This document shows positions 1-64,000 of a DNA stretch of 64,000 nucleotides, piece after piece. The stretch comes from Blasia pusilla (Eukaryota). Under the pieces are notes generated by a model, which saw only the letters and a program-made list of their open reading frames with translations, ran no database searches and was not told the DNA's origin. The stretch lies in contig CM114271.1 in the NCBI GenBank assembly GCA_050084515.1, positions 14,570,001 through 14,634,000 of the forward strand, read 5' to 3'. Both the position numbers and the translations under genes were made by a program. How positions within the stretch are numbered: the first letter of the stretch is position 1; each line of letters starts with the position of its first letter.

Positions 1-545
1 TGAGCACCGCTCCTAACCCCAACATACTCCAATCCGAAAGGATCTATCCCCCAAATTGTCTTATTCCTGTCCTCCACTCGGATGGGCAATTGATGATAGT
101 CAGCGCGGAGATCCAAACAACTGAAGATCCTTGCATACCCCACTGCATCAAAGATCTCCTCGGGAGTAGGCATAGCAAAGCGATCGACCTTCGTATGCCG
201 ATTGATAAGATGGTAATCCCCACACGTCCACCTATCGGTCTATTGGCCATGCATGTCCTTCTTCACCGGCATAATTGTGGCACATGCATACTCTCCAAGC
301 AATCTCCACACAAGTCCAAAGTCAACCAAGTCTCGACTCCTACTCTAAATCAAGGCTCGCTACATGCCAGAATATGTGGAGGGTCGTCGAAAGATTGGAG
401 TATCACTATCCAACTCGATCCGAATACCTGGACACTTCATTGTACCCAAGTCGTGCATACTATATACAAAAAAGTCCTTGAATCTCCACAAGAACTGCAA
501 CACTCGTCTCCTCTCCGCTCTTGTCAACCTAGGACCTATCACCGA
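1..545 (-). pseudogene. Ty3/Gypsy reverse transcriptase, N-terminal part (stops and frameshifts)
   Basis: GIRIELDSDTPIFRRP, then YACATIMPVKKDMHGQ*TDRWTCGDYHLINRHTKVDRFAMPTP, then ARIFSCLDLRADYHQLPI. These match the conserved Gypsy RT motifs xKKD..R.C.DYR.LN and LDL..gYHQ. Confidence 0.88.
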
Positions 546-834
546 CTCCCAAGTTTCTCTCGTGACCTATGGAGAATCGGAGGGTGGTGGTTGCTAATTG
601 GAAACCTCTAGAGCAACAACATGCGCTCCCAACTCAGAGGCCAAATCTCTAGGGACTCCACTATGTCTTGCATCAACGAAATGAACTCCCGTCTCTCTAT
701 GCTCTCGTGATATGTCCCATGAAGTCCATGGATGCCTCTCCATCACCATTGCGCCCCCAGCCAGTGTCTCGCCCATCTCGGTAGACGTTGTGCTACAAAG
801 TGGATGTAATGTCACAGATGCCTCTCGCATCCGT

Positions 835-1815
835 TGTTGCTCAGCCAAACCAAGACTAAACACCCAAGTAAGACACTTCAGGTCCATAGTCTGACCCAAC
901 ACTTGTTTACGGGATGCCTCTGCCATCATAGGCACCATCGTTGTACCTCTAGAGAACCCCATAGCTTGCACTTGCTCGTGAGCATTGGGCTCCATCAGTG
1001 TACTTTCTTGTTCATGCCATATCATGCTTGGTCCTAGCTCCGACGAAAAGCATGAGATGATGGAAAACTCACCAACATAGGAAATGTTGCCCTTTGCTGG
1101 CCCACCCGATTGGCCACTGCCAACTATGGTACATCATCACCAGTAACAACTTGAGATCTCCGCCTTGGATCCAAGATCGCATCCACTATAAGTAGTGATA
1201 GTCTCTGGACTCCATTGTAAGCCCACCTTAGCAACTTGGATGGTAAAAGGTTCATCCACCACAATCGTGGAAGGTGTGCGCACAATCCAACACTCGCCGC
1301 ATCCAACATCACCGCCAATCCTATCCACGACCGCACTTGATGTACACTTTCCATCACTCAGGCTTGCGTGTGACCTAACAATGGGTCATTCTCTAAAATG
1401 TAGGTTGGAGAACATCGCTAGGTAGTCTACCAGTGTCGAAGAACTCGCAACATCTCCCAAAACATGGCCAACCTCGGGTCTTGCAAACCAAGTCCTCGAA
1501 CCGCCAAAGAATGACCCTAACATGGCCACCCTTCCACCACTAGGTGTATTAGACCAGCCCTATCCAGATCTAGTGCCCCCAACAACAAAATGTTGGCTGG
1601 AAATACATATTGATATCCCTTGACTGTAGACATTGGCAATAACGGAGGATACTGCAGGACTAGTTTCGACACATGATGTAATGAGATTCTACGTGCAGTC
1701 TCATCTCTTTCAAGATACAAGTACTGATGTACTTGTACTCTGGCCTACAACAATGCAGCCAATGATGTACTAATCCCTCCAAAGAGATCCAGTATACGTA
1801 CACTCTCCTCCGGAT
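835..1815 (-). pseudogene. Retrotransposon-encoded C5-cytosine DNA methyltransferase catalytic domain (pseudogenised)
   Basis: Motifs in canonical order: I VRILDLFGGIST (~1770-1803), II YLERDETARR, IV LVVEGWPC*G (catalytic PC, ~1515-1545), V LQDPR, VI YILENDP (~1383-1403), VIII AHLPRLWWMN (~1250-1285), IX-X EPNAHEQVQAMGF...RKQVLGQTMD (~880-995). Confidence 0.88.
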
Positions 1816-2189
1816 ATTGCCACACAATCAGTGTGGTGTACAAGGGTGTCAACGTCTCCACTCCTAGAGCACGTGGTAACTCTGTCCCGTCTCACTCTAG
1901 AGCATAAACTCGGCTCCACGCTTGCCTCATGAGCTCGTCTACTCTCCTCTGCAAATTGATGCTCGTTCCCCAAAAGCTGAAGAAGTGTCGCCAACAAATG
2001 TAGCCACGCTCGTCATTGCATGTCACTCCTCAAGACTATCCTCTACACGAATATCCTCTACATCGCCGTTCTCCTCCAATAAATCTCCAAGCCAACAGAA
2101 TGTGCCACAATAAGCAGCAACTGTTGTGGTCGACCCTTGGAGTGAACCATCAAGTCTCCTTGCATACTACACGGGTAGTTGATTGGCTC

Positions 2190-2700
2190 GTCCCTCACTT
2201 GATTGCCAACCTAGTCAATAGGATGTTGTCTCCTCCCAAAAGTCAAGTGTGAACCCTAGAGGATACAATGCAGTTGCCCCTACCAAAACATCATAAGACT
2301 CGGTCGGTATCACAACCACTCGCATCCGCACCATCGCACTATCCGTAGGATGATCAGGCTGAATCCTCACTACAATCTCATCGCGAGTCATGAATTGTGT
2401 CGGGGATGTGCCTCCCAGTGAAGTCTGAATCAAGAATGGACATGGAGTGATCTCACACTTCCGCAATCCCATTGCTACACATGCCGCCTTCCCTAACATA
2501 AGGGTTTGTGCTCCTGAATCAAGTAGCACTCTCTACGGTCGATACACGACTCCGGATGGACCAACCAACTGAAAAACTCCATCTTGGTTTTCCAAGACAA
2601 CAACTCTTGGTGAGACGGTTGCACGCTCTATTGCTGGTCTAGCTGGAAACTCCGCCACTTTAGCCGCTGCTACATGCCAACTCTCTGTAGACCTCATGGC
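2190..2700 (-). pseudogene. Retropepsin (aspartic protease) of the Gypsy element
   Basis: VLLDSGAQTLMLG (DSG active site) ... YDVLVGATALYPLGFTLDF (D-x-L-x-G motif); ORF 2215..2529. Confidence 0.85.
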
Positions 2701-2706
2701 GAGTCT

Positions 2707-4639
2707 TATTGAGAAAAAAGTGGTTTTAAAAGTTATAATTCAAATTTATGAGGCAACTCATACCGCTAATAGCTTGAAGTAGTTTTCTCTTGCGAATACT
2801 AAGGAATTCCGAGATATAGCCATTCAAATAGCCCAACTCATGGTATGTATAACTTCTTCTATGGTTCCATACAAGTATAGCAAGACCGATGGGCATTCCA
2901 AACGGTCTCTTTCTCGTCGAGTGCTATGCACCTCTCCCTCTGATCTTGTGCTACGCACCTACAATCAAGATGTTTTCTATGTTCCGATCATCCTTATGTA
3001 TATGCTCAACGGTGCTTCGTGCCTTTACTTATTTTATTACTGCGTTATATTATTCCGACAACCCCTTGTATCAGCTTGGATTCTGTCAGAAAATCGCGGG
3101 GCCTTGTCGGACAATATTTTGGTTTTGTGGTGTATGACAAAACAAAGTTCTTCTTTGCATAGACACCATGACTTTTCGTTCTGCTAGTACTAAGAACGTG
3201 ACGCCTAGTAATTGGGGTATTATAATTCCAAGTATCTTAGCGACAAGACCAATTAGATAACTTCTCATATTTTTTGGCTTTAAGATGGCTTATCAAAAGC
3301 TTTCTCAGGAGCGCGTGTCACACATGGAATTATTAGGAAATAGTCTATAAAGGACGTGTATTATTTTTCCTCATAGATTTCGTCCCAAGCACTTGCTCCA
3401 AGGGTACCTCTGCCACATCTCCTATGCGAGTCCCGACACTAGAACAACCAAACTCATCACTTTCATAGAGCATCGCCGCCAACCGGAAAACCTCAGCTCG
3501 TCAACCTCCACATGTGAACAAATCTTTGGCCGTAAATAGTGGGACGCTACATAAAGCCGTCACCATGTCTCGTAACATGCTAGTATTAGGTTGTGTCGAA
3601 TGCTGCATAGGTCTGGTAGATGTACTCGCCTAACATGCTTCTCTAATTGAAGCGGCATCTGCGACAACAACACTTGTCGCGACCCTCATGACCAAACAAG
3701 TGCCAAGCGGAACATCGGAACATGAGCAGGCTCACGCTAAGATGGTTTGCGCGTTGGAGTTGTCTCAAAGAAGAGACAAGAGACAAGACGCGAGCGAGGA
3801 GTCGCGTTTCAGGTGTTATGGTCGCGACTGAGAAACCTGGACCAAACGCGGAATGAGACTTGAAAGAAGTCGAGTCTAGGAAGTGGGTTGCCAAAAGGAA
3901 GATCCGGATTTGGAACGCCACTAGCGTTTGAGAGTTTCCTACTATATTTATGGCCATAACTTTTAGCGCCAAGATGCATTTGGAGCAAATAAGGGTGCAT
4001 TGGAAAGCTTATGGAGAGCCGGTCCAAACGCACAAAGATCGCTGCAAACGCATAAGCAGCGGCCGAGATACAACCCGAAAATGACTGTAAGTGGAGTCGG
4101 GTTGAGGGCCACAATGAAGGGCCCGACCCTCTTTTCCCAAAGAGGAGGGGTTATTGGAGAACCCCAGAAGTACTAGTAAGGGGGAAGGTCTCCGAGAGTG
4201 CTTGGAACCCAAACCCCACTTTGGGCGCCGCGGGGCGGCTTAAGGGCATGGAATGGAACGCGAGTTTGGGCGTTGGGTTGGAAAACCTGCACCAAGTCCA
4301 TTGAGGCGATTTTAGACATCCCTCTTGGTACTCACACCGCGACTCAATTACTTGGGTCTCGGTTCGGAACTCACCCGAGGACCGTTGAACAGTTGGGATC
4401 GCTAGGCGCGCAAGGGCCGTTTCAGATCCCTGGACTAACCAGGAAGTCTGTTCCAAGTCTTGAAGGACTTGCCATGTTTTGGAAGCTAGGAACTAAGGAA
4501 GGTTGAGCTTGAGGAGACGCCGAGTTGAGGACTCGGTGGGTTGGAATGCCGGTTGACCTAAACCCGACTAACGAGAGTGCGTGTTTGGGTGCAGATCGGC
4601 GATGAGTTCGTGACCTACTGAACGCACGCTTCCGCAATA
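2707..4639. mobile_element. ~1.9 kb non-coding, LTR-like insertion interrupting gag-pol
   Basis: The gag-pol reading stops abruptly on both sides. The insert starts TATTG and ends CAATA (inverted termini). No TSD was found, so the boundaries are tentative and it may be composite. Confidence 0.45.
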
Positions 4640-6270
4640 CTAAAGATTGACGTTCAAGGATAGTAGGGGCGCGACAACACTCCTCAAAGGCCGTAGATGG
4701 GGTCCGAAGAGCCTTCGACAATATGAAAGATTGGGGAAGTCTAGCTTGTCTGCCAGCTTCTCCCCTATGGGGATCCAACTTCACATCGGATCCTCGTGGC
4801 TCAAAAGCTCTCACTGTGTCTCTCGTAACCATTGCATCGGCATCCACTTGTGCGTTGTTGCACAAAAATCCCATACCTCCTAGATCTCCCACCATATCCT
4901 AGGCTTGAGCAGATCTAGAAGTTGACGTGCCCCATGAACCTGATGTAGATGCCTGCTTGGCCGTCATCACCTGAAGGCGTTGCTCCAACTGAACAATCCT
5001 TGCCAAAGTTGCCTCTGATGTAAGTGATGCACTTGCTCTGGCAGGTGGTGGGGTCCTACCTCCACCATGTCCTCGACCTCCTACACCTCGGCCTCTACCA
5101 CGTCCAGGTCCTTGACCTCCCTCTAGGCGCAGCTCGGGGTGGAGCTCGAAACATCTCTCGCGTGTTTTGCCCATATCTCTGGCAATGATCACACTAAGTT
5201 AAGGGTGGTCTCCCCTAGGCCGTCTCACATACAGTTCATGGTGTTGCTTGCAATCCACTCTACTATTTACAATCTCGCTCACGATGTGATCCTCCACACG
5301 TCCAACAAGAAATACCTGAGCCTTGTTGCCCAACATATGACTAAATTGATCGTGGTCCTAGCTCCCGATATCCTCATGTAGCCCTTGATCCCATGACTCT
5401 ATCTCGACTAGTGCGCTGTGGTATTGATGGAGACACCGTCACTCATGTCGTCTCCTTCAAAGATGACGTGCCTATCGTCAAAACTCTCTCCTCAAGTACG
5501 TTGAGCTCAATCCACTCTGCCAACAAAAATACAGACTTGAGAGTAGGCAAACCAACATGTAAGAGAGTTGCATCTCGCACTCTCTTGCAAAATTCTCGGT
5601 CTAGCATCGCATACCAAAATTGAATCGCTCGCACCTCCGTCACATCGTGAGTCATTGTAATCAATCGTCAAAGCCGTGCATAGGCCTCTCAAAGACCCTC
5701 CCCCGCTCTCCGTTGAAACTCATGAATTGACTCTAGCTTGTCGGTCCTCATCCCCTCGTAGTTCCTCCCCAACTCTTGGAAGAACTCAACCAACGGGTTG
5801 AACGCGGGTGGTATACGGCTGGTCACACTCGTAAGACTCCGGTCGACAACTCCTCGAAGTGTCTCCTCCATGCGGTTAGTGGGTGCTATTGTAGGCGCCA
5901 CATCATACATCGCACGCCCTATGAGGGACACATATCCTGGAGACCAAAATAATCTCCACGCCTCGATCTCTACCTCATGGAGAATCCAAAAGTCGTGATA
6001 ATCATCCACGGGAGGGCCCTACAGATGCTCAAAAAGTCCCTTCCATGCCATAACGGGGTCGAATCTCTATTGGTTCTGCATCCTCTATGCATCACACCAA
6101 CTATCAAATTCCTCCATAAAATCATCCAACTCGATGGTTTCCACCTTGAGACTTATCGGGGTCCCCTCATGGACCCATACATATCGCGATCGTTCATGTC
6201 CTACAACAACGGTGTGGCGACACTCGTTGGCCTCTCCAGTAACTCAAAATCCATTGACGTTACCTCAGGA
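4640..6270 (-). pseudogene. Gag of the DNMT-bearing Gypsy element
   Basis: Capsid-like segment KLESIHEFQRRAGE, zinc knuckle CWTCGGSHRERDC (~5268-5310), second knuckle remnant RERCFELHPEL, and a GRGRGRG low-complexity tract. Confidence 0.75.
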
Positions 6271-7127
6271 GGAGGAGCGGTAAGAGGAGAGGAAGAGAGG
6301 AGAGAGGAGAGAGGAGAGAGGAAGAGAGGAGAGGAAACTAGGGTCAACCAAAATAGATACTTTTTTTTGGAGAGAGTTTCCGTTGGGTTGAAGAGAGGAA
6401 AATTTTTGTTTGAAATTTTTTGCACTTTTTTGTTCATATATTAAGCAGTCCCACAGTTTTTTTTTTCCTCTTCCATATTTTGGCAACCCCTCTGAGTCCG
6501 ACGAGTTGCAAATTGCACAAAATTTAGAAAACTGAAAAATCAGTGGAATCATAAGTGTGGAACCAATCACTTTTTCCATCCAAGGTCTGGAAAAATCATC
6601 ATTTGCCCGGGCTGAATAGAGTTCAAGCTCAAAGTGAAGGTTGAGAAAAAAATAAAAGTACAATCTAAAACCTCATTTTGCATCCTCAAAGTGGTTTGTT
6701 TAAAATACTTCGAACTTCTTTAAGGGACAGAATTGGTTGGTGGATTCCTAGTCCTACCTCCGACTCTCTTAAAACTACCAGCAACACATAGTACATGTGC
6801 TTACAAGGGAAATACCTTTTGCCACTTGTCTCTCTTTGGACAAAGTCATCACATGAACATGTGGGAAATCAACAGATGTGCACCACATACACCCCTGTGA
6901 CACTTGAATTTACAGTGTTGTTCCTGACCCAATACATCCTACATATTCCATTGCCACTCAAGACATCTTTCGTGGCGATGATCTCCATTTTTTCCTCCCG
7001 AGCTGATGCAATTCGCTTTGCTCTCTCCACCGTTGGCTTTGCACATTCTATTTCTCTTCACCCCATTTCTAGACTCAAACAGAAATAATGGATTGAGATC
7101 ATCCACCTTCTCCGGTACATGTTGACA

Positions 7128-10100
7128 TCAATCTTGGGTTGAATACGAAATGCGAAGTCTCTCAGAATGCTGAACATGCTCCGAACTTCCCCTGTCTACG
7201 AGTCTTAAACGGGCACTTGTAAGATTGTCCACTTCGTCTTGAGTGCAGTTCGTGCCTGCAGCGATGGGCCAAATCGTGGGGGTATTCCCGGGAGCTCCAA
7301 TGGCAACCGGATAAGACTTCCGGAAAGCGCAAGATTCATTTGGGCAGAAGAAGTACTTCAATTGATCCCTGGTCCTCGTGAAACGATCAAAGGTTTTGAG
7401 TCCCCAAAACCCAGGCAAGTGGTTGTCCATCCTTGTACGATTCTTATTTAGGAAAGTGCCGCATGCTCTCCTAATGCCATCAGATCCTGCCTGCAAGTGG
7501 GTCCACATCCTGGGTTGCTCGAGATATATGCCACCGTTTTAGGTTGCAATCCACCTCCATTACGAGAATCCCATATTGTTGAACCACCCCAAAGGTGACG
7601 GAGGATCTGCGAACTTCCAAAGAACGGAGGGCTTTTGAAATAAAACATTCACTGATTTTGAAGAAGTAACTCCATCACGGATTTGGGACGGGTCCTGGGT
7701 CCCCGAATACCTGGGCGGCGTAATTTCCTCATCCAAATCAATCACCAGATTCGTTTCTCGATGCTGCCTCTTCACCTGCCTGAAGTCAAGATACTTATCT
7801 GGTCTCCACGAGTCTCGCTCGGACTGCTCTACCACCATCTGTATGGGACGTCTTGAAACCCGCCCACGAATATCCCCGCCAATGTGTAAGTCTTGCTCGA
7901 GCGGAGTTCCAGCTACGCACCGGTTGAAGGCTTCCACATACATTTTTTCATCACGAGATCTCACAGCCGCCCTGACATAGAACTCGTAGATCGACGGCCC
8001 CTTTCCTTTTGTTATGCCTTTTGTGAGGAAGATATGGGATGCTGCAGACTGTAGCATTGCTCTTGCCTGGTCTTGTTGGCATGCCTCCACAAGTGAAATT
8101 CGTTGGCATGCTTGTGACCACCTCCAGGAGGAATGAACACTTTCTGCTCCACTTGTGTTGGGGCAGAGGGAATTTTCATGAACGTTCAATCCCTGCAACG
8201 ACGGCAATGTTAGAAGGGAACGAAAATAACTCAGCAGTCAAAGACATAAGCTACCTGTCGGAACCAGATGGGTTACAAGGCCGAGGAATCTCATGAACGA
8301 CTCTGCAACCCGTCGGGTCCTGACGTGTTGCAACCCTAAACCCACCTACTGCAACCCGTCGGATTCAGACGGGTTGCAAGGCCGAGGCATGCCATGAACG
8401 ACTCTGCGACCCGTCGGGTCCCGACGGGTTGCACACTCGGGCAACCCGTCGCATCCGACAGCTTGCTTGGTTTCTTGGGTTTGAAATCCATATAGTTCCC
8501 ACGCTTCTCACCATGAGCTACAACTTTACAAACAATTCTCAGCGTGAGCTTGACAAGACAAAATAGTGAACTCACCTGCCGCATGAAGTTTCCCCATTGT
8601 CTCATACGTACAGTCCACCAACTCAACCAAGAGCACAACTCTTTGTACTTCCCCTCAATCGCATGCTTCCTCCACCTCCCATGAAGTTCTTCCTGGCATT
8701 CCATGGCATGCTTCAAGGTTTTGTTGTCCTTGCAGCGTTGGAGTATAGTCACATGCTCTGTCCTCTTATTCTCCTTGATGCAAGATTTGGTGTACCGGGT
8801 CACAGACTGTTGCCAATGGAAAGCATCTGACCTTTCCCTCTCTGGTTGAACCTCTCCACCCCAGAACACTTCCCGGATAGCAATCCACCCAGGTTGTGCA
8901 TTGTCCGCCATGAACCCATAAATTTCCGGAGGTGGCCTTTTGTTTTCCTTCACCACCTCCAATAAGAGTAACCAACACATCTTCAAACTCCCAACGTCTT
9001 CTGCCTTTACTTCACAGACAAATATAGTTTTGAGTCCCTTCTCCACATGGTCATAAACGTGAGCACCCATCGTCAACCATCCGTTCAAAGACTCAGAGCA
9101 AATATCAAAGCTTACCCGGCTCGTAAAGATCTTCCCCTTCCCTCATTCGATCTATAAGATCGAGGCCACTCGACGGACCTATGGTTGACATTTTGAAGAC
9201 ATAGGCCCAGGATCCTTCGCCTCCTTGGCCCATGAACTGCCATCTCTGAATGAATGGAAATCTGGAGTTGGCCTTGATTATGGCGATGGCATCCATTTCA
9301 GCCGTCTTTCCATCCAAAACTCATATTTGACGCAGCAAATTTCGGAAGCATTCAGGATCAGTGAGAAATGCGAGATTCTCCCAGAGTTGTTTCTCCTCAA
9401 CCGCCGTAATCTCGCCCTGTCCCGGGATTCCAAGCAATTGTTCACAAATTTGTGATGCCGTTGTGAGCTTGATCACTCCGGGCTTTGAACCCGGAGAGTT
9501 TCTGTAGACTTCGGCTACTTTCTTCGCCACATCCTCCTTGATGTGTCTTTGAATTGCATCGGTCACAAGATGAGTGTGGGAGCCAACATGAACTGCCAGC
9601 CTTGTGTACTTTGACGTGGAGCCAAAGTTATGGACAATGAAAAATATGTATGCAGGACACGCTCCAACGCAGAATGGCGATGCCTGACAATGAGGACATC
9701 GATGGCCTCCCGGCGGTATGGTGGCACCGACCTCGTATGGAGTTTCTGCATTCTTGGGAAGGAATTGCGACGTATTGACTCGCTCGTTGCGCTCTAGATA
9801 CGGGCATGCTGGACTTCTACACTCCAAGGCTCCCACGCATTGGCGGCAGGAGACAATCCAAGGACCATCTGGAATTGAAGCATTGGTCCGTTGAAGCCTG
9901 CACCATCGATGACAATCAGACTTTCTGTCCATACCCTTCAAGCGTCCTCCATCCTTCTTTTGAGCAGGAGCAGCAAGTGGAGGTAACTCAAAAATGCAAT
10001 TACCATCGTACGTGGGCGGCAGCTCGTCGACAAGAATGTGCTTGAATATTTTCAAGGCCAAAGACGAAAGCAAACTATTGCCGGATACTCGCAAGAGGAA

Positions 10101-10372
10101 CGAGTAGGCGGATAGAGGGTCCGATTGGTGTCCGACAGATCCACTGAGGTTGATAACATCGGGAATCTCTTCAAGAAGAACATTATTCTGGCGTGCATGC
10201 GGTTGGAGTCGGCCGGATCTGCAGAGCTTGGAGTTGCAAACGTAGAGCTCGGAGCACTAGGAAATTCTAGACCGTCCACTTGGGAAACAGACGAGTTCAG
10301 GGGCAGGCCGTAAACTCTATATTGACCATTTGGTAGAGGTAGGAGATTCCATACTTTACGGTCTGAGGTCAC
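7128..10372 (-). pseudogene. MULE-type transposase with N-terminal GCM/WRKY-like Zn-binding domain (frameshifts; intron 8193-8575)
   Basis: Cys/His domain CRQCVGALECRSPACPY...RCPHC...HVGSHTH (9321-10094). Candidate catalytic residues: D1 in RVSFDIC (~9100, after a frameshift), D2 in GFMADNA...AIREVF...AFHWQQS, and E in PNTSGAESVH after splicing a phase-0 GT-AG intron. Ends in a Cys-containing C-terminal tail. Confidence 0.8.
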
Positions 10373-11575
10373 TGGCTGGACCGTCTCATCTATTATGTCT
10401 CCGTATCGTCCACCCTAACATCTTTGGATACAAAGATGGTTCCAATTGGAGAAGAAATCGAATGCATGTAAAATTTTCATCCACTTTGCTATGAAAGACT
10501 CACGAGCTTGGGGTCGAATGATTTACGATTGAGGAAGGGGCCAGATGATAGCGCCACAAGTGAGCTTATCATAATTATCCATTCCAAGAAGATTCCAACG
10601 GGAGGAGACTGAGAATGAGAATGAGAATGAGAATTAATTTATAGTGAATAGGAAACAGATACTCTCGATGATTTTTCTTGACAAGATGAATTCGGTGGGT
10701 GACATTTATGCGACACAATGGATCCAATTCTGTAACACATTCAATTCTGTTGCAATATGTTACCGTATTTGGGAAGCAGAGGGTTGCGCATCACACTTGG
10801 AACCCGTCGGAGTCCTGGTAACTCAAAAATTACCCGAAGCTAACCGAAGCCTGCAACCCGTCGGCATTGGAACGGTTGCACGGTTCTGCTAAACATTGTC
10901 AAAGCGAGCAACCTGTCGCTCTCCGACGAGTTGCTCGGATACGGCTCCTTCTTGCCCGAAGATGCCGGAGGCGTGCAAACCGTCTGTTCCCGACGAGTTC
11001 CGCGGGTGCCTCACCTTTTTGCCCAAAGACGGCAAGGCGTGCAACCTGTCGCCCTCCAACGGGTTGCGCAAAGTCCTCGCCTTGTGGTGCAGCCAGCCGG
11101 ACTCCGACGACTTGCACAGGAAGCCCTCCTTCTTAACCCTTGATGAGGGAAGCGTGCAACCCAACGGTCTCCGACGGATTGCCCAAGATACGTCCCGTTC
11201 CCGTCCCAAACACGGCGGAGGCGCGCAACATGTCGATCTCCGACGGGTTGCGCGGGTACCTCGCGTTCTTTTCTGAAGACGACGGAGGCGCTCAACCCTT
11301 TGGTCTCTGACGGGTTGATCCCGCACGTGGCAACCTACCCAGGATGGCGGAGGCGCGCAACATGTCGGTCTCCGACGGGTTGCGCGGGTACCTCGCGTTC
11401 TTTTCCGAAGATGACGGAGGCGCTCAACTCGTCGGTCTCCGACGGGTTGCTCGCGCACGTGGTGACGTACCCAGGATGGCGGAGCCGCGCAACCTGTTGG
11501 ACTCAGACGGGTTGCGATTTTTCACGTCCGGACTTCCGTAACATCCGGCACGTCGCCGTCTAAAGAACGACGGGA

Positions 11576-11612
11576 CCCAACGGTCAGCCCAACGGCTAGA
11601 AAAGTATAAATA
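11576..11612 (+). promoter_or_regulatory. Core promoter of the ParB-MTase gene: two tandem MSA-like elements plus TATA box
   Basis: CCCAACGGTCA (11576-11586) and CCCAACGGCTA (11588-11598) both match the MSA consensus YCYAACGGYYA. TATAAATA at 11605-11612 is followed by a pyrimidine-rich initiator region, ~300 bp before ATG 11905. Confidence 0.65.
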
Positions 11613-11904
11613 GGGCAGAAATCGCTCATTTCCGGTTTCTCATTTCGCGATCTTCATTCCTCACTCTCCCGCGCAGCAGCTGATCAGATACGAAGGGGCA
11701 TTTCACACGGCGACACATCGCGAGTCAATAGGAGGGAACGAGAGCGAGACGGTTCGACCGAACGACAATGAGACGGTTCGACTGAGCAATCGCGGGACGA
11801 TTCGAGCTACCCATCAAGGCGATTCAAGCTCCCCATCTTGACATCAACAAGGCGACTGATCAAGGGATTTGTCGTGGACATAGGTGGAGGCATTTCCGGA
11901 AAAA

Positions 11905-14900
11905 ATGACGAGGAAAAAATCACAAGCCAACAAGTCTGGGAGCTTCACTCCAAAGTCCATTAGGACTCCTGCGTCAACTTCTCCTGGGCCTCGTTCGGCG
12001 AATGAAATTAGGCAACAGGAAATCAAGGAGCGGGAAAGGGAAGCGGAGATGCACAACCAAGTGCTTCTTGCGAGACGTGTTCAAGAGGCGCTAGATAAAC
12101 AGAACGCAGAGGCTGAGACGTCGCAAGCCTTGAAGAAAAGGATCGCCGACGAAAAGAGAGAAAAGAAGCGTCTAGACGCGTTGATGAGGAGGGCAGAATT
12201 GGCTAAAGCGAGAAGGGAAAAAGCAATAGCCATTGACGATAGCCCTGCCCGTCCAACCGCAAGTGTTGAGATGCGGGAAATGTCCCCCACGAAGTCCGGG
12301 GACACAATCAACATAGTGGAAACGCCAGAAGTTGAAATCGATGAAGACGAGGTCATGAGGACCGCCAGCGTGGAGATGGTGCACATGGCCGAAGAAGCCG
12401 GAGAGCGGTCATTCTCGACTCCAAGCCCGGCGGAGGACATCGACCTCTATCGGATCGACGAGTTCCCAGTCGATTTGCCAGCTTCTGGCTTAGACAAGTT
12501 AGCTGGTCAAGAAACCGACCCCATTTTCGAGCGGGTAAGAGAGGATCTGGGTTTTTTGAATTATGTGAATTGCAATTCATTGGGAATTCAATGTAGCTTA
12601 TTCATCTTGTTCGATTTCGACGGTGGTAAAGCGAGATGGCACTCATGGAGGGCCACAACGCCGAGGATTCCACTCTACCGATTGCGGACAATGGAATACG
12701 TCCGCGAAATTCCATCCGCGAGGACATCGCGAAGCTTAAACAATCGGCGGCGCGACAAAGATCCTACGTCGACAGCTTTCCTCCCTTCTATGTTCAGCCT
12801 TACGACGAGCATGGAAACCAAGCTCTGGTTACGGAGGAGGACTTGGAAAAGCTCAACACATTCTGGAGGATGCAAGACCAGGATTTCAGAAGGCAAGTTG
12901 AGGGCACGGAATTCAGCTGGATGAGGAATTTGCATTTCTTCATCTGGGATGGAAATCACAGGTTCATGGCGTGGACCAAGTTTGCGGAGGAGCGGCCCAA
13001 CTCATTGGAGGCACATTTATGCGTGAAGGCAGTGGTCCTTCACCCATTCCCTCATCACATGGCGACGGTGGAGATGGCAATGCATGCCATGAACACGTGA
13101 GTATCTTTAACACTTACGCAACTCGTCGGACTATGACGAGTTGCTCGATTGATGAATGGGTTAGGTTTTTTTTTTCCGAAAGCAACTCGTCGGAATCCGA
13201 CGGGTTGCTCGACTGCACGCTATTTCGGATGTTTTTTTAAGAATGCAACTCGTCGGACTCCGACGAGTTGCTCGATTGATGAATGGGTTACGTTTGTTTT
13301 TGCCGAAAGCAACTCGTCGGACTCCGACGGGTTGCTTGACTGCACGCTATTTCGGATGTTTTTTTAAGAATGCAACTCATCGGACTCCGACGAGTTGTTT
13401 GATTGACCACAGATTTAATTAGTTTTTGGCCCAAAGCAAACTGTCGGAGTCCGACGGGTTGCTCCACTCGCCGCCTTGTCAGGATGTTTTTGGAAGAATG
13501 CAACTCGTCGGACTCTTACGAGTTTTTTGACTGACTGCAGGTTTAGAATATTTTTTCCCCAAAGCAACCCGTCGGAGTCCGACGGGTTGCTTGCCTCAAA
13601 ACTATTTTTGGCCGAAATCAACCCGTCGGAGTCCGACGGGTTGCATTCGGAAGTTGGTTCCCCAAATTTCGCATCAAATTGTAAGTTTACATTCAATTAT
13701 GCAACCTGTCGGACTCCGACGGGTTGTTATGTTCACGTTAGTATGTTCAGTTGAACAACCCGTCGGAGTCCGACGGGTTGAAACCAGGCATTAGCAAATC
13801 TGAATGCAATCCGTCGGACTCCAACGGGTTGCATCATTTAGCTCGTTGCTAGAATCCGACCTTGAGTTGTGACGACCCGTCGGAGTCCGACGGGTTGTAG
13901 GAACCCATGTAATTTCCTGACGGGTTGAGTTTGGATGTGCAGGATTGTATCGGAGGGGAATGTCACCACCTGGATCGGATCGCGATCGGGTGAGGAAGGT
14001 GCTTATGAGCGCACCGGGAGAGTCTGATGGGTTTTAGGCGATGCCCTTGTCAATCGATGCTTGCAAAGGGTGCTCAGTTATTAAAAAAGAAAACTTGGGC
14101 AAATAAGTTTATTTCCCAAGATGCAGCCGTAACCATCCTTTCTTTGGTCGAAGATACAAAGCCGCAAGAAAAGCGCCAGACCGAGTTTGGAGCCGAGGGA
14201 GAAGGTATCTGCATCTAAGCGCTCAAAATTCATCCAAGCTGCAGTATCTGCAGCAACGAAATACACGGCGAGCAAGATGCAGCGATACATGAGCATTCTC
14301 AACCCCGAACTTGGTTCGGAGTTCTATAAGGAGTTGAAGACGATTATCAAGCGCCAGCAGAAAAGGGATGAAGATCCGCATGGTCGGATTGGGGAGAAAG
14401 TGTCCCTGGATCGCGTGCATCGGTTTGCGTTGTCCGGCATAAGCGAGTTTAGGAGGATCCGACTGATGAAAATCAGTCTCGAGGGCAGAGAGGCCCAGAA
14501 GAGGGCGGCACACCATCCTCCGGGTGTGTCTGATCCAGTGATCTCCCAATGGCTACGCGAATGGTCGTTCTGGGACGCGTTGCGGGTTATCGGGAAGTCC
14601 GTGGTGGAGGGTCTGCAAGCAGAGCTTAGAAGATTAGAGCCCATCCCGGATGAAGCAAACCTTGAAAGTTCTGGAGATTTCAAGGTTTGGCTCGACGACA
14701 TCCGGGACAAGCCAACCAAAAACCCATGATTCAAGACAATGTTCAAGGTTTGCGTCCTCCCTCAGGCACAGCTTGACAAAGAAGTAGAGGGGAACAAACG
14801 GGATCAAGCGAAGAAGAAGCGAGATCTACAGGAGCACGCGGCCGATTCTGTTCGATTGAAAGCTGCCCAGAGGATGGTCTTCAGGTACCTCGTCCAGTGT

Positions 14901-16833
14901 AAGAATGCAAGTAAGTGGGGAAAATTACCGGCAGCCTTGAAATTGTGGGCTATACCGCCGGATGCAGAGACATTCTCCATGTACGACATGGAGATGGGGC
15001 AGCACCTGTCCGATTGGGAGGTGGAGAATTGCCCCATTTGGCTCGACTTCAACGATCCTGAAGACATCACCGATAAGGATTTACGAGTGCTTCATGGTGC
15101 AGTGGCCTCAGGACAAGACGACATCCCCAATTTCGCCCGGCTGAAGACTTCTTCGGAGGAGATGCAGAAGAAGCAGGCCCACGAGGCAGTGAGTTGGCTT
15201 CCAAGGTCCGCACAGCCAAAGACAAATCCAGAGCGGGTCTCAAAGGCAAGGCGAGGGGAGGGAAAAATTCAGAGGCCGAGTCTTCCCAAAGAGAGGCTGA
15301 AGATTCAAGGCGAGAGGCGGAATCGTCCGGGCGAGCGGGGAGAGAGGGTCGGACCAGGTCCTCGGCGAAAAAAAACCCCACGAGTCTAAGGTCATAGAGA
15401 CCCGACAAGCCGTCCATGAGACTAGGGAAAAGCGAGCGAGAGGTGCGGGTTGTCCCAAGGATAATACAATCCATCATCCTTGGGAAGACACAGACAAACA
15501 ACGACCCGGACAAGCGTCCTCCTTGATTCACTCCTTTCTTGGATGAGTGAAGAGCTTGATTCTCAGCGTCGACACCAACCATCGAAAAATTGACAACGCT
15601 GGGACGGAAGCTCCAACGAAACGGGCACGCTGCCTGGACGGTGAATGGAGTGGTCGAAGAGGTTGCGGTGGATCTCTTGATCGCCGATCTGCCCTAGGGG
15701 TTGCGACTTTGGGGCGATAATCCGTCGGATGAGGTACCTGAGTGGAATGTGCCGCTCTCTTATGACCAGATTGCGCTTTTGTTCTCCTTTGCAGATGCCT
15801 ATCTGAGTGACAGGGGCTGCTTCTTGGTGTTGACTGGAGGGAGCGAGGACGAGCTCTTCAACCTCCAGTGCGTCAAGAGGTCACTAAAGTGGAGGACGGC
15901 GCAATCGTGGATCATAAAAAATGAGTACCCACTCCGATCCGCGACGAGTCAGATTCGGGTAAGGCTCAATTCCTGTACTATAATGAGTATAATGAGTGTC
16001 AATCTGGGTTTTTTTTGTCCATGAGCAACCAGTCGGAAGGCGACAGGTTGCTGGCTTAGAGCAGCCCATGCTCGGCTGAGAGCAACCCATCGGTTTCTGA
16101 CGGGTTGCATCTTTCCCACATACACAGGGAAAACCGCGGTGTACCTGCAACCCGTTGGAACCCGACGGGTTGCAGTTGCTTTTGGTTTTTCCCAGTTGCT
16201 TTTGGTTTTTGGATGCAACCCATCGATAGCGGCGGGTTGCTCTCGGCGAGCATGGCTGCTCTAGGCGACAACCCGTCGCCTTCCGACGGGTTGCTCACGG
16301 ACAAAAACAACAGAGCCCGACGGGTTGTTTTAGTCCCTAACCAACCCGTCGGAAGGCAACGGGTTGGTCCGGGACAAAACAACCCGTCAGACTCCGACAG
16401 GTTGATCCAAAGTCAGTTATTGAAAGTTTTCTCAAGCTGACTTCTTTAGTTTCTGACATTGTTTCCAACGTGTTGATTTCTGAGATGGACCACTCCCTCG
16501 TGTCTTTGCCCGTTCGGCCCGAGCACAATTTCGGTGTTCAAGATCCAGGATCCTGTGGATCCATGCTCGGATGGGTCTGACTTAGATAGTTTGTACAATT
16601 CCCCGGGAATTTACATGCAAGACACTACCCCACTTCTGGGAGGAAGGGAAAAGTCGCCAGCCCTGATGCAAACGCTCATCGAACTCTGCTCAAGGCCGAG
16701 TGACTTGGTGTTCGACTTAGTGGGACTTTCAGGGGCAAGTATCAAAGGCGCCTGGCAGAGTGGGAGGAACATTCTCTGCCTCGAGGGAAGGCAGGAACTG
16801 TTTGACCTTTGCAAGGAGGCAAAGCGAATCTGA
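11905..16833 (+). pseudogene. Transposon-borne multi-exon gene: coiled-coil N-terminus + ParB/Srx-like domain + beta-class N6-adenine/N4-cytosine methyltransferase domain
   Basis: ParB/Srx motif FFIWDGNHRFMAW (ORF 12636-13100). Amino-MTase catalytic strand VDLLIADLP*G (15668-15700; the stop replaces W/Y of a DPPY-like motif), then LSDRGCFLV. SAM-binding half REKSPALMQTLIELCSRPSDLVFDLVGLSGAS...GRNILCLE (16534-16833). Likely introns 12535-12596, 13097-13942 and 15959-~16484. Several stops and frameshifts. Confidence 0.72.
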
Positions 16834-19800
16834 AAGGCTCGTTGGGGCGTACAACTCTCCACCGAAGCCGAGAGCTCCGGTTCCAGAGCCACTCTTGGTA
16901 GTAACTCCATCGTCACTTCCAACGATTCCAAAAATCGGGAGGGCAAGGCGGAAAGTAATTTTGCAAGAGCTCTCGGACGATGACGAGTGAGCTCAAAGAA
17001 CTCAACGACCCATCTTGACTACAGCGTTTGGAGTAGGGAGTTTTTTGATAATGAGGCAAAAGATTTCATAGAATAGATCAAATGTCTGATTAAAGAGATT
17101 TTTTTGGATGATATAAAGCGAAGATTTTTTGAACGATGGTGGTGCTTGTAAAAGTTTTCTTGATCATTTTTGTCTTTTCGAATGTGATCGTCTATGTACT
17201 CCGCGGACTTCTATTTTGCAACCCGTCGGATTTCTCCTGCTTGCAACTTTTCACTTTATGACCACTACAACCCGTCGGATTTCTCCTGCTTGCAACTTTT
17301 CACTTTTTGACCACTACACCCTTTTTACCGCTTCCAGGCAACCTGTCTGATTCCGACAGGTTGCCTGATCAGACCTTTTCCCTGTTGGTCCAACTTAAGA
17401 GGCAGTCTGGCGGGCTTCTTCCCTTGGCACCTTCCCCTTAACTCGTAAAGGCAGGCGTAGGCTTCTTTTCTTCTCTCATACATGTTGGATTCCTACTACC
17501 TGTGCGATTGCCATAATGGTATTACCGGGGACGGAGTAGATATTGATACTGGATGGGTGTCACATTGCAGAGCGTACAAGGTATACTGCCGAGGAAGGCG
17601 GTGGGACTCGAAACAGGTTACATGGGACCGTTATGGTGTACCTAGGGGGGGGCCTAGGCTCTCAAATTCGCCAACATTTTCGATCCCCGTCTACAATCGG
17701 CCAGAGGAGCCACTTGTATCCCAAGACATTCCTTTGGTATTGTCACCGAGGAGAGTTAGGAGTAAATTTGTAGATGACGAGGCTGAAGAAATCATAGACT
17801 AGGTGAAATGTACATTTCCGAGGTCCCTTCGGAGGTAATAAAGGACGAGATTTTTTCAACCCATAATGGTGTTTGTAAAAGTTTGCTGGAATATTTTTTT
17901 GGACTTGTGGATTGTGTTCTTTTAGCTACTGAGAATTACAATTCTGCAACCCGTATGATTCCGACGGGTTGCAACTTTTTGCTTTTTGCCCACTGCAACT
18001 TTTTAACCATTTCCAGGCAACTTGTCGGATTCCGACAGGTTGACTGCTTGAGTGATCGGACTCTATCCCAGTGAGACCGACTTCTGACGCATTGTGGCGG
18101 GCTTCTTGACTTTTGGCTCGTTCCCCTTCATTCGTCAAACCAGTTGTAGGCTTCTTTTCTTGTCTAAGATGTGCAGGATTCCTACTACCTGTTGGATTGC
18201 CATTTCGGATTCCCAACCTGTTAGATCGTCGTGGGTGTAGGGTGGAAGAAAATCACTTCTAAAAATCTTTCCTTTCTTATGGTGAGCTTTCTTACGGGTT
18301 GGGAGGGGTGCAGCTTCTCGGTTTCTCAACCTTAGGATCAAATGTGTTCACATTTCACAAAGTTGGTCTTGAGCAGACACCATTCATAACCAACAGAAAG
18401 TTGGTTATGGGGCAATTTAGGGGAGGCCATGATGCAGGCAACAATCCCTGTAAAAAGAGAGGTTGGCATCCGGGTGGTCCTCCAACAAAAATACCAAGGG
18501 CACTGATTTTTGTTGACCGAGACAGGGAATGTTAAGAAACTTAGGCTCACATGGAGAGTGATAGAAAAATGTTTAGGGTGGTCTTATGATGTCTCCTTTT
18601 TTCTGGCCCCCAGGAAAGAGGAGGTGTTTTAGGGCCAAATGTGGACCACCAAATACTCTCTTCTAAAGATTTCATGAATTTGAAAGCAAACAAAAATTTC
18701 AAATATGTCAAAAAGTTTTGAAGAGAGGAGGCGGATTTGGCCCTTTTTTTTTAAGAGAGACTCTCCTCTCTTCCTCTCTTCCTCTCCTCTCTTACTCTCT
18801 CCTGCCAAAATACCACCCCCCCCCCTCAGGAGTACCTACAACTTACGGCTGAGTTGGTTCCTTGTGTGGAAACCCTTGATACCTAGCCCCACTCCGTGTA
18901 AATCCTCCGCCACTTCTACCACTACCACGCTCCCCAATACTCTGTGGATGCGCTATGGTGGACCCTGCAAACTACTATGACTCACTCTCGAGCCACTAGC
19001 TCTACACTAGACAATGCCCAAACCGTGGATACGCTCCCACTTATCTCACTTGATATCAACACTCGCCAAATAGCCCGCACATTAAGTCACTTTTGACTAG
19101 TGTGATATACATCCATCCCACCAAGTTCTCTACAATAGTCGCGATAGTGCCGTACACTCACCAACGCACTAACAATATATGTGTCATCCAAAAATCACCC
19201 CTCAAACATCTCCATAAGCAACAAGGTAAGTGAATAAATTTCCCCTGTCTGCAACAACTAGTCATCACTTCCTTGTGGGTGTGTTGGTAACACAACATAC
19301 AAAAGAACTCACTAATTAAGCACACTCTGGAGGAATAGAATTGGGATGGGTGACCTGGATGTTATGTTGAACTGGATCAGCATCAGCTTGCCAAGTCCTC
19401 ACGCCCGCTAGCAAGTTGGCTTGCTGGCGCCTCGTGCCTTCGACGCCTCTCACGCCCACTTGCACCTTCGACACCTCTCCCACCTCAAAGCCGCGTGGTT
19501 CCAATTGCTCACTCCTCCCTCTCTCCTTCACATGCCGCGCTGCACCGCACCTGATAGAAAGAGCCGCACCCACTTGATCAAGCTGCGGAATAGGAACCAC
19601 AGTTCTGATTCTTCCTCCTTCCTCTCACCGCGCTTGAAGAAGAGCCGCGCCCCACTTGAGAATCCGTGGAATGGGAACTTGAGTTTGGATTCTTCTCTCC
19701 TTCCTATGAACGCCGTGCTGAAACTGAGAGTATCTCTAACCTTGCTTCTTGGGTCCGTGCCGAAGGGGATCAGAACTTCAATTCCGATTGCCTTCATTAT

Positions 19801-20346
19801 TCTTTCCATCCCTTTGCAGAGAGAACCCAACACAACTGAGGAGCGGAATGGGAACTAGAGTTCTGATTGCCTCCTTCCTATCCTCTCCAGCTTCCTGCAG
19901 AGAAGACCCACAAGTGAAGAGCACAATAGGAACTAAAATTCCAATTGCCTTCTCACTTCACTTCCCTACACCACCGCACTCTGCCACGCCATAGTAGTCA
20001 ACTGCAGTTGAGACGCTCCATTGTTCTCCAACTGAGATAGAATTGGAACTTGAGTTCCAAATCCTCCTTGCTCTCTTGTCCCTCCTACTGCACCAATCTC
20101 TGCTACGCCATCAAGATGACCACCATGCACACGCCTTCACATGCCGCCCTACGCCGCACCTGATAGAAAGAGCCGCACCCACTTGATCAATCTGCGCAAT
20201 AGGAACCAGAGTTTTGATTCTTCCTCCTTCCTCTTGCCGTGCTTGAAGAAGAGCCGCACCCCACTTTAGAATCCGCGGAATGGGAACTTGAGTTTGGATT
20301 CTTCTCTCCTTCCTCTGAACGTCGTGTTGAAACTGAGAGTATCGCC

Positions 20347-20652
20347 TATTGAAGATTGAGTTATAGTGAAGCTCATGAGACACTTGAACTGCTATATTTG
20401 GTAGTCACATGAAGTAGGGAAGCTAAATCTTGGTTAGTCAGTTAAGCGCGATTATCTTAATTAGGGTTAGTTAATCACAGTTAGTCTAACTTGAGACTAA
20501 GATTAGGGTTAGGGTTGTTTGTATATACCCTATATAATTGAGAAGGGGACCAGCTTCCACTCATTCTCTCATTGCAAATTTCGTTCTCCATGGTGATGTA
20601 TGTGTGTGAGAGCCATTTTCCACCAATTATGCTTGTTTAACAGTTTTCCACA
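20347..20652 (+). repeat. Copia 5' LTR
   Basis: TATTG...CCACA; about 25 mismatches (hand count) to the 3' LTR. Confidence 0.95.
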
Positions 20653-21169
20653 TGGTATCAGAGCGATAGGAGAACATCACTTGAAATTCTTGGTGTTTGA
20701 GGAGATAAGAGAGGCAAGAGAAGGCAAAATTTTAATTTAGGTGAAGGAACTTTAATTCAAAGCTCAGTGGGTGTAGATTTCAGGTGGAGCTTTGACAATG
20801 ATAAAACTTTGGAGGCATTTTTGAAGGCTTTCTGGATCGATTATGCCATCTAGATCCATAGCAGCTAGAATAATGCTTAAGCCTGGTTTTAGCCATATGG
20901 TAGAGCTCGCTGAGAGCTTTCCAACGCACCCAAAATTGCTCAATTTTGACATTCTGAGCTCATACAGTAGCAATTTTAGTGTAGGTAAGTGCAATTAGTG
21001 AAGAAAAGTTGTGCAGTTTGCTCTCTACAGGCCAACTTCGACTTGTTCTTTCATACAGATGATCAATTTTGGCAAATTTCAGGTCAATTTCTGTGTAGGA
21101 GTGGTGTATGCTTCAATTGGAGTAGTAGAAAGCCTGAAACGTTTTTTTTAGTGAAATATCGTTTTTCAT

Positions 21170-24100
21170 GGAGTATTCCTCAACAACAATCATGGGCGAG
21201 AAGCTAGATAGAAAGAATTACAATATCTGGAAGTTTTGCATTTAAAAATTTCTCATGGGTCAAGAACTATGGGAGCTTGTCACAAGTGATAAGGCCTAGC
21301 CAGAAGGTGCTTCAAGAGACTTGAATGTTCGCGCTTGGAACAAACGCGTAAGTCAAGTAATCCACTACATTTCAATAACGATCAATTCGCCAATGATAGG
21401 TCACATTCAAGATGTTGATATTCCGAAGGAGGCGTGGGATGCATTGGAAAAGTTGTTCCAGACATCTATAAAGGTCAAAAAGCTTCAATTGAAACAACAA
21501 TGGAACGAAGTGAGAAAAGGATCATAGAGCATCAATGATTATATCAAACATATTGTTGATGAGTTGAATAGCATTGGAGTGATAATAGAAGACGATGATA
21601 TGATTTTATTCCCTCTTCAAGGCCTTCCAAAGGATTACAAGTCCTTTGAGACTTTTATCTCTATGAGAGAGAAGTATCCAACCTTTCAAGAATTAGTTCC
21701 TCTATTGATCAATGAAGAGATGCGCCTAGTAGGCAACGGTAGCTCGTCTAATTTGCAAGAGAGTGCACTATTTGGAGGTTATGGATCAAACAGAGGTAGA
21801 GGTCGTGGCATAAATTTCTGTGTTCGTGGTGGATATCAAGCATATGGAGGTAGAGGCACTCAATATAACGTCACACAATCAACTATGAATCAGTACCCCA
21901 CACAATCACAAGGTGATGATGGTGGAAACCGTTGGGGTTGAGATCAACAGCAGAGGGTCCTTGGATCTTGCAATTATTGTGGGATAAAGGGTCACTATGC
22001 ACATTTTTGCTTCAAGAAGAAGGCAGATATGAGAACAAGAGCCTTACAATAACAAAACTATATGGAGCAAGAACACCAAGAGCAATACGAAGAACAACAA
22101 TATTCACACACGAAGAATCTCTTAGTAATGACTCATCATATGGGAGCAATGGTCAAGAAAGACTCGACAGCAGATTGGTACATTGACTCTTGTGCATCAA
22201 ATCACATGACTTCACAAGCTAAATGGTTCACTCATTTGGAGCCGGTGAAAGATCTTGCAAGTGTGCTCACAGGAGATGACACTCAACATCATATCACGTA
22301 TATCGGTAAAGTTCCAATAACATCAGATGATCTTTGTGCTCTTGGAAATCTTCACTATGTTCCTACCATTGCTAGAAACCTGATCTCTGTAGGACGGATA
22401 GTAGAACAGGGTTATCAAGTGAAGTTCAACGTAGATGGTTGTTTCATTGAAACAATGGATGACTAGACTACGATAGCCAAAGGAACTATATCTGACAAAA
22501 TGTTCAAATTAGATGTTTCTATGCCAAAAATTCAAACAATTATGTGTGGTCAAATCGGCCAACAAGTCACAGATCTAAATATGCGGCATAAAAAAATTGG
22601 ACATATGAATCTTCAAAGATTACAAAGTTTTTCATCATCTAATATAATAGTAGGACTCCCTAAACTACCGAGTCCTGCTACGTTAGAGATATGTCCTGCT
22701 TGCCAATTTGGAAAACAAGCTAGATTTCCTTTTCCAAAGCAAGGTAGAAGAGCATCCAAGATATTGGAGTTGATCCACAATGTTGTGTGGACATCATCAT
22801 AACATAATCTTAGTGGTTGCAAGTACTTTGTTTCATTTATTGGTGACTTCTCTAGGTATATATGGACATACTTTATGAAAGCCAAGTCAAAGGTATTCTC
22901 AGTGTTCCAAACATTTAGAGTTATAGTAGAGAAGCAGATTGGAGAACACATTCTGAAATTGCGTTGTGATGGAGGAGGAGAGTATTCTTTCAATAGAGTT
23001 TGATGACTATTTACGTCAGAATGACATCCAACGTCAAGTGACTTGCCGTTACACTCCACAAAAAAATGGAGTGGCTGAGAGGAAGAATCAATATATTGCT
23101 GAAGCGGCACGAGCTATGCTGAATGAGAAGAACATGCCTGAGGTCTATTTGGCAGAGGCTGTAGCATGTGTAGTCTTCTTAATCAACTAAACTCCAACAG
23201 CAAGAGTTCATGATAAAAATCCATTCGAATTCTTCATAGGAAGTAAAACTAAATTTTCCTTCTTGAAAGTATTTGGTTGTATTTGTTATGCTCATGTTCC
23301 TTCTTAAACATGTCAGAAGTTAGACCCCACGTCTGAAAGATGTATCTTCATCGGCTATGCTGATGGAACTAAGGGATATAAGTGCTACATTCCATCCTCT
23401 AGGCAGCTTATTAATAGTCGGCATGTTGTCTTTGATGAGCTAAAGTCATAGTATGTTCCATCTGAGCCTATTCCACCTCTAAACTCGTCTATTGAGAGGG
23501 ATAATATGATTGTAAACCAATAGACATTGTCTTCAACTTCCCCAAGTACTAGTGCAGGATTAAGAGAGGTCATACTTTCATCAATTTAAATTTGTGGGTC
23601 CATGGACGGGAAGAGTACATATTCAATCTGTTGACACTAGTCAGAGCTTGAGTCAGATATTAGAGGCATCTACCTCTGAACAATAACTTCGTAGATCAAG
23701 CAGAGTTACACATCCAGTTCATAGATTCATAAATGAAGGTTTCCTTCCGACACATCATGCATATATGATGACTATCCTTCAAGAACAGGAGTCGAGATAT
23801 TTTGTAGAAGTTGCAAGTAAAGTCGAATGGATTGAAGCTATGGAGGAAGAGCTTACTGCAGTAAGACATGAACAAACATGGGAGTTGGTTGATATACCTT
23901 TCGATAAGGAAGCTATTGGTTGCAAATGGGTTTACAAAATCAAGTGCAATCAAGATGATACAATTAACAAATACAAAGCGTGATTGGTGGCTAAGGGCTA
24001 TACACAACAATATGGTATCAATTATGAGGAAACATTTAGCCCTGTAATAAAGATGGCGACTACGAGAATAATGGTTGCAGTTATAGTAAGTAAGAAGTGG

Positions 24101-25346
24101 AGATTCCATCACATGGACGTCAAGAATGCCTTTTTGAATGGAGATCTGTACGAGGAGGTATATATGACTCAACCACCTGGATATGAGCATCCCAAGTTTC
24201 CATTTCGCGTATGTAGGTTGAAGAAAGCTCTATACAGGCTCAAACAAGCTCCAAGAGCTTGGTATGGCAAGATTACATACGTCCTACAAGAGTTGAGTTT
24301 TAGGGTATGTGATTCTGACTTCTCGTTATATGTCTTGAGAGGACAAGATCATACGGTTCTCATTGTGTCATATGTTGACGATCTCCTGATTACTGGGAGT
24401 ACTGAAGAAATTGTACAACAAGTCAAGCTTAACTTACAAGCAGAATTTGATATATATGAAGGACTTGGGAGAAGTCAAGTACTTCCTTAGTATTGAGTTT
24501 ATTAAGGTTGGAGAGAGCATGTGGTTACTACAACGACAATATGCTCTTCATATGCTTTCAAAATATGATATGACGGCTTGTAAGCCAATCTCTACACCGT
24601 TGGACCAGAGCGTGAAGCTAAGAGTGGATGAAGGAGAGTTGCTTGCAGATTCTAATATGTACATGCGCATGGTTGGAAGTTTAATCTATCTAACTATAAC
24701 CAAACCTGATTTGAGTGATGTTGTTGGCCTAGTGAGTCAATTTATGCAAGCATCTCGGAAACCTCACCTTGATGCTGTGAGGAGGATTATGCGGTATGTA
24801 AAATTCTCTATTCAATTCGGGCTTCAATTTGAACTTTCTCCGAGTTTTCAATTACATGGATTTACAGATGTTGATTGGGGAGGAAGCGTGTCCGATCGAC
24901 ACTCCGCCTCTAGTTATTTATTTATTTTGGGAAGCGCAGTTATAAGTTGGGCTTCAAAGAAGCAACCTACATTTGCTTTATCTTCAACAGAGGCCGAGTA
25001 TAGAGGAGCAACCAATGCAGCATGTGAGGCGGTGTGGCTTCATCGATTACTTGTTGAGATTGGTGGTATTAGTAACTTAGGACCTAGTGTAATATATGCA
25101 GAAAATATTAGTATCATCAAGCTTGCTAATAACCTTGTGTTTCATACTCGTACAAAGTATGTTGAGGTGCATTATCATTTTATCAGAGAGAAAGTGTTTG
25201 TAGGAGAAATAGATCTTGTGTACATAGGTACAGATCAACAAATTGCTGACATCTTTACAAAAGCATTGTCGAGAGATAAGTTTGAGATGTTTAGAAATGA
25301 TTTAGGCATTAGAGATATCGATATGAGCTTTAGGGGGGAGTATTGA
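21170..25346 (+). pseudogene. Copia gag-pol (gag, PR, IN, RT, RNase H) with stops and frameshifts
   Basis: Knuckle CNYCGIKGHYAHFC, protease WYIDSCASNHM, integrase YTPQKNGVAERKN, RT HMDVKNAFLNG and YVDDLL, RNase H SSTEAEY...RTKYVEVHYHFIRE. Confidence 0.95.
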
Positions 25347-25646
25347 AGATTGAGTTACAGTCAAGCTCATGAGACACTTGAACTGCTGCATTTGGTACTC
25401 ACACGAAGTAGGGAAGCTAAATCTTGGTTAGTCAATTAAGCGCGATTATTTTAACTAGGGTTAGTTAATCATAATTAGTCTAACTCGAGACTAAGGTTAG
25501 GGTTAGAGTTTCTTGTACATACCCTATATAATTGAGAAGGGGACCAGCCTCCACTCATTCTCTCATTGCAAATTTTGTTCTCCATGGTGGTGTGTATGTG
25601 TGAGAGCCATTTTCCACCACTTATGCTTGTTTAGCAATTTTCCACA
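25341..25646 (+). repeat. Copia 3' LTR
   Basis: Direct repeat of 20347-20652, preceded by the PPT and followed by the TSD. Confidence 0.95.
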
Positions 25647-26289
25647 TCGCCGACCTTGCTTCTTGGGTCCGTGCCAAAGAAGATCAGAACTTCAATTCTA
25701 ATTGCCTTCACTATCCTCTCCACCCCCCTATAGAGAGAACCCAACACAACTAAGGAGCGGAATGGGAACTAGAATTCCGATTTCCTCCTTCCTATCCTCT
25801 CCACCTTCATGTAGAGAAGACCCACAAGTGAAGAGCGCAATGAAAACTAAAGTTCCAATTGCCTTCTCACTTCTTTTCCCTACGCCGCCGCACTATGCCA
25901 CGACGTAGTAGTCAACTGCAATTAAGACGCTCCATTGTTCTCCAACTGAGATAGAATTGGAACTTGAGTTCCAAATCCTCCTTGCTCCCTTCTCACTCCT
26001 GCCGTGCCAATCTCTGCTACGCCATCAAGACGACCACCATGTAGTTGAACCACGCCTTGGCTCAACTATGCTTGAAATGAAACTTGAGTTCCAAATCCCT
26101 TTTGCAGCTCCTTGTCACCCTTGCCGCGCCCCTCAGATGACTCGGCCCTTGCTGCTGAATCAGAACTTCAGTTTCGATTCCAACTTCACCACTCTGCTCC
26201 GAATTGCATCTTGGGAGGGCTCTCATGAATTGGAACTTAAGTTCTCATGCCTCCCTCAACTCCACTAACTCTGTGTAAAGAAATTGATT

Positions 26290-27400
26290 GTTTCAGTTGG
26301 TGCATCACAAGAGGGTATGGCTTGTAGAGTGAGAATGGACTAAAGAGGTGCCTAGACCTTAGTCTCATGTAGTCAGAAAAGGAGCCTACACTTAAGAAGT
26401 AGCCTCTCAAGTAAGGGAAGAGGAGTGGAAAAATGCCAGTCTTAATTATTAACTTAGGATCTATGGATCTACCTTTAGAGTCGGTGAGGAGTTATTCTCT
26501 TGAATTAGCCTCATGACGGAAAAATATACACCCGTTATTGAATATGTCGTTTGATTGTCATCTGCGAACAAGTAAGGAGTATGTGACATCTTGAAGTACA
26601 TTCATTTCTGAATGGTAGGGATCACAGGACATGCTGTGAGAAAGCACACCTTTATTTTGAGAGGCTTTAAGTATGGTATCAATTGCATTCTCGGGAAAAA
26701 TAACTAGTCCAACACAAGGTTCAAGTAGTTCTAATAAACACGTATAGTGGGTATACAATTCATTTATATATTCACGTGAAGAACTTTATGTTATTTATGC
26801 ATATACCTGGAAAATAGGAATATCCAAGATGGGCAGCCAACCTCCTAGAAAAATCATTGTACATAGACTACATGATGTGGTTTTCAAAGAATGTTTTCAA
26901 GCCAGTGCAAACTATCTTTAGCGCTGCCCTACAGCCGGAGGCCTCCTACTAACTTTCGGATGAGTTGCATGAGATATCTCTTGTAAATTTTAAGGCTTAG
27001 TGGTATCTATGTTCCACTTGACTAACAGTGAGTCTATAAGCGGAGTAGGAGCAAAAGACCCCTTATGAAAACCGTTGTACTTCTCCATGATATCGATACG
27101 TGAGTCTACAATAGATAGCATCTGCAAATGTAATGGGTTGGGCTCAAGAATCTCACAAATATAGATGTGTCATGTAGGAGTTATGGGAAGTGCGTGGCTC
27201 ATTGGTAGTACACAGATCACACGAAAAAAATTCATTAGGCCTTGGTACAATAGAAGGGACAAGAAATCCATTGCAGAGAGCATATGGTAGATATTGAGCA
27301 ATAGTTATTGTACTCATTTTGACCCTTGGAGTAGAGTACAAAATTGTACCGCAATAGCCACAACATTGCATCTTAGTTATGAACTTAGAGCATAGAGTAA
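26290..27400 (-). pseudogene. Probable Helitron Rep-region remnant
   Basis: GIFPLLFPYLRGYF...DYMRLRSRHLFSPF (~26295-26440) resembles the FPxLFPxGxG motif upstream of the Helitron HUH Rep core. Cys pairs (CGYCG, CDLC) lie upstream in ORF 27153-27371. Heavily decayed. Confidence 0.45.
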
Positions 27401-30400
27401 TCCATTTAGAAAGAATCTGATTAGCACATAGCGAATGGTATGCGGCAAGTCTCTATGCTAACTTAAGGAATATGTTGTGGTTTGTTGTTGCTCGCTACCT
27501 GCACCTATTTAGACGGCTCTTTGTAAATAGCAAGGACAAATGGTATGTCCTTGAACTCTGTCTTCTTAGATAGGGCAAACTATTTTGTGGTTTAAGGGAA
27601 CGTTCAATGTGTCTAAGCATTACAAGTTTATCAAACAATCTCTTCAATCAATTACAAAAGTTGGAGAAAAACTCATAAAGTACTAAGCTGAAAATGATAA
27701 CGAAGATACACAAATGTAATGCACACTTGTAAATGGAGTTGAACATAATTAGGATTGTACCTTCTTTGTGTGGACTTGAAAGTATAGTACCACTTATTTC
27801 CGCATGATAAGAGACCTCTAGATAAAAATTGTAAATGTATTCCAAAGCTTCTCGGGACCTGGAGGAGTGGTGTTCTTACCTTGCAATGTCTTGCTACTGC
27901 GTCTATGTCTCACCTGTCATGGGAGACATCAAACATACTCTACGTCTGAGACAAATTAAGAGCATGGGAAACAAAGTAACAACTGGCACGTAGGAGATGG
28001 AGAAAATTGAGAACAGAAAAAGTTTGTTGCAGGGCGAGCCTCCTAGTTTAGGTATGGCGGTAGTACTGTAAGTGTGTAGCATGAATGTGCGACGTGAATG
28101 AAGAATAAGGTAACATGTCAAATATTATACTATCCTTCGCACTCCGTCGTATCAGTCAGATCCAATCACACAGTTGGAAAACGCACATGTCAAATTCTAG
28201 GATATCTGGACAGGCCCATTGAGGTAAAAAGAAAACTCGGCATAATGCTCCGCCAAAGCAAGAATCTAAACGGAACCTACATGTAGGAGCCGTAATTATT
28301 CTCTGCGGCCATACTTGCTTGAATCAAAAGCCATATCAATCACTTGGCAAGTTGTAAAGGGGCCTCGAGGTCTGCATACGCTTGGAGCTCGATCCCATGG
28401 ACATATGAAAAGGTCACGATGTCCTTATCTTAGGGTCCAAAATAATTTTCCAATGGACAATGTAGCAAAATCAACTCAATTCTCCATAACTTCTTTGAAT
28501 TATCAAATACTCGAGGTCAACAAGATGCAGGACCATTTATATTTTGGGCGTACACAAATTGGAGAACCCCTACAATCATTACAACCACATTGGGATCAAG
28601 TTTTCAAATTTTAAGGGACGAAAAAAATAATATTTTCAAGTTACCCATTCTAGTCTCCCCTGCACGTGTGAGAGATATTGCCTATTGGAGATATTGGGGT
28701 TTGTATGAATGCTAAGAGTATCCTTGATGTTTGTGATTAGAGAACATAGACATGTGTGGGATGTCCATATTTGTGGGATTTCTATGTTAATGAGACAATA
28801 GACCGGTAGCCGATTTTTTGCACCACGCCGCTTGTTGCTGCACTACACATATCTTAGTCGGAGATAGTGTAGATTGAGTGTCGCATGTTTTACTCCCGAA
28901 TGATTGAGGGATTGCTCGCAAGATTGAGAGTGATCATGTGAGGGGGCGTGAGGGTCATCACGCAAGTATAGTTTGGCAATCCCTACTGATTCATCATTTT
29001 TTTAAAAGTTTGCTTCTTTGTCATACGATTTACCTACTTCTATGGAATTACACATTCATATAAGAAATAATGAACCATAATATATAGAGTTTGTACATAT
29101 GACTATAGAAATGAAATAGGTATATAGTAGGGTAATTGTATGTCAATTGGTGGTTAGTACATCAGATTTATTTTATGACGTCATCCGCAAGTTTTGAAAA
29201 TTTCCATTGGATCGTGCAATATTTTCATTCACGTGGATGTATACTTACTTATTCTCATGTAATCTACTTATTGGTTGTCCTAGTTAAGAAAAGAGGAAAT
29301 CTATGACAAAGTTGGCTAAGGCATATTTTGTGTCTATCCAACCAATTTAGATTTACTTGTTTAAAGTTGTTATTCATAGTATACTTAATTCTTACTCTAA
29401 ACAACTATTGCATACTTAGTTGTTCTCATGCAATCTACCTATTGGTTGAACTAGTTCATCTTTGACATATTTATTAGGTGCTTATTTTTGTGTCTATCCA
29501 ATCAGCCTAGTCATATTTGATGTGAATTCATAGTTAATGATAAGCTTCATTCTTATTGTAAACAACTAGTGGAGGTAAATGAACTGTAGTGTTATTGTAA
29601 AAAATACATATATAATACGAAAAAATGGTAACAAGGGTTTTTTTTTCCCTTCAGTGCCACTTCCTAATTTAGGTTTGACTTTTTTTGGGAGGGAATTGAA
29701 TTTTGGGAGAAGGAGAGTTGTATAATTAATGGAGTGAGGGTTCTTTACAAGGAGGATTGGGGGTTATTGTTAACATGATCATAGTCTCAATATTCAAAAA
29801 GTAAGAGTTAATAAAAAAAACCCCGAACTTTAAAGATGAGTCTTAATTAAATGAGGAAAATATTTTTAAAATCACACATTAGATTTAAACCTACAGTTGG
29901 CTAAGCTTTACTAGTTTCGTTGTAATAATATCAAAGTTTCAAACATAAAGTGGTAAGCAAGCAAGTTAAATCAAATCACATATAAGACCACATTTTGTCT
30001 CTCGACTCCTTCTTGGATATCTACCTTGCTATGGAGTTGGGAATGCCATCAATTTAGAGCAACATACTTGTTTATAAAAGTTTGGGAGCTAATTGTAGAA
30101 CTCATAAATATTGAAGAAGATATGAGGAACTACGACATGGGAGATGGGCAAGGGTAATTTTTTTTCCTTCCTTGAATATTATAACAAACATGCGGCCCCC
30201 GTCTTGTCTTAAAAGGTGGAAATACGTGAAATCAGGAAGTTTTTACAAGTAGAGAATAACAGTGAATTGTTGAGTTTTAAAGGAGGTCGAATATGTGAAT
30301 TGATGTAAGAGTAGTGTACTTTAGTAACGTGAGAAACCAAAAAATGTTTGTGGCCTTGTTGGGAGACAATGTGTTTTTGACGGCATGGTATGGCATTACC

Positions 30401-33126
30401 CACTAGGTAAATTAGTTAAGATGATGACCCATCAGTTTGCTACACAAGGCAAGTATCCTTTGCACGAATTGCATGCAATAATAGTACTGGACTATTATAA
30501 TTCACGTTGAGATAGCCAATAGTTGTACATAGGCATGGACATTTTTGTTGTTGCATGGTTACGATAGACAATGATGAGGGAAAAAATGTTCGTGATATGC
30601 GAAATGTGGAAAAACACTATTGAATAAAGTGTATGGTGCGTGAGCAGTTGATTAGAGTAGTGTTAGGGCATCTCGTAGCTGCAACAAAGTTGAATATTGA
30701 AGACACGTTATATTTTGTTGCATATTTTTTGGGGTTGCACAATGAGTTGCTAAAAATAGGATGTTGTGAAAGTAGGCCGATAATTGTTTCAAGGGGTTGT
30801 GAAATATTTGTGGAAGGATGCGCCAGATTATTTCCCACACACACCGTTATGAGGATAATAATTTTTAATGTCTTGGTGTACAACACAATGCTTTATTCCT
30901 TGGAAGCATTGAGAACATGCACAACCATAGTTTTTCTTGGAAAATAAGTAAGGTGTCTTTGTTGCTGGTCGCATCTTTCCACCACATGCAGCGTCAGCAC
31001 ACACATGAATTATGAGGGCACAAGTATATTTTTGCAACTAATTACAAATCTTGAAACCAAAAAGGAATGAGCATGATTATGATCCGAGAAAAATGCACCC
31101 CTCCAACACCTTCCACATTATTAGACCAAACAATTACTTCCGGATCCTAGTAAGCACACATTGCCGACATCGGGTGCCTCTCAGGAGTCGATGCGCGTAA
31201 GTACCAGAAGAACCCAATTGGTGATGGTAACCAAGAATTGAACGCATGGTCAAGAGGCTAAAGATAATATGATGCACAACAAAGGCGTTCTCCTCCTCCA
31301 CTCTCAAGAGGAAAATTACTTGAATGGCAAGAATAAAGGCTAGCCAATAGAGATAGGAAAGGAAACATGAATGCGCGTGGGAATTGTACACGGAAGTGAT
31401 AATCGGAGAAACCAAGGGATTCCTCCCAGTGACAGTTTTTGTAGCACTAGCGATGCCAACAAGCATTGATAACCAAGACACTAAATCAGGGTGAGATTAT
31501 GGATGGCAGGTCAAGTTGCAAGCAGGTTTTCACCATTGGGCATTGAAGCACGCAAAATGAGTACCAAGATCAATCTTGTTGCTCATCATGAAGATATATC
31601 GGAAAATCATTCGTCAAGAAAAGATAGCCGGCCATTCTGATACAAACATAAATGTGGTGACCAGAAACTTGATACTCCTATTGTAGAGAGGTTTCCTTCT
31701 TGCCGCATGCTTATGTATTTGATGCACTAGGTTCTTATATTATTCCTTAGTGTTAGAAGTTTTTTAGATATCTTGACTCTTAATATTTGGATGTTATTGA
31801 GTTAAAATTCATATATTTCCAAATTTAATTTATAATATTTTCCTTTCATTTTGGAAATTAAACTCAATTAAGGTCCTTATTATTATTATTATTTTCTTTA
31901 AATTTGAAAAAATAATACTACACAGGTTAATAAAAAATTATTTTAATGTATGAGATTATAATATTTTAATTAAATTTCATATTTATAAATTAATTATAAA
32001 ATTTTGTCATTTTTTGGTTATCTCTATCCAAAACATATTCACTTGTAATGCTTATAATGCATATAGAGGGATATAGGACACCGCAAATTCATATGGATCC
32101 GAACGTTTTGTACTAAAGTAAGATTACTTTGTATGACATAATTACACAAATATGAACTCACTTACATAGTAAAATTGGGATTTTGACTAAAACACCTTAA
32201 TAAAGACCTTATGCCTTAGCTCATTAGTTTTCATCCTATTATCGATATGCGAATTCACATATCATAGTGGGATGTACGCTTAATGCTAAAATATAAATAT
32301 AAATATAAATTTATTTATTTATTGTTGATTTTTTTTGTTAGTCACTACTCACTCTTGAAAAAAGCTTCTTTTAAATATGATCTCTTTGTCTTTAATTAGA
32401 AAATCTTGCGAGTAGTCTCTAAAATTAGCAAGGGCTACCATATTCTTTAATGGAATGCTATTTTTAGTTTTTAAGAGACTGTTTACAGCCATTACCTCGA
32501 ATAGAGGCACGTTGCGAATAGCTTAGTCTTAGACAAACATGATAGTGGGGGTCTGGGAAGCAAGTCATGATCTTGGATCAAAGAAGAATCGATCTTAGTG
32601 GAATCATTAAGGCGGAACCAAGACAAAGCCATGAGATGAGTTTTATTGTCGGAAGTAAGGACAAAGCGATTTGCCAAAAGAAGGTTAAGATGGTGGAGAA
32701 ACCCTAAGACCAACAATCAAGACCAAAGGATGGGAAACTACGACAAGGGAACTAAAGGCAAGCCAAAATGGGTAGCAAGCCTTAAGGACACTCTCCCTTC
32801 CACTCCATTCATTACTTGGAACAAGTATTTGACCACATTTCATGTTTGAGCATGTTTGAGGTTATGAGCTAAGATATTATTTGGGAAGTACTTTGAAGAT
32901 GGAAGTTTGAATATAAATATAAGGTGGGAGGCCAATAAGGTGGTTAAAAATCCTAATAGCGAGTCAATATAAGCACATATAATGGCTTGAGGAAGATTTG
33001 TATAATGCACTGAAATGGCAAAGAAGAAGATTCAAGCTTAGAATCGTCTTGATGAAGAACATTGTTATGTCCCAAACTTATCCTTAAAAATCTAAGGATA
33101 AGTTTTTTTACACCTTTTACCCCCTT

Positions 33127-33530
33127 CAATGTATCGATATCCTATATTTTATGGGAGATATGGGTTTTTGTTCCATAGTTTCATCCCACAAGTTGTGGCC
33201 TCAAAGTTTATTGAGTATTTAAGTCCCCCCTTTTTATACTCTTAATGAGTTTTTTAGAATTGTTATTACACACTAAGGAAAAGGGGACTGTGAAATCTTT
33301 AATTACCCCTTTCCTTAGTGTATAAAGAACAATTCTGGATTACCACTTAGCCACTCAATGTATTGATATCCTAAAATTTAGGAATATGCATAACTTATGG
33401 GAGATATGGGTTTTCGTTCCATAATCTCGTCCCATAAGTTGTGACCTCAAAGTTTATTGAGTCTTAAAGTCCTCCCTTTTTATACTCTCAATGAGTTTTC
33501 TAGAATTGTTATTATACACTAAGGAAAAAG
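33127..33530. repeat. Direct duplication (~160-175 bp) with an internal hairpin
   Basis: 33127-33285 matches 33356-33530. AGAATTGTT...CACTAAGGAAA (33256-33282) is inverted at TTTCCTTAGTG...AACAATTCT (33310-33336). Confidence 0.7.
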
Positions 33531-35883
33531 AGTGGTTAAAGACTTCAATGTACTACTTACCCACAAGTTAAAGTTGAGGTAAGTGGTACGATCTAATTAA
33601 AGATCTTCCTAGTCTATACTCAATGGTAGTCAAGCTATGCATTTGTCTCTAGAATAAAGAACTTTATTATGAAATACATCATACAAAATTCTTTGTTGGG
33701 CAACAATATTGTAAAATTTATCTTGCTATACATTCATGTCATTTATGTAGGGGTTATGGCCTAATGAGTATGTTACTTGATCCTTTGCTTGAAAGGCTCT
33801 TAAGAATTTATTCACTAAGGTGAATGGAAGTATTACCAATCTAGTTATTGGCAAATCTATAAAGGAGATATAATCTTTAAGATATCCATTTTTCTAATTT
33901 TACCAAAATACCTCTTTTATGCCATCATAAATTTCTTTTGCAAGGATACATATGTGTGAGTTTAAGTCCTAACCTATTGGTGGGAAATCAATAGAGAGAC
34001 TTCTCATGTACATAACTAGTGTGTGGAAAGTATTGTACTCGCATGCTATACTTATTGTGCAATCAACTATTGATGATATATAGTTGTAGTTAAAATGGAT
34101 TAACGACAAGGATATCTTCATGCTATTTATATATATATAAAGTTGTTTGGGGTTCATTCCCATTGTACATTCAATAAATGTACATGGAGAAATCGTCTAG
34201 TAATACAACATTACAAAGTTGGTATGGAGGATGAGTAAAATAATGCACAATTTTCATTTGTAATATTTTTCCAAAGAATTTTACTCATGTGTCCATAATA
34301 ATGCTTAGATTTTTCATTTCCATCCACGACGTATTTCCAAGAATTTACGTATCAATGTATCCACAAAATTGGGTAGGCTATTATCATAATACAACAAATA
34401 ACGTAAAAGGGAAGCACGTTATTTGTAAATAGAAATATTTACGAATATTTAATTTGTTAGACGTCATTTGTGTGCTCGACCTTTACATGAGGAGAATCGT
34501 TAATCAATGATCTAGATTTAGTGGTTGAAGAAGTCACTTGTATGACATAAGTGATTTCCGAAATTGAGTGTTAATAAGATGACTCAACCCTGTTTTACGT
34601 TAGGGTATGGAGCTTAAACAAGGAAAAGGAATATTTTCACAAGTAAAATAGTAATGGAATTACAATCTTGGTCCTTCTAGCACATTGTTGTATGTTGAAT
34701 CCTCTCTATGTCCAAATTCGATTGAAACTCTACTGTGGGCACAGTCAGACCAAGGCACTTTGTACTTCAATGATCCAATCATGTGTTGTTTTCTTACACC
34801 ATATTGAATAGCTCATTTGGGACTATGGAAGGTCGAAAAAAAAAAAATTTGAATGGATCCCTACCAATACAACAACCACCTCGTCGGAAACATAGAATGG
34901 AATGATTCTTGGGAAAGAATACCAGCTCCAATTTTGAACCCAATGGAATGGAAAATTGACACATGCCACATGGATCATTTCATGATGGCTTTAGGATGAA
35001 TCGTCAGTGTGTAGAGACATAAATCAACATTTCGCATGGTCAGTCTATGCACAAAGGCACATAATTCCAATGTGTACATAAATGTCACAACTCATTTCGA
35101 TTCAGAGCATCGGAGGCACCATGCGAATCCTCAAAGGAACTGGTAAGCAACATCCTACAACGAACCAATAAAACAGACATGAAACCTTTCCCTCGGCAGA
35201 TTCATGGCATCTTCTAGTGGCAGCGACCTGTCTCATAGACTCAATGGTCGGTCTTGTATAACATTCTTTCCCAGTGAAGACTGTCGTAGGAGGCCTCAGT
35301 AAGAAAACACTTTTGGCACAGCTGGGCGGATCACTCACATCAAAGAAATTACAATTCCCAATTCAAAGATATCCTGCTTTCTAAACAACCTTGCGACTAG
35401 AAAAATCTGAAGGTGGCTTGTTTGCAGGCAGACAATTGCTTCTGAAGAAGCCTCCATGTCTAGACTATCCTCAGACAAGCTAGTGTGTACCGAAGCCCTT
35501 CGGGACATCCAAGCCGAAGATGTCAACTTCCAGTGGATCAGAGATTCCATCAACCACATCATGAAAACATCCATTTCACATGCCATCCTGGGTTCTAAAC
35601 ATACTGCTACGGGCACATGCACTGAACGACATGGTCATCTCTAGCGACATTGCTTGCTTTAGCAGTTGCCTCATAGTGATCCTTGAGTGGAATCTGTAGA
35701 TCTAAAATGACACTTGAAACTCTTTCACCGGAGATACTAAGCAAGTATGAAGAGAAACTTTTAATTATTCACAGGCAATGAAGTGCTGCTAAATTGTTTT
35801 GTATCCACAGTGAAAGCAGATTCAAGGAAAATATGACCGATAGATTCATGACATCTAATAGAGGCAGTGAGCACCAATGGACA

Positions 35884-38800
35884 TCATGGACTACCAGACA
35901 GAAGGGCAGGTCCTGTACTCGATGAGGAAGCTGATAAACCCCTTTTGTAGGCAAGGATCGATTCTTTGAGTCTTTTGGCAGAATAAAGACCTCTCTTTCC
36001 AGGATTTGCCTTTGGGGATCCTTCCCCACAAGAGGGGTCGTTGAAAGTGGGCCCCAACTCTTGTGACTTCGATTTCTCTAAACAACTGTTGTAGTTCATG
36101 TCAGTCGCAGTTTGAACATCTGGAGACATGCGTTGCGAGGGCGACTCATAATGCGAAGGAGATGAGTTATTACTTCCCTCAGTCGAAGTTGAAATCTTGT
36201 CTCGGATGCCAGGCCAATCTTTTTTTACATGCTTCAAAATATTGGCCTCAACTCTTGATCCGTTAGACCTTTCTTCACAGGTACTAGTAGCCCTACTGTC
36301 TGCTGCTCGGGACCATGTCGCACAAACATCTTCCAGGCCATTACGCCACTTAATTGCAGCATTTTGCCCCTCACCCCTAGAAATGAACGAAGGATTCATC
36401 TTAAGCTTGCTCCAAGCCTGAGAGAGACGCCGTCCTTGATCACTCGTGTCATCTGCACTTTCTCCACCAGAAGCCTCATATCCATCACTTGTTGCTCGGT
36501 AAAGCCATGATCTCCCTTGGTTAGAAGTGTGATAGAAGTGAGTATCGCCAGAACCTACGTCTGGAGATCCCAAGGCATCAGGAGATTGTGTGGCACTCGT
36601 AGTTGTAGGAAATGCAGTCATGTGATTGCATGATCTTGAGCGGAAAGGACTTCTGGCTTCTGATTGTAGTGGAACAATGGCTTGAGAACCTGCATCCTCG
36701 CCTTGTTCACTTGGCCTCACAACATTGAGACTGGTAGGTATACTCGTAGTGACGAACAAATTCCTGTCTCTTTCGTTCCCCAGTAAAGATCGATCCCTGG
36801 GGATCGCCAGGGAAGTCTCCACTCTCCATCCAACTTTGTGACCACCCGACGCTGTAGTTATCTCAGCGCTACCTTCCATGCTGCTGTCTTCAGTTTCTGT
36901 AATGGCTGTACCTTCTATATACCTCACAGGCCGCAAAATCGTCGAGTTTTCCCGAGCTCTAGTTGCTGCTTTGGTCGCCTCTTTTGAACTTAACCTCGCC
37001 AACTTCCATGGGCTAAGCCCAATGGGACGTTTCTGTTGACCACTAAAACCATCTTTTGCAGGCTTGGAAGATACACCACCATTTTCCAGCTCCACTAATG
37101 AGGGAACTCTGAGTGAAGACCCCTGCAGTCGTTTGAATGAATATAGTAAGTACTTGAGGCACGAGTTGGATTGCAATTCCTTCATACTCAACACTTGATG
37201 TAATGTTCTATAGAGTGAGCCTATCATACAGAGGCATGAGAAACGAATGAGACTTCCAGATAGATCTTTTCGGCCTATAACATTCATGGAAAACTGCAGT
37301 AACTACGTCTAGTCATACTCTACAAATCTCTAACGGATTCCCTGGTCTAACTCCCACATAATCGGTTAGACATTGTGGATCCCTATGATAAAATGGAAGT
37401 AGAGCTCCGTGATTTGAGGAAAGACTTTACACAGATCAGCCTGAACATTGTCCATACATTGTGCGAGATGGGGGGAGAACCATTTTTTGTACACCATAGC
37501 AACCTCAAACGGGAACAATATTCAATAAATCAGCACATGCCAAGACATGGAAGAGAGTGAAAGTACCCGGAGTGTTGTGGCATACTGCATTACCATATCT
37601 CCTTTCATGTTTGGCTGCCATATAAAACAGTCAAAACCTTAATAACGTGGAGCAGTACAACTTTCCAACTGTCAAGTCAGCATTTCAACAAATTTGACAT
37701 TTCATTCTTGGACATTCTTGGACGTGGCCCCAATGATGTATACTCTCCTAGGAATAGTGGGTGGCAAGAAGAGAATGTTTGGTGAAGAGAACCTGATTTT
37801 CCACATCTACAAACATGCGTGGGGGAGTGCACCAGACTGCTCTTTGCAAAGGCCCAATCGAGCTTCCACCACTGACTGCTGTGCCAACAGAGCTGGCTGG
37901 TGAGGATGAGAGACTTCGATTCATCTGTGTTTCGCCAGGCATATCTTGTGCATCTTGCTCACGGATAGCAACAATGTAGTCGTAGGTGGTGATTCCCTGG
38001 AATAGGAGTCACATGAGTACTTCACATGTCATAGGAAGCTGGGAATGGACTACTAGAAATGTCAGAGTACCTTAACAGCTTTGAGGCAAAAAGTCAGCAT
38101 ATCTGGGAATTTTGTCAAAATTCCTGATGGCTGAAGAAAGATAATACATTCTTGGTGGAACAAGGCATGAGGAAGCAATAGAAACATAAGAAGTTTGAAC
38201 GAAAATGATTTAGCTGTACCTTTCTAATAAGGATGAGATGAAAAAAAAGAAGTTGTGTAAGGGGTAAAGTCGCAAGCATTGCAAGAAACGTGCAGAGGCC
38301 CTGCAGTTCAAGAGAGCGTCCAGATTTTAGTCTTATTGAAGAAGTGTAAATGTTTGGAAAGCGCTGTCTTCATGGACTAGGACAGACATTAGTACTTTTA
38401 CCATCCGCACAGAAATAATAGAGATCAACAAACACAAAGAGCACACATAGCAGAATCTGAGCTACTTCTCAAATGAAACACCACTCCAAGAGTAAAGATT
38501 TGGTGCTTTGGCATCAATTGTGAGTTTCTAGTGACTTCAGAAAGTTCTGACTGCCACATAAGGGTTGAGATCATTGCCCTAATTCCAACTTCCAAGGCTT
38601 GCACTCATCTTTCCAACCTAGGATGGTCACACTGAACTGAAGTTGGCGTAGTGCACAAAAGTGCATCTCACCATGGTCCCAAGATCACCTCATGGACTAA
38701 ATCGATTATAAGCCTAGCAAACCAGATCTGCATCTTCAAACTCACTAGTCAATTGAGTCACCAAAATGGGCAAGAATTAAGGATGTGAGTGTAGAATCAA

Positions 38801-41528
38801 AGAGGCTTACTCACCACAACCACCACAAAAGGGACTCTTGAGAAGCTGCTCCCCAACTTTTCCACTATTTCTTGGTCAAACTCATGTGTGTCTCGAAAGC
38901 ATCGAGTGAGCACAAAGATTCCAATCGACCATTGCATGATAAGCTGTCATTTCAGACCAGAAAATGATAATGAATATACTTGTGAAGCAAGAGGGCTCAA
39001 AACAGCGCACTGTATTACGCACATACATTTCACATCCACCATTTTAACCCACTCAATCCCACTCAAAAACTCAGAAACTTGCACGAGTTCACTTGAGTGC
39101 ACAATCCCTTCTGTGTTCTAGAACAATCAGAACGTAATGATTGAACATGCAAGGAAGAACACATGTGGGACAAACTAGGTGGTATATTAGTGTAATCTAC
39201 AGTTTACCTTTCCACAGCACAGAATCCCTAAAGCAACCTAATACAATGAGTTCTATGCATACAATGAAGGTAAACCCAATGCAATAGAGTTATGTTTTGG
39301 TTGAGACAGTGCACGGTGTGTTTCTTTTACTCTTAACATATGATGAAGTAACTAGACATGCGCTGCCACCTCACTGAATGAAACTTCTGTAGATGGAGAG
39401 CACTATCTGCAACTTAACCTTCCACCAATTGGTCCCAAGAGAAAGGAGGAGAAATCTTGCAACGTTTCTGTTGGTCCACTTAGAGAATGAATCTTACCAT
39501 GAGGAGACTTGAAACCATTACAGCCACAAACGTTTTATAGTTCTTCTTGCCTATGCAGTTGTTGAGCCACTGCATCCATACAAGTTTTTCTGGAAAAGTC
39601 ATTACGGATCCCTTTAATCTGGGAACGCTGACTACACAAACCTGGAGAGTGTTGGACGTGATGACAATACTATGATAAAAAAAAAATCGTCATTAGTGAC
39701 ATGCTCACAAGTCTGAGGAGAGAGACCCATGTACATCACACATGCTCGACTGCAAATTAAAAATCTGTATCTTTAAATGAGAACCATACCCGACAGTGAT
39801 GATCAAAGCCATCCACACACTTGTCACATGCTCTGCAGTGCTTGCTGCACTTGAAAATCTGTGACATAACAATGTGTCAATGACATGATCTCATCTTGTC
39901 AAATGTGCAACATCCTCTTTCACAACTTACTGCAGCTTCTCAATTTCAAAGCACTATCCACCCTGGGTTTCGGGTCTATCGATGGAAATCCATGAGAGGC
40001 ACCCCTTAATGCTACCATCTACTTTCAAGCCAAGTAAGGGCAACTTGTTGTCCGAATTACCTCTGCCTCACATAAGCTACAGTAGAGTAGCTCTTCTTCA
40101 GGAATATACTTTTCAGGCTCAGTTTTGTCCCCTACGAAGAGACTTTGGAGAAGCCTAGTCCCTGGGATACATCTCCACAAAATCACAATCGGACAGCACG
40201 CAAGTTTACTTATTTTCCTTGCTGCTATCTCCCAACTGCTCATGCCCTGTGTTTGGAACATCTGCAGGCTTCTGCTAACTTCCTCCTCCATGCGCTCCAA
40301 ACTAGAGCCCTGCCTCCCTGCTTCCCTAAGAAGAATTTCGGCTGATGACTCCGACTTCCTGGCTGCTGCTGCCCTCTGTCGAGCTCTCCGAATGCCATCA
40401 TCCGCAGGATCAATAGCAGCACACCGAACGTAGAGAGTGAAGACCGCAAAAACCTACACATTCATGAACGAATCGGTCCCAGCACTGTCGTTGGTAAGAG
40501 AACCGGTGACACAAAGCTGGTCCTAATAACATGAGATTAGGATGTGGTGTGTACATGAGATTTAGGAAGAAGCTTCTTGCTAGACTGAAGAAAAGGAGAA
40601 ATAGGTACATTGTAAATCATCACTGGAAAGAAATGAGATGGGTACATACCAGAGGAGAGAATCCAGCAACGACATGAAACTTCAGTACATTGCTCCCCAA
40701 AAATGGTATAAAGAAGACGTAAAATGAAAACGCCAACGCACTGAATACAGCAACAGCCACGATCTGGGGACAGTAGTACCAAGAAGTCAACACGGTTTCC
40801 AACCAGAACTTGTACAAGAAGATGGTCAGAGACATGCTTCACAAAAATACAACGAGCAATTAGGATGCTATGTTCCAAGACTCAAAAAATAGACTCTGAA
40901 GTGAACACCACACCAGAATTCCTGAAGTCACCGTTCTTCTCTAACTTTAAGGTGGACAAACGATCGACAGGATAGAGACATGACAGGATTGCGTTGATGT
41001 CCATAGACCTCATATCCATTCGAAAATGCTGGTTTCCCACAACACGTTATGAGGTTGCCAGTCGGATAAAGACATACGACCTCGGATGAAAGACAAAAGG
41101 CAGCTCATGTGAAGTTCTACGTGCTGCTCCATGAAAAACAAGCCACCACAACGCTACTAACTTAAGTGACGAAGCATATTTTTCATTCAACAGAATCCAA
41201 ATAAGTACGAATTTTCCCCGAGGGAAAGAATTCCCTTCATGACCATCAGACGTGTTGAAAGATATGCTGCGTTAATGAATTCTTCGCTCCTTGAAAAGGT
41301 CGGGAGGCTCATGACACGGTGCTCATACTATGAAGTGAGACAGCGTTGACATTAGCCGACTATCACCTCCACGAGATTAAATCAAGTTTCGACATATAAT
41401 GAGTCAACAGCGACTTGAATGACGTCTGAGATGGAAAGATGTGCGCAAGCACATACCAGTTGTGATTACGGAAAGCAATAACTTACCTGCAGAGGATGGT
41501 ACGGGAGCTGCCAGCCATGACGTCGCAT
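35884..41528 (-). CDS. DHHC-type protein S-acyltransferase (palmitoyltransferase), similar to Arabidopsis PAT22, ~780 aa, 9 coding exons
   Basis: Exons 41487-41528 ([14 protein letters not shown]), 40650-40763, 40061-40453, 39790-39858 ([19 protein letters not shown]), 39498-39569 ([11 protein letters not shown]), 38815-38943, 38220-38300, 37793-37996 (GITTYDYI...WCTPPR) and 35884-37122. All introns are GT-AG and phase 0; the spliced frame is open. Confidence 0.95.
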
Positions 41529-44500
41529 TGTACTCAGGTCTCCAACAGAGCCGTGGTATATTACACGGTGGCAGCACTGGAATAATGTCGTCACTTGCAA
41601 GCTCCACATTCCAAAAGATTGAGCTTCCTGTGCCTCTCCATATGTCACTATTGACATGAAAGTGAATAGCTCACACTGCTTTGGACGTTTTCTTTCGGCT
41701 CGCATACAATGACAAGCGGTGCAAACACAAGCGATGATCTTCTGCTTTACCGTGCAATGGCACGCAGCGCATTCCTCCCCTCAGAGCAACAAGTGCCTCG
41801 CTCGCACTCACTCTTCAGAAAGATGTACTTAGAGACCGACGCACTGCTTCCGCGACAGTTGAACCAGACACTTTTCAGCTGAGCATGATGAACTGTATTT
41901 GACGAACGAGTGTAGACAGCAGAAGACAGCATTTGCTTCCTCTTCTGACGATAGTTTCATTACATATGATTCTTGCGTTGCGCAATGCCGTTTCCGCTTA
42001 TTTGTTGCAAGCCATAACATAGAACCACGCAGATCCATACAAATACAACTTCTCCTCGAAGTATCTCACGTGGATCCTGCCGTAAAATCGACAATACAGC
42101 TCAAAGCTTCCCGCACTCGGATAACCCCCACAATGGAGCTCGAAGCTCTGAACACTTAAGTCCACACGACACTCTCTACGCTGAGTAGTTGGTCAAATTC
42201 TTTTCTTCCTTGAACAGCCTTCGGCTCTTAACCCTCCCACCCTACCTCTTTAAATATACCTCGTCCACGACTGGTGCACGCCCGCACGCATTCCCATCTA
42301 TCTCCGAACTCTGCAGCTTCCGCCTCGGTCTCTACAATGCGTGTCAACTCATTTCAGGACAACTACCTCCAGTCCACGACTCCATCGAGTTTCAGACCGC
42401 ATTTCACACCATGCGTCTTCGCTGCTGTGCAACGAAACAATGCGGCAGATGGATTCTCAACTGTTCGTCGGCCATTCCTCCACTTCCATGGCTGCGCTCC
42501 CCCACCATGGACGCTTCCCCTCGACGGAAGCTCGGCTCCTCTCCACTGCGCCTGCTCTGCTCTGCTCTCGCTTCCGTTCTGCGACAGAACTCCTCGAGAA
42601 TCGGGCCCTAATGCAGCGGGCCCAGGGACGACGCGCCGGATGCGGCCCCGCCATTTCTGCCCACTGTCCGCGCCTGCCACGTGGACAGCAATTTACCGCA
42701 ATACACACTTGGGACGAGGTCTGACCGTACGAGTACACGATATCGGCCGTCGATTGTGATCCGATCTACGCGACGTTTTGTGGATGCAACATGAGAAACT
42801 ATATTGGGGACTTATTGTGCGTAGTTATTGCGGGGATGACCTCCTAACATGCACTTTCTGGGCTTGGATTTTGTCATGTATGCGAAAACACCTCGGCGGG
42901 CCTTAGATTCTACATTTATTTTGTCGTTCATTCTGTCACCGTAGCTCGGCCCTCGTTCCGCGCCTTCTTACCGTTTTCCGTTGACTCTCACGCCGTCGTT
43001 GACGTCCACCGCTGCCCTGCGGTCAATCGTTATCGTATTACGTTTCGAAATGAGGGGAGAACGTTTGGCAATTCGAAAGGAAACAGACGTGGGGAGCGAA
43101 TGTGCATATTTCAGACACTTCTAACGCAATCATTTGAATGTTTAAGTTTAATTTTTGTTATGTTAATTTAATTCTTGCGTTACACATGTATATTTGGTCA
43201 TGATTGAAAGATGACCAAATATATATGTGTAACAATGGAGGAAGGTGTATTCAAATCTTATTTAATTATATAAATTATTAATAGCAAGGTTTTGATGGAG
43301 GTCGTGATGACCAGAGTGGATAACCAAGATTTTTGGGGTGTAGAAGTTGTCCACTCTAAGTAAAAAACATCCAACAGTAATTACAAATCTCTGTTTTGGA
43401 AAAATGATTTAGTTTTAGAAATGAGGCCACGACGATTTCTACAGCCATAAATGGGACCTAGCCCTAGCAGAGAATGGAATTAGAAAAACCCTACGTGTTG
43501 ACACTTGTCCTTCCAAACCTCTTCTGTTGTTGATACGTGTCACACTTGAGGAGCAGTAAAATTGAGAGCATCAAAGACGAAAGGGATGAAAAAAAATTCC
43601 CCTCGCCGTACATAGCACACGCACCATATTAGTGGAATATGTATTTATCGCACGATTTTCCTGTGTTAATCTATGGATACAATTCAACATAGCTATAACA
43701 ACTCTATAATATATCGTGATATAGGGATGTCATGTCATAACTATGTGTTTTCCATGCTTTTCTAGTGTATCATATCCTAGGTCTACACAAATTTATTTTA
43801 TTTTTGGAGAGTGCCTCCTCATTTTGCAAACTCCTCTCCTCTTGACACGAGCCAATTTCACCGAGTAGGATCTCTCACCTATTAAACCAATAGGATTGAT
43901 CAAAGTTGATTTTAAATGGCACTTGAGAATTTTAAGACTTAATTATGAGAGGTAAATTTGAATTCACACATCGCATCTGCTTACACAAGTATTACTATGT
44001 GTGCACATGTTGATTATTCTTATAATGGTTCCATCATATCTTTGAGAGGTTTCAACCTACATATATTCTACTATATGGTTATCCTAAACTTGAAGAGTAC
44101 GCTTCAATTTTATGAGAGAAGTCCCAAATGGTGTTGATAATGATGCTCCAATGTTATCTAAATTCAAAATGTTATTTTTGAAATAGTTATCAACATCCTC
44201 TACCAATTGACACATGCATTTATTGCCTTCTTCCGTGACGACAACAAGATAAACTAAATTAATGAGATGTTTTTTCCACGGGTGATTTTTCACGAGGAGT
44301 GCGTTACCCTAGTACCTCTCACTCGAACGAATACCTATCTACAAATTAATAATCCACCTAAAAGAAGGAAAATGATTAAAAAATGAATTACGTGCTCTTT
44401 CGAAATGAAAAGAAAAGAAAAGAATCGTCGATCATGCGCCCAACGAGCGCAATCCATTATGATATGCAGATGGGAACGCTTTCCAGCTACTGCACAGCGC

Positions 44501-44814
44501 CCGCACACGATGAGACGAGCGACGAACAAATTACGGGATAGTTCCGTTTCAAAGCTGCCACGAGATCGACGGACCGACGGCGACGGCCGGCAAGGTCACC
44601 GGCACAGTTGAAAAGAGCGAGTACGGCAGGCTCGGCAATGGGCTCGGGGTAGGGGTAGGCGCCGGGAGCACTCACTCACTCACCTCCAGTGTCGTTTCTC
44701 GGCAGGAACATTTACGAGCAGTCGTGTTCCTCAGACGGCCGAGCCAATGCGTTGTTGGCTGGCTCGCCGCACGGTTCCTCTCCCAACGTGGTTGGTGAGG
44801 TTTATTACTGCTAA

Positions 44815-47800
44815 TGTTGTCGTGGGCTTCCCACCCACGCGACCTTTTCACTCCCACGCTGAGCGACGTCAGTCATTGGCGTCCCATGGAAATGGGGTCC
44901 CCGGGAAATTTAAGTGCGAATAGAATAATACTTAGTAAAATTGAATTTCATAACCCAACCAATCATTATGATCCGAACCCTAAACCCGATCACCCTTCCT
45001 TGGGAATACAGCAAGCGACTTGATTGCCGTCCACTTGCTGCTTTTTTTAACGTTTATGTGGAGGGAAAGGTTAGTACCCTCGACAAGTCCTATTCCCATG
45101 CGGTGAAGTACTTAGTAGGTCGTGTGAGTGACCCGACCTCCGCTAAATTTGGGATTTTTTTTCTTACCTTGGGGGAGCGTTTAGGCGACTCCTTGTTTTT
45201 TTAATAGTTATGGTTTCACTCGTCAAGAGTGGACTATTGCAAATGATTTGGCTTCGACGGACACGTTGGCGGGAATTTGGGTAGCCATTCATGGCCTTGC
45301 ACATATTCATCTTCGGGTTAAGCCATGGAGGATGAGAGTTGAGTTAAGTGGTGAGGGAGATTTAAGCAAAAACGAAAGCACCGCTCGGATGCGAAAACAC
45401 CTCCTGTTGTTCTACACCGGGAGAAGTTGCCCATTGTGCTACAATCTCCTGCACAATAGTAAGGAGAGAGATTAAACCTTATTTTACAATCAAATTTTAG
45501 AGAGGGTTCATGGTTAACTAACCCAATCTCGCGTTGGAAAACCTGAGGATGAATAGGCACGAGGATTCATGGTCGTAAGTCGAAGGATGGGGAAACCTTG
45601 GAGTTATTGTCATAACGAAGTCTAGACTAAAGTGGTCGTAAGACTAGGGATGGGCATGAATCTTCAAACTCTCTCAAGGCACTTGTGGGCAAGGGATGAG
45701 TTTGTGAAAGTAAGGTTAATTAAGGCGAGCACAAGATCCAAGAGGCATGTGTTGGGATCAAGGGGCACGTTCACTCACACATGGTGGGATGACAATAAGG
45801 GAGGATCTCGTCCAGGTCATGGGAAAGAACCTTGGACTAGTCAAGACGTTAATGAAACCTTGAGATTAGTTGAAGAGGATGTGAATAGAGGCAAGATAAA
45901 CCATGAAATGTCAAGTTGTGGAATACACAAACGTAGGAATGATGGCTGGTGGAGATTTGGGAGAATTGAGATGGTTAGGACTGGCTATTAAACTAAATCC
46001 AATAACCGTATGAGCCCCACTAGAATCTGGGAATCAAGGCTCGTGCTTAGGTTGAGGGCCATTAGCAATGGCCGGAGATTAGGGTGACATAGGAATGGTG
46101 AGCGTTATGATAACCCCAAAATAATATAGAGGGTCGATCTCTCTATCCCAAGGATATTATTCAGGGAGCAACTTGATGCATTAGCCTCATCAAGGGTAAG
46201 TGAGCAAAATCTTGGTTAAGAGTTAAGGATAAACCTCCACAAGGATAGATGTTAGATATTGTCATGTCTCTTGTAATAAAACAATGAATATTCGTAGAAC
46301 ATATTCAAGGAAATCAAAAGCCCATCTCAAGAGGTTGAGGATGACCTAGAAAGGACTATAATAACTTAAGTGTTCATGTCGTCGCCTATATATTTTTGGC
46401 TCATTTGGAGCTATATTGAGGAATTGATCATTTTGGATACATTCCCTATTTTAAGAAGAGTTGATTTTCCATTAAGGGAAAGTGATCCTTGATTTACTAT
46501 CAAGGGTCACAAGTCATAAGGGGAAAGGAAAAGGGGTATACCCAAGGAGAGAGATTAGAAGCTCATTCTCTCTTTTGTTGAATCTCCTTCCATGATGGAG
46601 AGGAATTATGATCCTTCTTGTCTTGCAAGTAATCCAAGCCTCTCGTTAGGAGAGTGGATTTAGAGAGAGAGCGAGAGTTGTGATCCCCAAATTTACAAAG
46701 GGAGAATTAGAGCTCTACAATTACGGAGTTTTGGAGCACGAGCTTGGTGTCAACTTTGGTTTTGCAAGTTGGGGACCATGTTTCCTATTCATTGGCTCAT
46801 GAGGGTGCTCATAGGAGCGAGAGCTACTTAATTCACAATTCCTATTAGAGGATCTTTTGTGCATTACCAATCTGCACATACGCTCTTGAATTTTCTTCAA
46901 AATTTGAGTATGGGGAGTGATCTACGATAGAAGGGCTTCTATAAGAACTTGGAACCTTGCTATTTTTTATATTTACGGGTTTGAGTTTTGTGTGGAAGAA
47001 ATCAACGTGGAACCAATGCCAAACAAAATTTTAAATTCCAATAACAAGGTGGTTGTGATAGCCCCACGAGAATGGCAACCGATTTGTGGTCAAATTTCAA
47101 ATCAACAAGTTGTTTGGTTGATATTGTGCACGAATCTTTGATCTATTGTATCACAAACTTAGCATTCTTATTGGAACTCCAATATGATCATGATGGGTGG
47201 TGTTTGTATCACAGGCTATCTTACATCCACCAAAAATTTGGCATTGGTTTAGGGTTTAGGGTAATAAAGTTTGTTTTAGGGGTAATAAAGTTTAAAAAAT
47301 AATTGAGGAAAGCAAGTAAATTTGGTTGTTTAGGGAGAAAGGGAGTAAAACAAAAAATTTGTGGGATTCAACTCCTTTTAAAAAATGGTTACCTTCACTA
47401 TAACAGATTTAGTGAATTGATGCATTTTCAGCTGATAGTTGAGATAAAAAGAAGAAGAAGGTAGGATGGATTTAGTTAGTTTACCCCTTTTTAAGAAGAT
47501 ATTGAATTTTATAAAAGAAAGGTAGGGGGATTTAGTGAGTTGAGCCCTTTCTTAAGGGGGAATCTAGTTGACCTAGGGTCAACTCGATTAGGGGGGACAT
47601 TTAAGTGAGGCCTTCATTGGCTTGAGTACGTATGACATGGGGATGGCATGCTTATTGAAGTGTTTTAGTTGCCCACCACATCATGTGAGCATGGAGATGG
47701 TATTAAGCTTACCTCATGTTTTTAGATAGTTATGGTGGATATGATGGATATACTCTTAGAACTTATGCTTGAGCCTTCTAGGCAGGCTTCAGCAACTACA

Positions 47801-48950
47801 GAGAAATTCTCTATTTAGCTAGTTTTGGAGGTGGAATTTATTGTCTGCGGTTTTTTTGTGGATTCAAGAGCGCAACCCTTCAAGTTAGGGAAGGTAGGAT
47901 TTGAGAATTTAGACCTAACTTAGATGTATATTAAGCATCGTTCTTTCAAGATTCACACATCATTGGCTTGAGCTAATACAATGAAATTCATCACCCAAGA
48001 TAAAGTAGTGGTGAGGCTTAGACCAAGACATCCAACCAATGAGTTAGTGATTGTCGTAGAGTCTATGCTCTAATTCTCCTAGTGTCACATCGGAGCTCTC
48101 CCTAACTTGAGCTTTGCAAGCGGAAGACTTAGTTGGAGTCCAAAAGACTCAACTGGTTGAGCGTTTGGTAAGTAGCTAAGAAGCCACCAAAGACTAATCA
48201 AAGCGAGTCTTCCCAAGTACGTAGTGTCTCCCTAGGGGGACTCTTCCCTAAGCCTTGACCAATCTCCCCAAGTTGCTCATCTAAACCAAAGCGCGTCGAT
48301 TAATTCCGCAAGGTGCGTCGCTTAGCTAAAACTTGAAATACGACCAAACACGCATCACACTTAGTTCATGGTTCAAGGGCTTGAATGGGTAGAGAGAGAG
48401 TGTGTCTTCCCCTATAGGTACTTTTGGGTTTCTACGAGGGTACCCCACCTTCTCCATTGTTCCCCTCGTGCATTTGATTTTGGCCCTCAACCCAAACATG
48501 GTTTGCAATTCCATTAACCAACGTTTAACTATTTATACATTAAGATGGTCGAGTTGAAGCTTCTTGCAATTTTTGCTACTCTTGGATTCCAAAATGCATC
48601 TTAGATCTCAGACGTGAGTTTCATGTCTCATAGCTAAGGCCCGCCTTGACTCTTCATTTGGCATCTCATGGTTGACTTGTCACCCTTTACGTTTCGCAAC
48701 AAGTCTCATGGCGTCTCGCCCCTCTTGACTACTCATGCATTACTTACTTCTCATCCTTAACTTGGCGTTTGGCTCCAAGGTCTAAAACCTTACTTCCCTT
48801 GGCTTTGTCCGCACGAGTGAAAGAGAGCCCAAGGAGAAAAAGTTTGAGTATTTCAAAGCTTCAAAAAGAGTGGCACATGTCAATTACCTACAAATCGAAA
48901 AGGATAGATGTCAATAAGGAGAGATGGCACTCCTATAAGGGCACTCTCCC
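44815..48950. mobile_element. Degraded LTR-retroelement-like sequence
   Basis: Abrupt start at TGTTG after a GC-rich block. CpG-poor and stop-riddled, with LTR-like texture similar to 3800-4640. No clear domain or partner LTR identified. Confidence 0.35.
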
Positions 48951-50449
48951 ATAATAATAATATATATGAGGATCTTGCAACGTTTGCAAAAGCACCAATC
49001 TTGTTCTCTAGCTTATATTCTTAAGAATAAAATGTTGTTGGGTGACTCTCACACATAAGTGGTGAGGAGTGTACACCAAGTTTATCCATGGATCAAACCA
49101 AGAATATTTTTGGATATGGTGAATTTAGGTTCACTTGCACGCCACCTATACCTTTAATTAAAAAAATTGATGCCACATGAGATTTTGAAGAGGACGTATG
49201 CGAGAGTGGAGAAACCCTCCCATTGGTTGGATAATTCCATTTTGGATCTAGATCATTGATCACACGTAGTGAGGCATGACGATCAACCTCTATTGACATT
49301 GGTCAACAAGGTTAGCATGCTATGGGCACACACTACTATATTTAAAAAAATTGCAAGTGCCAACAGCCATAAACCATTCGCAACAAAATGGCTACATAAA
49401 GGTAAGAAAATTGCAAATTTATGAGTGTGGTAATGCAACATAATTACATGACTATGATTTCACACTTCGCCCCTACTTCACAACTTGGAAGTGTCGTATT
49501 ATTAAACTCGCAAGATGGTCACAATGACTTGCAAATCAATTACAACACAATAAAAAATAGCCACAACACAACTGCCTTGAACTTGCACTTGCCTTGAAAA
49601 GAGCATCTAACTTATGAGTATGTATAGTGGCAAATGAGTTGCAAAAACACAATGGCAACGTATTTGCAAAGTAGTGGTTTCTTGCCATCTCAAACTAGTT
49701 TTTTCTGTTTTGGGGGGCTCTATTTGGACTCATATTTTGGTCTATGAAACACATTTTTGAGAGAGGAGGGGGGGGAGGGGAGGAGGAATATGTTACCTTC
49801 CAATTATTTCTTAAGGATTGATTTTATTTTACTCCTTCAATTCAACATTTTTGAATAGAAACATAGAAGAAAATGAGGTTCACTTAACTTCACTTATCAA
49901 CATGTCCCTCAATAGAAAAGAAAATATTGTCTTTTAGTGGGATTTTAAAGCAAAGTTTAGAATTAGCTACACTATAGAAAGAAAATGGTTGCTAGGTGAA
50001 AAGAGAAGTGTTAGAAAGTTTGGAGGAAAAGAAAAAATAAAGCTGATTGGAGGCAAAAGAGGAATTTATGGCCAAGAATTATGTGATGCGACTCACACAG
50101 TAGTCGCAATTTACAAGTTCCAACACTCACGAAGTAGTTGTGAGTTGCAACTTTATTGTGAATCTCGTCATTCTTACTTTGCAAGTCCATGCATTCACAC
50201 TGTGTGACTTCATGGTGACTTGTAGTTGCAATGTCACATGTGGCTACCTTACTGCTTTCTTGTGATTGCTATGACTTGCAAATAGCTTTCGAGTGTTGAG
50301 AATCCCAAAACATTAGAGACTCAAAAAATTATTGTTAGAAAAAAATATGTGGCACAACTTGCATTTTCAAATTAAAGTTGCAAAGAAGCCATAAAGTTAT
50401 AAATTGGACTTGCAAATCAGTGGCAAGCAAAAGAAAATCCATTGTAGTG

Positions 50450-53400
50450 AGAACTATTGGCGTTGGTGAGTTTTCATGCCTCTTATGTGTAGAAGGAAGG
50501 CAATATTTTCTTGGTTTAAGATGATTAGGCACACAAATTAATGGAGCCCAACATTGATGAATGAGAGCGCGTGATGGGATTTCCCACAAGTTTGACAACA
50601 ATATTATTTTTGTCAAAGGTGTCTTAATGCAATGTTCTAGGTCAACCAATGGAATTGAATTTCTTGACAAAGATTGTGAGCATATGAATAGAGAAAAGTT
50701 GAATCCAATTATGAGATATAATCTCAAGGGACTTGTTAGACCTTTTACTATTGAGGTGATATAGGTAGTTATTGGGGGTTAGACTAGAGGAGATCGATAG
50801 ATCAAAGATGATTGGGAGAGATATCCATGGACTTCTTGGGATCAGATGTTGGTGGATCTAGAGATGGGAGTCATTGCACTTAGCATGGTGCATGGTTCTA
50901 CATACCAAGGAGCACTAGAAGGATAGATATATAAATTAATTATAGATGATAAATTGAGTAACATTGTTACTAACAGGGTTGCACAATAGAAGGCCATCCG
51001 GCCCACCCCTATGTCAAAGAAATATTATTTTAGTTATGATGGAAACTTAGGAGCTAAATAGCGGGCATAATTTGATTAGAGAAGATCAACATCAAGTAGA
51101 TCCCTTCATAGGGAGTTACAAGAGTTATATTTCATTTAATATGCATCATTTGGGTACACCGAAGGGTCAAATAATCCGTATTGATTTGTCTATGGGTACA
51201 TCAATATTTTAACAACCCAACATGTATAGTGAGTGATATGGAGAGAGAGCCCTAATTTAAAGTTAGAGCTAAGGCTTAAATGAGGTAAGATAAGTGGAGA
51301 TCTCATATGGATGTTATACATGTGTCATACTCACATCTGCCAAAAAGTATGTGCATGGAAATTGGACTGATTGGAAAATATATCAATATATAAATTGACA
51401 GAGAAAGCTTGATAGATATATAATTCCCACTCTTGATTATGAAGAGATCTTAAATATTATTTGGCATGCAAAGGTATTTGGCTCATTTATTAGATCTTTG
51501 AGCTAGATAACATCAAATTCTTATTAGAGTGGAAGACAAATAAAAGACAATATTTTGGAGCACCATTGATCCTCATGGGAAGGATTGTTTGTATCGATGG
51601 AGGCTCTTACTATTTGGATTAAAGAATGCCCCAACAGAGTTCTATAGAGTCATGGTAGGATCTTTGTAGTTTTGGACTTTGTTAGATATTACATTAATGA
51701 TATTGTAGTCTTTAGCCCTATAGTTGAGATACATAAGCAACATCTTGCGGAGATACTTCAACACTTATAATTATATGGGCTAAAGCTATATCTAGGCAAA
51801 TGCACGTTCCGTTGTGGCCGGATTGAGTAGTTGGATCATATGTACCAAGGTGGACTTGGTATTCAACAGATGGAGATAGAGGCTCTCTCATGGATACCTA
51901 TAGATATGGATCGAGTTGGTGTGCTCATGTATGGGATTGGAGAACTTCTATCAACGTTACTTAAAGAGATCCAGTATAATTGCAAAGTCTCTTATCTTAT
52001 TGATGAACGTGAATGATGAGTAGAAATGGGGATATAGTTGAGATATCGATGTTACTTCCTCAGTAATCCATTTACTCTTATCATTGATCATATCAACCAC
52101 TAAAATGGTTGATGGAGTCCAATAAACTTACAAGAAATCTTGGCAAGTTTACTCCGTCATTACGCAATATAATTTCTAAGTGATATATCAATTAGGAAAA
52201 CTCAGCCAAGATGCATCTGTGTTGAGTTTTAACATATGGTAGAGTCAGCTAGATGCAAGTAGAGCTCGTTGGCATGATGAGAGTAATGAGGAGATAGTTC
52301 CTAAATGACAAGTATGCATAACCTTATTCGGGCTTGTTGCCCACAAAGGGCAATATCGCATCAACTCCGATATGAGGTCAGATGAAGAGTCCTTAGATCT
52401 TGAGGCTACAAAGAAGGTGATAGTAAGTGACATGCTAGGAGGATGGGATATTCTTGGAGTTCTTATATACGTACAACATAGTGGACATAATGGGTATGAG
52501 AGCAAGATTGGATCCTACAGGGAGTAAGATGATTCAACTGGCAGGGGATACATCCATATTTTATGAGTTTGGGAGGATGGTAGAATATGAATGATGCTTC
52601 ATCCTTCGTAAAGAGCCCAACCAATGCAACATGTCCACAAGGAGTTGGGATATTTTGGAATAAAATTGAGTGAAACATAGATGTAAGCATGTTCTCAATA
52701 AGCAAGGATGTTTACAAGAGACATATTTATGGCATTCAAAAACTTGGATATTGCACAACATTAAGACACATGTGTGGATGGACAAGGAGATTACAGATTT
52801 GCAATTTTTTGGTGTCATTTAGAAGACTATATCTACTTACAGTTAAACCTACAACATTGGATATTACAACAAAGTGCACTATCTTGAGAGTGAGTGAGGT
52901 ATTGCCATTTGGTGTTATATTTGTAGAAAGATATGATGGTGTAATTTGGAAATATTGTATGCATAATTATGCGTAATGTTATCTTCTTAATATTGGTATG
53001 ATAGGTGATCTAAGATGGGTAGTGGTACTTACAAGCTTGCAACGTATGTTGTTTCGATTAACGAGAGGTAAAACTATAATGCTAATTTATGATGGACTTT
53101 CAACAGGATGGCATATAGAAATTTTGATGCGACATTTTATTATAGTTCCTCAAGGATAATAGATGTATCCCAGATATGCATAAAATAGGCACCTAGACAC
53201 TTAGATTTGCTCAAGTGATATGGATGAAAGAAAGATGATTAACGATGAGGCCACATGAGCATCCAAGCATCTAAGCATCACATGCATAGAGGGTTATGTA
53301 TGAGGTAATCTCACAAATAGCTAGGTAGACATAGGTGGCTATGTAGAGTTAGATGGACCTAACCACCAATTATGGGTTGCTTGGAGATATTTTGGGAGTT

Positions 53401-53600
53401 GCTTACCTAGTGTTTTGTGTGTTTGATTAGTAACATCGATGTATGTGGTGTAGCAACGTGAATGCATACGATCATATGTTTTGTAACAAAATAGAGAGTG
53501 CCCATATGACACTTTAAGGAGACTAGAGGCCAAACGTAGTAGGCCAAGGATGACTTGATGAGGAATGACAGGGCAACTTAGAAATGCAAGTTTTCCCTAG
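50450..53600 (+). mobile_element. Second, older 5'-truncated copy of the DNMT-Gypsy family (DNMT C-terminus, RT, RNase H, integrase remnants)
   Basis: 50454-50686 reads LVSFHASYV*...LMEPNIDE*ERVMGFPT...NVLGQPMELNFLT (DNMT motifs IX-X). Then RYPWTSWD linker, RT AKKYVHGNWTD, FGLKNAP and YINDIVVFS (~51330-51800), and decayed RNase H/integrase sequence. Confidence 0.8.
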
Positions 53601-53858
53601 ATCTGGGCCCATTTGGAGTCTATTTGAGGAAGTGATTTCTTATTATATTCCAATGAATCTTGGTTTGGCCTATTAGAGTCCCCATCTCCTTTATTCATCC
53701 TTCTTTAATGGGAAATAATCAATTAATTATCCTTTCTTATATACTCCACTCTTCTTGTTTCTGTTTCTATCTCAATTTGTATTTGCATTAGACCATGTTT
53801 GCTTGTGTTTTGCATTCTTGAAATTGATTATTCACACTTTAACACTTTATTCAGTTAT

Positions 53859-54411
53859 TAACAAAAATTTAATAACTGAAACAATTAACTAATTTCCTAG
53901 CTTCCAATGTGAACCAATGGAGGATTTCTATGTTCTTTGGCCATAAATGTTGACTTCCATAATTTTTTTAACTAGCATATGCATACTTGTGCACATAAGA
54001 GGGATATAAATTCCTCAAAAAATCTTAACTTGTTAGAAAATATATCAAAAGGGAAATAAGATATATAAGTCCTACTCAATTGTAGAAAACTTTAAAGAAA
54101 GAAGAAAGAGAAAATTTGTTACATACAAAAAGACTTATGTTGCTAGAGGAACAAATTTTCTCTTTCTTCTTTCGTTAAAGTTTTCTACAATTGAGTAGGA
54201 CTTATATATCTTATTTCCCTTTTGATGTATTTTCTAACAAGTTAAGATTTTTTGAGGAATTTTTATCCCTCCTATGTGCACAAGTATGCATATGCTAGTT
54301 AAAAAAACTATGGAAGTCAACATCTATGGCCAAAGAACATAGAAATCCTCCATTGGTTCACATTGGAAGCTAGGAAATTAGTTAAATTTTTTAGTTATTA
54401 AATTTTTGTTA
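53859..54411. repeat. Near-perfect inverted repeat (262-bp arms, 29-nt loop)
   Basis: 53859-54120 is the reverse complement of 54150-54411 with only a few mismatches. Confidence 0.95.
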
Positions 54412-56284
54412 GTATGCTTACTTGGTAGGAGTAGTCAAATTGTAACGGCTTGAGAGCAACTTGGAGACCTAGATACATTATTCATGTGTATTTTCCTCCT
54501 AAGAACAAGTTTACCTTTTTTTTTGTTTGGAATTATGGATTAGAAAGGCATGTTTTAAGTTGCATACATAAGGACATTTGAAGCCATGTCAAAATAAAAT
54601 TTTAGGTATCTTTTGAGGTACTCATTTCCCCTATCCAAGCATTTATTCCAACTGAAAAGTATGGATAGTGAATTGGCTAATATATATCATGAATTGATGA
54701 ATAATGGTTTGCAATGTTTGATAAGTGATTGAGTAGAATGCTATCCTTTCACTTTCAGCCATGGATTTCTTTGTAAACCTCTAAGAATTTTCCATCATCT
54801 ATTGATCCAACCCTTGTACAAACAAGTTTATTGTCTAAACGATTTATTGAGAGGAGAGGAGAAAAGAGACTAGATCAAACCAGTTCAAGGGATTTAATAC
54901 AAATTCCTTCGATTGTGCCATTTGAGGCAAGGCATTATGATGGATAATCATAGATCTCATGCATTCAAGAAGTAGTAGGATTCTTCAGAATAACTCTCAT
55001 CAAGCTGCAGGTTCCATCCATACCTATTTTTTCATGGAATTTTAAAATTTAAAATCTATGTTATTAAACGAGAAAAGGGGAATTTTTTTCAAAGAGGAAA
55101 TGTGAAATATCATATTATCCCTTACGGAAAGAAAAGAAGATTATTAGGTAAATAAAACCGGTGACTACTTATAAATGGGACACATTATGAGATCATTTCT
55201 ATTGCAATTGAAAGAAATTAGTTTATTTAATTTAAGAAGAAAAATTTATAATAAACCAAGCTTCATAGCAAAATGATCAAATACTTCTTATCTTTCCTAG
55301 AGTTTGAATATTTTAGAATAAAGTTTACATGAAGTCAAAATTTAGTAAAACGAAATAGTTAAAGAAAGAGCAACACTAGACATAATTACTTATTCCCTTA
55401 AAACTTAACATAAGTTAATGGGATGCCAATGCTTTGCATTATGATATAGTGCCAACCTCACATTATATGCTAAACTATATGGAGTTGTTTGGGATGCATC
55501 AATCACGAGGTAATCAATCTTACAGTTTGTTGTCGACGGATTCACGTTAAGGACCTGGTCCCATGCGGTCGAGGTCGTCAGGACCCGGCCCCAAGGTCGC
55601 GGATGTTTGTTGGGATGATCGTTATCTAATGATCGACATTGTTGGGAACTCACTAAAATTCGTGCCCTTCGACACGAAGTTGGCGACCCTTTTACAACTA
55701 TTTCCTACCAACCGGAGCAGGCCGCATGGGACCGGCTAATAAGTACGAGTAGACTCAAGCCTCAGGACCTTGGGCTCATCTCAACTCGTGGACTGGTGGC
55801 AACATAAGGAAGGTTATTATCGGGACAGCATAAGGTAAGTGCGTGCAAGTTCGACGAAGGACGGAAAAGAGCGACTCATTGAGAGGGTAATCTTCTTTTC
55901 TGATCTTGCGTAGTATTGTAATCAAAAGATAAGATACGCTTTAACCGACAACAACGAGCATATTCACTTAGAAGTATCCATAAGTTCATAACTCACTCAC
56001 TGCGCAAAATTCGCTTCTTGTGCTATATTTATTTAGAATCTTATGTTCGTGGGAAGAAATAGAAAGATAATCTCATAATGGCCGCTCTGAGCTTCCAATT
56101 GGTGGAGGTACGGCGGACGCAGAATGGAACCCGCAATTATTGGCCGCTACCGAAATAGCGTAGAAGCGTTGTGTTTAGTGGAAGCGGCCTGCAGTCCTGC
56201 ACCACTTCCGCCACGCAACGCAACGTAACGGAACGGAACGGGAAAGAGAAAACCGGTCTGAAATAGATCGACGGTGTTTGGAAG

Positions 56285-56510
56285 TCAGTTTCTGACATGA
56301 GGCCGCCTTCCTTCTGAGAATACAGCGCCCACAAAACTCCCATCCAGTGTGATGCATCCATCCATCCTCCTGCTGCTGCCCCAGGAACTGCATGCTGCCC
56401 TGCACCTGCAGGATTTCAGGGGAGGGATGTTCGGAACAGGGGCGAGTACCTCGTGAGTGACGGACGACCTGGTGGGTAGATCTTGCGTACGTACCCAGTC
56501 CCTCCACGGA
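56285..56510 (-). pseudogene. Possible F-box gene remnant
   Basis: A frame absent from the ORF track reads WVRTQDLPTRSSVTHEVLAPVPNIPPLKSCRCRAACSSW, resembling the F-box consensus W..LP....EIL..LP......CR.VCK.W. It ends in a stop soon after. Confidence 0.4.
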
Positions 56511-57439
56511 GGACGGATCGGCGAAGCCCATCCGTTGCTGGATAACTCTCGTGTGCTTCACGGCAGCGCCTCTGCATCGTCCCGCGACGCTAGTTGGTAT
56601 GTATGTATGAGTATGACTTGGTAGGGTCAGGACTGTGGCCTTGAGAGAACGGCCTGATCCCATGCATGGAGGGTCGTGAGTTTTTCTGCGCCCAAAGCTT
56701 TCGGCGCAGAAAAACTCTACGGTCGCCGCGACCCTGCATGCACGGGATCAGGCCCTAAATACGCGTTCCCTAGACCAGGTCCGCGCAGAGACTTCCTGCA
56801 AAGATCGAAGGACCATTGGTCAGATTCTGCCACCCGTACTTGCCAACCAACCATCTTATAGTTCTGTAGGCTAGAGCATACCCATGTCCGGGGAGAACCG
56901 AGGTTACGTGTTGAGCTTGATGGTAGAAATTGAGAATTTCCGAATCAGTTCGTCATTTACGGGCCAAAAACCGAGGGTTCAGAGAGGGTGTCCTTTGTAT
57001 TCGTATGTGTTTAGCCGGCCGGAATGATGAAAACTTCAAAAATTTCCGCTCGGTTTTGTAGAGACCGGAAATGTACCGGTTGTCACGAAAAAACTCCCGG
57101 ACCTTGGAGCATACCAACCAGACTAGTAAACGCTTCCGGGTATCCGGTGGCAGGAAGGAGGGGATGCTCCGACGTCTCGCAAGTCCATAGCTATGAAGTG
57201 GCGTGGCCGTAAGATTGGGTTTCTTACCGAGGGAACCCACTCCGTATACAGCCTCCCAAAAGCCTATCCGAACTGGTTCCAAACTATTCAAGGAATGCCC
57301 ATAAATGGAAGGTTTCCTCGTTGTCATAGTACCCATTTTGTAAAAATATATCCACTTTATTATAAAATAAATCTGGTAATAATGACTCAAAAGAGGAGTC
57401 AAAAAATGCATAAGAGAATGCAAAAGAAAATGGCAACAA

Positions 57440-60400
57440 GCCAATTCAAACACAGGTTTAACGAGTTACACGATTGATAACCTGAAACAAATCTGACAAA
57501 AACACGAGTGGTTGGTCAGACGTGAATGGACGACGAGGCGAGCGACTCCCCACCACCTCCGCACGACGTATCAATGCCAAGGCTTGTGCACGTTGTAAGG
57601 CCACTGAGATGCATTGCCGAAAATAAGTAGTAACTATCGAGAGAAAAGGACTACGGAAGGGGCAAGTTGATGATTCTCGAGGGAGTGGTGAGCACATGTT
57701 TTCAGGAAAGTATCAAAAGACACATGTAAATGACCGAATACTTCCATTGCAAATGGAATAAATCCATCAGTCGCATGTCTCACAACATAACTTAACTCCT
57801 TGATTCTTGCTGCAGCTTCGGCCGCCAAACCTTTGGTATGTGCGGCTCGACACACCAAGTCAGAACGTGTTGGATCAGCAACCACCACATCACCTAATGT
57901 TTGGAATCCACCTCGAAACATAACAAGATCCACTCTCCGACGAGAGGTTGCTTGTGTGGTTGAAGGTAGGACGTGGAGTTGCTCTTGCCCAACGGTGTAT
58001 CCTGGTGTACGAGCCACCGATGCTACCGCCTCTCTAATGACATTATGTGTGGCCGTTCGTTCTCCACCATGTGCACATCGGAGAATATGGATACCCTTGG
58101 CATCAATGGGATCCCTGCGTACACAATTCGGCACACATAAGAGAGAAGGATGGGGAAGTCCAAGATATAACCGCAAAGTTGTCGAGAATATACTTCGAGG
58201 AAGACGAAATGGAAGAATAAGAAGATTTGCAGTAAGCCACGCCCCCGCTCCGGTACCCTCACATGAACGTAGACGAGCTCGATTAGCGTCAGAGGATGCC
58301 TCGGAGAGAATGCTCAAAAAGTTGATTTGATATAGATTCTCGGAGATATGCTGTTGAAGTCGATCAAGCCCTTCCATAATCACTTCATTGAAAGGGGGTA
58401 GAATTGCTTATGTATCAAGAGGAGAAGAGCTCGTGCAGATCTCAGTTGTTGTTGAAATAACAAGTCCCCCTCCTCTACATGGGCGATATGATCCATCAAG
58501 ATAGGTGTATCTCCTTGGAGAAACCTTGAAGCCATAATCGGTGCTACCAACACCCAACTCCCAACTCCCCAAAAAGGCTGCGGGAGCAGATGCGACTGTG
58601 GAGGACAGTCACACCCCTCTAAAAGAAATAGGCAAGATAGCTTGTCGTGAAGCAAAGACACCATCCTCTCCCTCAAAGGTATTCGGGCCAAGAAGTTGAC
58701 CAAAAGTTGCCAAGATAGAAGCATCAAAAGAGGCCAACCGATGTAAGAACCTTGAAGTGGCAGGACAAGTGCGAAGAAGGTAGGAAGGATGTTGTAGACA
58801 ACATTGGGAGAGAATCCCATAAGCCAATTGGGAATCCCCTAGATAAGATAACAAATGAAGCCATTCCACGTCTTTCAAAAGGGCCTCATCCAAGAACTTT
58901 GAGACATAGTGGATGAAGCCAATTGGGACCCCAAGAACTCTAACCCCTTCAATGTAGATGGGAAAATCAGGAGTAGGTGGGGCATGAAGGAGACCATACT
59001 CCACATTTATTAGGTTGGACTTTAAGGTTTAAGAAAGAGAGTTGCTCCACGAAATGGGTATAAGCAGGAACCACTTCAGAAGGAGGACCTATAATGTGAG
59101 TGTCATCAGCAAAAGAAGGGAAAAGACAAGATGAAAATTCTTGCGTTGATGCTCGAAGGGCACAAAAATGGGCAATGGCAAAGACTGGGCCATCCATGGG
59201 ATCACCTTGACGTGTGCCACAAGCCGATTGTAGAATACTATATTCCCCAGAAGTAGCATGATGGGAATAGATAATGGGCGCATCATAGGCATAGAAGGAG
59301 CGAATAAATAGAATGAGGCTCGTGAGTTGTCCTCCTACAGAACGTAACTCCTAAAAGATGGCTGCACGAGAAACTGAATTGAATGTGTTAGCCACATCGA
59401 CTTGAATTGCTACCCAATCTGGATGAATATTAAGAGTGGAGTGAATTCCATTCACCACAACCTCACAACCTCCAGGATTTGCCACTCCAAATTGATGATG
59501 AAATAAGTGGGCACTAAAGTGAGGACGAAATTGCAAGCATAGGGATCGACTAACCAAGCGGTATAAAACCTCTCCAATAGCCAAAGGGCGCACACCTGAA
59601 GGAGGCTTATCCATAGCCAACAAACGACAAGCCCCTAAGAGCCTAGAGATAGAGAATGGGAGACGACTTGCCGCCATATGTGCACACACCTTATATAGAG
59701 AGACAAAGCCACTTGCTGAATCTGCTAGGATAAAGCAATTGCGAAGATGCTAAAAAACCATCCCTCATAGCCCGCTTGCTGATAAGCGAGGAGTATGCAG
59801 AAAAGCCCTTGTGAAAAGCTCCAAGTCAAGGTCCGTTGTATAGTCTTCCACAAAAGGTGGAGCATCGCCACTTGAAGGAGGATGAAGAGCTTCTAAGAGA
59901 GCCATATTTTCCGCACTTGGAACCATCGGAGAAAGAGGACCCAATGCTCGAGTTGCACGTGAAAACTCACCAACCTGCCCCAAAAGTAGATTTCGTTGAA
60001 GGCATTATTGTATTGAAGGCCTCCCATGATTGGCATGTTGAGTGGGATGAGCCGCAGCGAAGGCCTCTGCTCGAAGTACATGCTCATTCTGAAGATTCTT
60101 CCAATCCCCAGACATAAAGCGTTGAATACATGTGGAGGTTTCACGATGACCCGTTGCACCACCCCTTGGAGAGAGGACTAAAACCCATTGTGGGAAGAGT
60201 AATAGGAGATACCAAGAATTTATATCTGTGGGGTCATGCGCTAACCTTTCTAATGGGAAAAGCAAAGCTTGTTGGGTGATGGGGCATAGAGCAATAGGCA
60301 TGCGAGTGTAGAGTCTAGGATGAGGAAGACCTGGATGGAAAGAGCGAAGGAGATCAATTTGGCTTAACCAAGTCCAAGAAGTTGTTGTAGGAGTGCAATA

Positions 60401-60950
60401 GGAGGTGGTATCGGGTTAGGGATTGAAGGCCCATGCATGGATCGACAGTACTGCTGATGTCTTTTGATCCCATTAGGAGTAAACTCCTTACCACAAGGTA
60501 TGCAACGAACCTTTGGTACAAATGGAGAAGTAGAAGGGTTACAAGGAGAGGAGGTAGGAGGTGCAAGAGGTGGTGATGGCCGACGATGAGGGGGTAAGTA
60601 GGTTGGGGAAGGAGGAGGAGGAAGAGGGGAGATTCAGGTAGAATAGATGGGAGTTGGAAGCAAGGGCATAGATGAGATATGTGGGGATGGCAAAGTAGAA
60701 GGATTCGGTAATAATGGATTAAGATTAGGCTCAATAGGACAAGGCAAAGAAGGGAGAAGAGGAGAATCCGAAAGAAATGTAGCGAGTGTAATGGGTGTAT
60801 TAGCATTTGGAGGAAAATGGCGAGATCTACGATGAGGAGGTGAACCAGGGGGAGAGGTTACGGTTGTAGGAGGGCGTGTAAAACCAGATAAGCGAGTAGA
60901 TGGAGAATCCAACTCCATCTCTGATGACATATAAGTAAAGGTAGGCAAGT
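57440..60950 (-). mobile_element. Non-LTR retrotransposon with restriction-like endonuclease (CRE-clade-like), pseudogenised single ORF
   Basis: N-terminal Zn finger CIPCGKEFTPNGIKRHQQYC. RT motifs VRPLAIGEVLYRL, HQFGV..PGGCE, DVANTFNSVSR, QGDP and FADD. C-terminal Cys/His motif C...HILRC..GGE...HN and RLE core RRVDLV...DVVV...K...Y...FIPFAMEVFG. Confidence 0.85.
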
Positions 60951-62779
60951 CATCGAAGACACGAAAAGACATATGAAATGTGGTTTGGAGAAAGCATGAA
61001 GATAATGAGCAAAGCAAAAGTAGTGGAATCCGTCCAAAAGAAATTTAGATGGAGAGATGAAGATTAGGCAATACCGAATTTATGATTGAAAGTTACTATA
61101 AGAAAAATATAAAAGGCAATTGAAAGGGAAAAGTGATCTATATGGTATCGGAAGAGGTGGCTCAAGAATCTGGCCTTAAGAAGATAGCAAACGTATGTAG
61201 GGGCGAAACAGTAAGGTAAGGAGTTGAAAGAGCAAGGAAGACTTTTGGGAGGAATTTACCTAAAAAATACTTGTACACAAAAATAGGCGCCTACATATAA
61301 GGAAGAAAAACTAGAAAACCTACTTGATATCAAAAGAACGAGCTCGTTCCAATGTTTGAAACAAGCCCAAACACGTCCAAAATCGACATTCTTGAAGAAA
61401 GTTATGAAAGAAATTGGAAACACTAAAAAAGAGGATGTGAGGAGTAAGTGATCCACCCACCAATGACCGCTATGAGGGAATGAGTTCGTAATGTTGGGCC
61501 AAGTCCGTATCAAAAGATCCAAAAAAGCAAGTTGAATCCCTTAAACCAATGGTAACCCGATATCACTTTATAACGAGAGCTATATGTTTGAAATTTCGTA
61601 AAGGAATATGTGAGCACATTTACGCGAGAAGGAGGTAAATAAGGTCAAAAAAGAAAATTGAAAAAATCCGGGGACTGTCAGACAGGGCCCCGGTCCCCGC
61701 TCAAGATGAGTGCTCTCCTATTCTTACTTCTATTGAAAGAGTCTAGGATCACAAAAAAGACCAAGATCCAAAGATCCCAAGAACTTTGGAAAACTCAATT
61801 TTAAGTGGAAAAAAGAAGAACCCAAAGTTCAAGCTTGAGAAGATGAACACATTGGGCCTTAGATTGAAAAGATTGGATCACTATGGAAATAGTTACAAGC
61901 AAAATTTTATACGTCCCTCCATCTCCTCCGCCATAATCCTCCTCCTCCATGTCCTCTCCATAATGGAGAAAAACAACTAAGCTATCAAAAAACCAATATT
62001 ATTTTTTTAATGATCAATTTTCTTATTTTTTATATATCATACGATGCTATGTGGTAGTTAATTTTGTATTTAGTGGGGAGGATGTCCCTGCTTAGCCATA
62101 CAACCTCCACCATAATGAAGCATCTCGGTGGAGATGCTCTTAGTATATATATAACAATGTTTCAGTTGTGTTACATTGGACCAATAACTATCTTGTTTAA
62201 ATTTTCATTTTTTTTTTCTTGTTTGTGTAACCACAATCTTATAAGTGATGCTTGTATAAGTGGGGTGCCTAAGTCACAGATGCTAGCAAATGGAAAAGTT
62301 ATCTTTGTTCAATAATATAGATATTTATTTCCATAGAAATTATATTTTGGGTTATCATGTCAAGTAATACACTACTTTTATATTTCTTCATACAAAGAAC
62401 ATGATATTTTAAACTTGTATTACGATAAAAATTCAGTAAAAAAATTTAAAAAAATAAAGAATTCTTCTTTCCCTCGTTTAGCGTCACTTCCCCATTGGAA
62501 AAAAAAATCCTCCTTCCACCATCTTCCTATCTCCTATGATCATTATTCTAACTAGTTCTGCTTGTACGATTGAACTTTTACATTTCAAATTAAAGGTGAA
62601 GAGTAATAGTTTTTATAACGAGTTTCTTGAGATAACATAATGAAGAACCTAATTTCTAAAAGATAATGCACCGGGATGATAAAAGTAATATCTAAGGATA
62701 TTAGAAATTTTATCTTCTTTGATAAAAAGAAAATAAAATTATTTGTTTGGACTTTTATCATATGGAACCATAGTAGTTG

Positions 62780-63955
62780 TCTAGCTCCTATCACCTACTT
62801 GTACTAATGACATATATAATTGGCCATAAGATAAGATATGACATGCAATTCTTATGAGTCAAATGAAGATTCCATCACTTAGGTATCAAGAATATATTCT
62901 TAGATAGAGATATTCATAAAGACATGTACGTGATTCAACCATATAGATATAAGTATCCAAAGTTTCCATTTCGTATTTGCGCAATGAAAATAGTCTAATT
63001 TAATAGGCTCAAGAAATCTCTAAGAGCTTGGTTAGATAAGATAAGACATATATTGTAAGAGTTTATGTTTACAATATTGTAAGAGTTTATTCTGACTTTT
63101 CACTATATGTCTTAAGAGGAAATAATCACACAATTGTGATTATTTTGTATGGTGATGACCTCTTAATATGGATATGGTGTAACAACTAAAAATATATAAA
63201 GGATATGATATAACAACTAAAATTTTAATATGAAGGATCCGAGAGAGCTCAAATACTTCCATGATGTTGAATGTATTAAAGTTAGCGAAAGCATCTGCTA
63301 ATCACAATGATCTTCTTTACACATATTCTCCAAATATGGTATGATGATTTTTGAGCCAATATCTAAAATTTGGGAACATAATATAAAGTTGAAGTTGATG
63401 AAGAAGATTTTTTTGCAAATTCCAACATATTTGAATGACTGGTAAAATTTTGAATTTTTTTGACTATTATGAAGTCAAAATTGACCTATGCAATTGGCTT
63501 GGTGAATCTTATACGAACGTCTCATTATCCTCATGTTAATATTTTGAGAAGGATTATGTGGTATATGGAGTTCTCTCTTTTGTTTAGGCTTTAATTTAAA
63601 GCTTCTTTGAGTTAAAACTTTTAGGAATTCCCATATGTTGACTGGGCAATAAGTGTGTTTGATAGGCACTTTACACTCTAGGTCTTTGATCACTGTGGAA
63701 AGAGCTATATTCAACTAGAATTCAAAGAACTAACATAAAATTCCTTTGTACACGTTTCATTAATGAATTATGTGAGATAATATGGCTTTATTAATTAATT
63801 GTTGAGAATTACGTTGTGAAGGTTAATTAATTAACCAGGGTGAGTTAATTAGAATTAATTTGACTAGATATAATAGTTACGACTATGGCTTCTTGTATCT
63901 ACCCTCTATGATTGAGGAGGGTAGCATTCTCCACTTATTTTCTCCATGGTGATGC
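62780..63955 (+). mobile_element. Highly decayed Copia RT fragment plus LTR remnant related to the 20347-25646 element
   Basis: CCAAAGTTTCCATTTCGTATT and GGTGATGACCTCTTAAT match the Copia RT at 24190-24390. 63900-63955 (ACCCTCTATGATTGAGGAGGG...TTCTCCATGGTGATG) matches the LTR core. Confidence 0.75.
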
Positions 63956-64000
63956 GACAATGAGAAGGTTGCATTTGGATAAAGTCAGTATCATTTGGAG

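Follow-up and report, generated by a model that had tools for sequence, protein, structure and literature searches.

The stretch of the Blasia pusilla genome analyzed here, 64,000 nucleotides long and referred to below as the window, very probably carries at 6153..3 on the minus strand a fossil copy of a Ty3/Gypsy-type LTR retrotransposon, which holds a heritable DNMT3-like module in its Gag-Pol and belongs to the bryophyte clade of a green-lineage family. In the Gag-Pol of this element, a DNMT3-like C5-cytosine methyltransferase would follow gag and protease and precede RT, RNase H and integrase, to which relatives of the window copy add a C-terminal PHD finger.

Organization and decay of the two copies in the window

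In tblastn searches with relatives, the gag, protease, methyltransferase and RT start of the copy at the window edge (copy 1) were colinear and lay on one strand, the minus strand. The gag region, at 4695..6153 (-), matched residues 15-487 of the Marchantia protein P0075 at 42-44% identity, and it also matched P0007 and P0008, two relatives in which alignment A1 displays the zinc-knuckle pattern CX2CX4HX4C; the zf-CCHC domain was matched in the further relatives P0097 and P0067. The protease region, at 1984..2682 (-), matched P0075 residues 584-816 at 48% identity, and includes an ORF at 2532..2215 (-) with the motif LLDSGAQ. Its match to the Pfam model Asp_protease_2 (E = 0.033) was under the cut-off of 24.3 bits, which the proteases of the relatives P0033 (24.8 bits) and P0093 (26.3 bits) pass. 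Between gag and protease, copy 1 contains extra DNA at 2700..4690 (-), about 1.7 kb beyond what relatives have, such that the 97 residues of P0075 from 487 to 584 are stretched over 4695..2682 in tblastn. The CpG observed/expected ratio of this extra DNA is 0.95, compared to 0.64-0.72 in the flanking element, and a short homologous piece lies inside it near 3500..3345 (-), where the ORF 3345..3500 reads VFRLAAMLYE and resembles the relatives.

The first-pass annotation had reported a DNMT at 835-1815. A six-frame search of the window with a family profile (A2), built from 19 aligned relatives, found it there, with motifs I to VIII at 1037..1855 (-) (290 bits, E = 8.3e-90, profile positions 18-290) and the frame-shifted motifs IX and X at 810..1040 (-) (71.5 bits, E = 1.9e-23, positions 289-365). 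By tblastn the limits of the methyltransferase were 1975..1037 and then, in the shifted frame, 1034..657 (-). A linker and the N-terminal part of the RT follow at 3..551 (-), matching residues 696-830 of P0014 at 60% identity, and the RT is cut by the window edge, where an RT-like ORF at 239..3 (-) leaves the window; P0093, in which RVT_1 begins at residue 1443, matches copy 1 up to residue 1523. The two flanks originally described, a protease on one side and an RT on the other, are thus both present, the former as the LLDSGAQ-bearing ORF and the latter as the RT start at 551..3, which matches the RT of relatives.

Copy 1 is heavily decayed. The frame 2011..1123 (-), read through with X at stops (P0001), has 296 codons and seven in-frame stops (five TAG and two TGA), five of which fall within 1037..1855, while the frame 1133..3 (-) (P0002) has five, all TAG, with four of them in the 3..551 part. 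There is one frameshift in the methyltransferase, near 1040. At four of the seven stops in the first frame the relatives carry glutamine (alignment A1), a pattern that would fit CAG to TAG transitions. With its seven stops, its frameshift, the damage at two catalytic motifs and the rest of its pol beyond the window, copy 1 is inactive and incapable of methylating anything. CpG depletion was considered as a sign of methylation-driven decay and was dropped, because the ratio in copy 1 (0.64) is close to that of the whole window (0.69) and only a second copy (0.41) is lower.

This second copy (copy 2), also decayed and inert, lies at 47837-53156 (+) in AT-rich DNA. It begins with a weak protease trace at 47837..48034 (+) (tblastn with P0014 residues 143-209, E = 3e-4). 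Two parts of a DNMT, separated by about 1.1 kb, were then found: motifs VI to VIII at 48966..49313 (+) (family profile 61.9 bits, E = 1.5e-20, and tblastn) and motifs IX and X at 50454..50696 (+) (family profile 53.6 bits, E = 5.1e-18); neither the family profile nor tblastn located the N-terminal half of this domain in the window. RT and RNase H follow in several frames at 51063..52293 (+) (tblastn with P0014 residues 701-1139), and there is a weak match to the post-integrase C-terminal region at 52827..53156 (+) (tblastn with P0093 residues 2228-2337, 27% identity, E = 1e-7). An integrase of copy 2 was not detected by tblastn in the window, and no PHD pattern was recognizable in the translation of its C-terminal region (52827..53156, eight stops) or elsewhere in the window.

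Self-comparison of the 64-kb window revealed no LTR pair around copy 1 or copy 2, and no primer-binding site of the tRNA-Met type was found in the window for either copy. The designation as LTR elements therefore rests on the relatives. The sole match to that motif, at 20653-20664, is the primer-binding site of a Copia element that is also in the window. The window further contains a 472-aa ORF at 35884-37302 (-), for which the ESM Atlas offered no usable match, and the window as a whole has no Rfam matches at the gathering threshold.

A DNMT3-like domain by sequence and predicted fold

Methyltransferase motifs were read from the read-through translations and alignment A1. All lie on the minus strand: motif I as LFGGIS (1786..1769), motif II as YLYLERDE (in the read-through translation), motif IV as GWPC, with the Cys codon at 1522..1520 and a TAG stop directly after it at 1519..1517, motif VI as ILEND, in which ENV reads END (1393..1385), motif VIII as AHLPRLWWMN (1279..1250), motif IX as EPNAHEQVQAMGF (992..954) and motif X as RKQVLGQTMD (911..882). 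Motifs I, IV, VI, VIII, IX and X are in the canonical, non-rearranged order. The initial description of motifs in order on the strand of the flanking domains thus holds for I, II, IV, VI, VIII, IX and X; motif V, which it had also listed, was not separately identified.

With the Pfam model PF00145, the read-through translation P0001 scored 14.6 bits (E = 0.023) and missed the gathering cut-off of 22 bits, and none of nine separate ORF pieces from the window was matched. The same model was passed by five of the six first relatives (27.7-46.1 bits); within a further set, eight of nine relatives reached the 22-bit cut-off or a listed match, and the metagenome locus L053 scored 51.1 bits. The PF00145 match that the first-pass annotation expected is therefore lacking in the decayed window copy and present in its relatives. 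PDB chains of DNMT3A matched the read-through translation at E = 0.0045. A protein search with this translation retrieved six proteins, the best being the 726-aa Logan protein P0003 (E = 4e-82, 60% identity over 237 aa) and proteins from Calypogeia fissa, Sphagnum troendelagicum, Marchantia polymorpha and Sphagnum fallax. Across the 19 aligned family members (A2), the motifs PCQ, ENV, AHR-R-WWTN and E-ERE-A-GF are nearly invariant, and the full catalytic motif set was found in 5 of 12 Marchantia models checked. The notion that decayed sequence here resembles the motifs merely by chance, in favor of which the PF00145 E-value of only 0.023 and the unmatched ORF fragments could be cited, is contradicted by the family profile (E = 8.3e-90) and by the match to P0003 (E = 4e-82), and can practically be discarded.

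As to the type of METHYLTRANSFERASE, the intact relative P0003 matched DNMT3A best (E = 3.6e-11), followed by DNMT3C, DNMT3B, DRM and M.HaeIII. When the family profile was compared with solved methyltransferases, DNMT3A again scored highest (82 bits, E = 3.6e-22), with DNMT3B at 77.5 and DNMT3C at 77 bits, then DRM at 46.5, DNMT2 at 39 to 40 and M.HhaI at 34.6 bits; no DNMT1 chain was matched at E <= 0.001. In addition, the listed top Foldseek matches of an AlphaFold model of P0009 (mean pLDDT 72.9) were all DNMT3A, DNMT3B or DNMT3C (E about 2e-19), with TM values of about 0.75-0.83 by target length and about 20% identity. The domain is thus DNMT3-like as judged by its sequence and predicted fold. 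Its motif order is not rearranged, unlike that of DRM, for which a rearranged order is reported (PMC5890265). Among host enzymes, the animal DNMT3A, DNMT3B and DNMT3C match it best in both sequence and fold, and its motifs I, IV, VI, VIII, IX and X align with theirs in the same order; however, the family domain shares only about 20% identity with them, is without PWWP or ADD, and is embedded in Gag-Pol.

The constraint on the domain was estimated from pairwise dN/dS (NG86) among 17 decayed moss-type loci, in which decay inflates the values and the pairs are non-independent. The median was 0.59 for the DNMT (134 of 136 pairs), 0.39 for RT-RNase H, 0.51 for the integrase, 0.85 for the protease (52 pairs) and 0.64 for the C-terminal region. 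By these values the DNMT domain looks about as constrained as the integrase and less so than RT-RNase H.

The domain as an integral part of pol in relatives

The relatives of the window copy include two proteins, both from assemblies, in which the whole arrangement is contained in a single ORF. P0093 (2358 aa) has the protease at 663, the DNMT at 953 and the RT at 1443, followed by RNase H, integrase and a PHD finger at 2300, while P0097 (2374 aa) has a zinc knuckle at 558, the protease at 835, the DNMT at 1017 and the RT at 1463, followed by RNase H and integrase. At the DNA level, the locus L053 consists of an ORF at 976-5085 (protease-DNMT, 1369 codons), one stop, and an ORF in the same frame at 5086-8229 (RT-RNase H-integrase-PHD, 1047 codons); a search of its 9.3 kb contig turned up no terminal repeats. 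The order protease, RT, RNase H, integrase is complete in P0093, P0097, P0104 and L053, and copy 2 in the window shows RT and then RNase H.

All 17 of the longer moss-type loci were colinear with P0093 from the protease to the C-terminus, and in two of them, L012 and L013, one single-frame match ran through protease, DNMT, RT, RNase H and integrase. Simple direct repeats, the only kind searched for, were found in 4 of the 17: in L010, L049 and L050 they measure about 340 bp, have 90-94% identity and bracket about 8.4 kb, and in L040 the pair is 159 bp long. Decay is also seen in most of the genomic relatives. Among the 66 of 80 metagenome loci that were considered, the 14 short ones being omitted, a stop-free frame spans the whole DNMT match in four (L052, L053, L062 and L063).

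The first-pass annotation had proposed a Ty3/Gypsy polyprotein with an integral DNMT between protease and RT, and this is the arrangement seen in P0093, P0097, L053 and L012/L013. It had also raised the alternative that the domain is a nested insertion outside the pol frame. In the form considered here, an ordinary Gypsy copy would have received the DNMT-like stretch as a nested insertion of its own or as a pseudogene of a host DNMT3. Nesting does occur in this element, as the extra DNA between gag and protease of copy 1 indicates, and about 1.1 kb lies inside the methyltransferase of copy 2. However, this order is seen again and again: in both window copies, in named proteins from Closterium, Klebsormidium nitens and five species of bryophytes, in the two uninterrupted ORFs (2358 and 2374 aa), and in all 17 moss-type loci. 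The recurrent order and the single ORFs contradict an insertion or pseudogene, which we regard as highly improbable. Since P0093 and P0097 are single ORFs, and since L053 and the single-frame matches of L012 and L013 agree with them, the DNMT is not a nested insertion; the relatives keep it in the pol frame.

Relation to KnitGypsy-Dnmt3 and spread of the family

A Gypsy element of this kind has been described in the charophyte Klebsormidium nitens, where KnitGypsy-Dnmt3 carries a Dnmt3-related domain in the Gypsy pol ORF that is under purifying selection (de Mendoza et al. 2018, PMC5890265). Our searches retrieved the K. nitens protein KFL_009030040 (P0104) at E = 4e-52, and it scored 376.9 bits with the family profile. 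P0104 is partial, with the DNMT at 312, the RT at 770, RNase H, and the integrase at 1235-1401. It is colinear with the Marchantia protein P0014, with identities of 29% in the protease, 40% in the DNMT and 37.5% in RT-RNase H, the comparison being confined to DNMT-bearing elements. P0104 fits the published description of KnitGypsy-Dnmt3, on which the comparison rests. Since the domains of P0104 follow one another in the same order and align colinearly, the window element is in all likelihood no separate invention, but a member of the known Gypsy-DNMT3 kind.

The window element and KnitGypsy-Dnmt3, as described, share a Dnmt3-type, non-rearranged methyltransferase inside the Gypsy pol ORF, and they differ in that the present elements have bryophyte hosts and form a distinct domain clade. 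Moreover, the repeats of the moss-type relatives, about 340 bp long, are plain direct ones, whereas the K. nitens element is given DIRS-like repeats in the legend of Fig. 4 of PMC5890265. Relatives also have a C-terminal PHD finger, which is not seen in the partial P0104, and the term PHD occurs 0 times in the main text of PMC5890265.

Land-plant proteins with the domain comprised 21 Marchantia polymorpha gene models, two Calypogeia fissa proteins and three Sphagnum proteins (from three species). In the first listing, 25 of 72 matches were named (18 Marchantia, three Sphagnum, two Calypogeia, one Closterium and one labelled as a bacterial MAG), and in a search for longer proteins 5 of 45 were named (three Marchantia, one K. 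nitens and one Cymbomonas). No vascular plant was among these named matches (25 of 72 and 5 of 45), which is weak evidence of absence. The family is large: 557 clusters were matched at E <= 1e-30, of which the best 150 all score above 285 bits and are all of the element type. Of ten profile matches that were looked up, one had a name, a "pol" protein of Scenedesmus sp. PABB004. The position of the DNMT within pol varies in the family, being either between protease and RT or, as in P0060, P0054, P0101, P0107, P0099 and P0106, between RNase H and integrase.

A quick maximum-likelihood tree was built from 64 domain sequences, with midpoint rooting and no host DNMT3 outgroup. The window copy fell in a clade of 19 rows (SH-aLRT 100), which takes in every one of the 14 rows named as bryophytes (11 Marchantia, two Sphagnum and one Calypogeia). 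K. nitens was placed apart, in a clade of seven rows (SH-aLRT 100) that other clades separate from the bryophyte one, and Closterium and Cymbomonas were placed elsewhere in the family. The end branches of the domain tree are very short (0.005-0.14), which suggests recent amplification in Marchantia. Of the phylogeny initially envisaged, this tree covers the present domain family, charophyte members included.

That the bryophyte (19 rows) and K. nitens (7 rows) clades stand apart, each with an SH-aLRT of 100 and with others between them, would be expected if the land-plant elements had captured a host DNMT3 independently of the Klebsormidium element and the likeness were convergent, and the two positions of the DNMT in pol indicate that the module can move. 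However, P0104 scored 376.9 bits on the family profile as against 82 bits for DNMT3A, it has the same insertion point between protease and RT, and its protease and RT-RNase H are colinear with and similar to those of the bryophyte elements, so that we judge independent capture to be improbable. The suggestion of a land-plant lineage made for the window is borne out by the Marchantia, Calypogeia and Sphagnum proteins, whereas a separate land-plant invention is not, given the colinear P0104 of K. nitens. Common membership of the window element and P0104 in one Gypsy-DNMT3 kind remains our preferred interpretation.

Discussion

Chromoviruses are Ty3/Gypsy elements with a chromodomain after the integrase. 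They resemble the present relatives in having a chromatin reader C-terminal of the integrase, which is a chromodomain in the one case and a PHD finger in the other. Chromoviruses are also mentioned in bioRxiv 10.64898/2026.05.21.726589, where EpiLTRs of Cymbomonas and Euglena are described; their DNMT is placed next to DNMT4 there, and it sits at the 3′ end of pol in the company of an adenine methyltransferase. According to that description, EpiLTRs are likewise LTR elements that join a DNMT with other epigenetic domains. In the Cymbomonas protein P0115, the domain of the present family lies directly upstream of the integrase. Retrotransposon-encoded C5 methyltransferases are also reported as SymbioDIRS-Dnmt3 and SymbioLINE-DNMT, the DIRS ones being of the Dnmt3 type; these belong to other classes (DIRS and LINE) and to another eukaryotic supergroup, and are likened to the present family by their description. 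The SymbioDIRS-Dnmt3 domains of Symbiodinium are reported to methylate CG de novo in yeast (PMC5890265).

The intact relatives have the domain within the Gag-Pol reading frame together with a full DNMT3-type catalytic motif set. In such members the domain would be made within Pol and could travel with RT and integrase. Using SAM and its Pro-Cys nucleophile, it might then methylate de novo the double-stranded cDNA of the element or its new insertion, and the PHD finger that follows the integrase may decide at which chromatin integration or methylation takes place. We consider it reasonably possible, though still short of probable, that intact members methylate their own cDNA or insertion in this way; the same idea has been proposed for DIRS elements (PMC5890265).

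Alternatively, an intact domain might not methylate its own cDNA, and could instead act on host chromatin in trans, act on RNA, or contribute to the particle in some way other than catalysis. In yeast, no methylation by the K. nitens domain was detected, a result that the authors called inconclusive, and RNA methylation was raised for the LINE-borne enzyme (both in PMC5890265); in addition, the dN/dS of the DNMT (0.59) indicates weaker constraint than that of RT-RNase H (0.39). On the other hand, the catalytic motifs are near-invariant in the 19 members and complete in 5 of 12 Marchantia models, which argues for catalysis, the best structural matches of the predicted model are DNA-bound DNMT3 chains, and de novo CG methylation was reported for the DNMT3 domains that DIRS elements carry in Symbiodinium (PMC5890265). 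These alternative roles are possible but, in our view, rather unlikely.

Gypsy-borne DNMT3 was already known in K. nitens, and what the present analysis adds is the land-plant range and, possibly, young copies in Marchantia. In the open full-text literature, no paper turned up that reports such elements by name from a liverwort, a moss or another land plant, although bryophyte copies may already stand in the DNMT survey tables of the papers of 2018 and 2025. PMC12344493 and bioRxiv 10.64898/2026.05.21.726589 speak of "streptophytes" when citing the 2018 paper.

The sole Gypsy-borne DNMT reported as tested, that of K. nitens, showed no activity in yeast, and as a genetic system K. nitens is not strong. 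With copies in Marchantia polymorpha, the question of what retrotransposon-encoded DNMTs do would shift to a land plant that is tractable and for which methylomes and mutants exist. A broader scenario, which we offer as speculative and rather doubtful, is that of an ancient green-lineage Gypsy family with its own "writer plus reader", a DNMT3-like domain at either pol site plus a PHD finger, that is present in chlorophytes (Scenedesmus and Cymbomonas), charophytes (Klebsormidium and Closterium), liverworts and mosses, and whose copies in Marchantia polymorpha are young and catalytically intact. If this were true, a land plant would have de novo methylation encoded by a transposon, open to genetic dissection in Marchantia polymorpha. 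Database entries for pieces of these polyproteins bear the name "DNA (cytosine-5-)-methyltransferase", so that the number of host DNMT genes in bryophytes could be overestimated.

Position of the methyltransferase and the PHD finger in related elements

The C5-cytosine methyltransferase does not occupy one fixed place in pol. In the proteins P0060, P0054, P0099, P0101, P0106 and P0107, as well as in P0115 from Cymbomonas, it lies between RNase H and the integrase rather than between the protease and the reverse transcriptase, and this placement characterizes a clade within the same family of methyltransferase domains. The two placements indicate either that the methyltransferase module moved within pol or that it was taken up twice. 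The PHD finger (PF00628) that follows the integrase is retained in this clade, and it is found downstream of the integrase in many relatives (the 2358-aa single ORF P0093, the metagenome locus L053, P0101, P0107, P0099 and P0106). Chromoviruses carry a chromodomain after the integrase, whereas these relatives carry a PHD finger at the same place. In L053, a single in-frame stop (5083-5085) separates the protease-methyltransferase ORF from that encoding reverse transcriptase, RNase H, integrase and PHD finger; this codon may either be read through or have arisen by one mutation.

Among the Marchantia relatives P0075, P0012, P0076, P0007 and P0013, the methyltransferase domain is nearly uniform, with end branches of 0.005-0.06, and P0075 belongs to a 90% cluster of 18 sequences. 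This low divergence, together with the cluster size, suggests recent amplification in this model liverwort.

Decay of the two copies in the window

Copy 1 contains about 1.7 kb of extra DNA between gag and the protease (2700-4690, minus strand), in which no recognisable domain was found. Its CpG content is close to expectation (0.95), in which it differs from the surrounding element, and it probably represents one or two later insertions.

Copy 2 (47837-53156, plus strand) is the same kind of element in more advanced decay, lacking the integrase and the N-terminal half of the methyltransferase, a domain further interrupted by an insert of about 1.1 kb. The DNA of this region is AT-rich (GC 0.376, CpG o/e 0.41). 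A short way downstream of copy 2 lies a long palindrome of 560 bases (53856-54414), 93.6% identical to its own reverse complement.

Other elements in the window

A Copia-type element occupies 19525-26041 (plus strand). Its direct repeats (19525-20653 and 25341-26041) match each other piecewise at 89-92% identity, and positions 20653-20664 form a perfect tRNA-Met-type primer-binding motif of 12 bases. Its polyprotein ORFs (21528-25346) match Pol_BBD and RVT_2. The series of long ORFs at 57634-60415 (minus strand), one of which (59351-59749) gave a below-threshold RVT_1 match of 24.6 bits, is probably a remnant of a non-LTR retrotransposon. Several long ORFs of 198-472 aa, at 8336-15389 and 35884-37302 (minus strand), had no Pfam match. 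Tandem-like internal repeats were also observed near 10900-11520 and 13118-13650.

Follow-up and report, generated by a model that had tools for sequence, protein, structure and literature searches.

The element and its two divergent genes

The window that we analysed is a 64-kb stretch (64,000 nucleotides) of the Blasia pusilla contig CM114271.1, and all the positions given below are those of the window. It contains a copy of a highly repeated DNA transposon of about 12.5 kb. The left terminus of this element lies approximately at 6263 to 6336, in a GA-rich run at which the depth of the DNA contigs rises, and the right terminus approximately at 18761 to 18836, in a CT-rich run that repeats the left one in inverted orientation. 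These boundaries are approximate, as the inferred ends show no recognisable target-site duplication. The element carries two genes that are transcribed divergently. One is a transposase gene on the minus strand, whose homology-supported part, delimited by tblastn with P0101 and P0102, extends from 8522 to 10115. This transposase is probably of the MULE type, as suggested by its nearest Atlas clusters, which carry PF10551 (MULE) and no CACTA family, with scores of 0.82-0.88 that have the value of a lead only; a Pfam scan of the transposase gave no match. Its N-terminal region is cysteine-rich. This region had been described as GCM-like in the earlier note, a designation for which the Pfam scan, taken by itself, gives no support.

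The other gene, termed here the accessory gene, lies on the plus strand from 11906 to 17802 and is predicted to join a ParB-like and a helical domain to a C-terminus resembling a beta-class methyltransferase. Its homology-supported exons are found at 12765-13094, 14145-15047, 15581-16018 and 16612-16806, and its Riccia homologs are proteins of 1191-1207 amino acids. In-frame stops are present near 14730 and at 15695-15697; at the latter, the reads of the family carry a C at 15696, which puts a Ser at the position of the stop. Judged by these letters, the window copy of the element is a pseudogene.

The ParB/Srx-fold exon of this gene (FFIWDGNHRFMAW) is at 12630 to 13096 on the plus strand, and the part of it from 12765 to 13094 is homologous to the Riccia proteins. 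Its structure model has a pLDDT of 83, and all of the 17 matches listed for it are ParB, Noc, KorB, PadC or Srx chains, the best one reaching a Z of 5.8 over 89 aligned residues with an rmsd of 3.1. The model of the Riccia homolog matches ParB more closely (Z 8.4, 93 residues aligned, rmsd 2.5), its top 12 rows being all of the ParB family and unrelated structures staying at Z 4.5 or below. Foldseek E-values of these ParB-fold matches range from 0.07 to 0.45, and a Z below 8 may reflect a common arrangement only. The matches are thus moderate, and the models suggest that the N-terminal domain shares the ParB/Srx fold. When residues 113-449 of the Riccia model are laid over the two domains of ParB, Noc or KorB chains, 177-183 residues are aligned with an rmsd of 5.4-6.2 and a Z of 7.2-8.3, a matching of helices that is permissive; for ParB, the figures are 179-182 residues, an rmsd of 5.5-6.0 and a Z of 8.2-8.3. 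The helical domain that follows the N-terminal one, which is about twice as long as the ParB DNA-binding domain, may share the ParB-clamp fold according to these models.

At the level of sequence, the relationship to ParB is not detected by profiles. No Pfam ParB model matches the window exon, for which the best Pfam hit is DUF1015 (E 0.011, 15.2 bits against a cut-off of 25.8 bits), and a Pfam scan of 12 homologs of the ParB exon recovered no family. The exon had no match in NCBIfam or among PDB sequences, and a word-indexed protein search of it against longer proteins returned nothing. In an alignment of 44 sequences, N109 is invariant and D107, G108, H110 and R111 are nearly so. A motif of the Gly-x-x-Arg type is the conserved nucleotide-binding motif of the ParB-CTPase fold.

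At the C-terminus, PF01555 (N6_N4_Mtase) gives 21.4 bits on the window exon, under the Pfam cut-off of 26.7 bits, and 23.7-26.2 bits on the Riccia proteins, also below the cut-off and with a match limited to the C-terminal 50-55 positions of the profile. In beta-class methyltransferases, the AdoMet-binding motif I is C-terminal and FxGxG-like. This motif is present, VIDFAGGWGAT in P0098 being aligned to VFDLVGLSGAS in the window (16612-16806). The catalytic motif IV, which is canonically (D/N/S)-P-P-(Y/F/W), is non-canonical here, with DLPTG in P0098, DMPSG in P0014 and DLP-stop-G in the window. The C-terminus of the accessory protein is a degenerate beta-class methyltransferase-like domain. 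No 2OG-oxygenase family came up in the Pfam scans of the exons and homologs.

A palindrome repeated in the non-coding DNA of the element

Immediately after the ParB-like exon lies an inferred intron of 845 bp on the plus strand, from 13097 to 13941, with a GTGAGT donor at 13097 and an AG acceptor at 13940-13941. The protein homology of the exon stops at 13094, and, of the 43 homologous predicted proteins in the alignment, 33 stop no more than 3 columns away from the end of the ParB-like exon. RNA depth drops in the bin that contains the array described below and is near zero over the array itself. Spliced reads across the inferred intron were absent at or above the listing threshold in three RNA runs bearing the same species label, runs whose low coverage comes from other copies of the family, with 0-1 reads at 99% identity or more. 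The earlier note had placed its array in the intron following the ParB exon, and the splice signals, the end of the homology and the RNA dip all support this position.

The array of 13 palindromes occupies nearly all of this intron. Its regular portion (13118 to 13591) holds eight palindromes, which, with a flanking G, are 27-mers starting at 13118, 13182, 13245, 13309, 13372, 13436, 13500 and 13564, exactly as had been listed from the letters. They are spaced by 63 or 64 bp, and the units alternate between an A and a B type, so as to form a dimer of 127 bp; Tandem Repeats Finder agrees with both the period and the dimer, reporting on 13118-13591 a period of 64 (7.4 copies, 67% matches) and one of 127 (3.7 copies, 84% matches). 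The irregular portion (13619 to 13927), previously described as about five less regular copies, consists of five 25-mers at 13619, 13702, 13756, 13807 and 13873, separated by gaps of 54, 83, 54, 51 and 66, and of a lone half-site at 13917-13927, after the 13th palindrome. The T-tracts that had been reported in the spacers are indeed visible in the sequence as runs of T. Joints in the DNA contigs skip 134 and 253 bp within the array, which means that the copies of the family differ in array length.

The consensus of the palindrome is CAACCCGTCGG-N3-CCGACGGGTTG, that is, two inverted 11-bp half-sites CAACCCGTCGG at a spacing of 3 bp. Searching for it with up to 3 mismatches gave 36 strand-hits against 0 expected from 100 shuffles, and the half-site with up to 1 mismatch gave 58 matches against 0.40 expected. 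All 58 half-site matches fall within 5790-18042 and all 40 full palindromes within 6484-18042, in six non-coding clusters of the one element; the remaining ~51 kb of the window and 20 shuffles contain none. The homology-supported coding segments are not touched by any site. The earlier note had seen a single intronic array; this array is real, but it is not isolated, since there are five further clusters.

A single palindrome is found at 6484 to 6508, about 220 bp inward of the left end. Four others (8251 to 8431) are located downstream of the homologous part of the transposase and are probably intronic in the minus-strand gene; RNA depth dips there, from 8104 to 8537. The second array, of 11 palindromes (10854 to 11514), sits between the divergent genes; its tandem part (11212-11516) has a period of 67/132, and it stops some 90 bp upstream of TATAAATA (11605-11612), a TATA-like box belonging to the accessory gene. 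Six palindromes (16026 to 16404) lie in the gap separating the two exons of the methyltransferase-like domain, and five palindromes or half-degenerate copies, at 17219, 17268, 17339, 17947 and 18018 (17219 to 18042), are in the 3' part of the element. When the palindromes were masked, no other motif recurred more than 4 times in the element. The sequence GANTC stands at the centre of 20 of the 40 sites, including 12 of the 13 in the intronic array; as a conserved feature it was dropped, being present at only 20 of the 40. The arrays elsewhere in the element have periods of 65-69 bp, and those of its relatives 51, 64, 75 and 138 bp, so that placement of the sites on one face of the helix, which had been read from the 63/64-bp period, does not hold as a general property.

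What is kept in these sites is the half-site. Over all 40 sites of the window element, agreement with the consensus is 0.89 per position (1.45 bits) in the half-sites, against 0.64 for the centre triplet and 0.39 (0.15 bits) for the flanks of 22 bp on either side. This is true both for the 13 sites of the intronic array (0.92 in the half-sites against 0.56 in the flanks) and for the 27 sites outside of it (0.87 against 0.41). Within the array of this one element copy, the figures confirm that the palindrome is retained while the spacers diverge, as had been proposed. Changes between the arms are mostly not compensatory: 83 single-arm changes were counted against 6 compensatory cells, for which permutation gives 3.9 +/- 1.7, and 329 of the 2000 permutations reach the observed value. 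There is therefore no excess of compensatory change between the palindrome arms over chance. The conservation of the half-sites relative to the flanks, together with the lack of arm covariation, favours recognition by a protein over the formation of a hairpin.

Relatives of the ParB-like exon and comparable systems

Relatives of the ParB exon were found at 75 metagenome loci, which represent 44 non-redundant groups and share with it 22-31% identity over the longer matches and, when the match is short, up to 50%. Nine of the 44 groups have recurrent palindromes with long arms, of other sequences, on the flanks of the ParB exon; those of locus L019 form a tandem array of 64/128 bp. A search of the metagenome contigs with the pattern of the Blasia palindrome gave 0 matches. 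When 11 loci of the relatives were scanned with a consensus, 10 of them had 3-16 sites each, where shuffles had 0-0.02, and in five control segments of the window outside the element the biggest palindrome family had 1-2 members. At the threshold used, 35 of the 44 groups had no recurrent long-arm palindrome; short or AT-rich loci, which may have decayed, are numerous among them. The loci that carry the CAACTTTTGG-type palindrome form one clade of ParB exons (support 100/99). Such co-divergence of the palindrome and the ParB exon is equally expected from the simple common descent of whole elements.

The kind of arrangement seen here is already known. Indeed, in red-algal Plavaka elements, tandem arrays of inverted repeats adjoin PAG3, an accessory gene with a ParB domain, whose protein has been proposed to bind and modify its own element (Petroll et al. 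2025, 10.1101/2025.02.11.637652). As far as the available text of that report goes, the two cases have in common a large DNA transposon, a ParB-like accessory domain that is only weakly detectable and inverted-repeat tandem arrays adjoining the gene; moreover, the best HHpred match given for PAG3, 7BNR, is among the top structural matches obtained here. They also differ. PAG3 is described as a fusion of its ParB domain with a putative 2OG oxygenase, the methylase being another protein (PAG2), whereas ParB-like and methyltransferase-like domains are joined here in one predicted protein. The Blasia arrays also occupy introns and extend over the element as a whole, a comparison made with PAG3 repeats known by description only. 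The host is a land plant instead of a red alga, and the transposase looks MULE-like instead of Plavaka/CACTA. For land plants, our literature searches found no paper on such an arrangement, and none that joins ParB with transposons of liverworts, mosses or ferns. Another comparable case is Sola1-1_Ec32 of Ectocarpus, in which an accessory gene with ParB and DNA-methyltransferase domains lies opposite the transposase (PMC12477816), and related ParB-methyltransferase proteins occur in green algae and chytrids (PMC4738411). In the portion of the former paper available, the likeness is one of domain order, a ParB-like domain preceding a methyltransferase of the N4C/N6A type, of protein length (1104 amino acids against 1191-1207 in the Riccia homologs) and of a gene divergent from the transposase; the superfamily and the host are different, and that portion describes no arrays of cognate sites.

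The accessory protein resembles the bacterial ParB/parS, Noc/NBS and KorB/OB systems in the modelled fold of its N-terminal domain, and the element shares with them palindromes of two half-sites and a large number of sites. It differs from the bacterial clamps by the lack of Pfam-level sequence membership and by a eukaryotic host and an intron-bearing gene. Bacterial ParB-family sites are palindromes of about 13-16 bp, many per replicon, against 25 bp with a free 3-bp centre here. Among plant elements, a parallel is offered by VANC, an anti-silencing protein of the Arabidopsis VANDAL elements (MULE). VANC motifs are short non-palindromic words, unlike the 25-bp palindromes described here, and to our knowledge VANC is neither ParB-like nor provided with a methyltransferase domain. 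In VANDAL21, tandem repeats of the motifs bound by VANC are found in introns and intergenic DNA (PMC5735166), and VANDAL motifs also pile up in terminal non-coding DNA. As in Blasia, the motif clusters are confined to the non-coding DNA of the element itself, units are gained and lost between copies and the motifs differ between related families; binding by VANC was shown by ChIP, whereas it is predicted from sequence here. In En/Spm (CACTA), TnpA recognises copies of a motif that lie in either orientation, direct or inverted, and the motif changes from one family to another (PMC2613891). This again is a repeated element motif that is a candidate target, in our case, for a protein of the element that binds DNA, but the En/Spm repeats, as that source describes them in the part available, are subterminal, whereas ours are in internal introns and in the promoter region, with one site near an end.

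Candidate recognition sites and the protein that may bind them

On balance, we consider it somewhat probable that the six clusters are lineage-specific self-recognition sites for a sequence-specific, dimeric DNA-binding protein whose gene is in the element, and the binder would most likely be the accessory protein, whose ParB-like exon is directly upstream of the intronic array. The binding itself, the protein responsible for it and its consequences are what we infer. A dimer of the accessory protein would dock on the two inverted half-sites of a candidate palindrome, and tandem duplication would multiply the sites where the element tolerates them, namely in the promoter region, the introns and the 3' region. 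Through these sites, the protein would be able to find the family copies and to have a local effect on them: it would control their transcription, or else modify or protect their chromatin. A loading platform for a dimeric protein, similar to parS or to iterons, had been suggested from the letters. The conservation of the half-sites, the lack of arm covariation, the confinement to non-coding DNA, the arrays of the relatives and the ParB-like fold favour such a platform; which protein uses it is the less secure part of the suggestion, since the binder may be the transposase.

Indeed, the palindromes could be bound by the transposase, or by a regulator derived from it, instead of the ParB-like protein, in a manner akin to the action of TnpA on the subterminal repeats of En/Spm, or to that of a MULE transposase that would activate its own copies in a sequence-specific way. 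The element does encode a transposase, with its cysteine-rich N-terminal region, and the half-site contains CCGAC, as does the TnpA motif. There are also precedents in CACTA elements, where element-encoded proteins bind repeated motifs (PMC2613891), and in a 2026 preprint in which a MULE transposase is reported to activate cognate copies (10.64898/2026.08.24.746577). The distribution of the sites fits poorly with such a binder: of the 40 sites, just one (6484) is no farther than 300 bp from an inferred end, the rest lying 0.8-7 kb inside, and the termini have none. In addition, loci L001, L018, L025 and L053 have palindrome arrays beside their ParB exon and no transposase homolog in up to 6 kb on either side, and the two groups of relatives that have a transposase homolog besides the ParB one (L031/32/40 and L073/75) showed no palindrome family at the threshold used. 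We thus hold binding by the transposase to be unlikely.

Protein binding is not needed at all if the array acts through the structure of its nucleic acids, with RNA hairpins or duplexes between units feeding small-RNA pathways, or with DNA cruciforms, or if it is a functionless minisatellite, in which slippage would have multiplied a unit prone to form hairpins, carried to other parts of the element by duplication and gene conversion. The earlier note had raised the former as a source of hairpin RNAs, and the RNA of the 845-nt intron does fold strongly (-395.6 kcal/mol against -254.5 +/- 8.2 in shuffles, z = -17); any pair of units can form a duplex of about 25 bp, and tandem repeats are known as RNAi targets (PMC5735166). 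The arms themselves lend this source no support, as compensatory changes are not in excess, single stems are just 11-12 bp, and one sequence is kept per half-site even though the centre and the flanks are free. RNA-seq depth over the array is near zero, in libraries that are blind to small RNAs, and Rfam gave no family at gathering score over 5500-19000. Action through structure is, on this evidence, highly improbable. The regular part of the array is, for its part, what a minisatellite would look like, being a young tandem duplication with a 127-bp dimer at 84% matches and a copy number that differs between family copies, and the shared descent of the units inflates several of our counts. Slippage would nonetheless have to account for one 25-mer kept in six clusters while the flanks are at background similarity (0.41 against 0.87), and for the similar arrays of distant relatives, where palindromes unrelated to this one recur next to the homologous gene; besides, a chance palindrome with arms of at least 11 bp is improbable, at an estimated ~1 in 1000 per 64-bp unit. 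This makes a functionless origin very unlikely.

Recognition by the accessory protein, the reading that we prefer, could be extended to a ParB-parS-like system on a land-plant transposon, in which the dimer would load at the 40 palindromes and perhaps spread as an NTP-gated clamp, while the methyltransferase-like domain would write or block a base modification throughout the copies of the family, with the GANTC centres as its target, an epigenetic self-marking that would co-evolve with the array in each lineage. We regard this extended form as quite doubtful. If the palindromes are docking sites for the ParB-like/methyltransferase protein of the element, the family offers a compact case, open to testing, of a transposon able to recognise its copies and to treat them epigenetically. 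Such an ability has so far been demonstrated experimentally only for VANC in Arabidopsis, the ParB-domain accessory genes of algae being a proposal; DNA recognition by a ParB fold would, moreover, be rare in a eukaryote. To these systems, the Blasia element adds a host among the land plants, named relatives being present in a liverwort and a fern, and an exact definition of the site, two 11-bp half-sites 3 bp apart, with 40 natural variants of it in one copy. The relatives with different palindromes provide ready-made controls of specificity.

Palindromic sites in the element

The intronic array of palindromes that the earlier note had described, with its eight regular copy starts, about five looser copies and a dimeric arrangement, is confirmed by the sequence, by our site list and by Tandem Repeats Finder. 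The palindromes are 27 bp long and have the form GCAACCCGTCGG-AGT-CCGACGGGTTGC, with variants. They start at 13118, 13182, 13245, 13309, 13372, 13436, 13500 and 13564, and five more follow this strict part at irregular gaps of 54, 83, 54, 51 and 66 bp. Over 13118-13591, Tandem Repeats Finder returns a period of 64 (7.4 copies, 67% matches) together with a period of 127 (3.7 copies, 84% matches), which means that the strict part is a dimer in which two unit types alternate. With up to 3 mismatches allowed, the palindrome gives 36 strand-hits in the window and none in 100 shuffles.

The 11-bp half-site, at no more than 1 mismatch, is matched 58 times against 0.4 expected, always within 5790-18042. 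When two half-sites with a free 3-bp centre are sought at up to 5 mismatches, 40 sites are found in the window, all within 6484-18042, and none in 20 shuffles. The site scan places one at 6484, four at 8251-8431, 11 at 10854-11514, where Tandem Repeats Finder detects another tandem array (period 67/132), 13 in the intronic array (13118 to about 13900), six at 16026-16404 and five at 17219-18042. Adjacent sites lie 38-121 bp apart, mostly 46-83 bp. None of the 40 overlaps a homology-supported coding segment and, once the sites are masked, no other word is present more than 4 times in the element. Some local features were also noted. At 17219-17318 there are two tandem 49-bp units, 98% identical, each with an intact left half-site and a degenerate right arm; the stretch 17265-17514 is duplicated at 17944-18203 with 76% identity; and a TATAAATA box lies at 11605-11612, some 90 bp past the final palindrome of the upstream array, with the ATG of the accessory gene (11906) about 300 bp further on.

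Conservation of the half-sites

In the half-sites of the 40 sites the consensus base has a mean frequency of 0.89, or 1.45 bits per position; the centre triplet has 0.64 and the 22 bp to either side 0.39 (0.15 bits). Motif and spacers have thus not diverged equally, and the motif is the better kept, as had been claimed. This holds for the 27 sites outside the intronic array (0.87 in the half-sites vs 0.41 in the flanks), while the eight strict tandem units, with 0.92 in the half-sites, have flanks at 0.70 because they are young duplicates.

The earlier note had offered two readings of the array, either a loading platform for a dimeric protein or a source of hairpin RNAs, and the changes in the arms bear on both. 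Across the 40 sites, 83 changes affect a single arm, one is double and non-complementary, and six cells are compensatory; these six come from 2 or 3 events. Such compensatory cells are what pairing between the arms would leave, but permutation of the right arms gives 3.9 +/- 1.7 of them and reaches six or more in 329 of 2000 trials, so that no arm covariation is found and the hairpin reading is weak. The constraint falls on the sequence of each half-site, as expected where a protein binds, rather than on base pairing as in a hairpin. A binding platform is likely, while the argument that a 63/64-bp period would phase the sites on one face of the helix is weak. The word GANTC, expected by chance in about 1 in 16, is found at the centre of 20 palindromes out of 40 (12 of 13 in the intronic array, 8 of 27 elsewhere). 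It is the target of CcrM/HinfI-type methyltransferases, which belong to the Pfam family N6_N4_Mtase, and we take the GANTC centre as a methyltransferase target as a lead only.

The element and its accessory gene

The GA-rich run at 6283-6335 recurs inverted at 18761-18803, and the similarity reaches to about 6263 and 18836. The termini would accordingly be 6263-6336 and 18761-18836, purine runs of (GAGAGG)n type that are inverted relative to each other; a target-site duplication could not be recognised at either end. Contigs from a DNA run stack over 5934-18500 (122,917 pieces, with summed depths of hundreds to more than 100,000, depth not being copy number) and do not stack over 5500-5933, which indicates that the element is a member of a highly repeated family. 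The word AAAATCAGTG occurs inverted at 6536-6545 and 18502-18511, about 270-330 bp inside the ends, and this pair may be a subterminal transposase site. The minus-strand transposase is matched over 10115-8522 by two unnamed proteins of 660-678 aa at 31-47% identity. Pfam found no family for it, and its nearest ESM-Atlas clusters bear MULE transposase families, with scores of 0.82-0.88 that are leads only.

The accessory gene is on the plus strand, and its ParB exon (12630-13096) has 95 relatives at E <=0.001 and 22 at E <=1e-10 (HMMER, 1.84 billion representatives). Of the 20 that were looked up, 14 are named, and all of these are hypothetical proteins; the liverwort Riccia sorocarpa accounts for 13 and the fern Adiantum nelumboides for one. 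Full-length Riccia proteins (1191-1207 aa) align to 12765-13094, 14145-15047, 15581-16018 and 16612-16806. Their C-termini, like the last aligned exon of the window, match Pfam N6_N4_Mtase over its last 50 or so positions only, at 21.4-26.2 bits against a cut-off of 26.7. This methyltransferase-like end has a motif-I-like segment, and it carries DLPTG or DMPSG where catalytic motif IV would stand, in place of the canonical (D/N/S)PP(Y/F). The window copy of the gene has in-frame stops near 14730 and at 15695-15697, the latter inside the motif-IV-position segment, where position 15696 is A in the window and C in nearly all DNA contigs and RNA reads of the family, giving the Ser of a DLPSG motif. 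At low depth, and in the direction of sense transcripts, both genes receive stranded RNA reads from three runs under the same species label; all but one of these reads are below 99% identical to the window copy and thus derive from other family copies. The window copy is a decayed member, and other copies are transcribed.

We infer that the array lies in an intron (13097-13941); no spliced read across it reached the listing threshold in the three low-depth RNA runs. A GTGAGT donor starts at 13097, 2 bases past the last aligned codon, and an AG at 13940-13941 is followed by a short stretch that by eye resembles the next Riccia residues. Among 43 aligned homologous predictions, 33 stop within 3 columns of the exon end, a clustering which, on the alignment, suggests a conserved intron position where gene callers stop. 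Sense RNA depth in the three runs is 0.11/0/0.08 in bin 13312-13745 vs 0.95/1.51/0.24 and 0.69/2.38/0.35 in the flanking exon-bearing bins, and it dips likewise at the 8.3-kb, 11.2-kb and 16.1-kb clusters.

Metagenome relatives and the candidate binder

From a small ParB-exon alignment (pattern [VI]WDGNHR[LF]) we obtained 75 metagenome loci in 44 non-redundant groups. The exact palindrome of the window is absent from the metagenome contigs searched. We then counted recurring palindromes, with arms of at least 9 bp, a spacer of up to 8 and at most 1 mismatch, three or more making a family. Families occur in 9 of the 44 groups (6 of 21 groups of at least 5 kb, 3 of 23 shorter ones). Within the window, the largest family was 1, 2, 1, 1 and 1 in five segments outside the element, compared with 23 in the element. 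The other 35 groups have no family at this threshold, which speaks against generality, although many of their loci are short or AT-rich; among these 35 are the two groups in which a transposase and a ParB homolog occur together (L031/32/40 and L073/75). The palindromes of these relatives are unlike that of the window and unlike one another: GAGGTGCC..GGCACCTC in locus L001 (16 sites, mostly 137-139 bp apart), GGGGTATTGGCGG-NN-CCGCCAATACCC in L019:1-281 (a 64/128-bp tandem array, 96% matches at the dimer period), TCAACTTTTGG..CCAAAAGTTGA types at 51 bp in L025-28 and L038/39, AAGCATTCGGCGCCGAATGCT at 75 bp in L007, and further types in L018, L023, L047, L052 and L053. The L019 palindrome, with arms of 12-13 bp, is unrelated to that of the window and has an identical architecture of 64-bp unit and 128-bp dimer. 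Of the 11 loci scanned with their consensus, ten hold 3-16 sites each and L068 holds one, with shuffle means of 0-0.02, and the sites flank the ParB exon on both sides, mostly less than 2.5 kb away and none farther than about 5 kb. Loci of the CAACTTTTGG type form one clade in the ParB-exon tree (100/99 support), which would fit co-divergence of palindrome and exon, though common descent alone would also give it.

The best candidate binder of the palindromes is the accessory protein, since palindrome arrays accompany its gene in relatives in which no transposase homolog was found nearby and since the ParB/Noc/KorB fold family binds dispersed palindromes as dimers. The AlphaFold model of the window exon (44 sequences, pLDDT 83) has only ParB, Noc, KorB, PadC and sulfiredoxin chains as top matches, at Foldseek E >=0.45, and a second look with VIA gave Z of 5.8-4.4 over 83-95 aligned residues. 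The model of a 570-aa Riccia homolog, confident over residues 100-410, reaches Z 8.4 against Myxococcus ParB (93 aligned, rmsd 2.5) and spans the N-domain and DNA-binding domain of ParB/Noc/KorB (177-183 aligned, rmsd 5.4-6.2, Z 7.2-8.3), unrelated rows having Z <=4.5. These moderate values make a ParB fold of the N-domain likely and a ParB-type DNA-binding domain plausible. On the most economical reading, the palindromes would be the element family's own address, whose two inverted half-sites suit a dimer and which would multiply by tandem duplication where the DNA tolerates it. The sites lie at the accessory-gene promoter and within introns of the two genes. Once bound, the protein might control transcription or, by means of its diverged methyltransferase-like domain, write or block a base modification.

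This kind of system is already known, as an observation with a hypothesis attached. In red-algal Plavaka transposons, Petroll et al. (2025) noted tandem arrays of inverted repeats next to PAG3, a ParB-domain accessory gene, and proposed that its protein binds and modifies its own element; another accessory gene, PAG2, carries PF01555 plus SET (10.1101/2025.02.11.637652). In Ectocarpus, a Sola1 element encodes, opposite its transposase, a 1104-aa ParB-plus-DNA-methyltransferase protein, and the survey that reports it suggests that proteins of this sort may form a new accessory class (PMC12477816). Iyer and colleagues described adenine methylases fused to ParB in chlorophytes and chytrids (PMC4738411), phages are enriched for ParB-CTPase fusions to N6_N4 methyltransferases, and the motifs bound by Arabidopsis VANDAL VANC proteins form tandem repeats that evolve fast and lie in intronic and intergenic DNA (PMC5735166). 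We found no paper on bryophytes or ferns that describes such ParB-gene palindrome arrays. What is new here is the land-plant host, the single-protein ParB-methyltransferase version together with arrays, the exact site with its 40 variants, the evidence that the half-sites are under selection while the arms do not co-vary, and the lineage-specific palindrome set.

The window holds other repeats. A putative copia-type LTR retrotransposon occupies 19525-26041, with gag, integrase and RT-like frames at 21528-25346 (named from translations). It is flanked by partly rearranged repeats of 89-92% identity (19525-20653 and 25341-26041). On the minus strand, a run of reading frames at 57634-59749 resembles by eye a non-LTR (LINE-type) reverse transcriptase.

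Follow-up and report, generated by a model that had tools for sequence, protein, structure and literature searches.

Two decayed copies of a Gypsy-type retrotransposon family with a predicted Dnmt3-type methyltransferase inside Pol in a 64-kb window of Blasia pusilla

The window, that is, the whole stretch of 64,000 nt of Blasia pusilla DNA analyzed here, contains two retrotransposon remnants in opposite orientation, copy 1 at 1–6081 on the reverse strand and copy 2 at 47657–53174 on the forward strand. A reading made from the sequence alone had proposed that 50450–53600 is a divergent second copy on the opposite strand that keeps the junction between a cytosine methyltransferase (DNMT) and a reverse transcriptase (RT). 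We found that 47657–53174 is indeed collinear with 1–6081 at the protein level, but the proposed limits had to be moved: the protease begins at 47657, ~2.8 kb earlier, and the coding part stops at ~53174, not at 53600. The features of copy 2 are as follows.

47657–48070, +, aspartic protease remnant (HSPs collinear with copy 1, P0183 and P0181)
48703–49325, +, N-terminal part of the putative Dnmt3-type methyltransferase, with a trace of motif I and with motifs VI–VIII
49326–50445, +, unrelated AT-rich insert of ~1.1 kb within the DNMT target-recognition region
50446–50700, +, C-terminal part of the DNMT, motifs IX (EPNIDE*ERVMGF) and X (VLGQPMEL) (P0182 554–630, 45%, E = 2.6e-12)
50701–50996, +, true DNMT–RT junction as placed by alignment, RYPWTSWD at 50819–50842
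50997–52032, +, reverse transcriptase (P0186 13–308 against 51042–51929, 38%, E = 8e-38)
52033–52155, +, RNase H remnant, last ~40 aa kept
52156–52677, +, RNase H–integrase spacer, followed by the opening ~22 residues of the integrase zinc-binding domain
52666–52695, +, site of the integrase core deletion, ~236 aa including all of rve
52696–53174, +, C-terminal part of Pol, including a decayed PHD finger at ~53043–53156

The features of copy 1 are as follows.

4695–6081, −, gag (P0184 from Marchantia, 103–466, E = 2e-50; P0185 from Sphagnum, 18–377, E = 5e-54)
2026–2685, −, aspartic protease with 3 in-frame stops (P0181 58–277, 49%)
1043–1975, −, DNMT motifs I–VIII and target-recognition region with 7 in-frame stops (P0182 255–567)
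603–1040, −, DNMT motifs IX–X and the RHPWTSWD junction, after a frameshift at ~1041–1042 (P0182 568–712, 47%)
3–593, −, N-terminal part of the RT with 4 in-frame stops, ended by the window edge

All strings quoted in the sequence-only reading are present, those of copy 2 on the forward strand and those of copy 1 on the reverse strand. LMEPNIDE*ERVMGFPT (50538–50588) and VLGQPMELNFLT (50634–50669) of copy 2 correspond to LMEPNAHEQVQAMGFSR (998–948) and VLGQTMDLKCLT (902–867) of copy 1, RYPWTSWD (50819–50842) to RHPWTSWD (737–714), and KKYVHGNWTD (51342–51371) to KKDMHGQ*TD (263–234). The translated alignment of the two copies, run as tblastn with the three sense frames of copy 1 as the query and the window as the target, was significant and collinear over the protease, DNMT, junction and RT. 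The HSPs, given as copy 1 against copy 2, fell in the protease (2526–2329 against 47855–48052, 36%, E = 7e-7), the DNMT (1450–1100 against 48966–49316, 36%, E = 1.8e-13), the C-terminal end of the DNMT (998–852 against 50538–50684, 41%, E = 1.6e-4) and the RT (584–33 against 50994–51579, 36–63%, E = 6.8e-19). Six HSPs at E < 1e-3 were obtained for the real sequence, with a top score of 75.1 bits; when 47800–52300 was shuffled 100 times with dinucleotides preserved, no HSP reached this threshold (maximum 23.9 bits). No similarity between the copies was detected at the DNA level (self-blastn, E < 1e-6).

The protease of copy 2 matched P0183 and P0181 (47852–48040, E = 7e-7; 47657–48070, E = 0.017), and no gag was detected upstream of it. 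The first half of its DNMT (motifs I–IV) left only a non-significant trace, the weakly collinear motif I region at 48703–48846 (E = 0.23); the following stretch, 48966–49316, also matched P0182 from Calypogeia (39%, E = 1e-18), with KNK in place of ENV and with RxR lost. In alignment A1, the residues VNKxGxP and ALPTLVS are separated by ~5 residues in relatives; in copy 2, they lie at ~49300–49325 and ~50451–50490, respectively. The ~1.1 kb of inserted sequence between them contains many short TTGCAAA-type repeats but has no clear terminal repeats, and neither terminal inverted repeats nor a target-site duplication could be assigned.

Downstream, copy 2 follows P0187–P0195 collinearly through the RT, the tail of RNase H, the start of the integrase zinc finger and the PHD region. 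RNase H has lost ~87 aa at ~52033–52043: in each of the five relatives that align on both flanks (P0188, P0189, P0190, P0192 and P0195), the query skips 86–87 residues while the DNA moves by 12 bp at most, and Pfam places RNase H at 295–424 of P0188. Beyond the deletion, residues 420–597 of P0188 matched 52156–52665 (summed E = 1.5e-19), ending in the zinc-binding start HVHKELGYFGIK at 52600–52665. The alignment with P0189 reaches residue 637 at 52665 and restarts at residue 874 at 52696, and rve of P0189 occupies 690–783. The integrase expected at 52450–53500 therefore did not materialize as a domain; only the zinc-binding start and the PHD region are left, and Pfam rve and Integrase had no match in the three frames of 52200–53700. 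HMMs built from the integrase and RNase H of distant relatives were marginal on copy 2 (E ~0.1–0.3; ~0.1–0.2 for the integrase stretch) because of these deletions, which closer relatives revealed. The C-terminal region matched P0194 (967–1076, 40%, E = 5e-14), P0193 (E = 4e-13) and P0190 (E = 1e-10). Pfam places a PHD finger at 1039–1083 of P0194 and found none in the corresponding stretch of copy 2, where most cysteine positions are substituted.

Copy 1 is the fresher of the two. Its gag includes a CX2CX4HX4C knuckle in the frame translation and is separated from the protease by ~2 kb of extra sequence. Its DNMT was 56% identical to P0182 over 313 aa and shows DLFGGIS, GWPC*G, ILEND and AHLPRLWW; the stretch after the frameshift falls within the ORF at 594–1133. 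The RT was 63% identical to P0186 and 66% identical to P0188. Pfam searches of both copies gave no hit above threshold: whole frames (2000–3000 aa, stops written as X) yielded at most one RVT_1 hit below it, and DNA_methylase, Asp_protease and RVT_1, again below it, were all that shorter pieces returned. For copy 1, DNA_methylase scored 15.1 bits (cut-off 22; E = 0.016) and Asp_protease_2 scored 15.3 bits, under the cut-off; for copy 2, RVT_1 scored 20.9 bits (E = 3e-4), under the cut-off, and the DNMT had no match. A word-indexed search with a 179-aa ORF against longer proteins likewise returned nothing, which is weak evidence. The exhaustive phmmer search then found the family: with the copy 1 DNMT as the query, 739 representatives were recovered at E ≤ 1e-3 and 302 at E ≤ 1e-10.

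The sequence-only reading had regarded LMEPN...MGF...VLGQ.M.L as a linker between the DNMT and the RT. According to the family profile aligned with DNMT3A, this stretch instead corresponds to motifs IX and X, which close a Dnmt3-type catalytic domain at its C terminus. Against PDB, profile A1 matched DNMT3A best (E = 5.4e-23), followed by DNMT3C, DNMT3B, DRM and M.HhaI, and the alignment with DNMT3A spans both motifs, including the DNMT3A stretch TEMERVFGFP...RQRLLGRSWSVPV. Alignment A1 and the profile place motifs I, IV, VI, VIII, IX and X in order, without rearrangement. The intact relative P0182 (Calypogeia fissa), for example, carries DLFGGIS, AGWPCQGH, YILENV, AHRPRLWWTN, EPNADERERAMGF and VLGQAMD. 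The family DNMT is accordingly a predicted C5 cytosine methyltransferase of the Dnmt3 type with the normal motif order I–X. On these alignments, the real DNMT–RT junction is placed after motif X, at a conserved motif, (R/E)(H/Y)PW(T/R)(S/T)W, which also occurs as KRHPWTS in P0018 and as EEHPWRTW in P0182, both from Calypogeia.

In both copies, the DNMT lies on the same strand as, and collinear inside, the Pol coding region. That it is a trait of the family, as had been suggested from the two copies, is borne out by public proteins: PR-DNMT and/or DNMT-RT adjacency was found in 23 of the 150 best public representatives, and the trees are congruent. The named members with this adjacency come from Calypogeia, Closterium, Klebsormidium nitens (GAQ93235.1) and Mesostigma, and the public relatives as a whole are from Calypogeia, Sphagnum, Marchantia, Closterium, Klebsormidium and Mesostigma. 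P0043, an intact polyprotein of 2188 aa, contains zf-CCHC, PR, DNA_methylase, RVT_1, RNase H, Integrase_H2C2 and rve, and the open polyprotein P0042 also has the order PR-DNMT-RT. The Pfam content of the relatives (RVT_1, RT_RNaseH, Integrase_H2C2 and rve) indicates a Ty3/gypsy-type Pol with the integrase after RT-RNase H. Thus, the proposed domain order DNMT-RT-RH-IN holds in public relatives, as gag-PR-DNMT-RT-RH-IN, but copy 2 itself lacks the integrase core.

The closest relatives are from Calypogeia and Sphagnum (60–61% identical), followed by Marchantia (49%). The RT tree joins copy 1 (end branch 0.36) with copy 2 (end branch 1.26) as a pair (90/84) within a bryophyte clade (96/98), and in the DNMT tree, both window copies lie among bryophyte relatives. 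All 45 representatives of the class with the order RH-DNMT-IN form one clade in the DNMT tree (SH-aLRT 89) and likewise stand apart as a clade when RT is used (96/93). Because both trees place the window copies with bryophyte relatives and RH-DNMT-IN as one clade, the DNMT appears to travel with its element.

Both copies are dead, and represent relics of the family rather than working members. Copy 1 has 15 stops in 877 codons (12 TAG, 3 TGA) and a frameshift, and its catalytic residues fail at PC*G and at END for ENV. In addition to the loss of ENV and RxR, copy 2 has 30 stops in 815 aligned codons, one insertion and two deletions. Since 12 of the 15 stops in copy 1 are TAG, we considered TAG as a sense codon and rejected this reading. 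The number of ORFs of at least 200 aa across the window was 24 with TAG read as sense, compared with 26 for TAA and 48 for TGA, so that TAG gave no extra lengthening; the TGA stops and the frameshift would persist in any case. All frames of the copy 1 sense strand contain 4 TAA, 53 TAG and 49 TGA, and the rarity of TAA implies that the TAG excess is partly compositional. The GC content was 0.36–0.42 in copy 2 and 0.485 in copy 1. CWG sites numbered 1.4–7.4 per kb in copy 2, compared with 17.8 in the window, and the CpG observed/expected ratio was 0.35–0.55 in copy 2 and 0.29 in the nested insert, compared with 0.69. Deamination of methylated cytosines after silencing of the element might account for the high AT content of copy 2, the depletion of its CG and CWG sites, and the stops of the CAG>TAG and CGA>TGA types, a reading that the stop spectrum supports weakly. 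No direct repeats of at least 60 nt were found in 40000–64000, where copy 2 is heavily decayed, and self-blastn revealed no LTR or terminal repeat pair flanking either copy, copy 1 running past the window edge; the ends of the elements are therefore undefined.

Taken together, these observations make it highly probable (about 0.92) that 47657–53174 (+) stems from an old insertion, no longer functional, of a Ty3/gypsy LTR retrotransposon of the streptophyte 'Gypsy-DNMT3' kind, with a polyprotein of the order gag-PR-DNMT-RT-RNase H-IN-PHD, that 1–6081 (−) is a younger, also dead, insertion of the same bryophyte lineage, the label 'bryophyte' following the closest named proteins only, and that the supposed linker is motifs IX and X. 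It is very improbable that the DNMT stretch is instead a host DNMT3 pseudogene, or a separate insertion, lying by accident beside an ordinary Gypsy element. The rearrangement of copy 2 (the 1.1-kb insertion and two deletions) and the ~2 kb between gag and PR in copy 1 could be taken in its favor; however, PR, DNMT, junction and RT follow in the same order and on the same strand in both copies and in the 23 of 150 representatives, which span five or more named genera; P0043 is an example of a single open polyprotein; the junction motif is conserved; and the RT and DNMT trees agree.

A less remote, yet still unlikely, alternative concerns the distance between the copies: they might represent two anciently separated subfamilies, in which case a deep split of lineages, rather than the age of copy 2, would explain their 36–41% identity. 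The lack of DNA similarity is compatible with such a split, and the DNMT tree joins P0018 from Calypogeia with copy 1 (SH-aLRT 80), leaving copy 2 outside; the copy 2 row, however, spans just 42% of the columns of that tree. The RT tree pairs the copies, and most of the distance there is the end branch of copy 2 (1.26 compared with 0.36), which also has an odd letter make-up and a near-neutral stop density. The divergence is thus better explained by copy 2 being old and decayed than by an early separation of subfamilies. We also consider it improbable, somewhat more so than the subfamily split, that the family DNMT is a catalytically dead fold with a structural use, e.g. DNA or chromatin binding. 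The K. nitens Gypsy DNMT showed no methylation in yeast (PMC5890265), but the authors regard the experiment as inconclusive, given that human DNMT3B had no activity in that host either; moreover, P0182 and the A1 consensus keep the SAM-binding FxGxG, the catalytic PCQ, ENV, RxR and motifs IX and X. In live members of the Gypsy-DNMT3 kind, the enzyme, freed from or acting within Pol, may methylate new cDNA or the insertion site, by analogy with de Mendoza et al. 2018 (PMC5890265).

Since the window element is of the streptophyte kind described by these authors, its type is already known, having been reported from green algae in 2018, and the additions made here, its presence in bryophytes and the C-terminal PHD finger, are modest. 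In the literature searched, which names 'charophytes' or 'streptophytes', we found no report of the PR-DNMT-RT Gypsy lineage in bryophytes; public protein records place it in the gene sets of Calypogeia, Sphagnum and Marchantia, and a chlorophyte sister group places the DNMT elsewhere in Pol. Methyltransferase-carrying retrotransposons have been a curiosity since 2018, with an unsettled purpose, and two dead copies add no mechanism. Marchantia offers a tractable land-plant model in which to probe what an element-borne DNMT does. We tentatively propose, at somewhat less than even odds, that a Gypsy lineage captured Dnmt3 once, early in the green lineage, and that the enzyme was inherited from then on, from Mesostigma, Klebsormidium and Closterium to liverworts and mosses, where it would be coupled to a C-terminal PHD reader instead of a chromodomain; a single relocation of the DNMT from between PR and RT to between RH and IN would have founded the chlorophyte branch. 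If so, few 'stolen' epigenetic enzymes in any transposon would have been kept without a break for so long, and the element would have brought a writer-plus-reader module into land plants.

Several known systems resemble the window family in part. Host DNMT3A, DNMT3B and DNMT3C are the best matches among solved structures and share the motif order I–X, but the window-family DNMT is embedded in a retrotransposon polyprotein and lacks PWWP and ADD; in contrast to plant DRM, it is not circularly permuted. Chromoviruses differ in that the relatives of the window copies carry a C-terminal PHD finger and no Chromo domain (Pfam), copy 2 having the decayed PHD region. SymbioDIRS-Dnmt3 and SymbioLINE-Dnmt of Symbiodinium (PMC5890265) are likewise retrotransposons with a cytosine methyltransferase, which in SymbioDIRS-Dnmt3 is a Dnmt3-type domain inside Pol. 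They belong, however, to other classes, the tyrosine recombinase DIRS elements and the LINEs, no tyrosine recombinase was seen in the window element, and the authors regard the Symbiodinium acquisition as independent. Chlorophyte Gypsy elements, e.g. 'pol' of Scenedesmus sp. PABB004 (P0033), have a homologous DNMT and a Gypsy RT-RH-IN, and often end in a PHD and/or Tudor domain, but their DNMT lies between RNase H and the integrase (RT-RH-DNMT-IN), compared with PR-DNMT-RT here.

The closest known system is KnitGypsy-Dnmt3, one of the streptophyte Gypsy elements with a Dnmt3-type DNMT reported by de Mendoza et al. 2018 (PMC5890265); a preprint (10.64898/2026.05.21.726589) uses 'Gypsy-DNMT3' for such streptophyte elements. 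It shares with the window family an LTR Gypsy-type Pol and a non-rearranged Dnmt3-type DNMT inside the Pol ORF. For KnitGypsy-Dnmt3 itself, the legend of Fig. 4c in PMC5890265 describes the repeats as DIRS-like, A-coding-B-A-B. The K. nitens protein GAQ93235.1 (P0090), which may not be the published KnitGypsy-Dnmt3 copy, is a homologue of the window DNMT (E = 5.7e-19, 30% identity) with the order PR-DNMT according to our own HMMs, but it belongs to another sub-clade of the DNMT tree. The window copies differ from KnitGypsy-Dnmt3 in that both are dead, their relatives carry the C-terminal PHD finger, and the closest of these relatives are bryophyte (Calypogeia, Sphagnum and Marchantia) and not charophyte algal.

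All four peptide matches that the sequence-only reading had quoted between copy 1, the fresher Gypsy-DNMT3 relic (1-6081, -), and copy 2, the divergent and heavily damaged one (47657-53174, +), were located in the window where that reading had placed them. Sense-frame translations of copy 1 (minus strand, window 1-6500) were compared with the window by tblastn, which gave four collinear plus-strand blocks.

Blocks of copy 2 matched by copy 1 (tblastn)
47855-48052, +, protease (PR), E=7e-7
48966-49316, +, methyltransferase (DNMT), E=1.8e-13
50538-50684, +, segment previously read as a 'linker', E=1.6e-4
50994-51579, +, reverse transcriptase (RT), E=6.8e-19

The real sequence yielded six HSPs at E<1e-3, whereas none of 100 dinucleotide-preserving shuffles yielded any. 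Self-blastn of the window found no nucleotide-level similarity between the copies. The second copy was confirmed, and its element begins ~2.8 kb upstream of the start first proposed. We mapped its parts using close relatives as guides.

Parts of copy 2
47657-48070, +, protease remnant
~48703-49325, +, DNMT N-part (only motifs VI-VIII significant)
49326-50445, +, unrelated AT-rich insert of ~1.1 kb within the target-recognition region
50446-50700, +, DNMT C-end
50701-50996, +, DNMT-RT junction
50997-52032, +, RT
~52033-52043, +, RNase H (RH) deletion of ~87 aa (a jump of 86-87 residues in 5/5 relatives covering both flanks)
up to 52600, +, RNase H tail and spacer
52600-52665, +, integrase (IN) zinc-binding domain, first ~22 residues
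between 52665 and 52696, +, deletion of ~236 aa, whole rve core gone
52696-53174, +, C-terminal region with decayed PHD finger

With the same guides, no gag was found upstream of the protease. The suggested search with the integrase HMM (rve) found nothing in copy 2, because the ~236-aa deletion removed the whole rve core. Copy 2 contains 30 stops per 815 aligned codons and has a GC content of 0.36-0.42, with fewer CWG sites (1.4-7.4 per kb, compared with 17.8 for the window) and a CpG o/e of 0.35-0.55 in coding parts and 0.29 in the nested insert (versus 0.69). About 0.7 kb downstream of its Pol end, self-blastn detected a 560-bp near-perfect palindrome (53856-54414, 93.6% self-complementary), possibly a foldback element or one of the MITE type.

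Parts of copy 1
6081-4695, -, gag
2685-2026, -, protease
1975-1043, -, DNMT
~1041-1042, -, frameshift
1040-603, -, DNMT end and junction
593-3, -, RT, truncated by the window edge

The gag-protease gap of copy 1 (2686-4694, -) spans ~2 kb, where relatives have ~70-100 aa, and contains short matches to their pre-protease region at 3393-3599; it probably reflects one or two nested insertions. Copy 1 (window 1-2685) carries 15 in-frame stops, of which 12 are TAG, three TGA and none TAA; several occupy positions of Q or R in relatives (PCQ to PC*, ALDR to ALE*), a pattern that fits C-to-T changes at CAG (CHG context) and CGA. The TAG excess is in part compositional, since TAA is rare on this strand. 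The alternative that TAG encodes an amino acid throughout the genome was put to the test and discarded. One alignment column is a stop in both copies (1360, -, GHTQA*VMESVHQV, TGA; 49056, +, GDSHT*VVRSVHQV, TAA), corresponding to R and Q in the Calypogeia proteins P0018 and P0182, respectively; this is either a mutable codon shared by the two copies or coincidence.

The window has a eukaryotic, plant-like appearance. Elsewhere in it, a Ty1/copia-type RT and RNase H region (23984-25346, +), spread over a pair of long ORFs (168 and 318 aa), is far better preserved than either DNMT-Gypsy copy. Self-blastn also showed that imperfect inverted repeats or palindromes (69-81% identical, <=311 bp) cluster at two places, 13496-13831 and 16008-16394. 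Several long ORFs of 225-311 aa (7560-10256, -) and one of 257 aa (57634-58407, -) are possibly other transposon genes.

On the window sequence itself, Pfam DNA_methylase scored 15.1 bits for copy 1, under the cut-off of 22, and did not match copy 2; Pfam alone is therefore not convincing. An exhaustive phmmer search, for which the query was the 241-aa DNMT frame of copy 1 with stops written as X, retrieved 739 representatives at E<=1e-3, of which 302 reached E<=1e-10. Many of the representatives are above-threshold DNA_methylase proteins within long polyproteins. Aligning the DNMTs of relatives with the window pieces revealed motifs I (ELFGG), IV (GWPCQ), VI (LLEN), VIII (AHRLRxxWTN), IX (EPNxxERERAMGY) and X (LLGxxMD). 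The 'linker' interpretation was accordingly abandoned, as the strings LMEPN...MGF...VLGQ.M.L are motifs IX and X; the true DNMT-RT junction lies 3' of motif X and carries the conserved RHPWTSWD / RYPWTSWD motif, which P0018 and P0182 also have. Intact P0182 keeps FGG, PCQ, ENV, RxR and motifs IX and X. The best match of the alignment profile was DNMT3A (E=5.4e-23), followed by DNMT3C, DNMT3B, plant DRM and bacterial M.HhaI, and the DNMT3A alignment extends through TEMERVFGFP...RQRLLGRSWSVPV, which makes the domain a Dnmt3-type methyltransferase of non-permuted motif order.

Word-indexed searches placed closer DNMT relatives in Calypogeia fissa (60%), Sphagnum troendelagicum (61%), Marchantia polymorpha (MARPO_0020s0163, 49%) and Sphagnum fallax (39%). 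Five of ten RT relatives found in this way, three from Calypogeia, showed 63-72% identity and the other five 41-51%; most of the ten have RT-RH-IN, and four a C-terminal PHD finger. One relative, P0043 (ENA record, 2188 aa), is a single uninterrupted polyprotein with, in order, zf-CCHC, aspartic protease, DNA_methylase, RVT_1, RNase H, Integrase_H2C2 and rve. We classified domain order in the best 150 representatives with HMMs built from relatives. PR-DNMT and/or DNMT-RT adjacency, as in the window, occurred in 23, including Calypogeia fissa, Closterium spp., Klebsormidium nitens (GAQ93235.1) and Mesostigma viride; RT-RH-DNMT-IN occurred in 45, including 'pol' of the chlorophyte Scenedesmus, and proteins with this order (-PHD/Tudor) include P0015, P0023, P0029, P0033 and P0036. 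DNMT alone was found in 82 (81 without another domain match and one ambiguous DN-RH row), many being short fragments.

In the RT tree, the two copies paired (90/84) and fell within a starred clade (96/98) that also holds the elements from Calypogeia and Sphagnum, and the RH-DNMT-IN class formed a separate clade (96/93). In the DNMT tree, the copies clustered with P0018 (94) and all 45 RH-DNMT-IN rows fell in one clade (SH-aLRT 89), outside which resolution was poor. Both trees thus place the window copies with bryophyte relatives and the RH-DNMT-IN class in one clade. This agreement fits inheritance of the DNMT together with the element, and therefore the main inference of the sequence-only reading, that the DNMT is a family trait, holds. 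The monophyly of the RH-DNMT-IN rows in both trees suggests a single change of DNMT position within Pol.

Both copies are relics without present function. For live members, the architecture and conserved catalytic motifs are observed; by analogy with the proposal of de Mendoza et al. (2018), their Pol-embedded de novo Dnmt3 might methylate retrotranscribed cDNA or the insertion site. In a yeast assay, that paper (PMC5890265) reports no methylation by the Klebsormidium Gypsy DNMT, a result its authors called inconclusive. The PHD finger suggests to us a possible histone-reading step in targeting.

Our literature searches turned up no publication that names bryophyte or Closterium members, although their proteins are already public in databases as unnamed products. 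The Gypsy-DNMT3 kind was reported in 2018 for Klebsormidium (PMC5890265) and is attributed to 'streptophytes' in a 2026 preprint (10.64898/2026.05.21.726589) and also in PMC12344493. The window copies are dead members of this Gypsy-DNMT3 kind.
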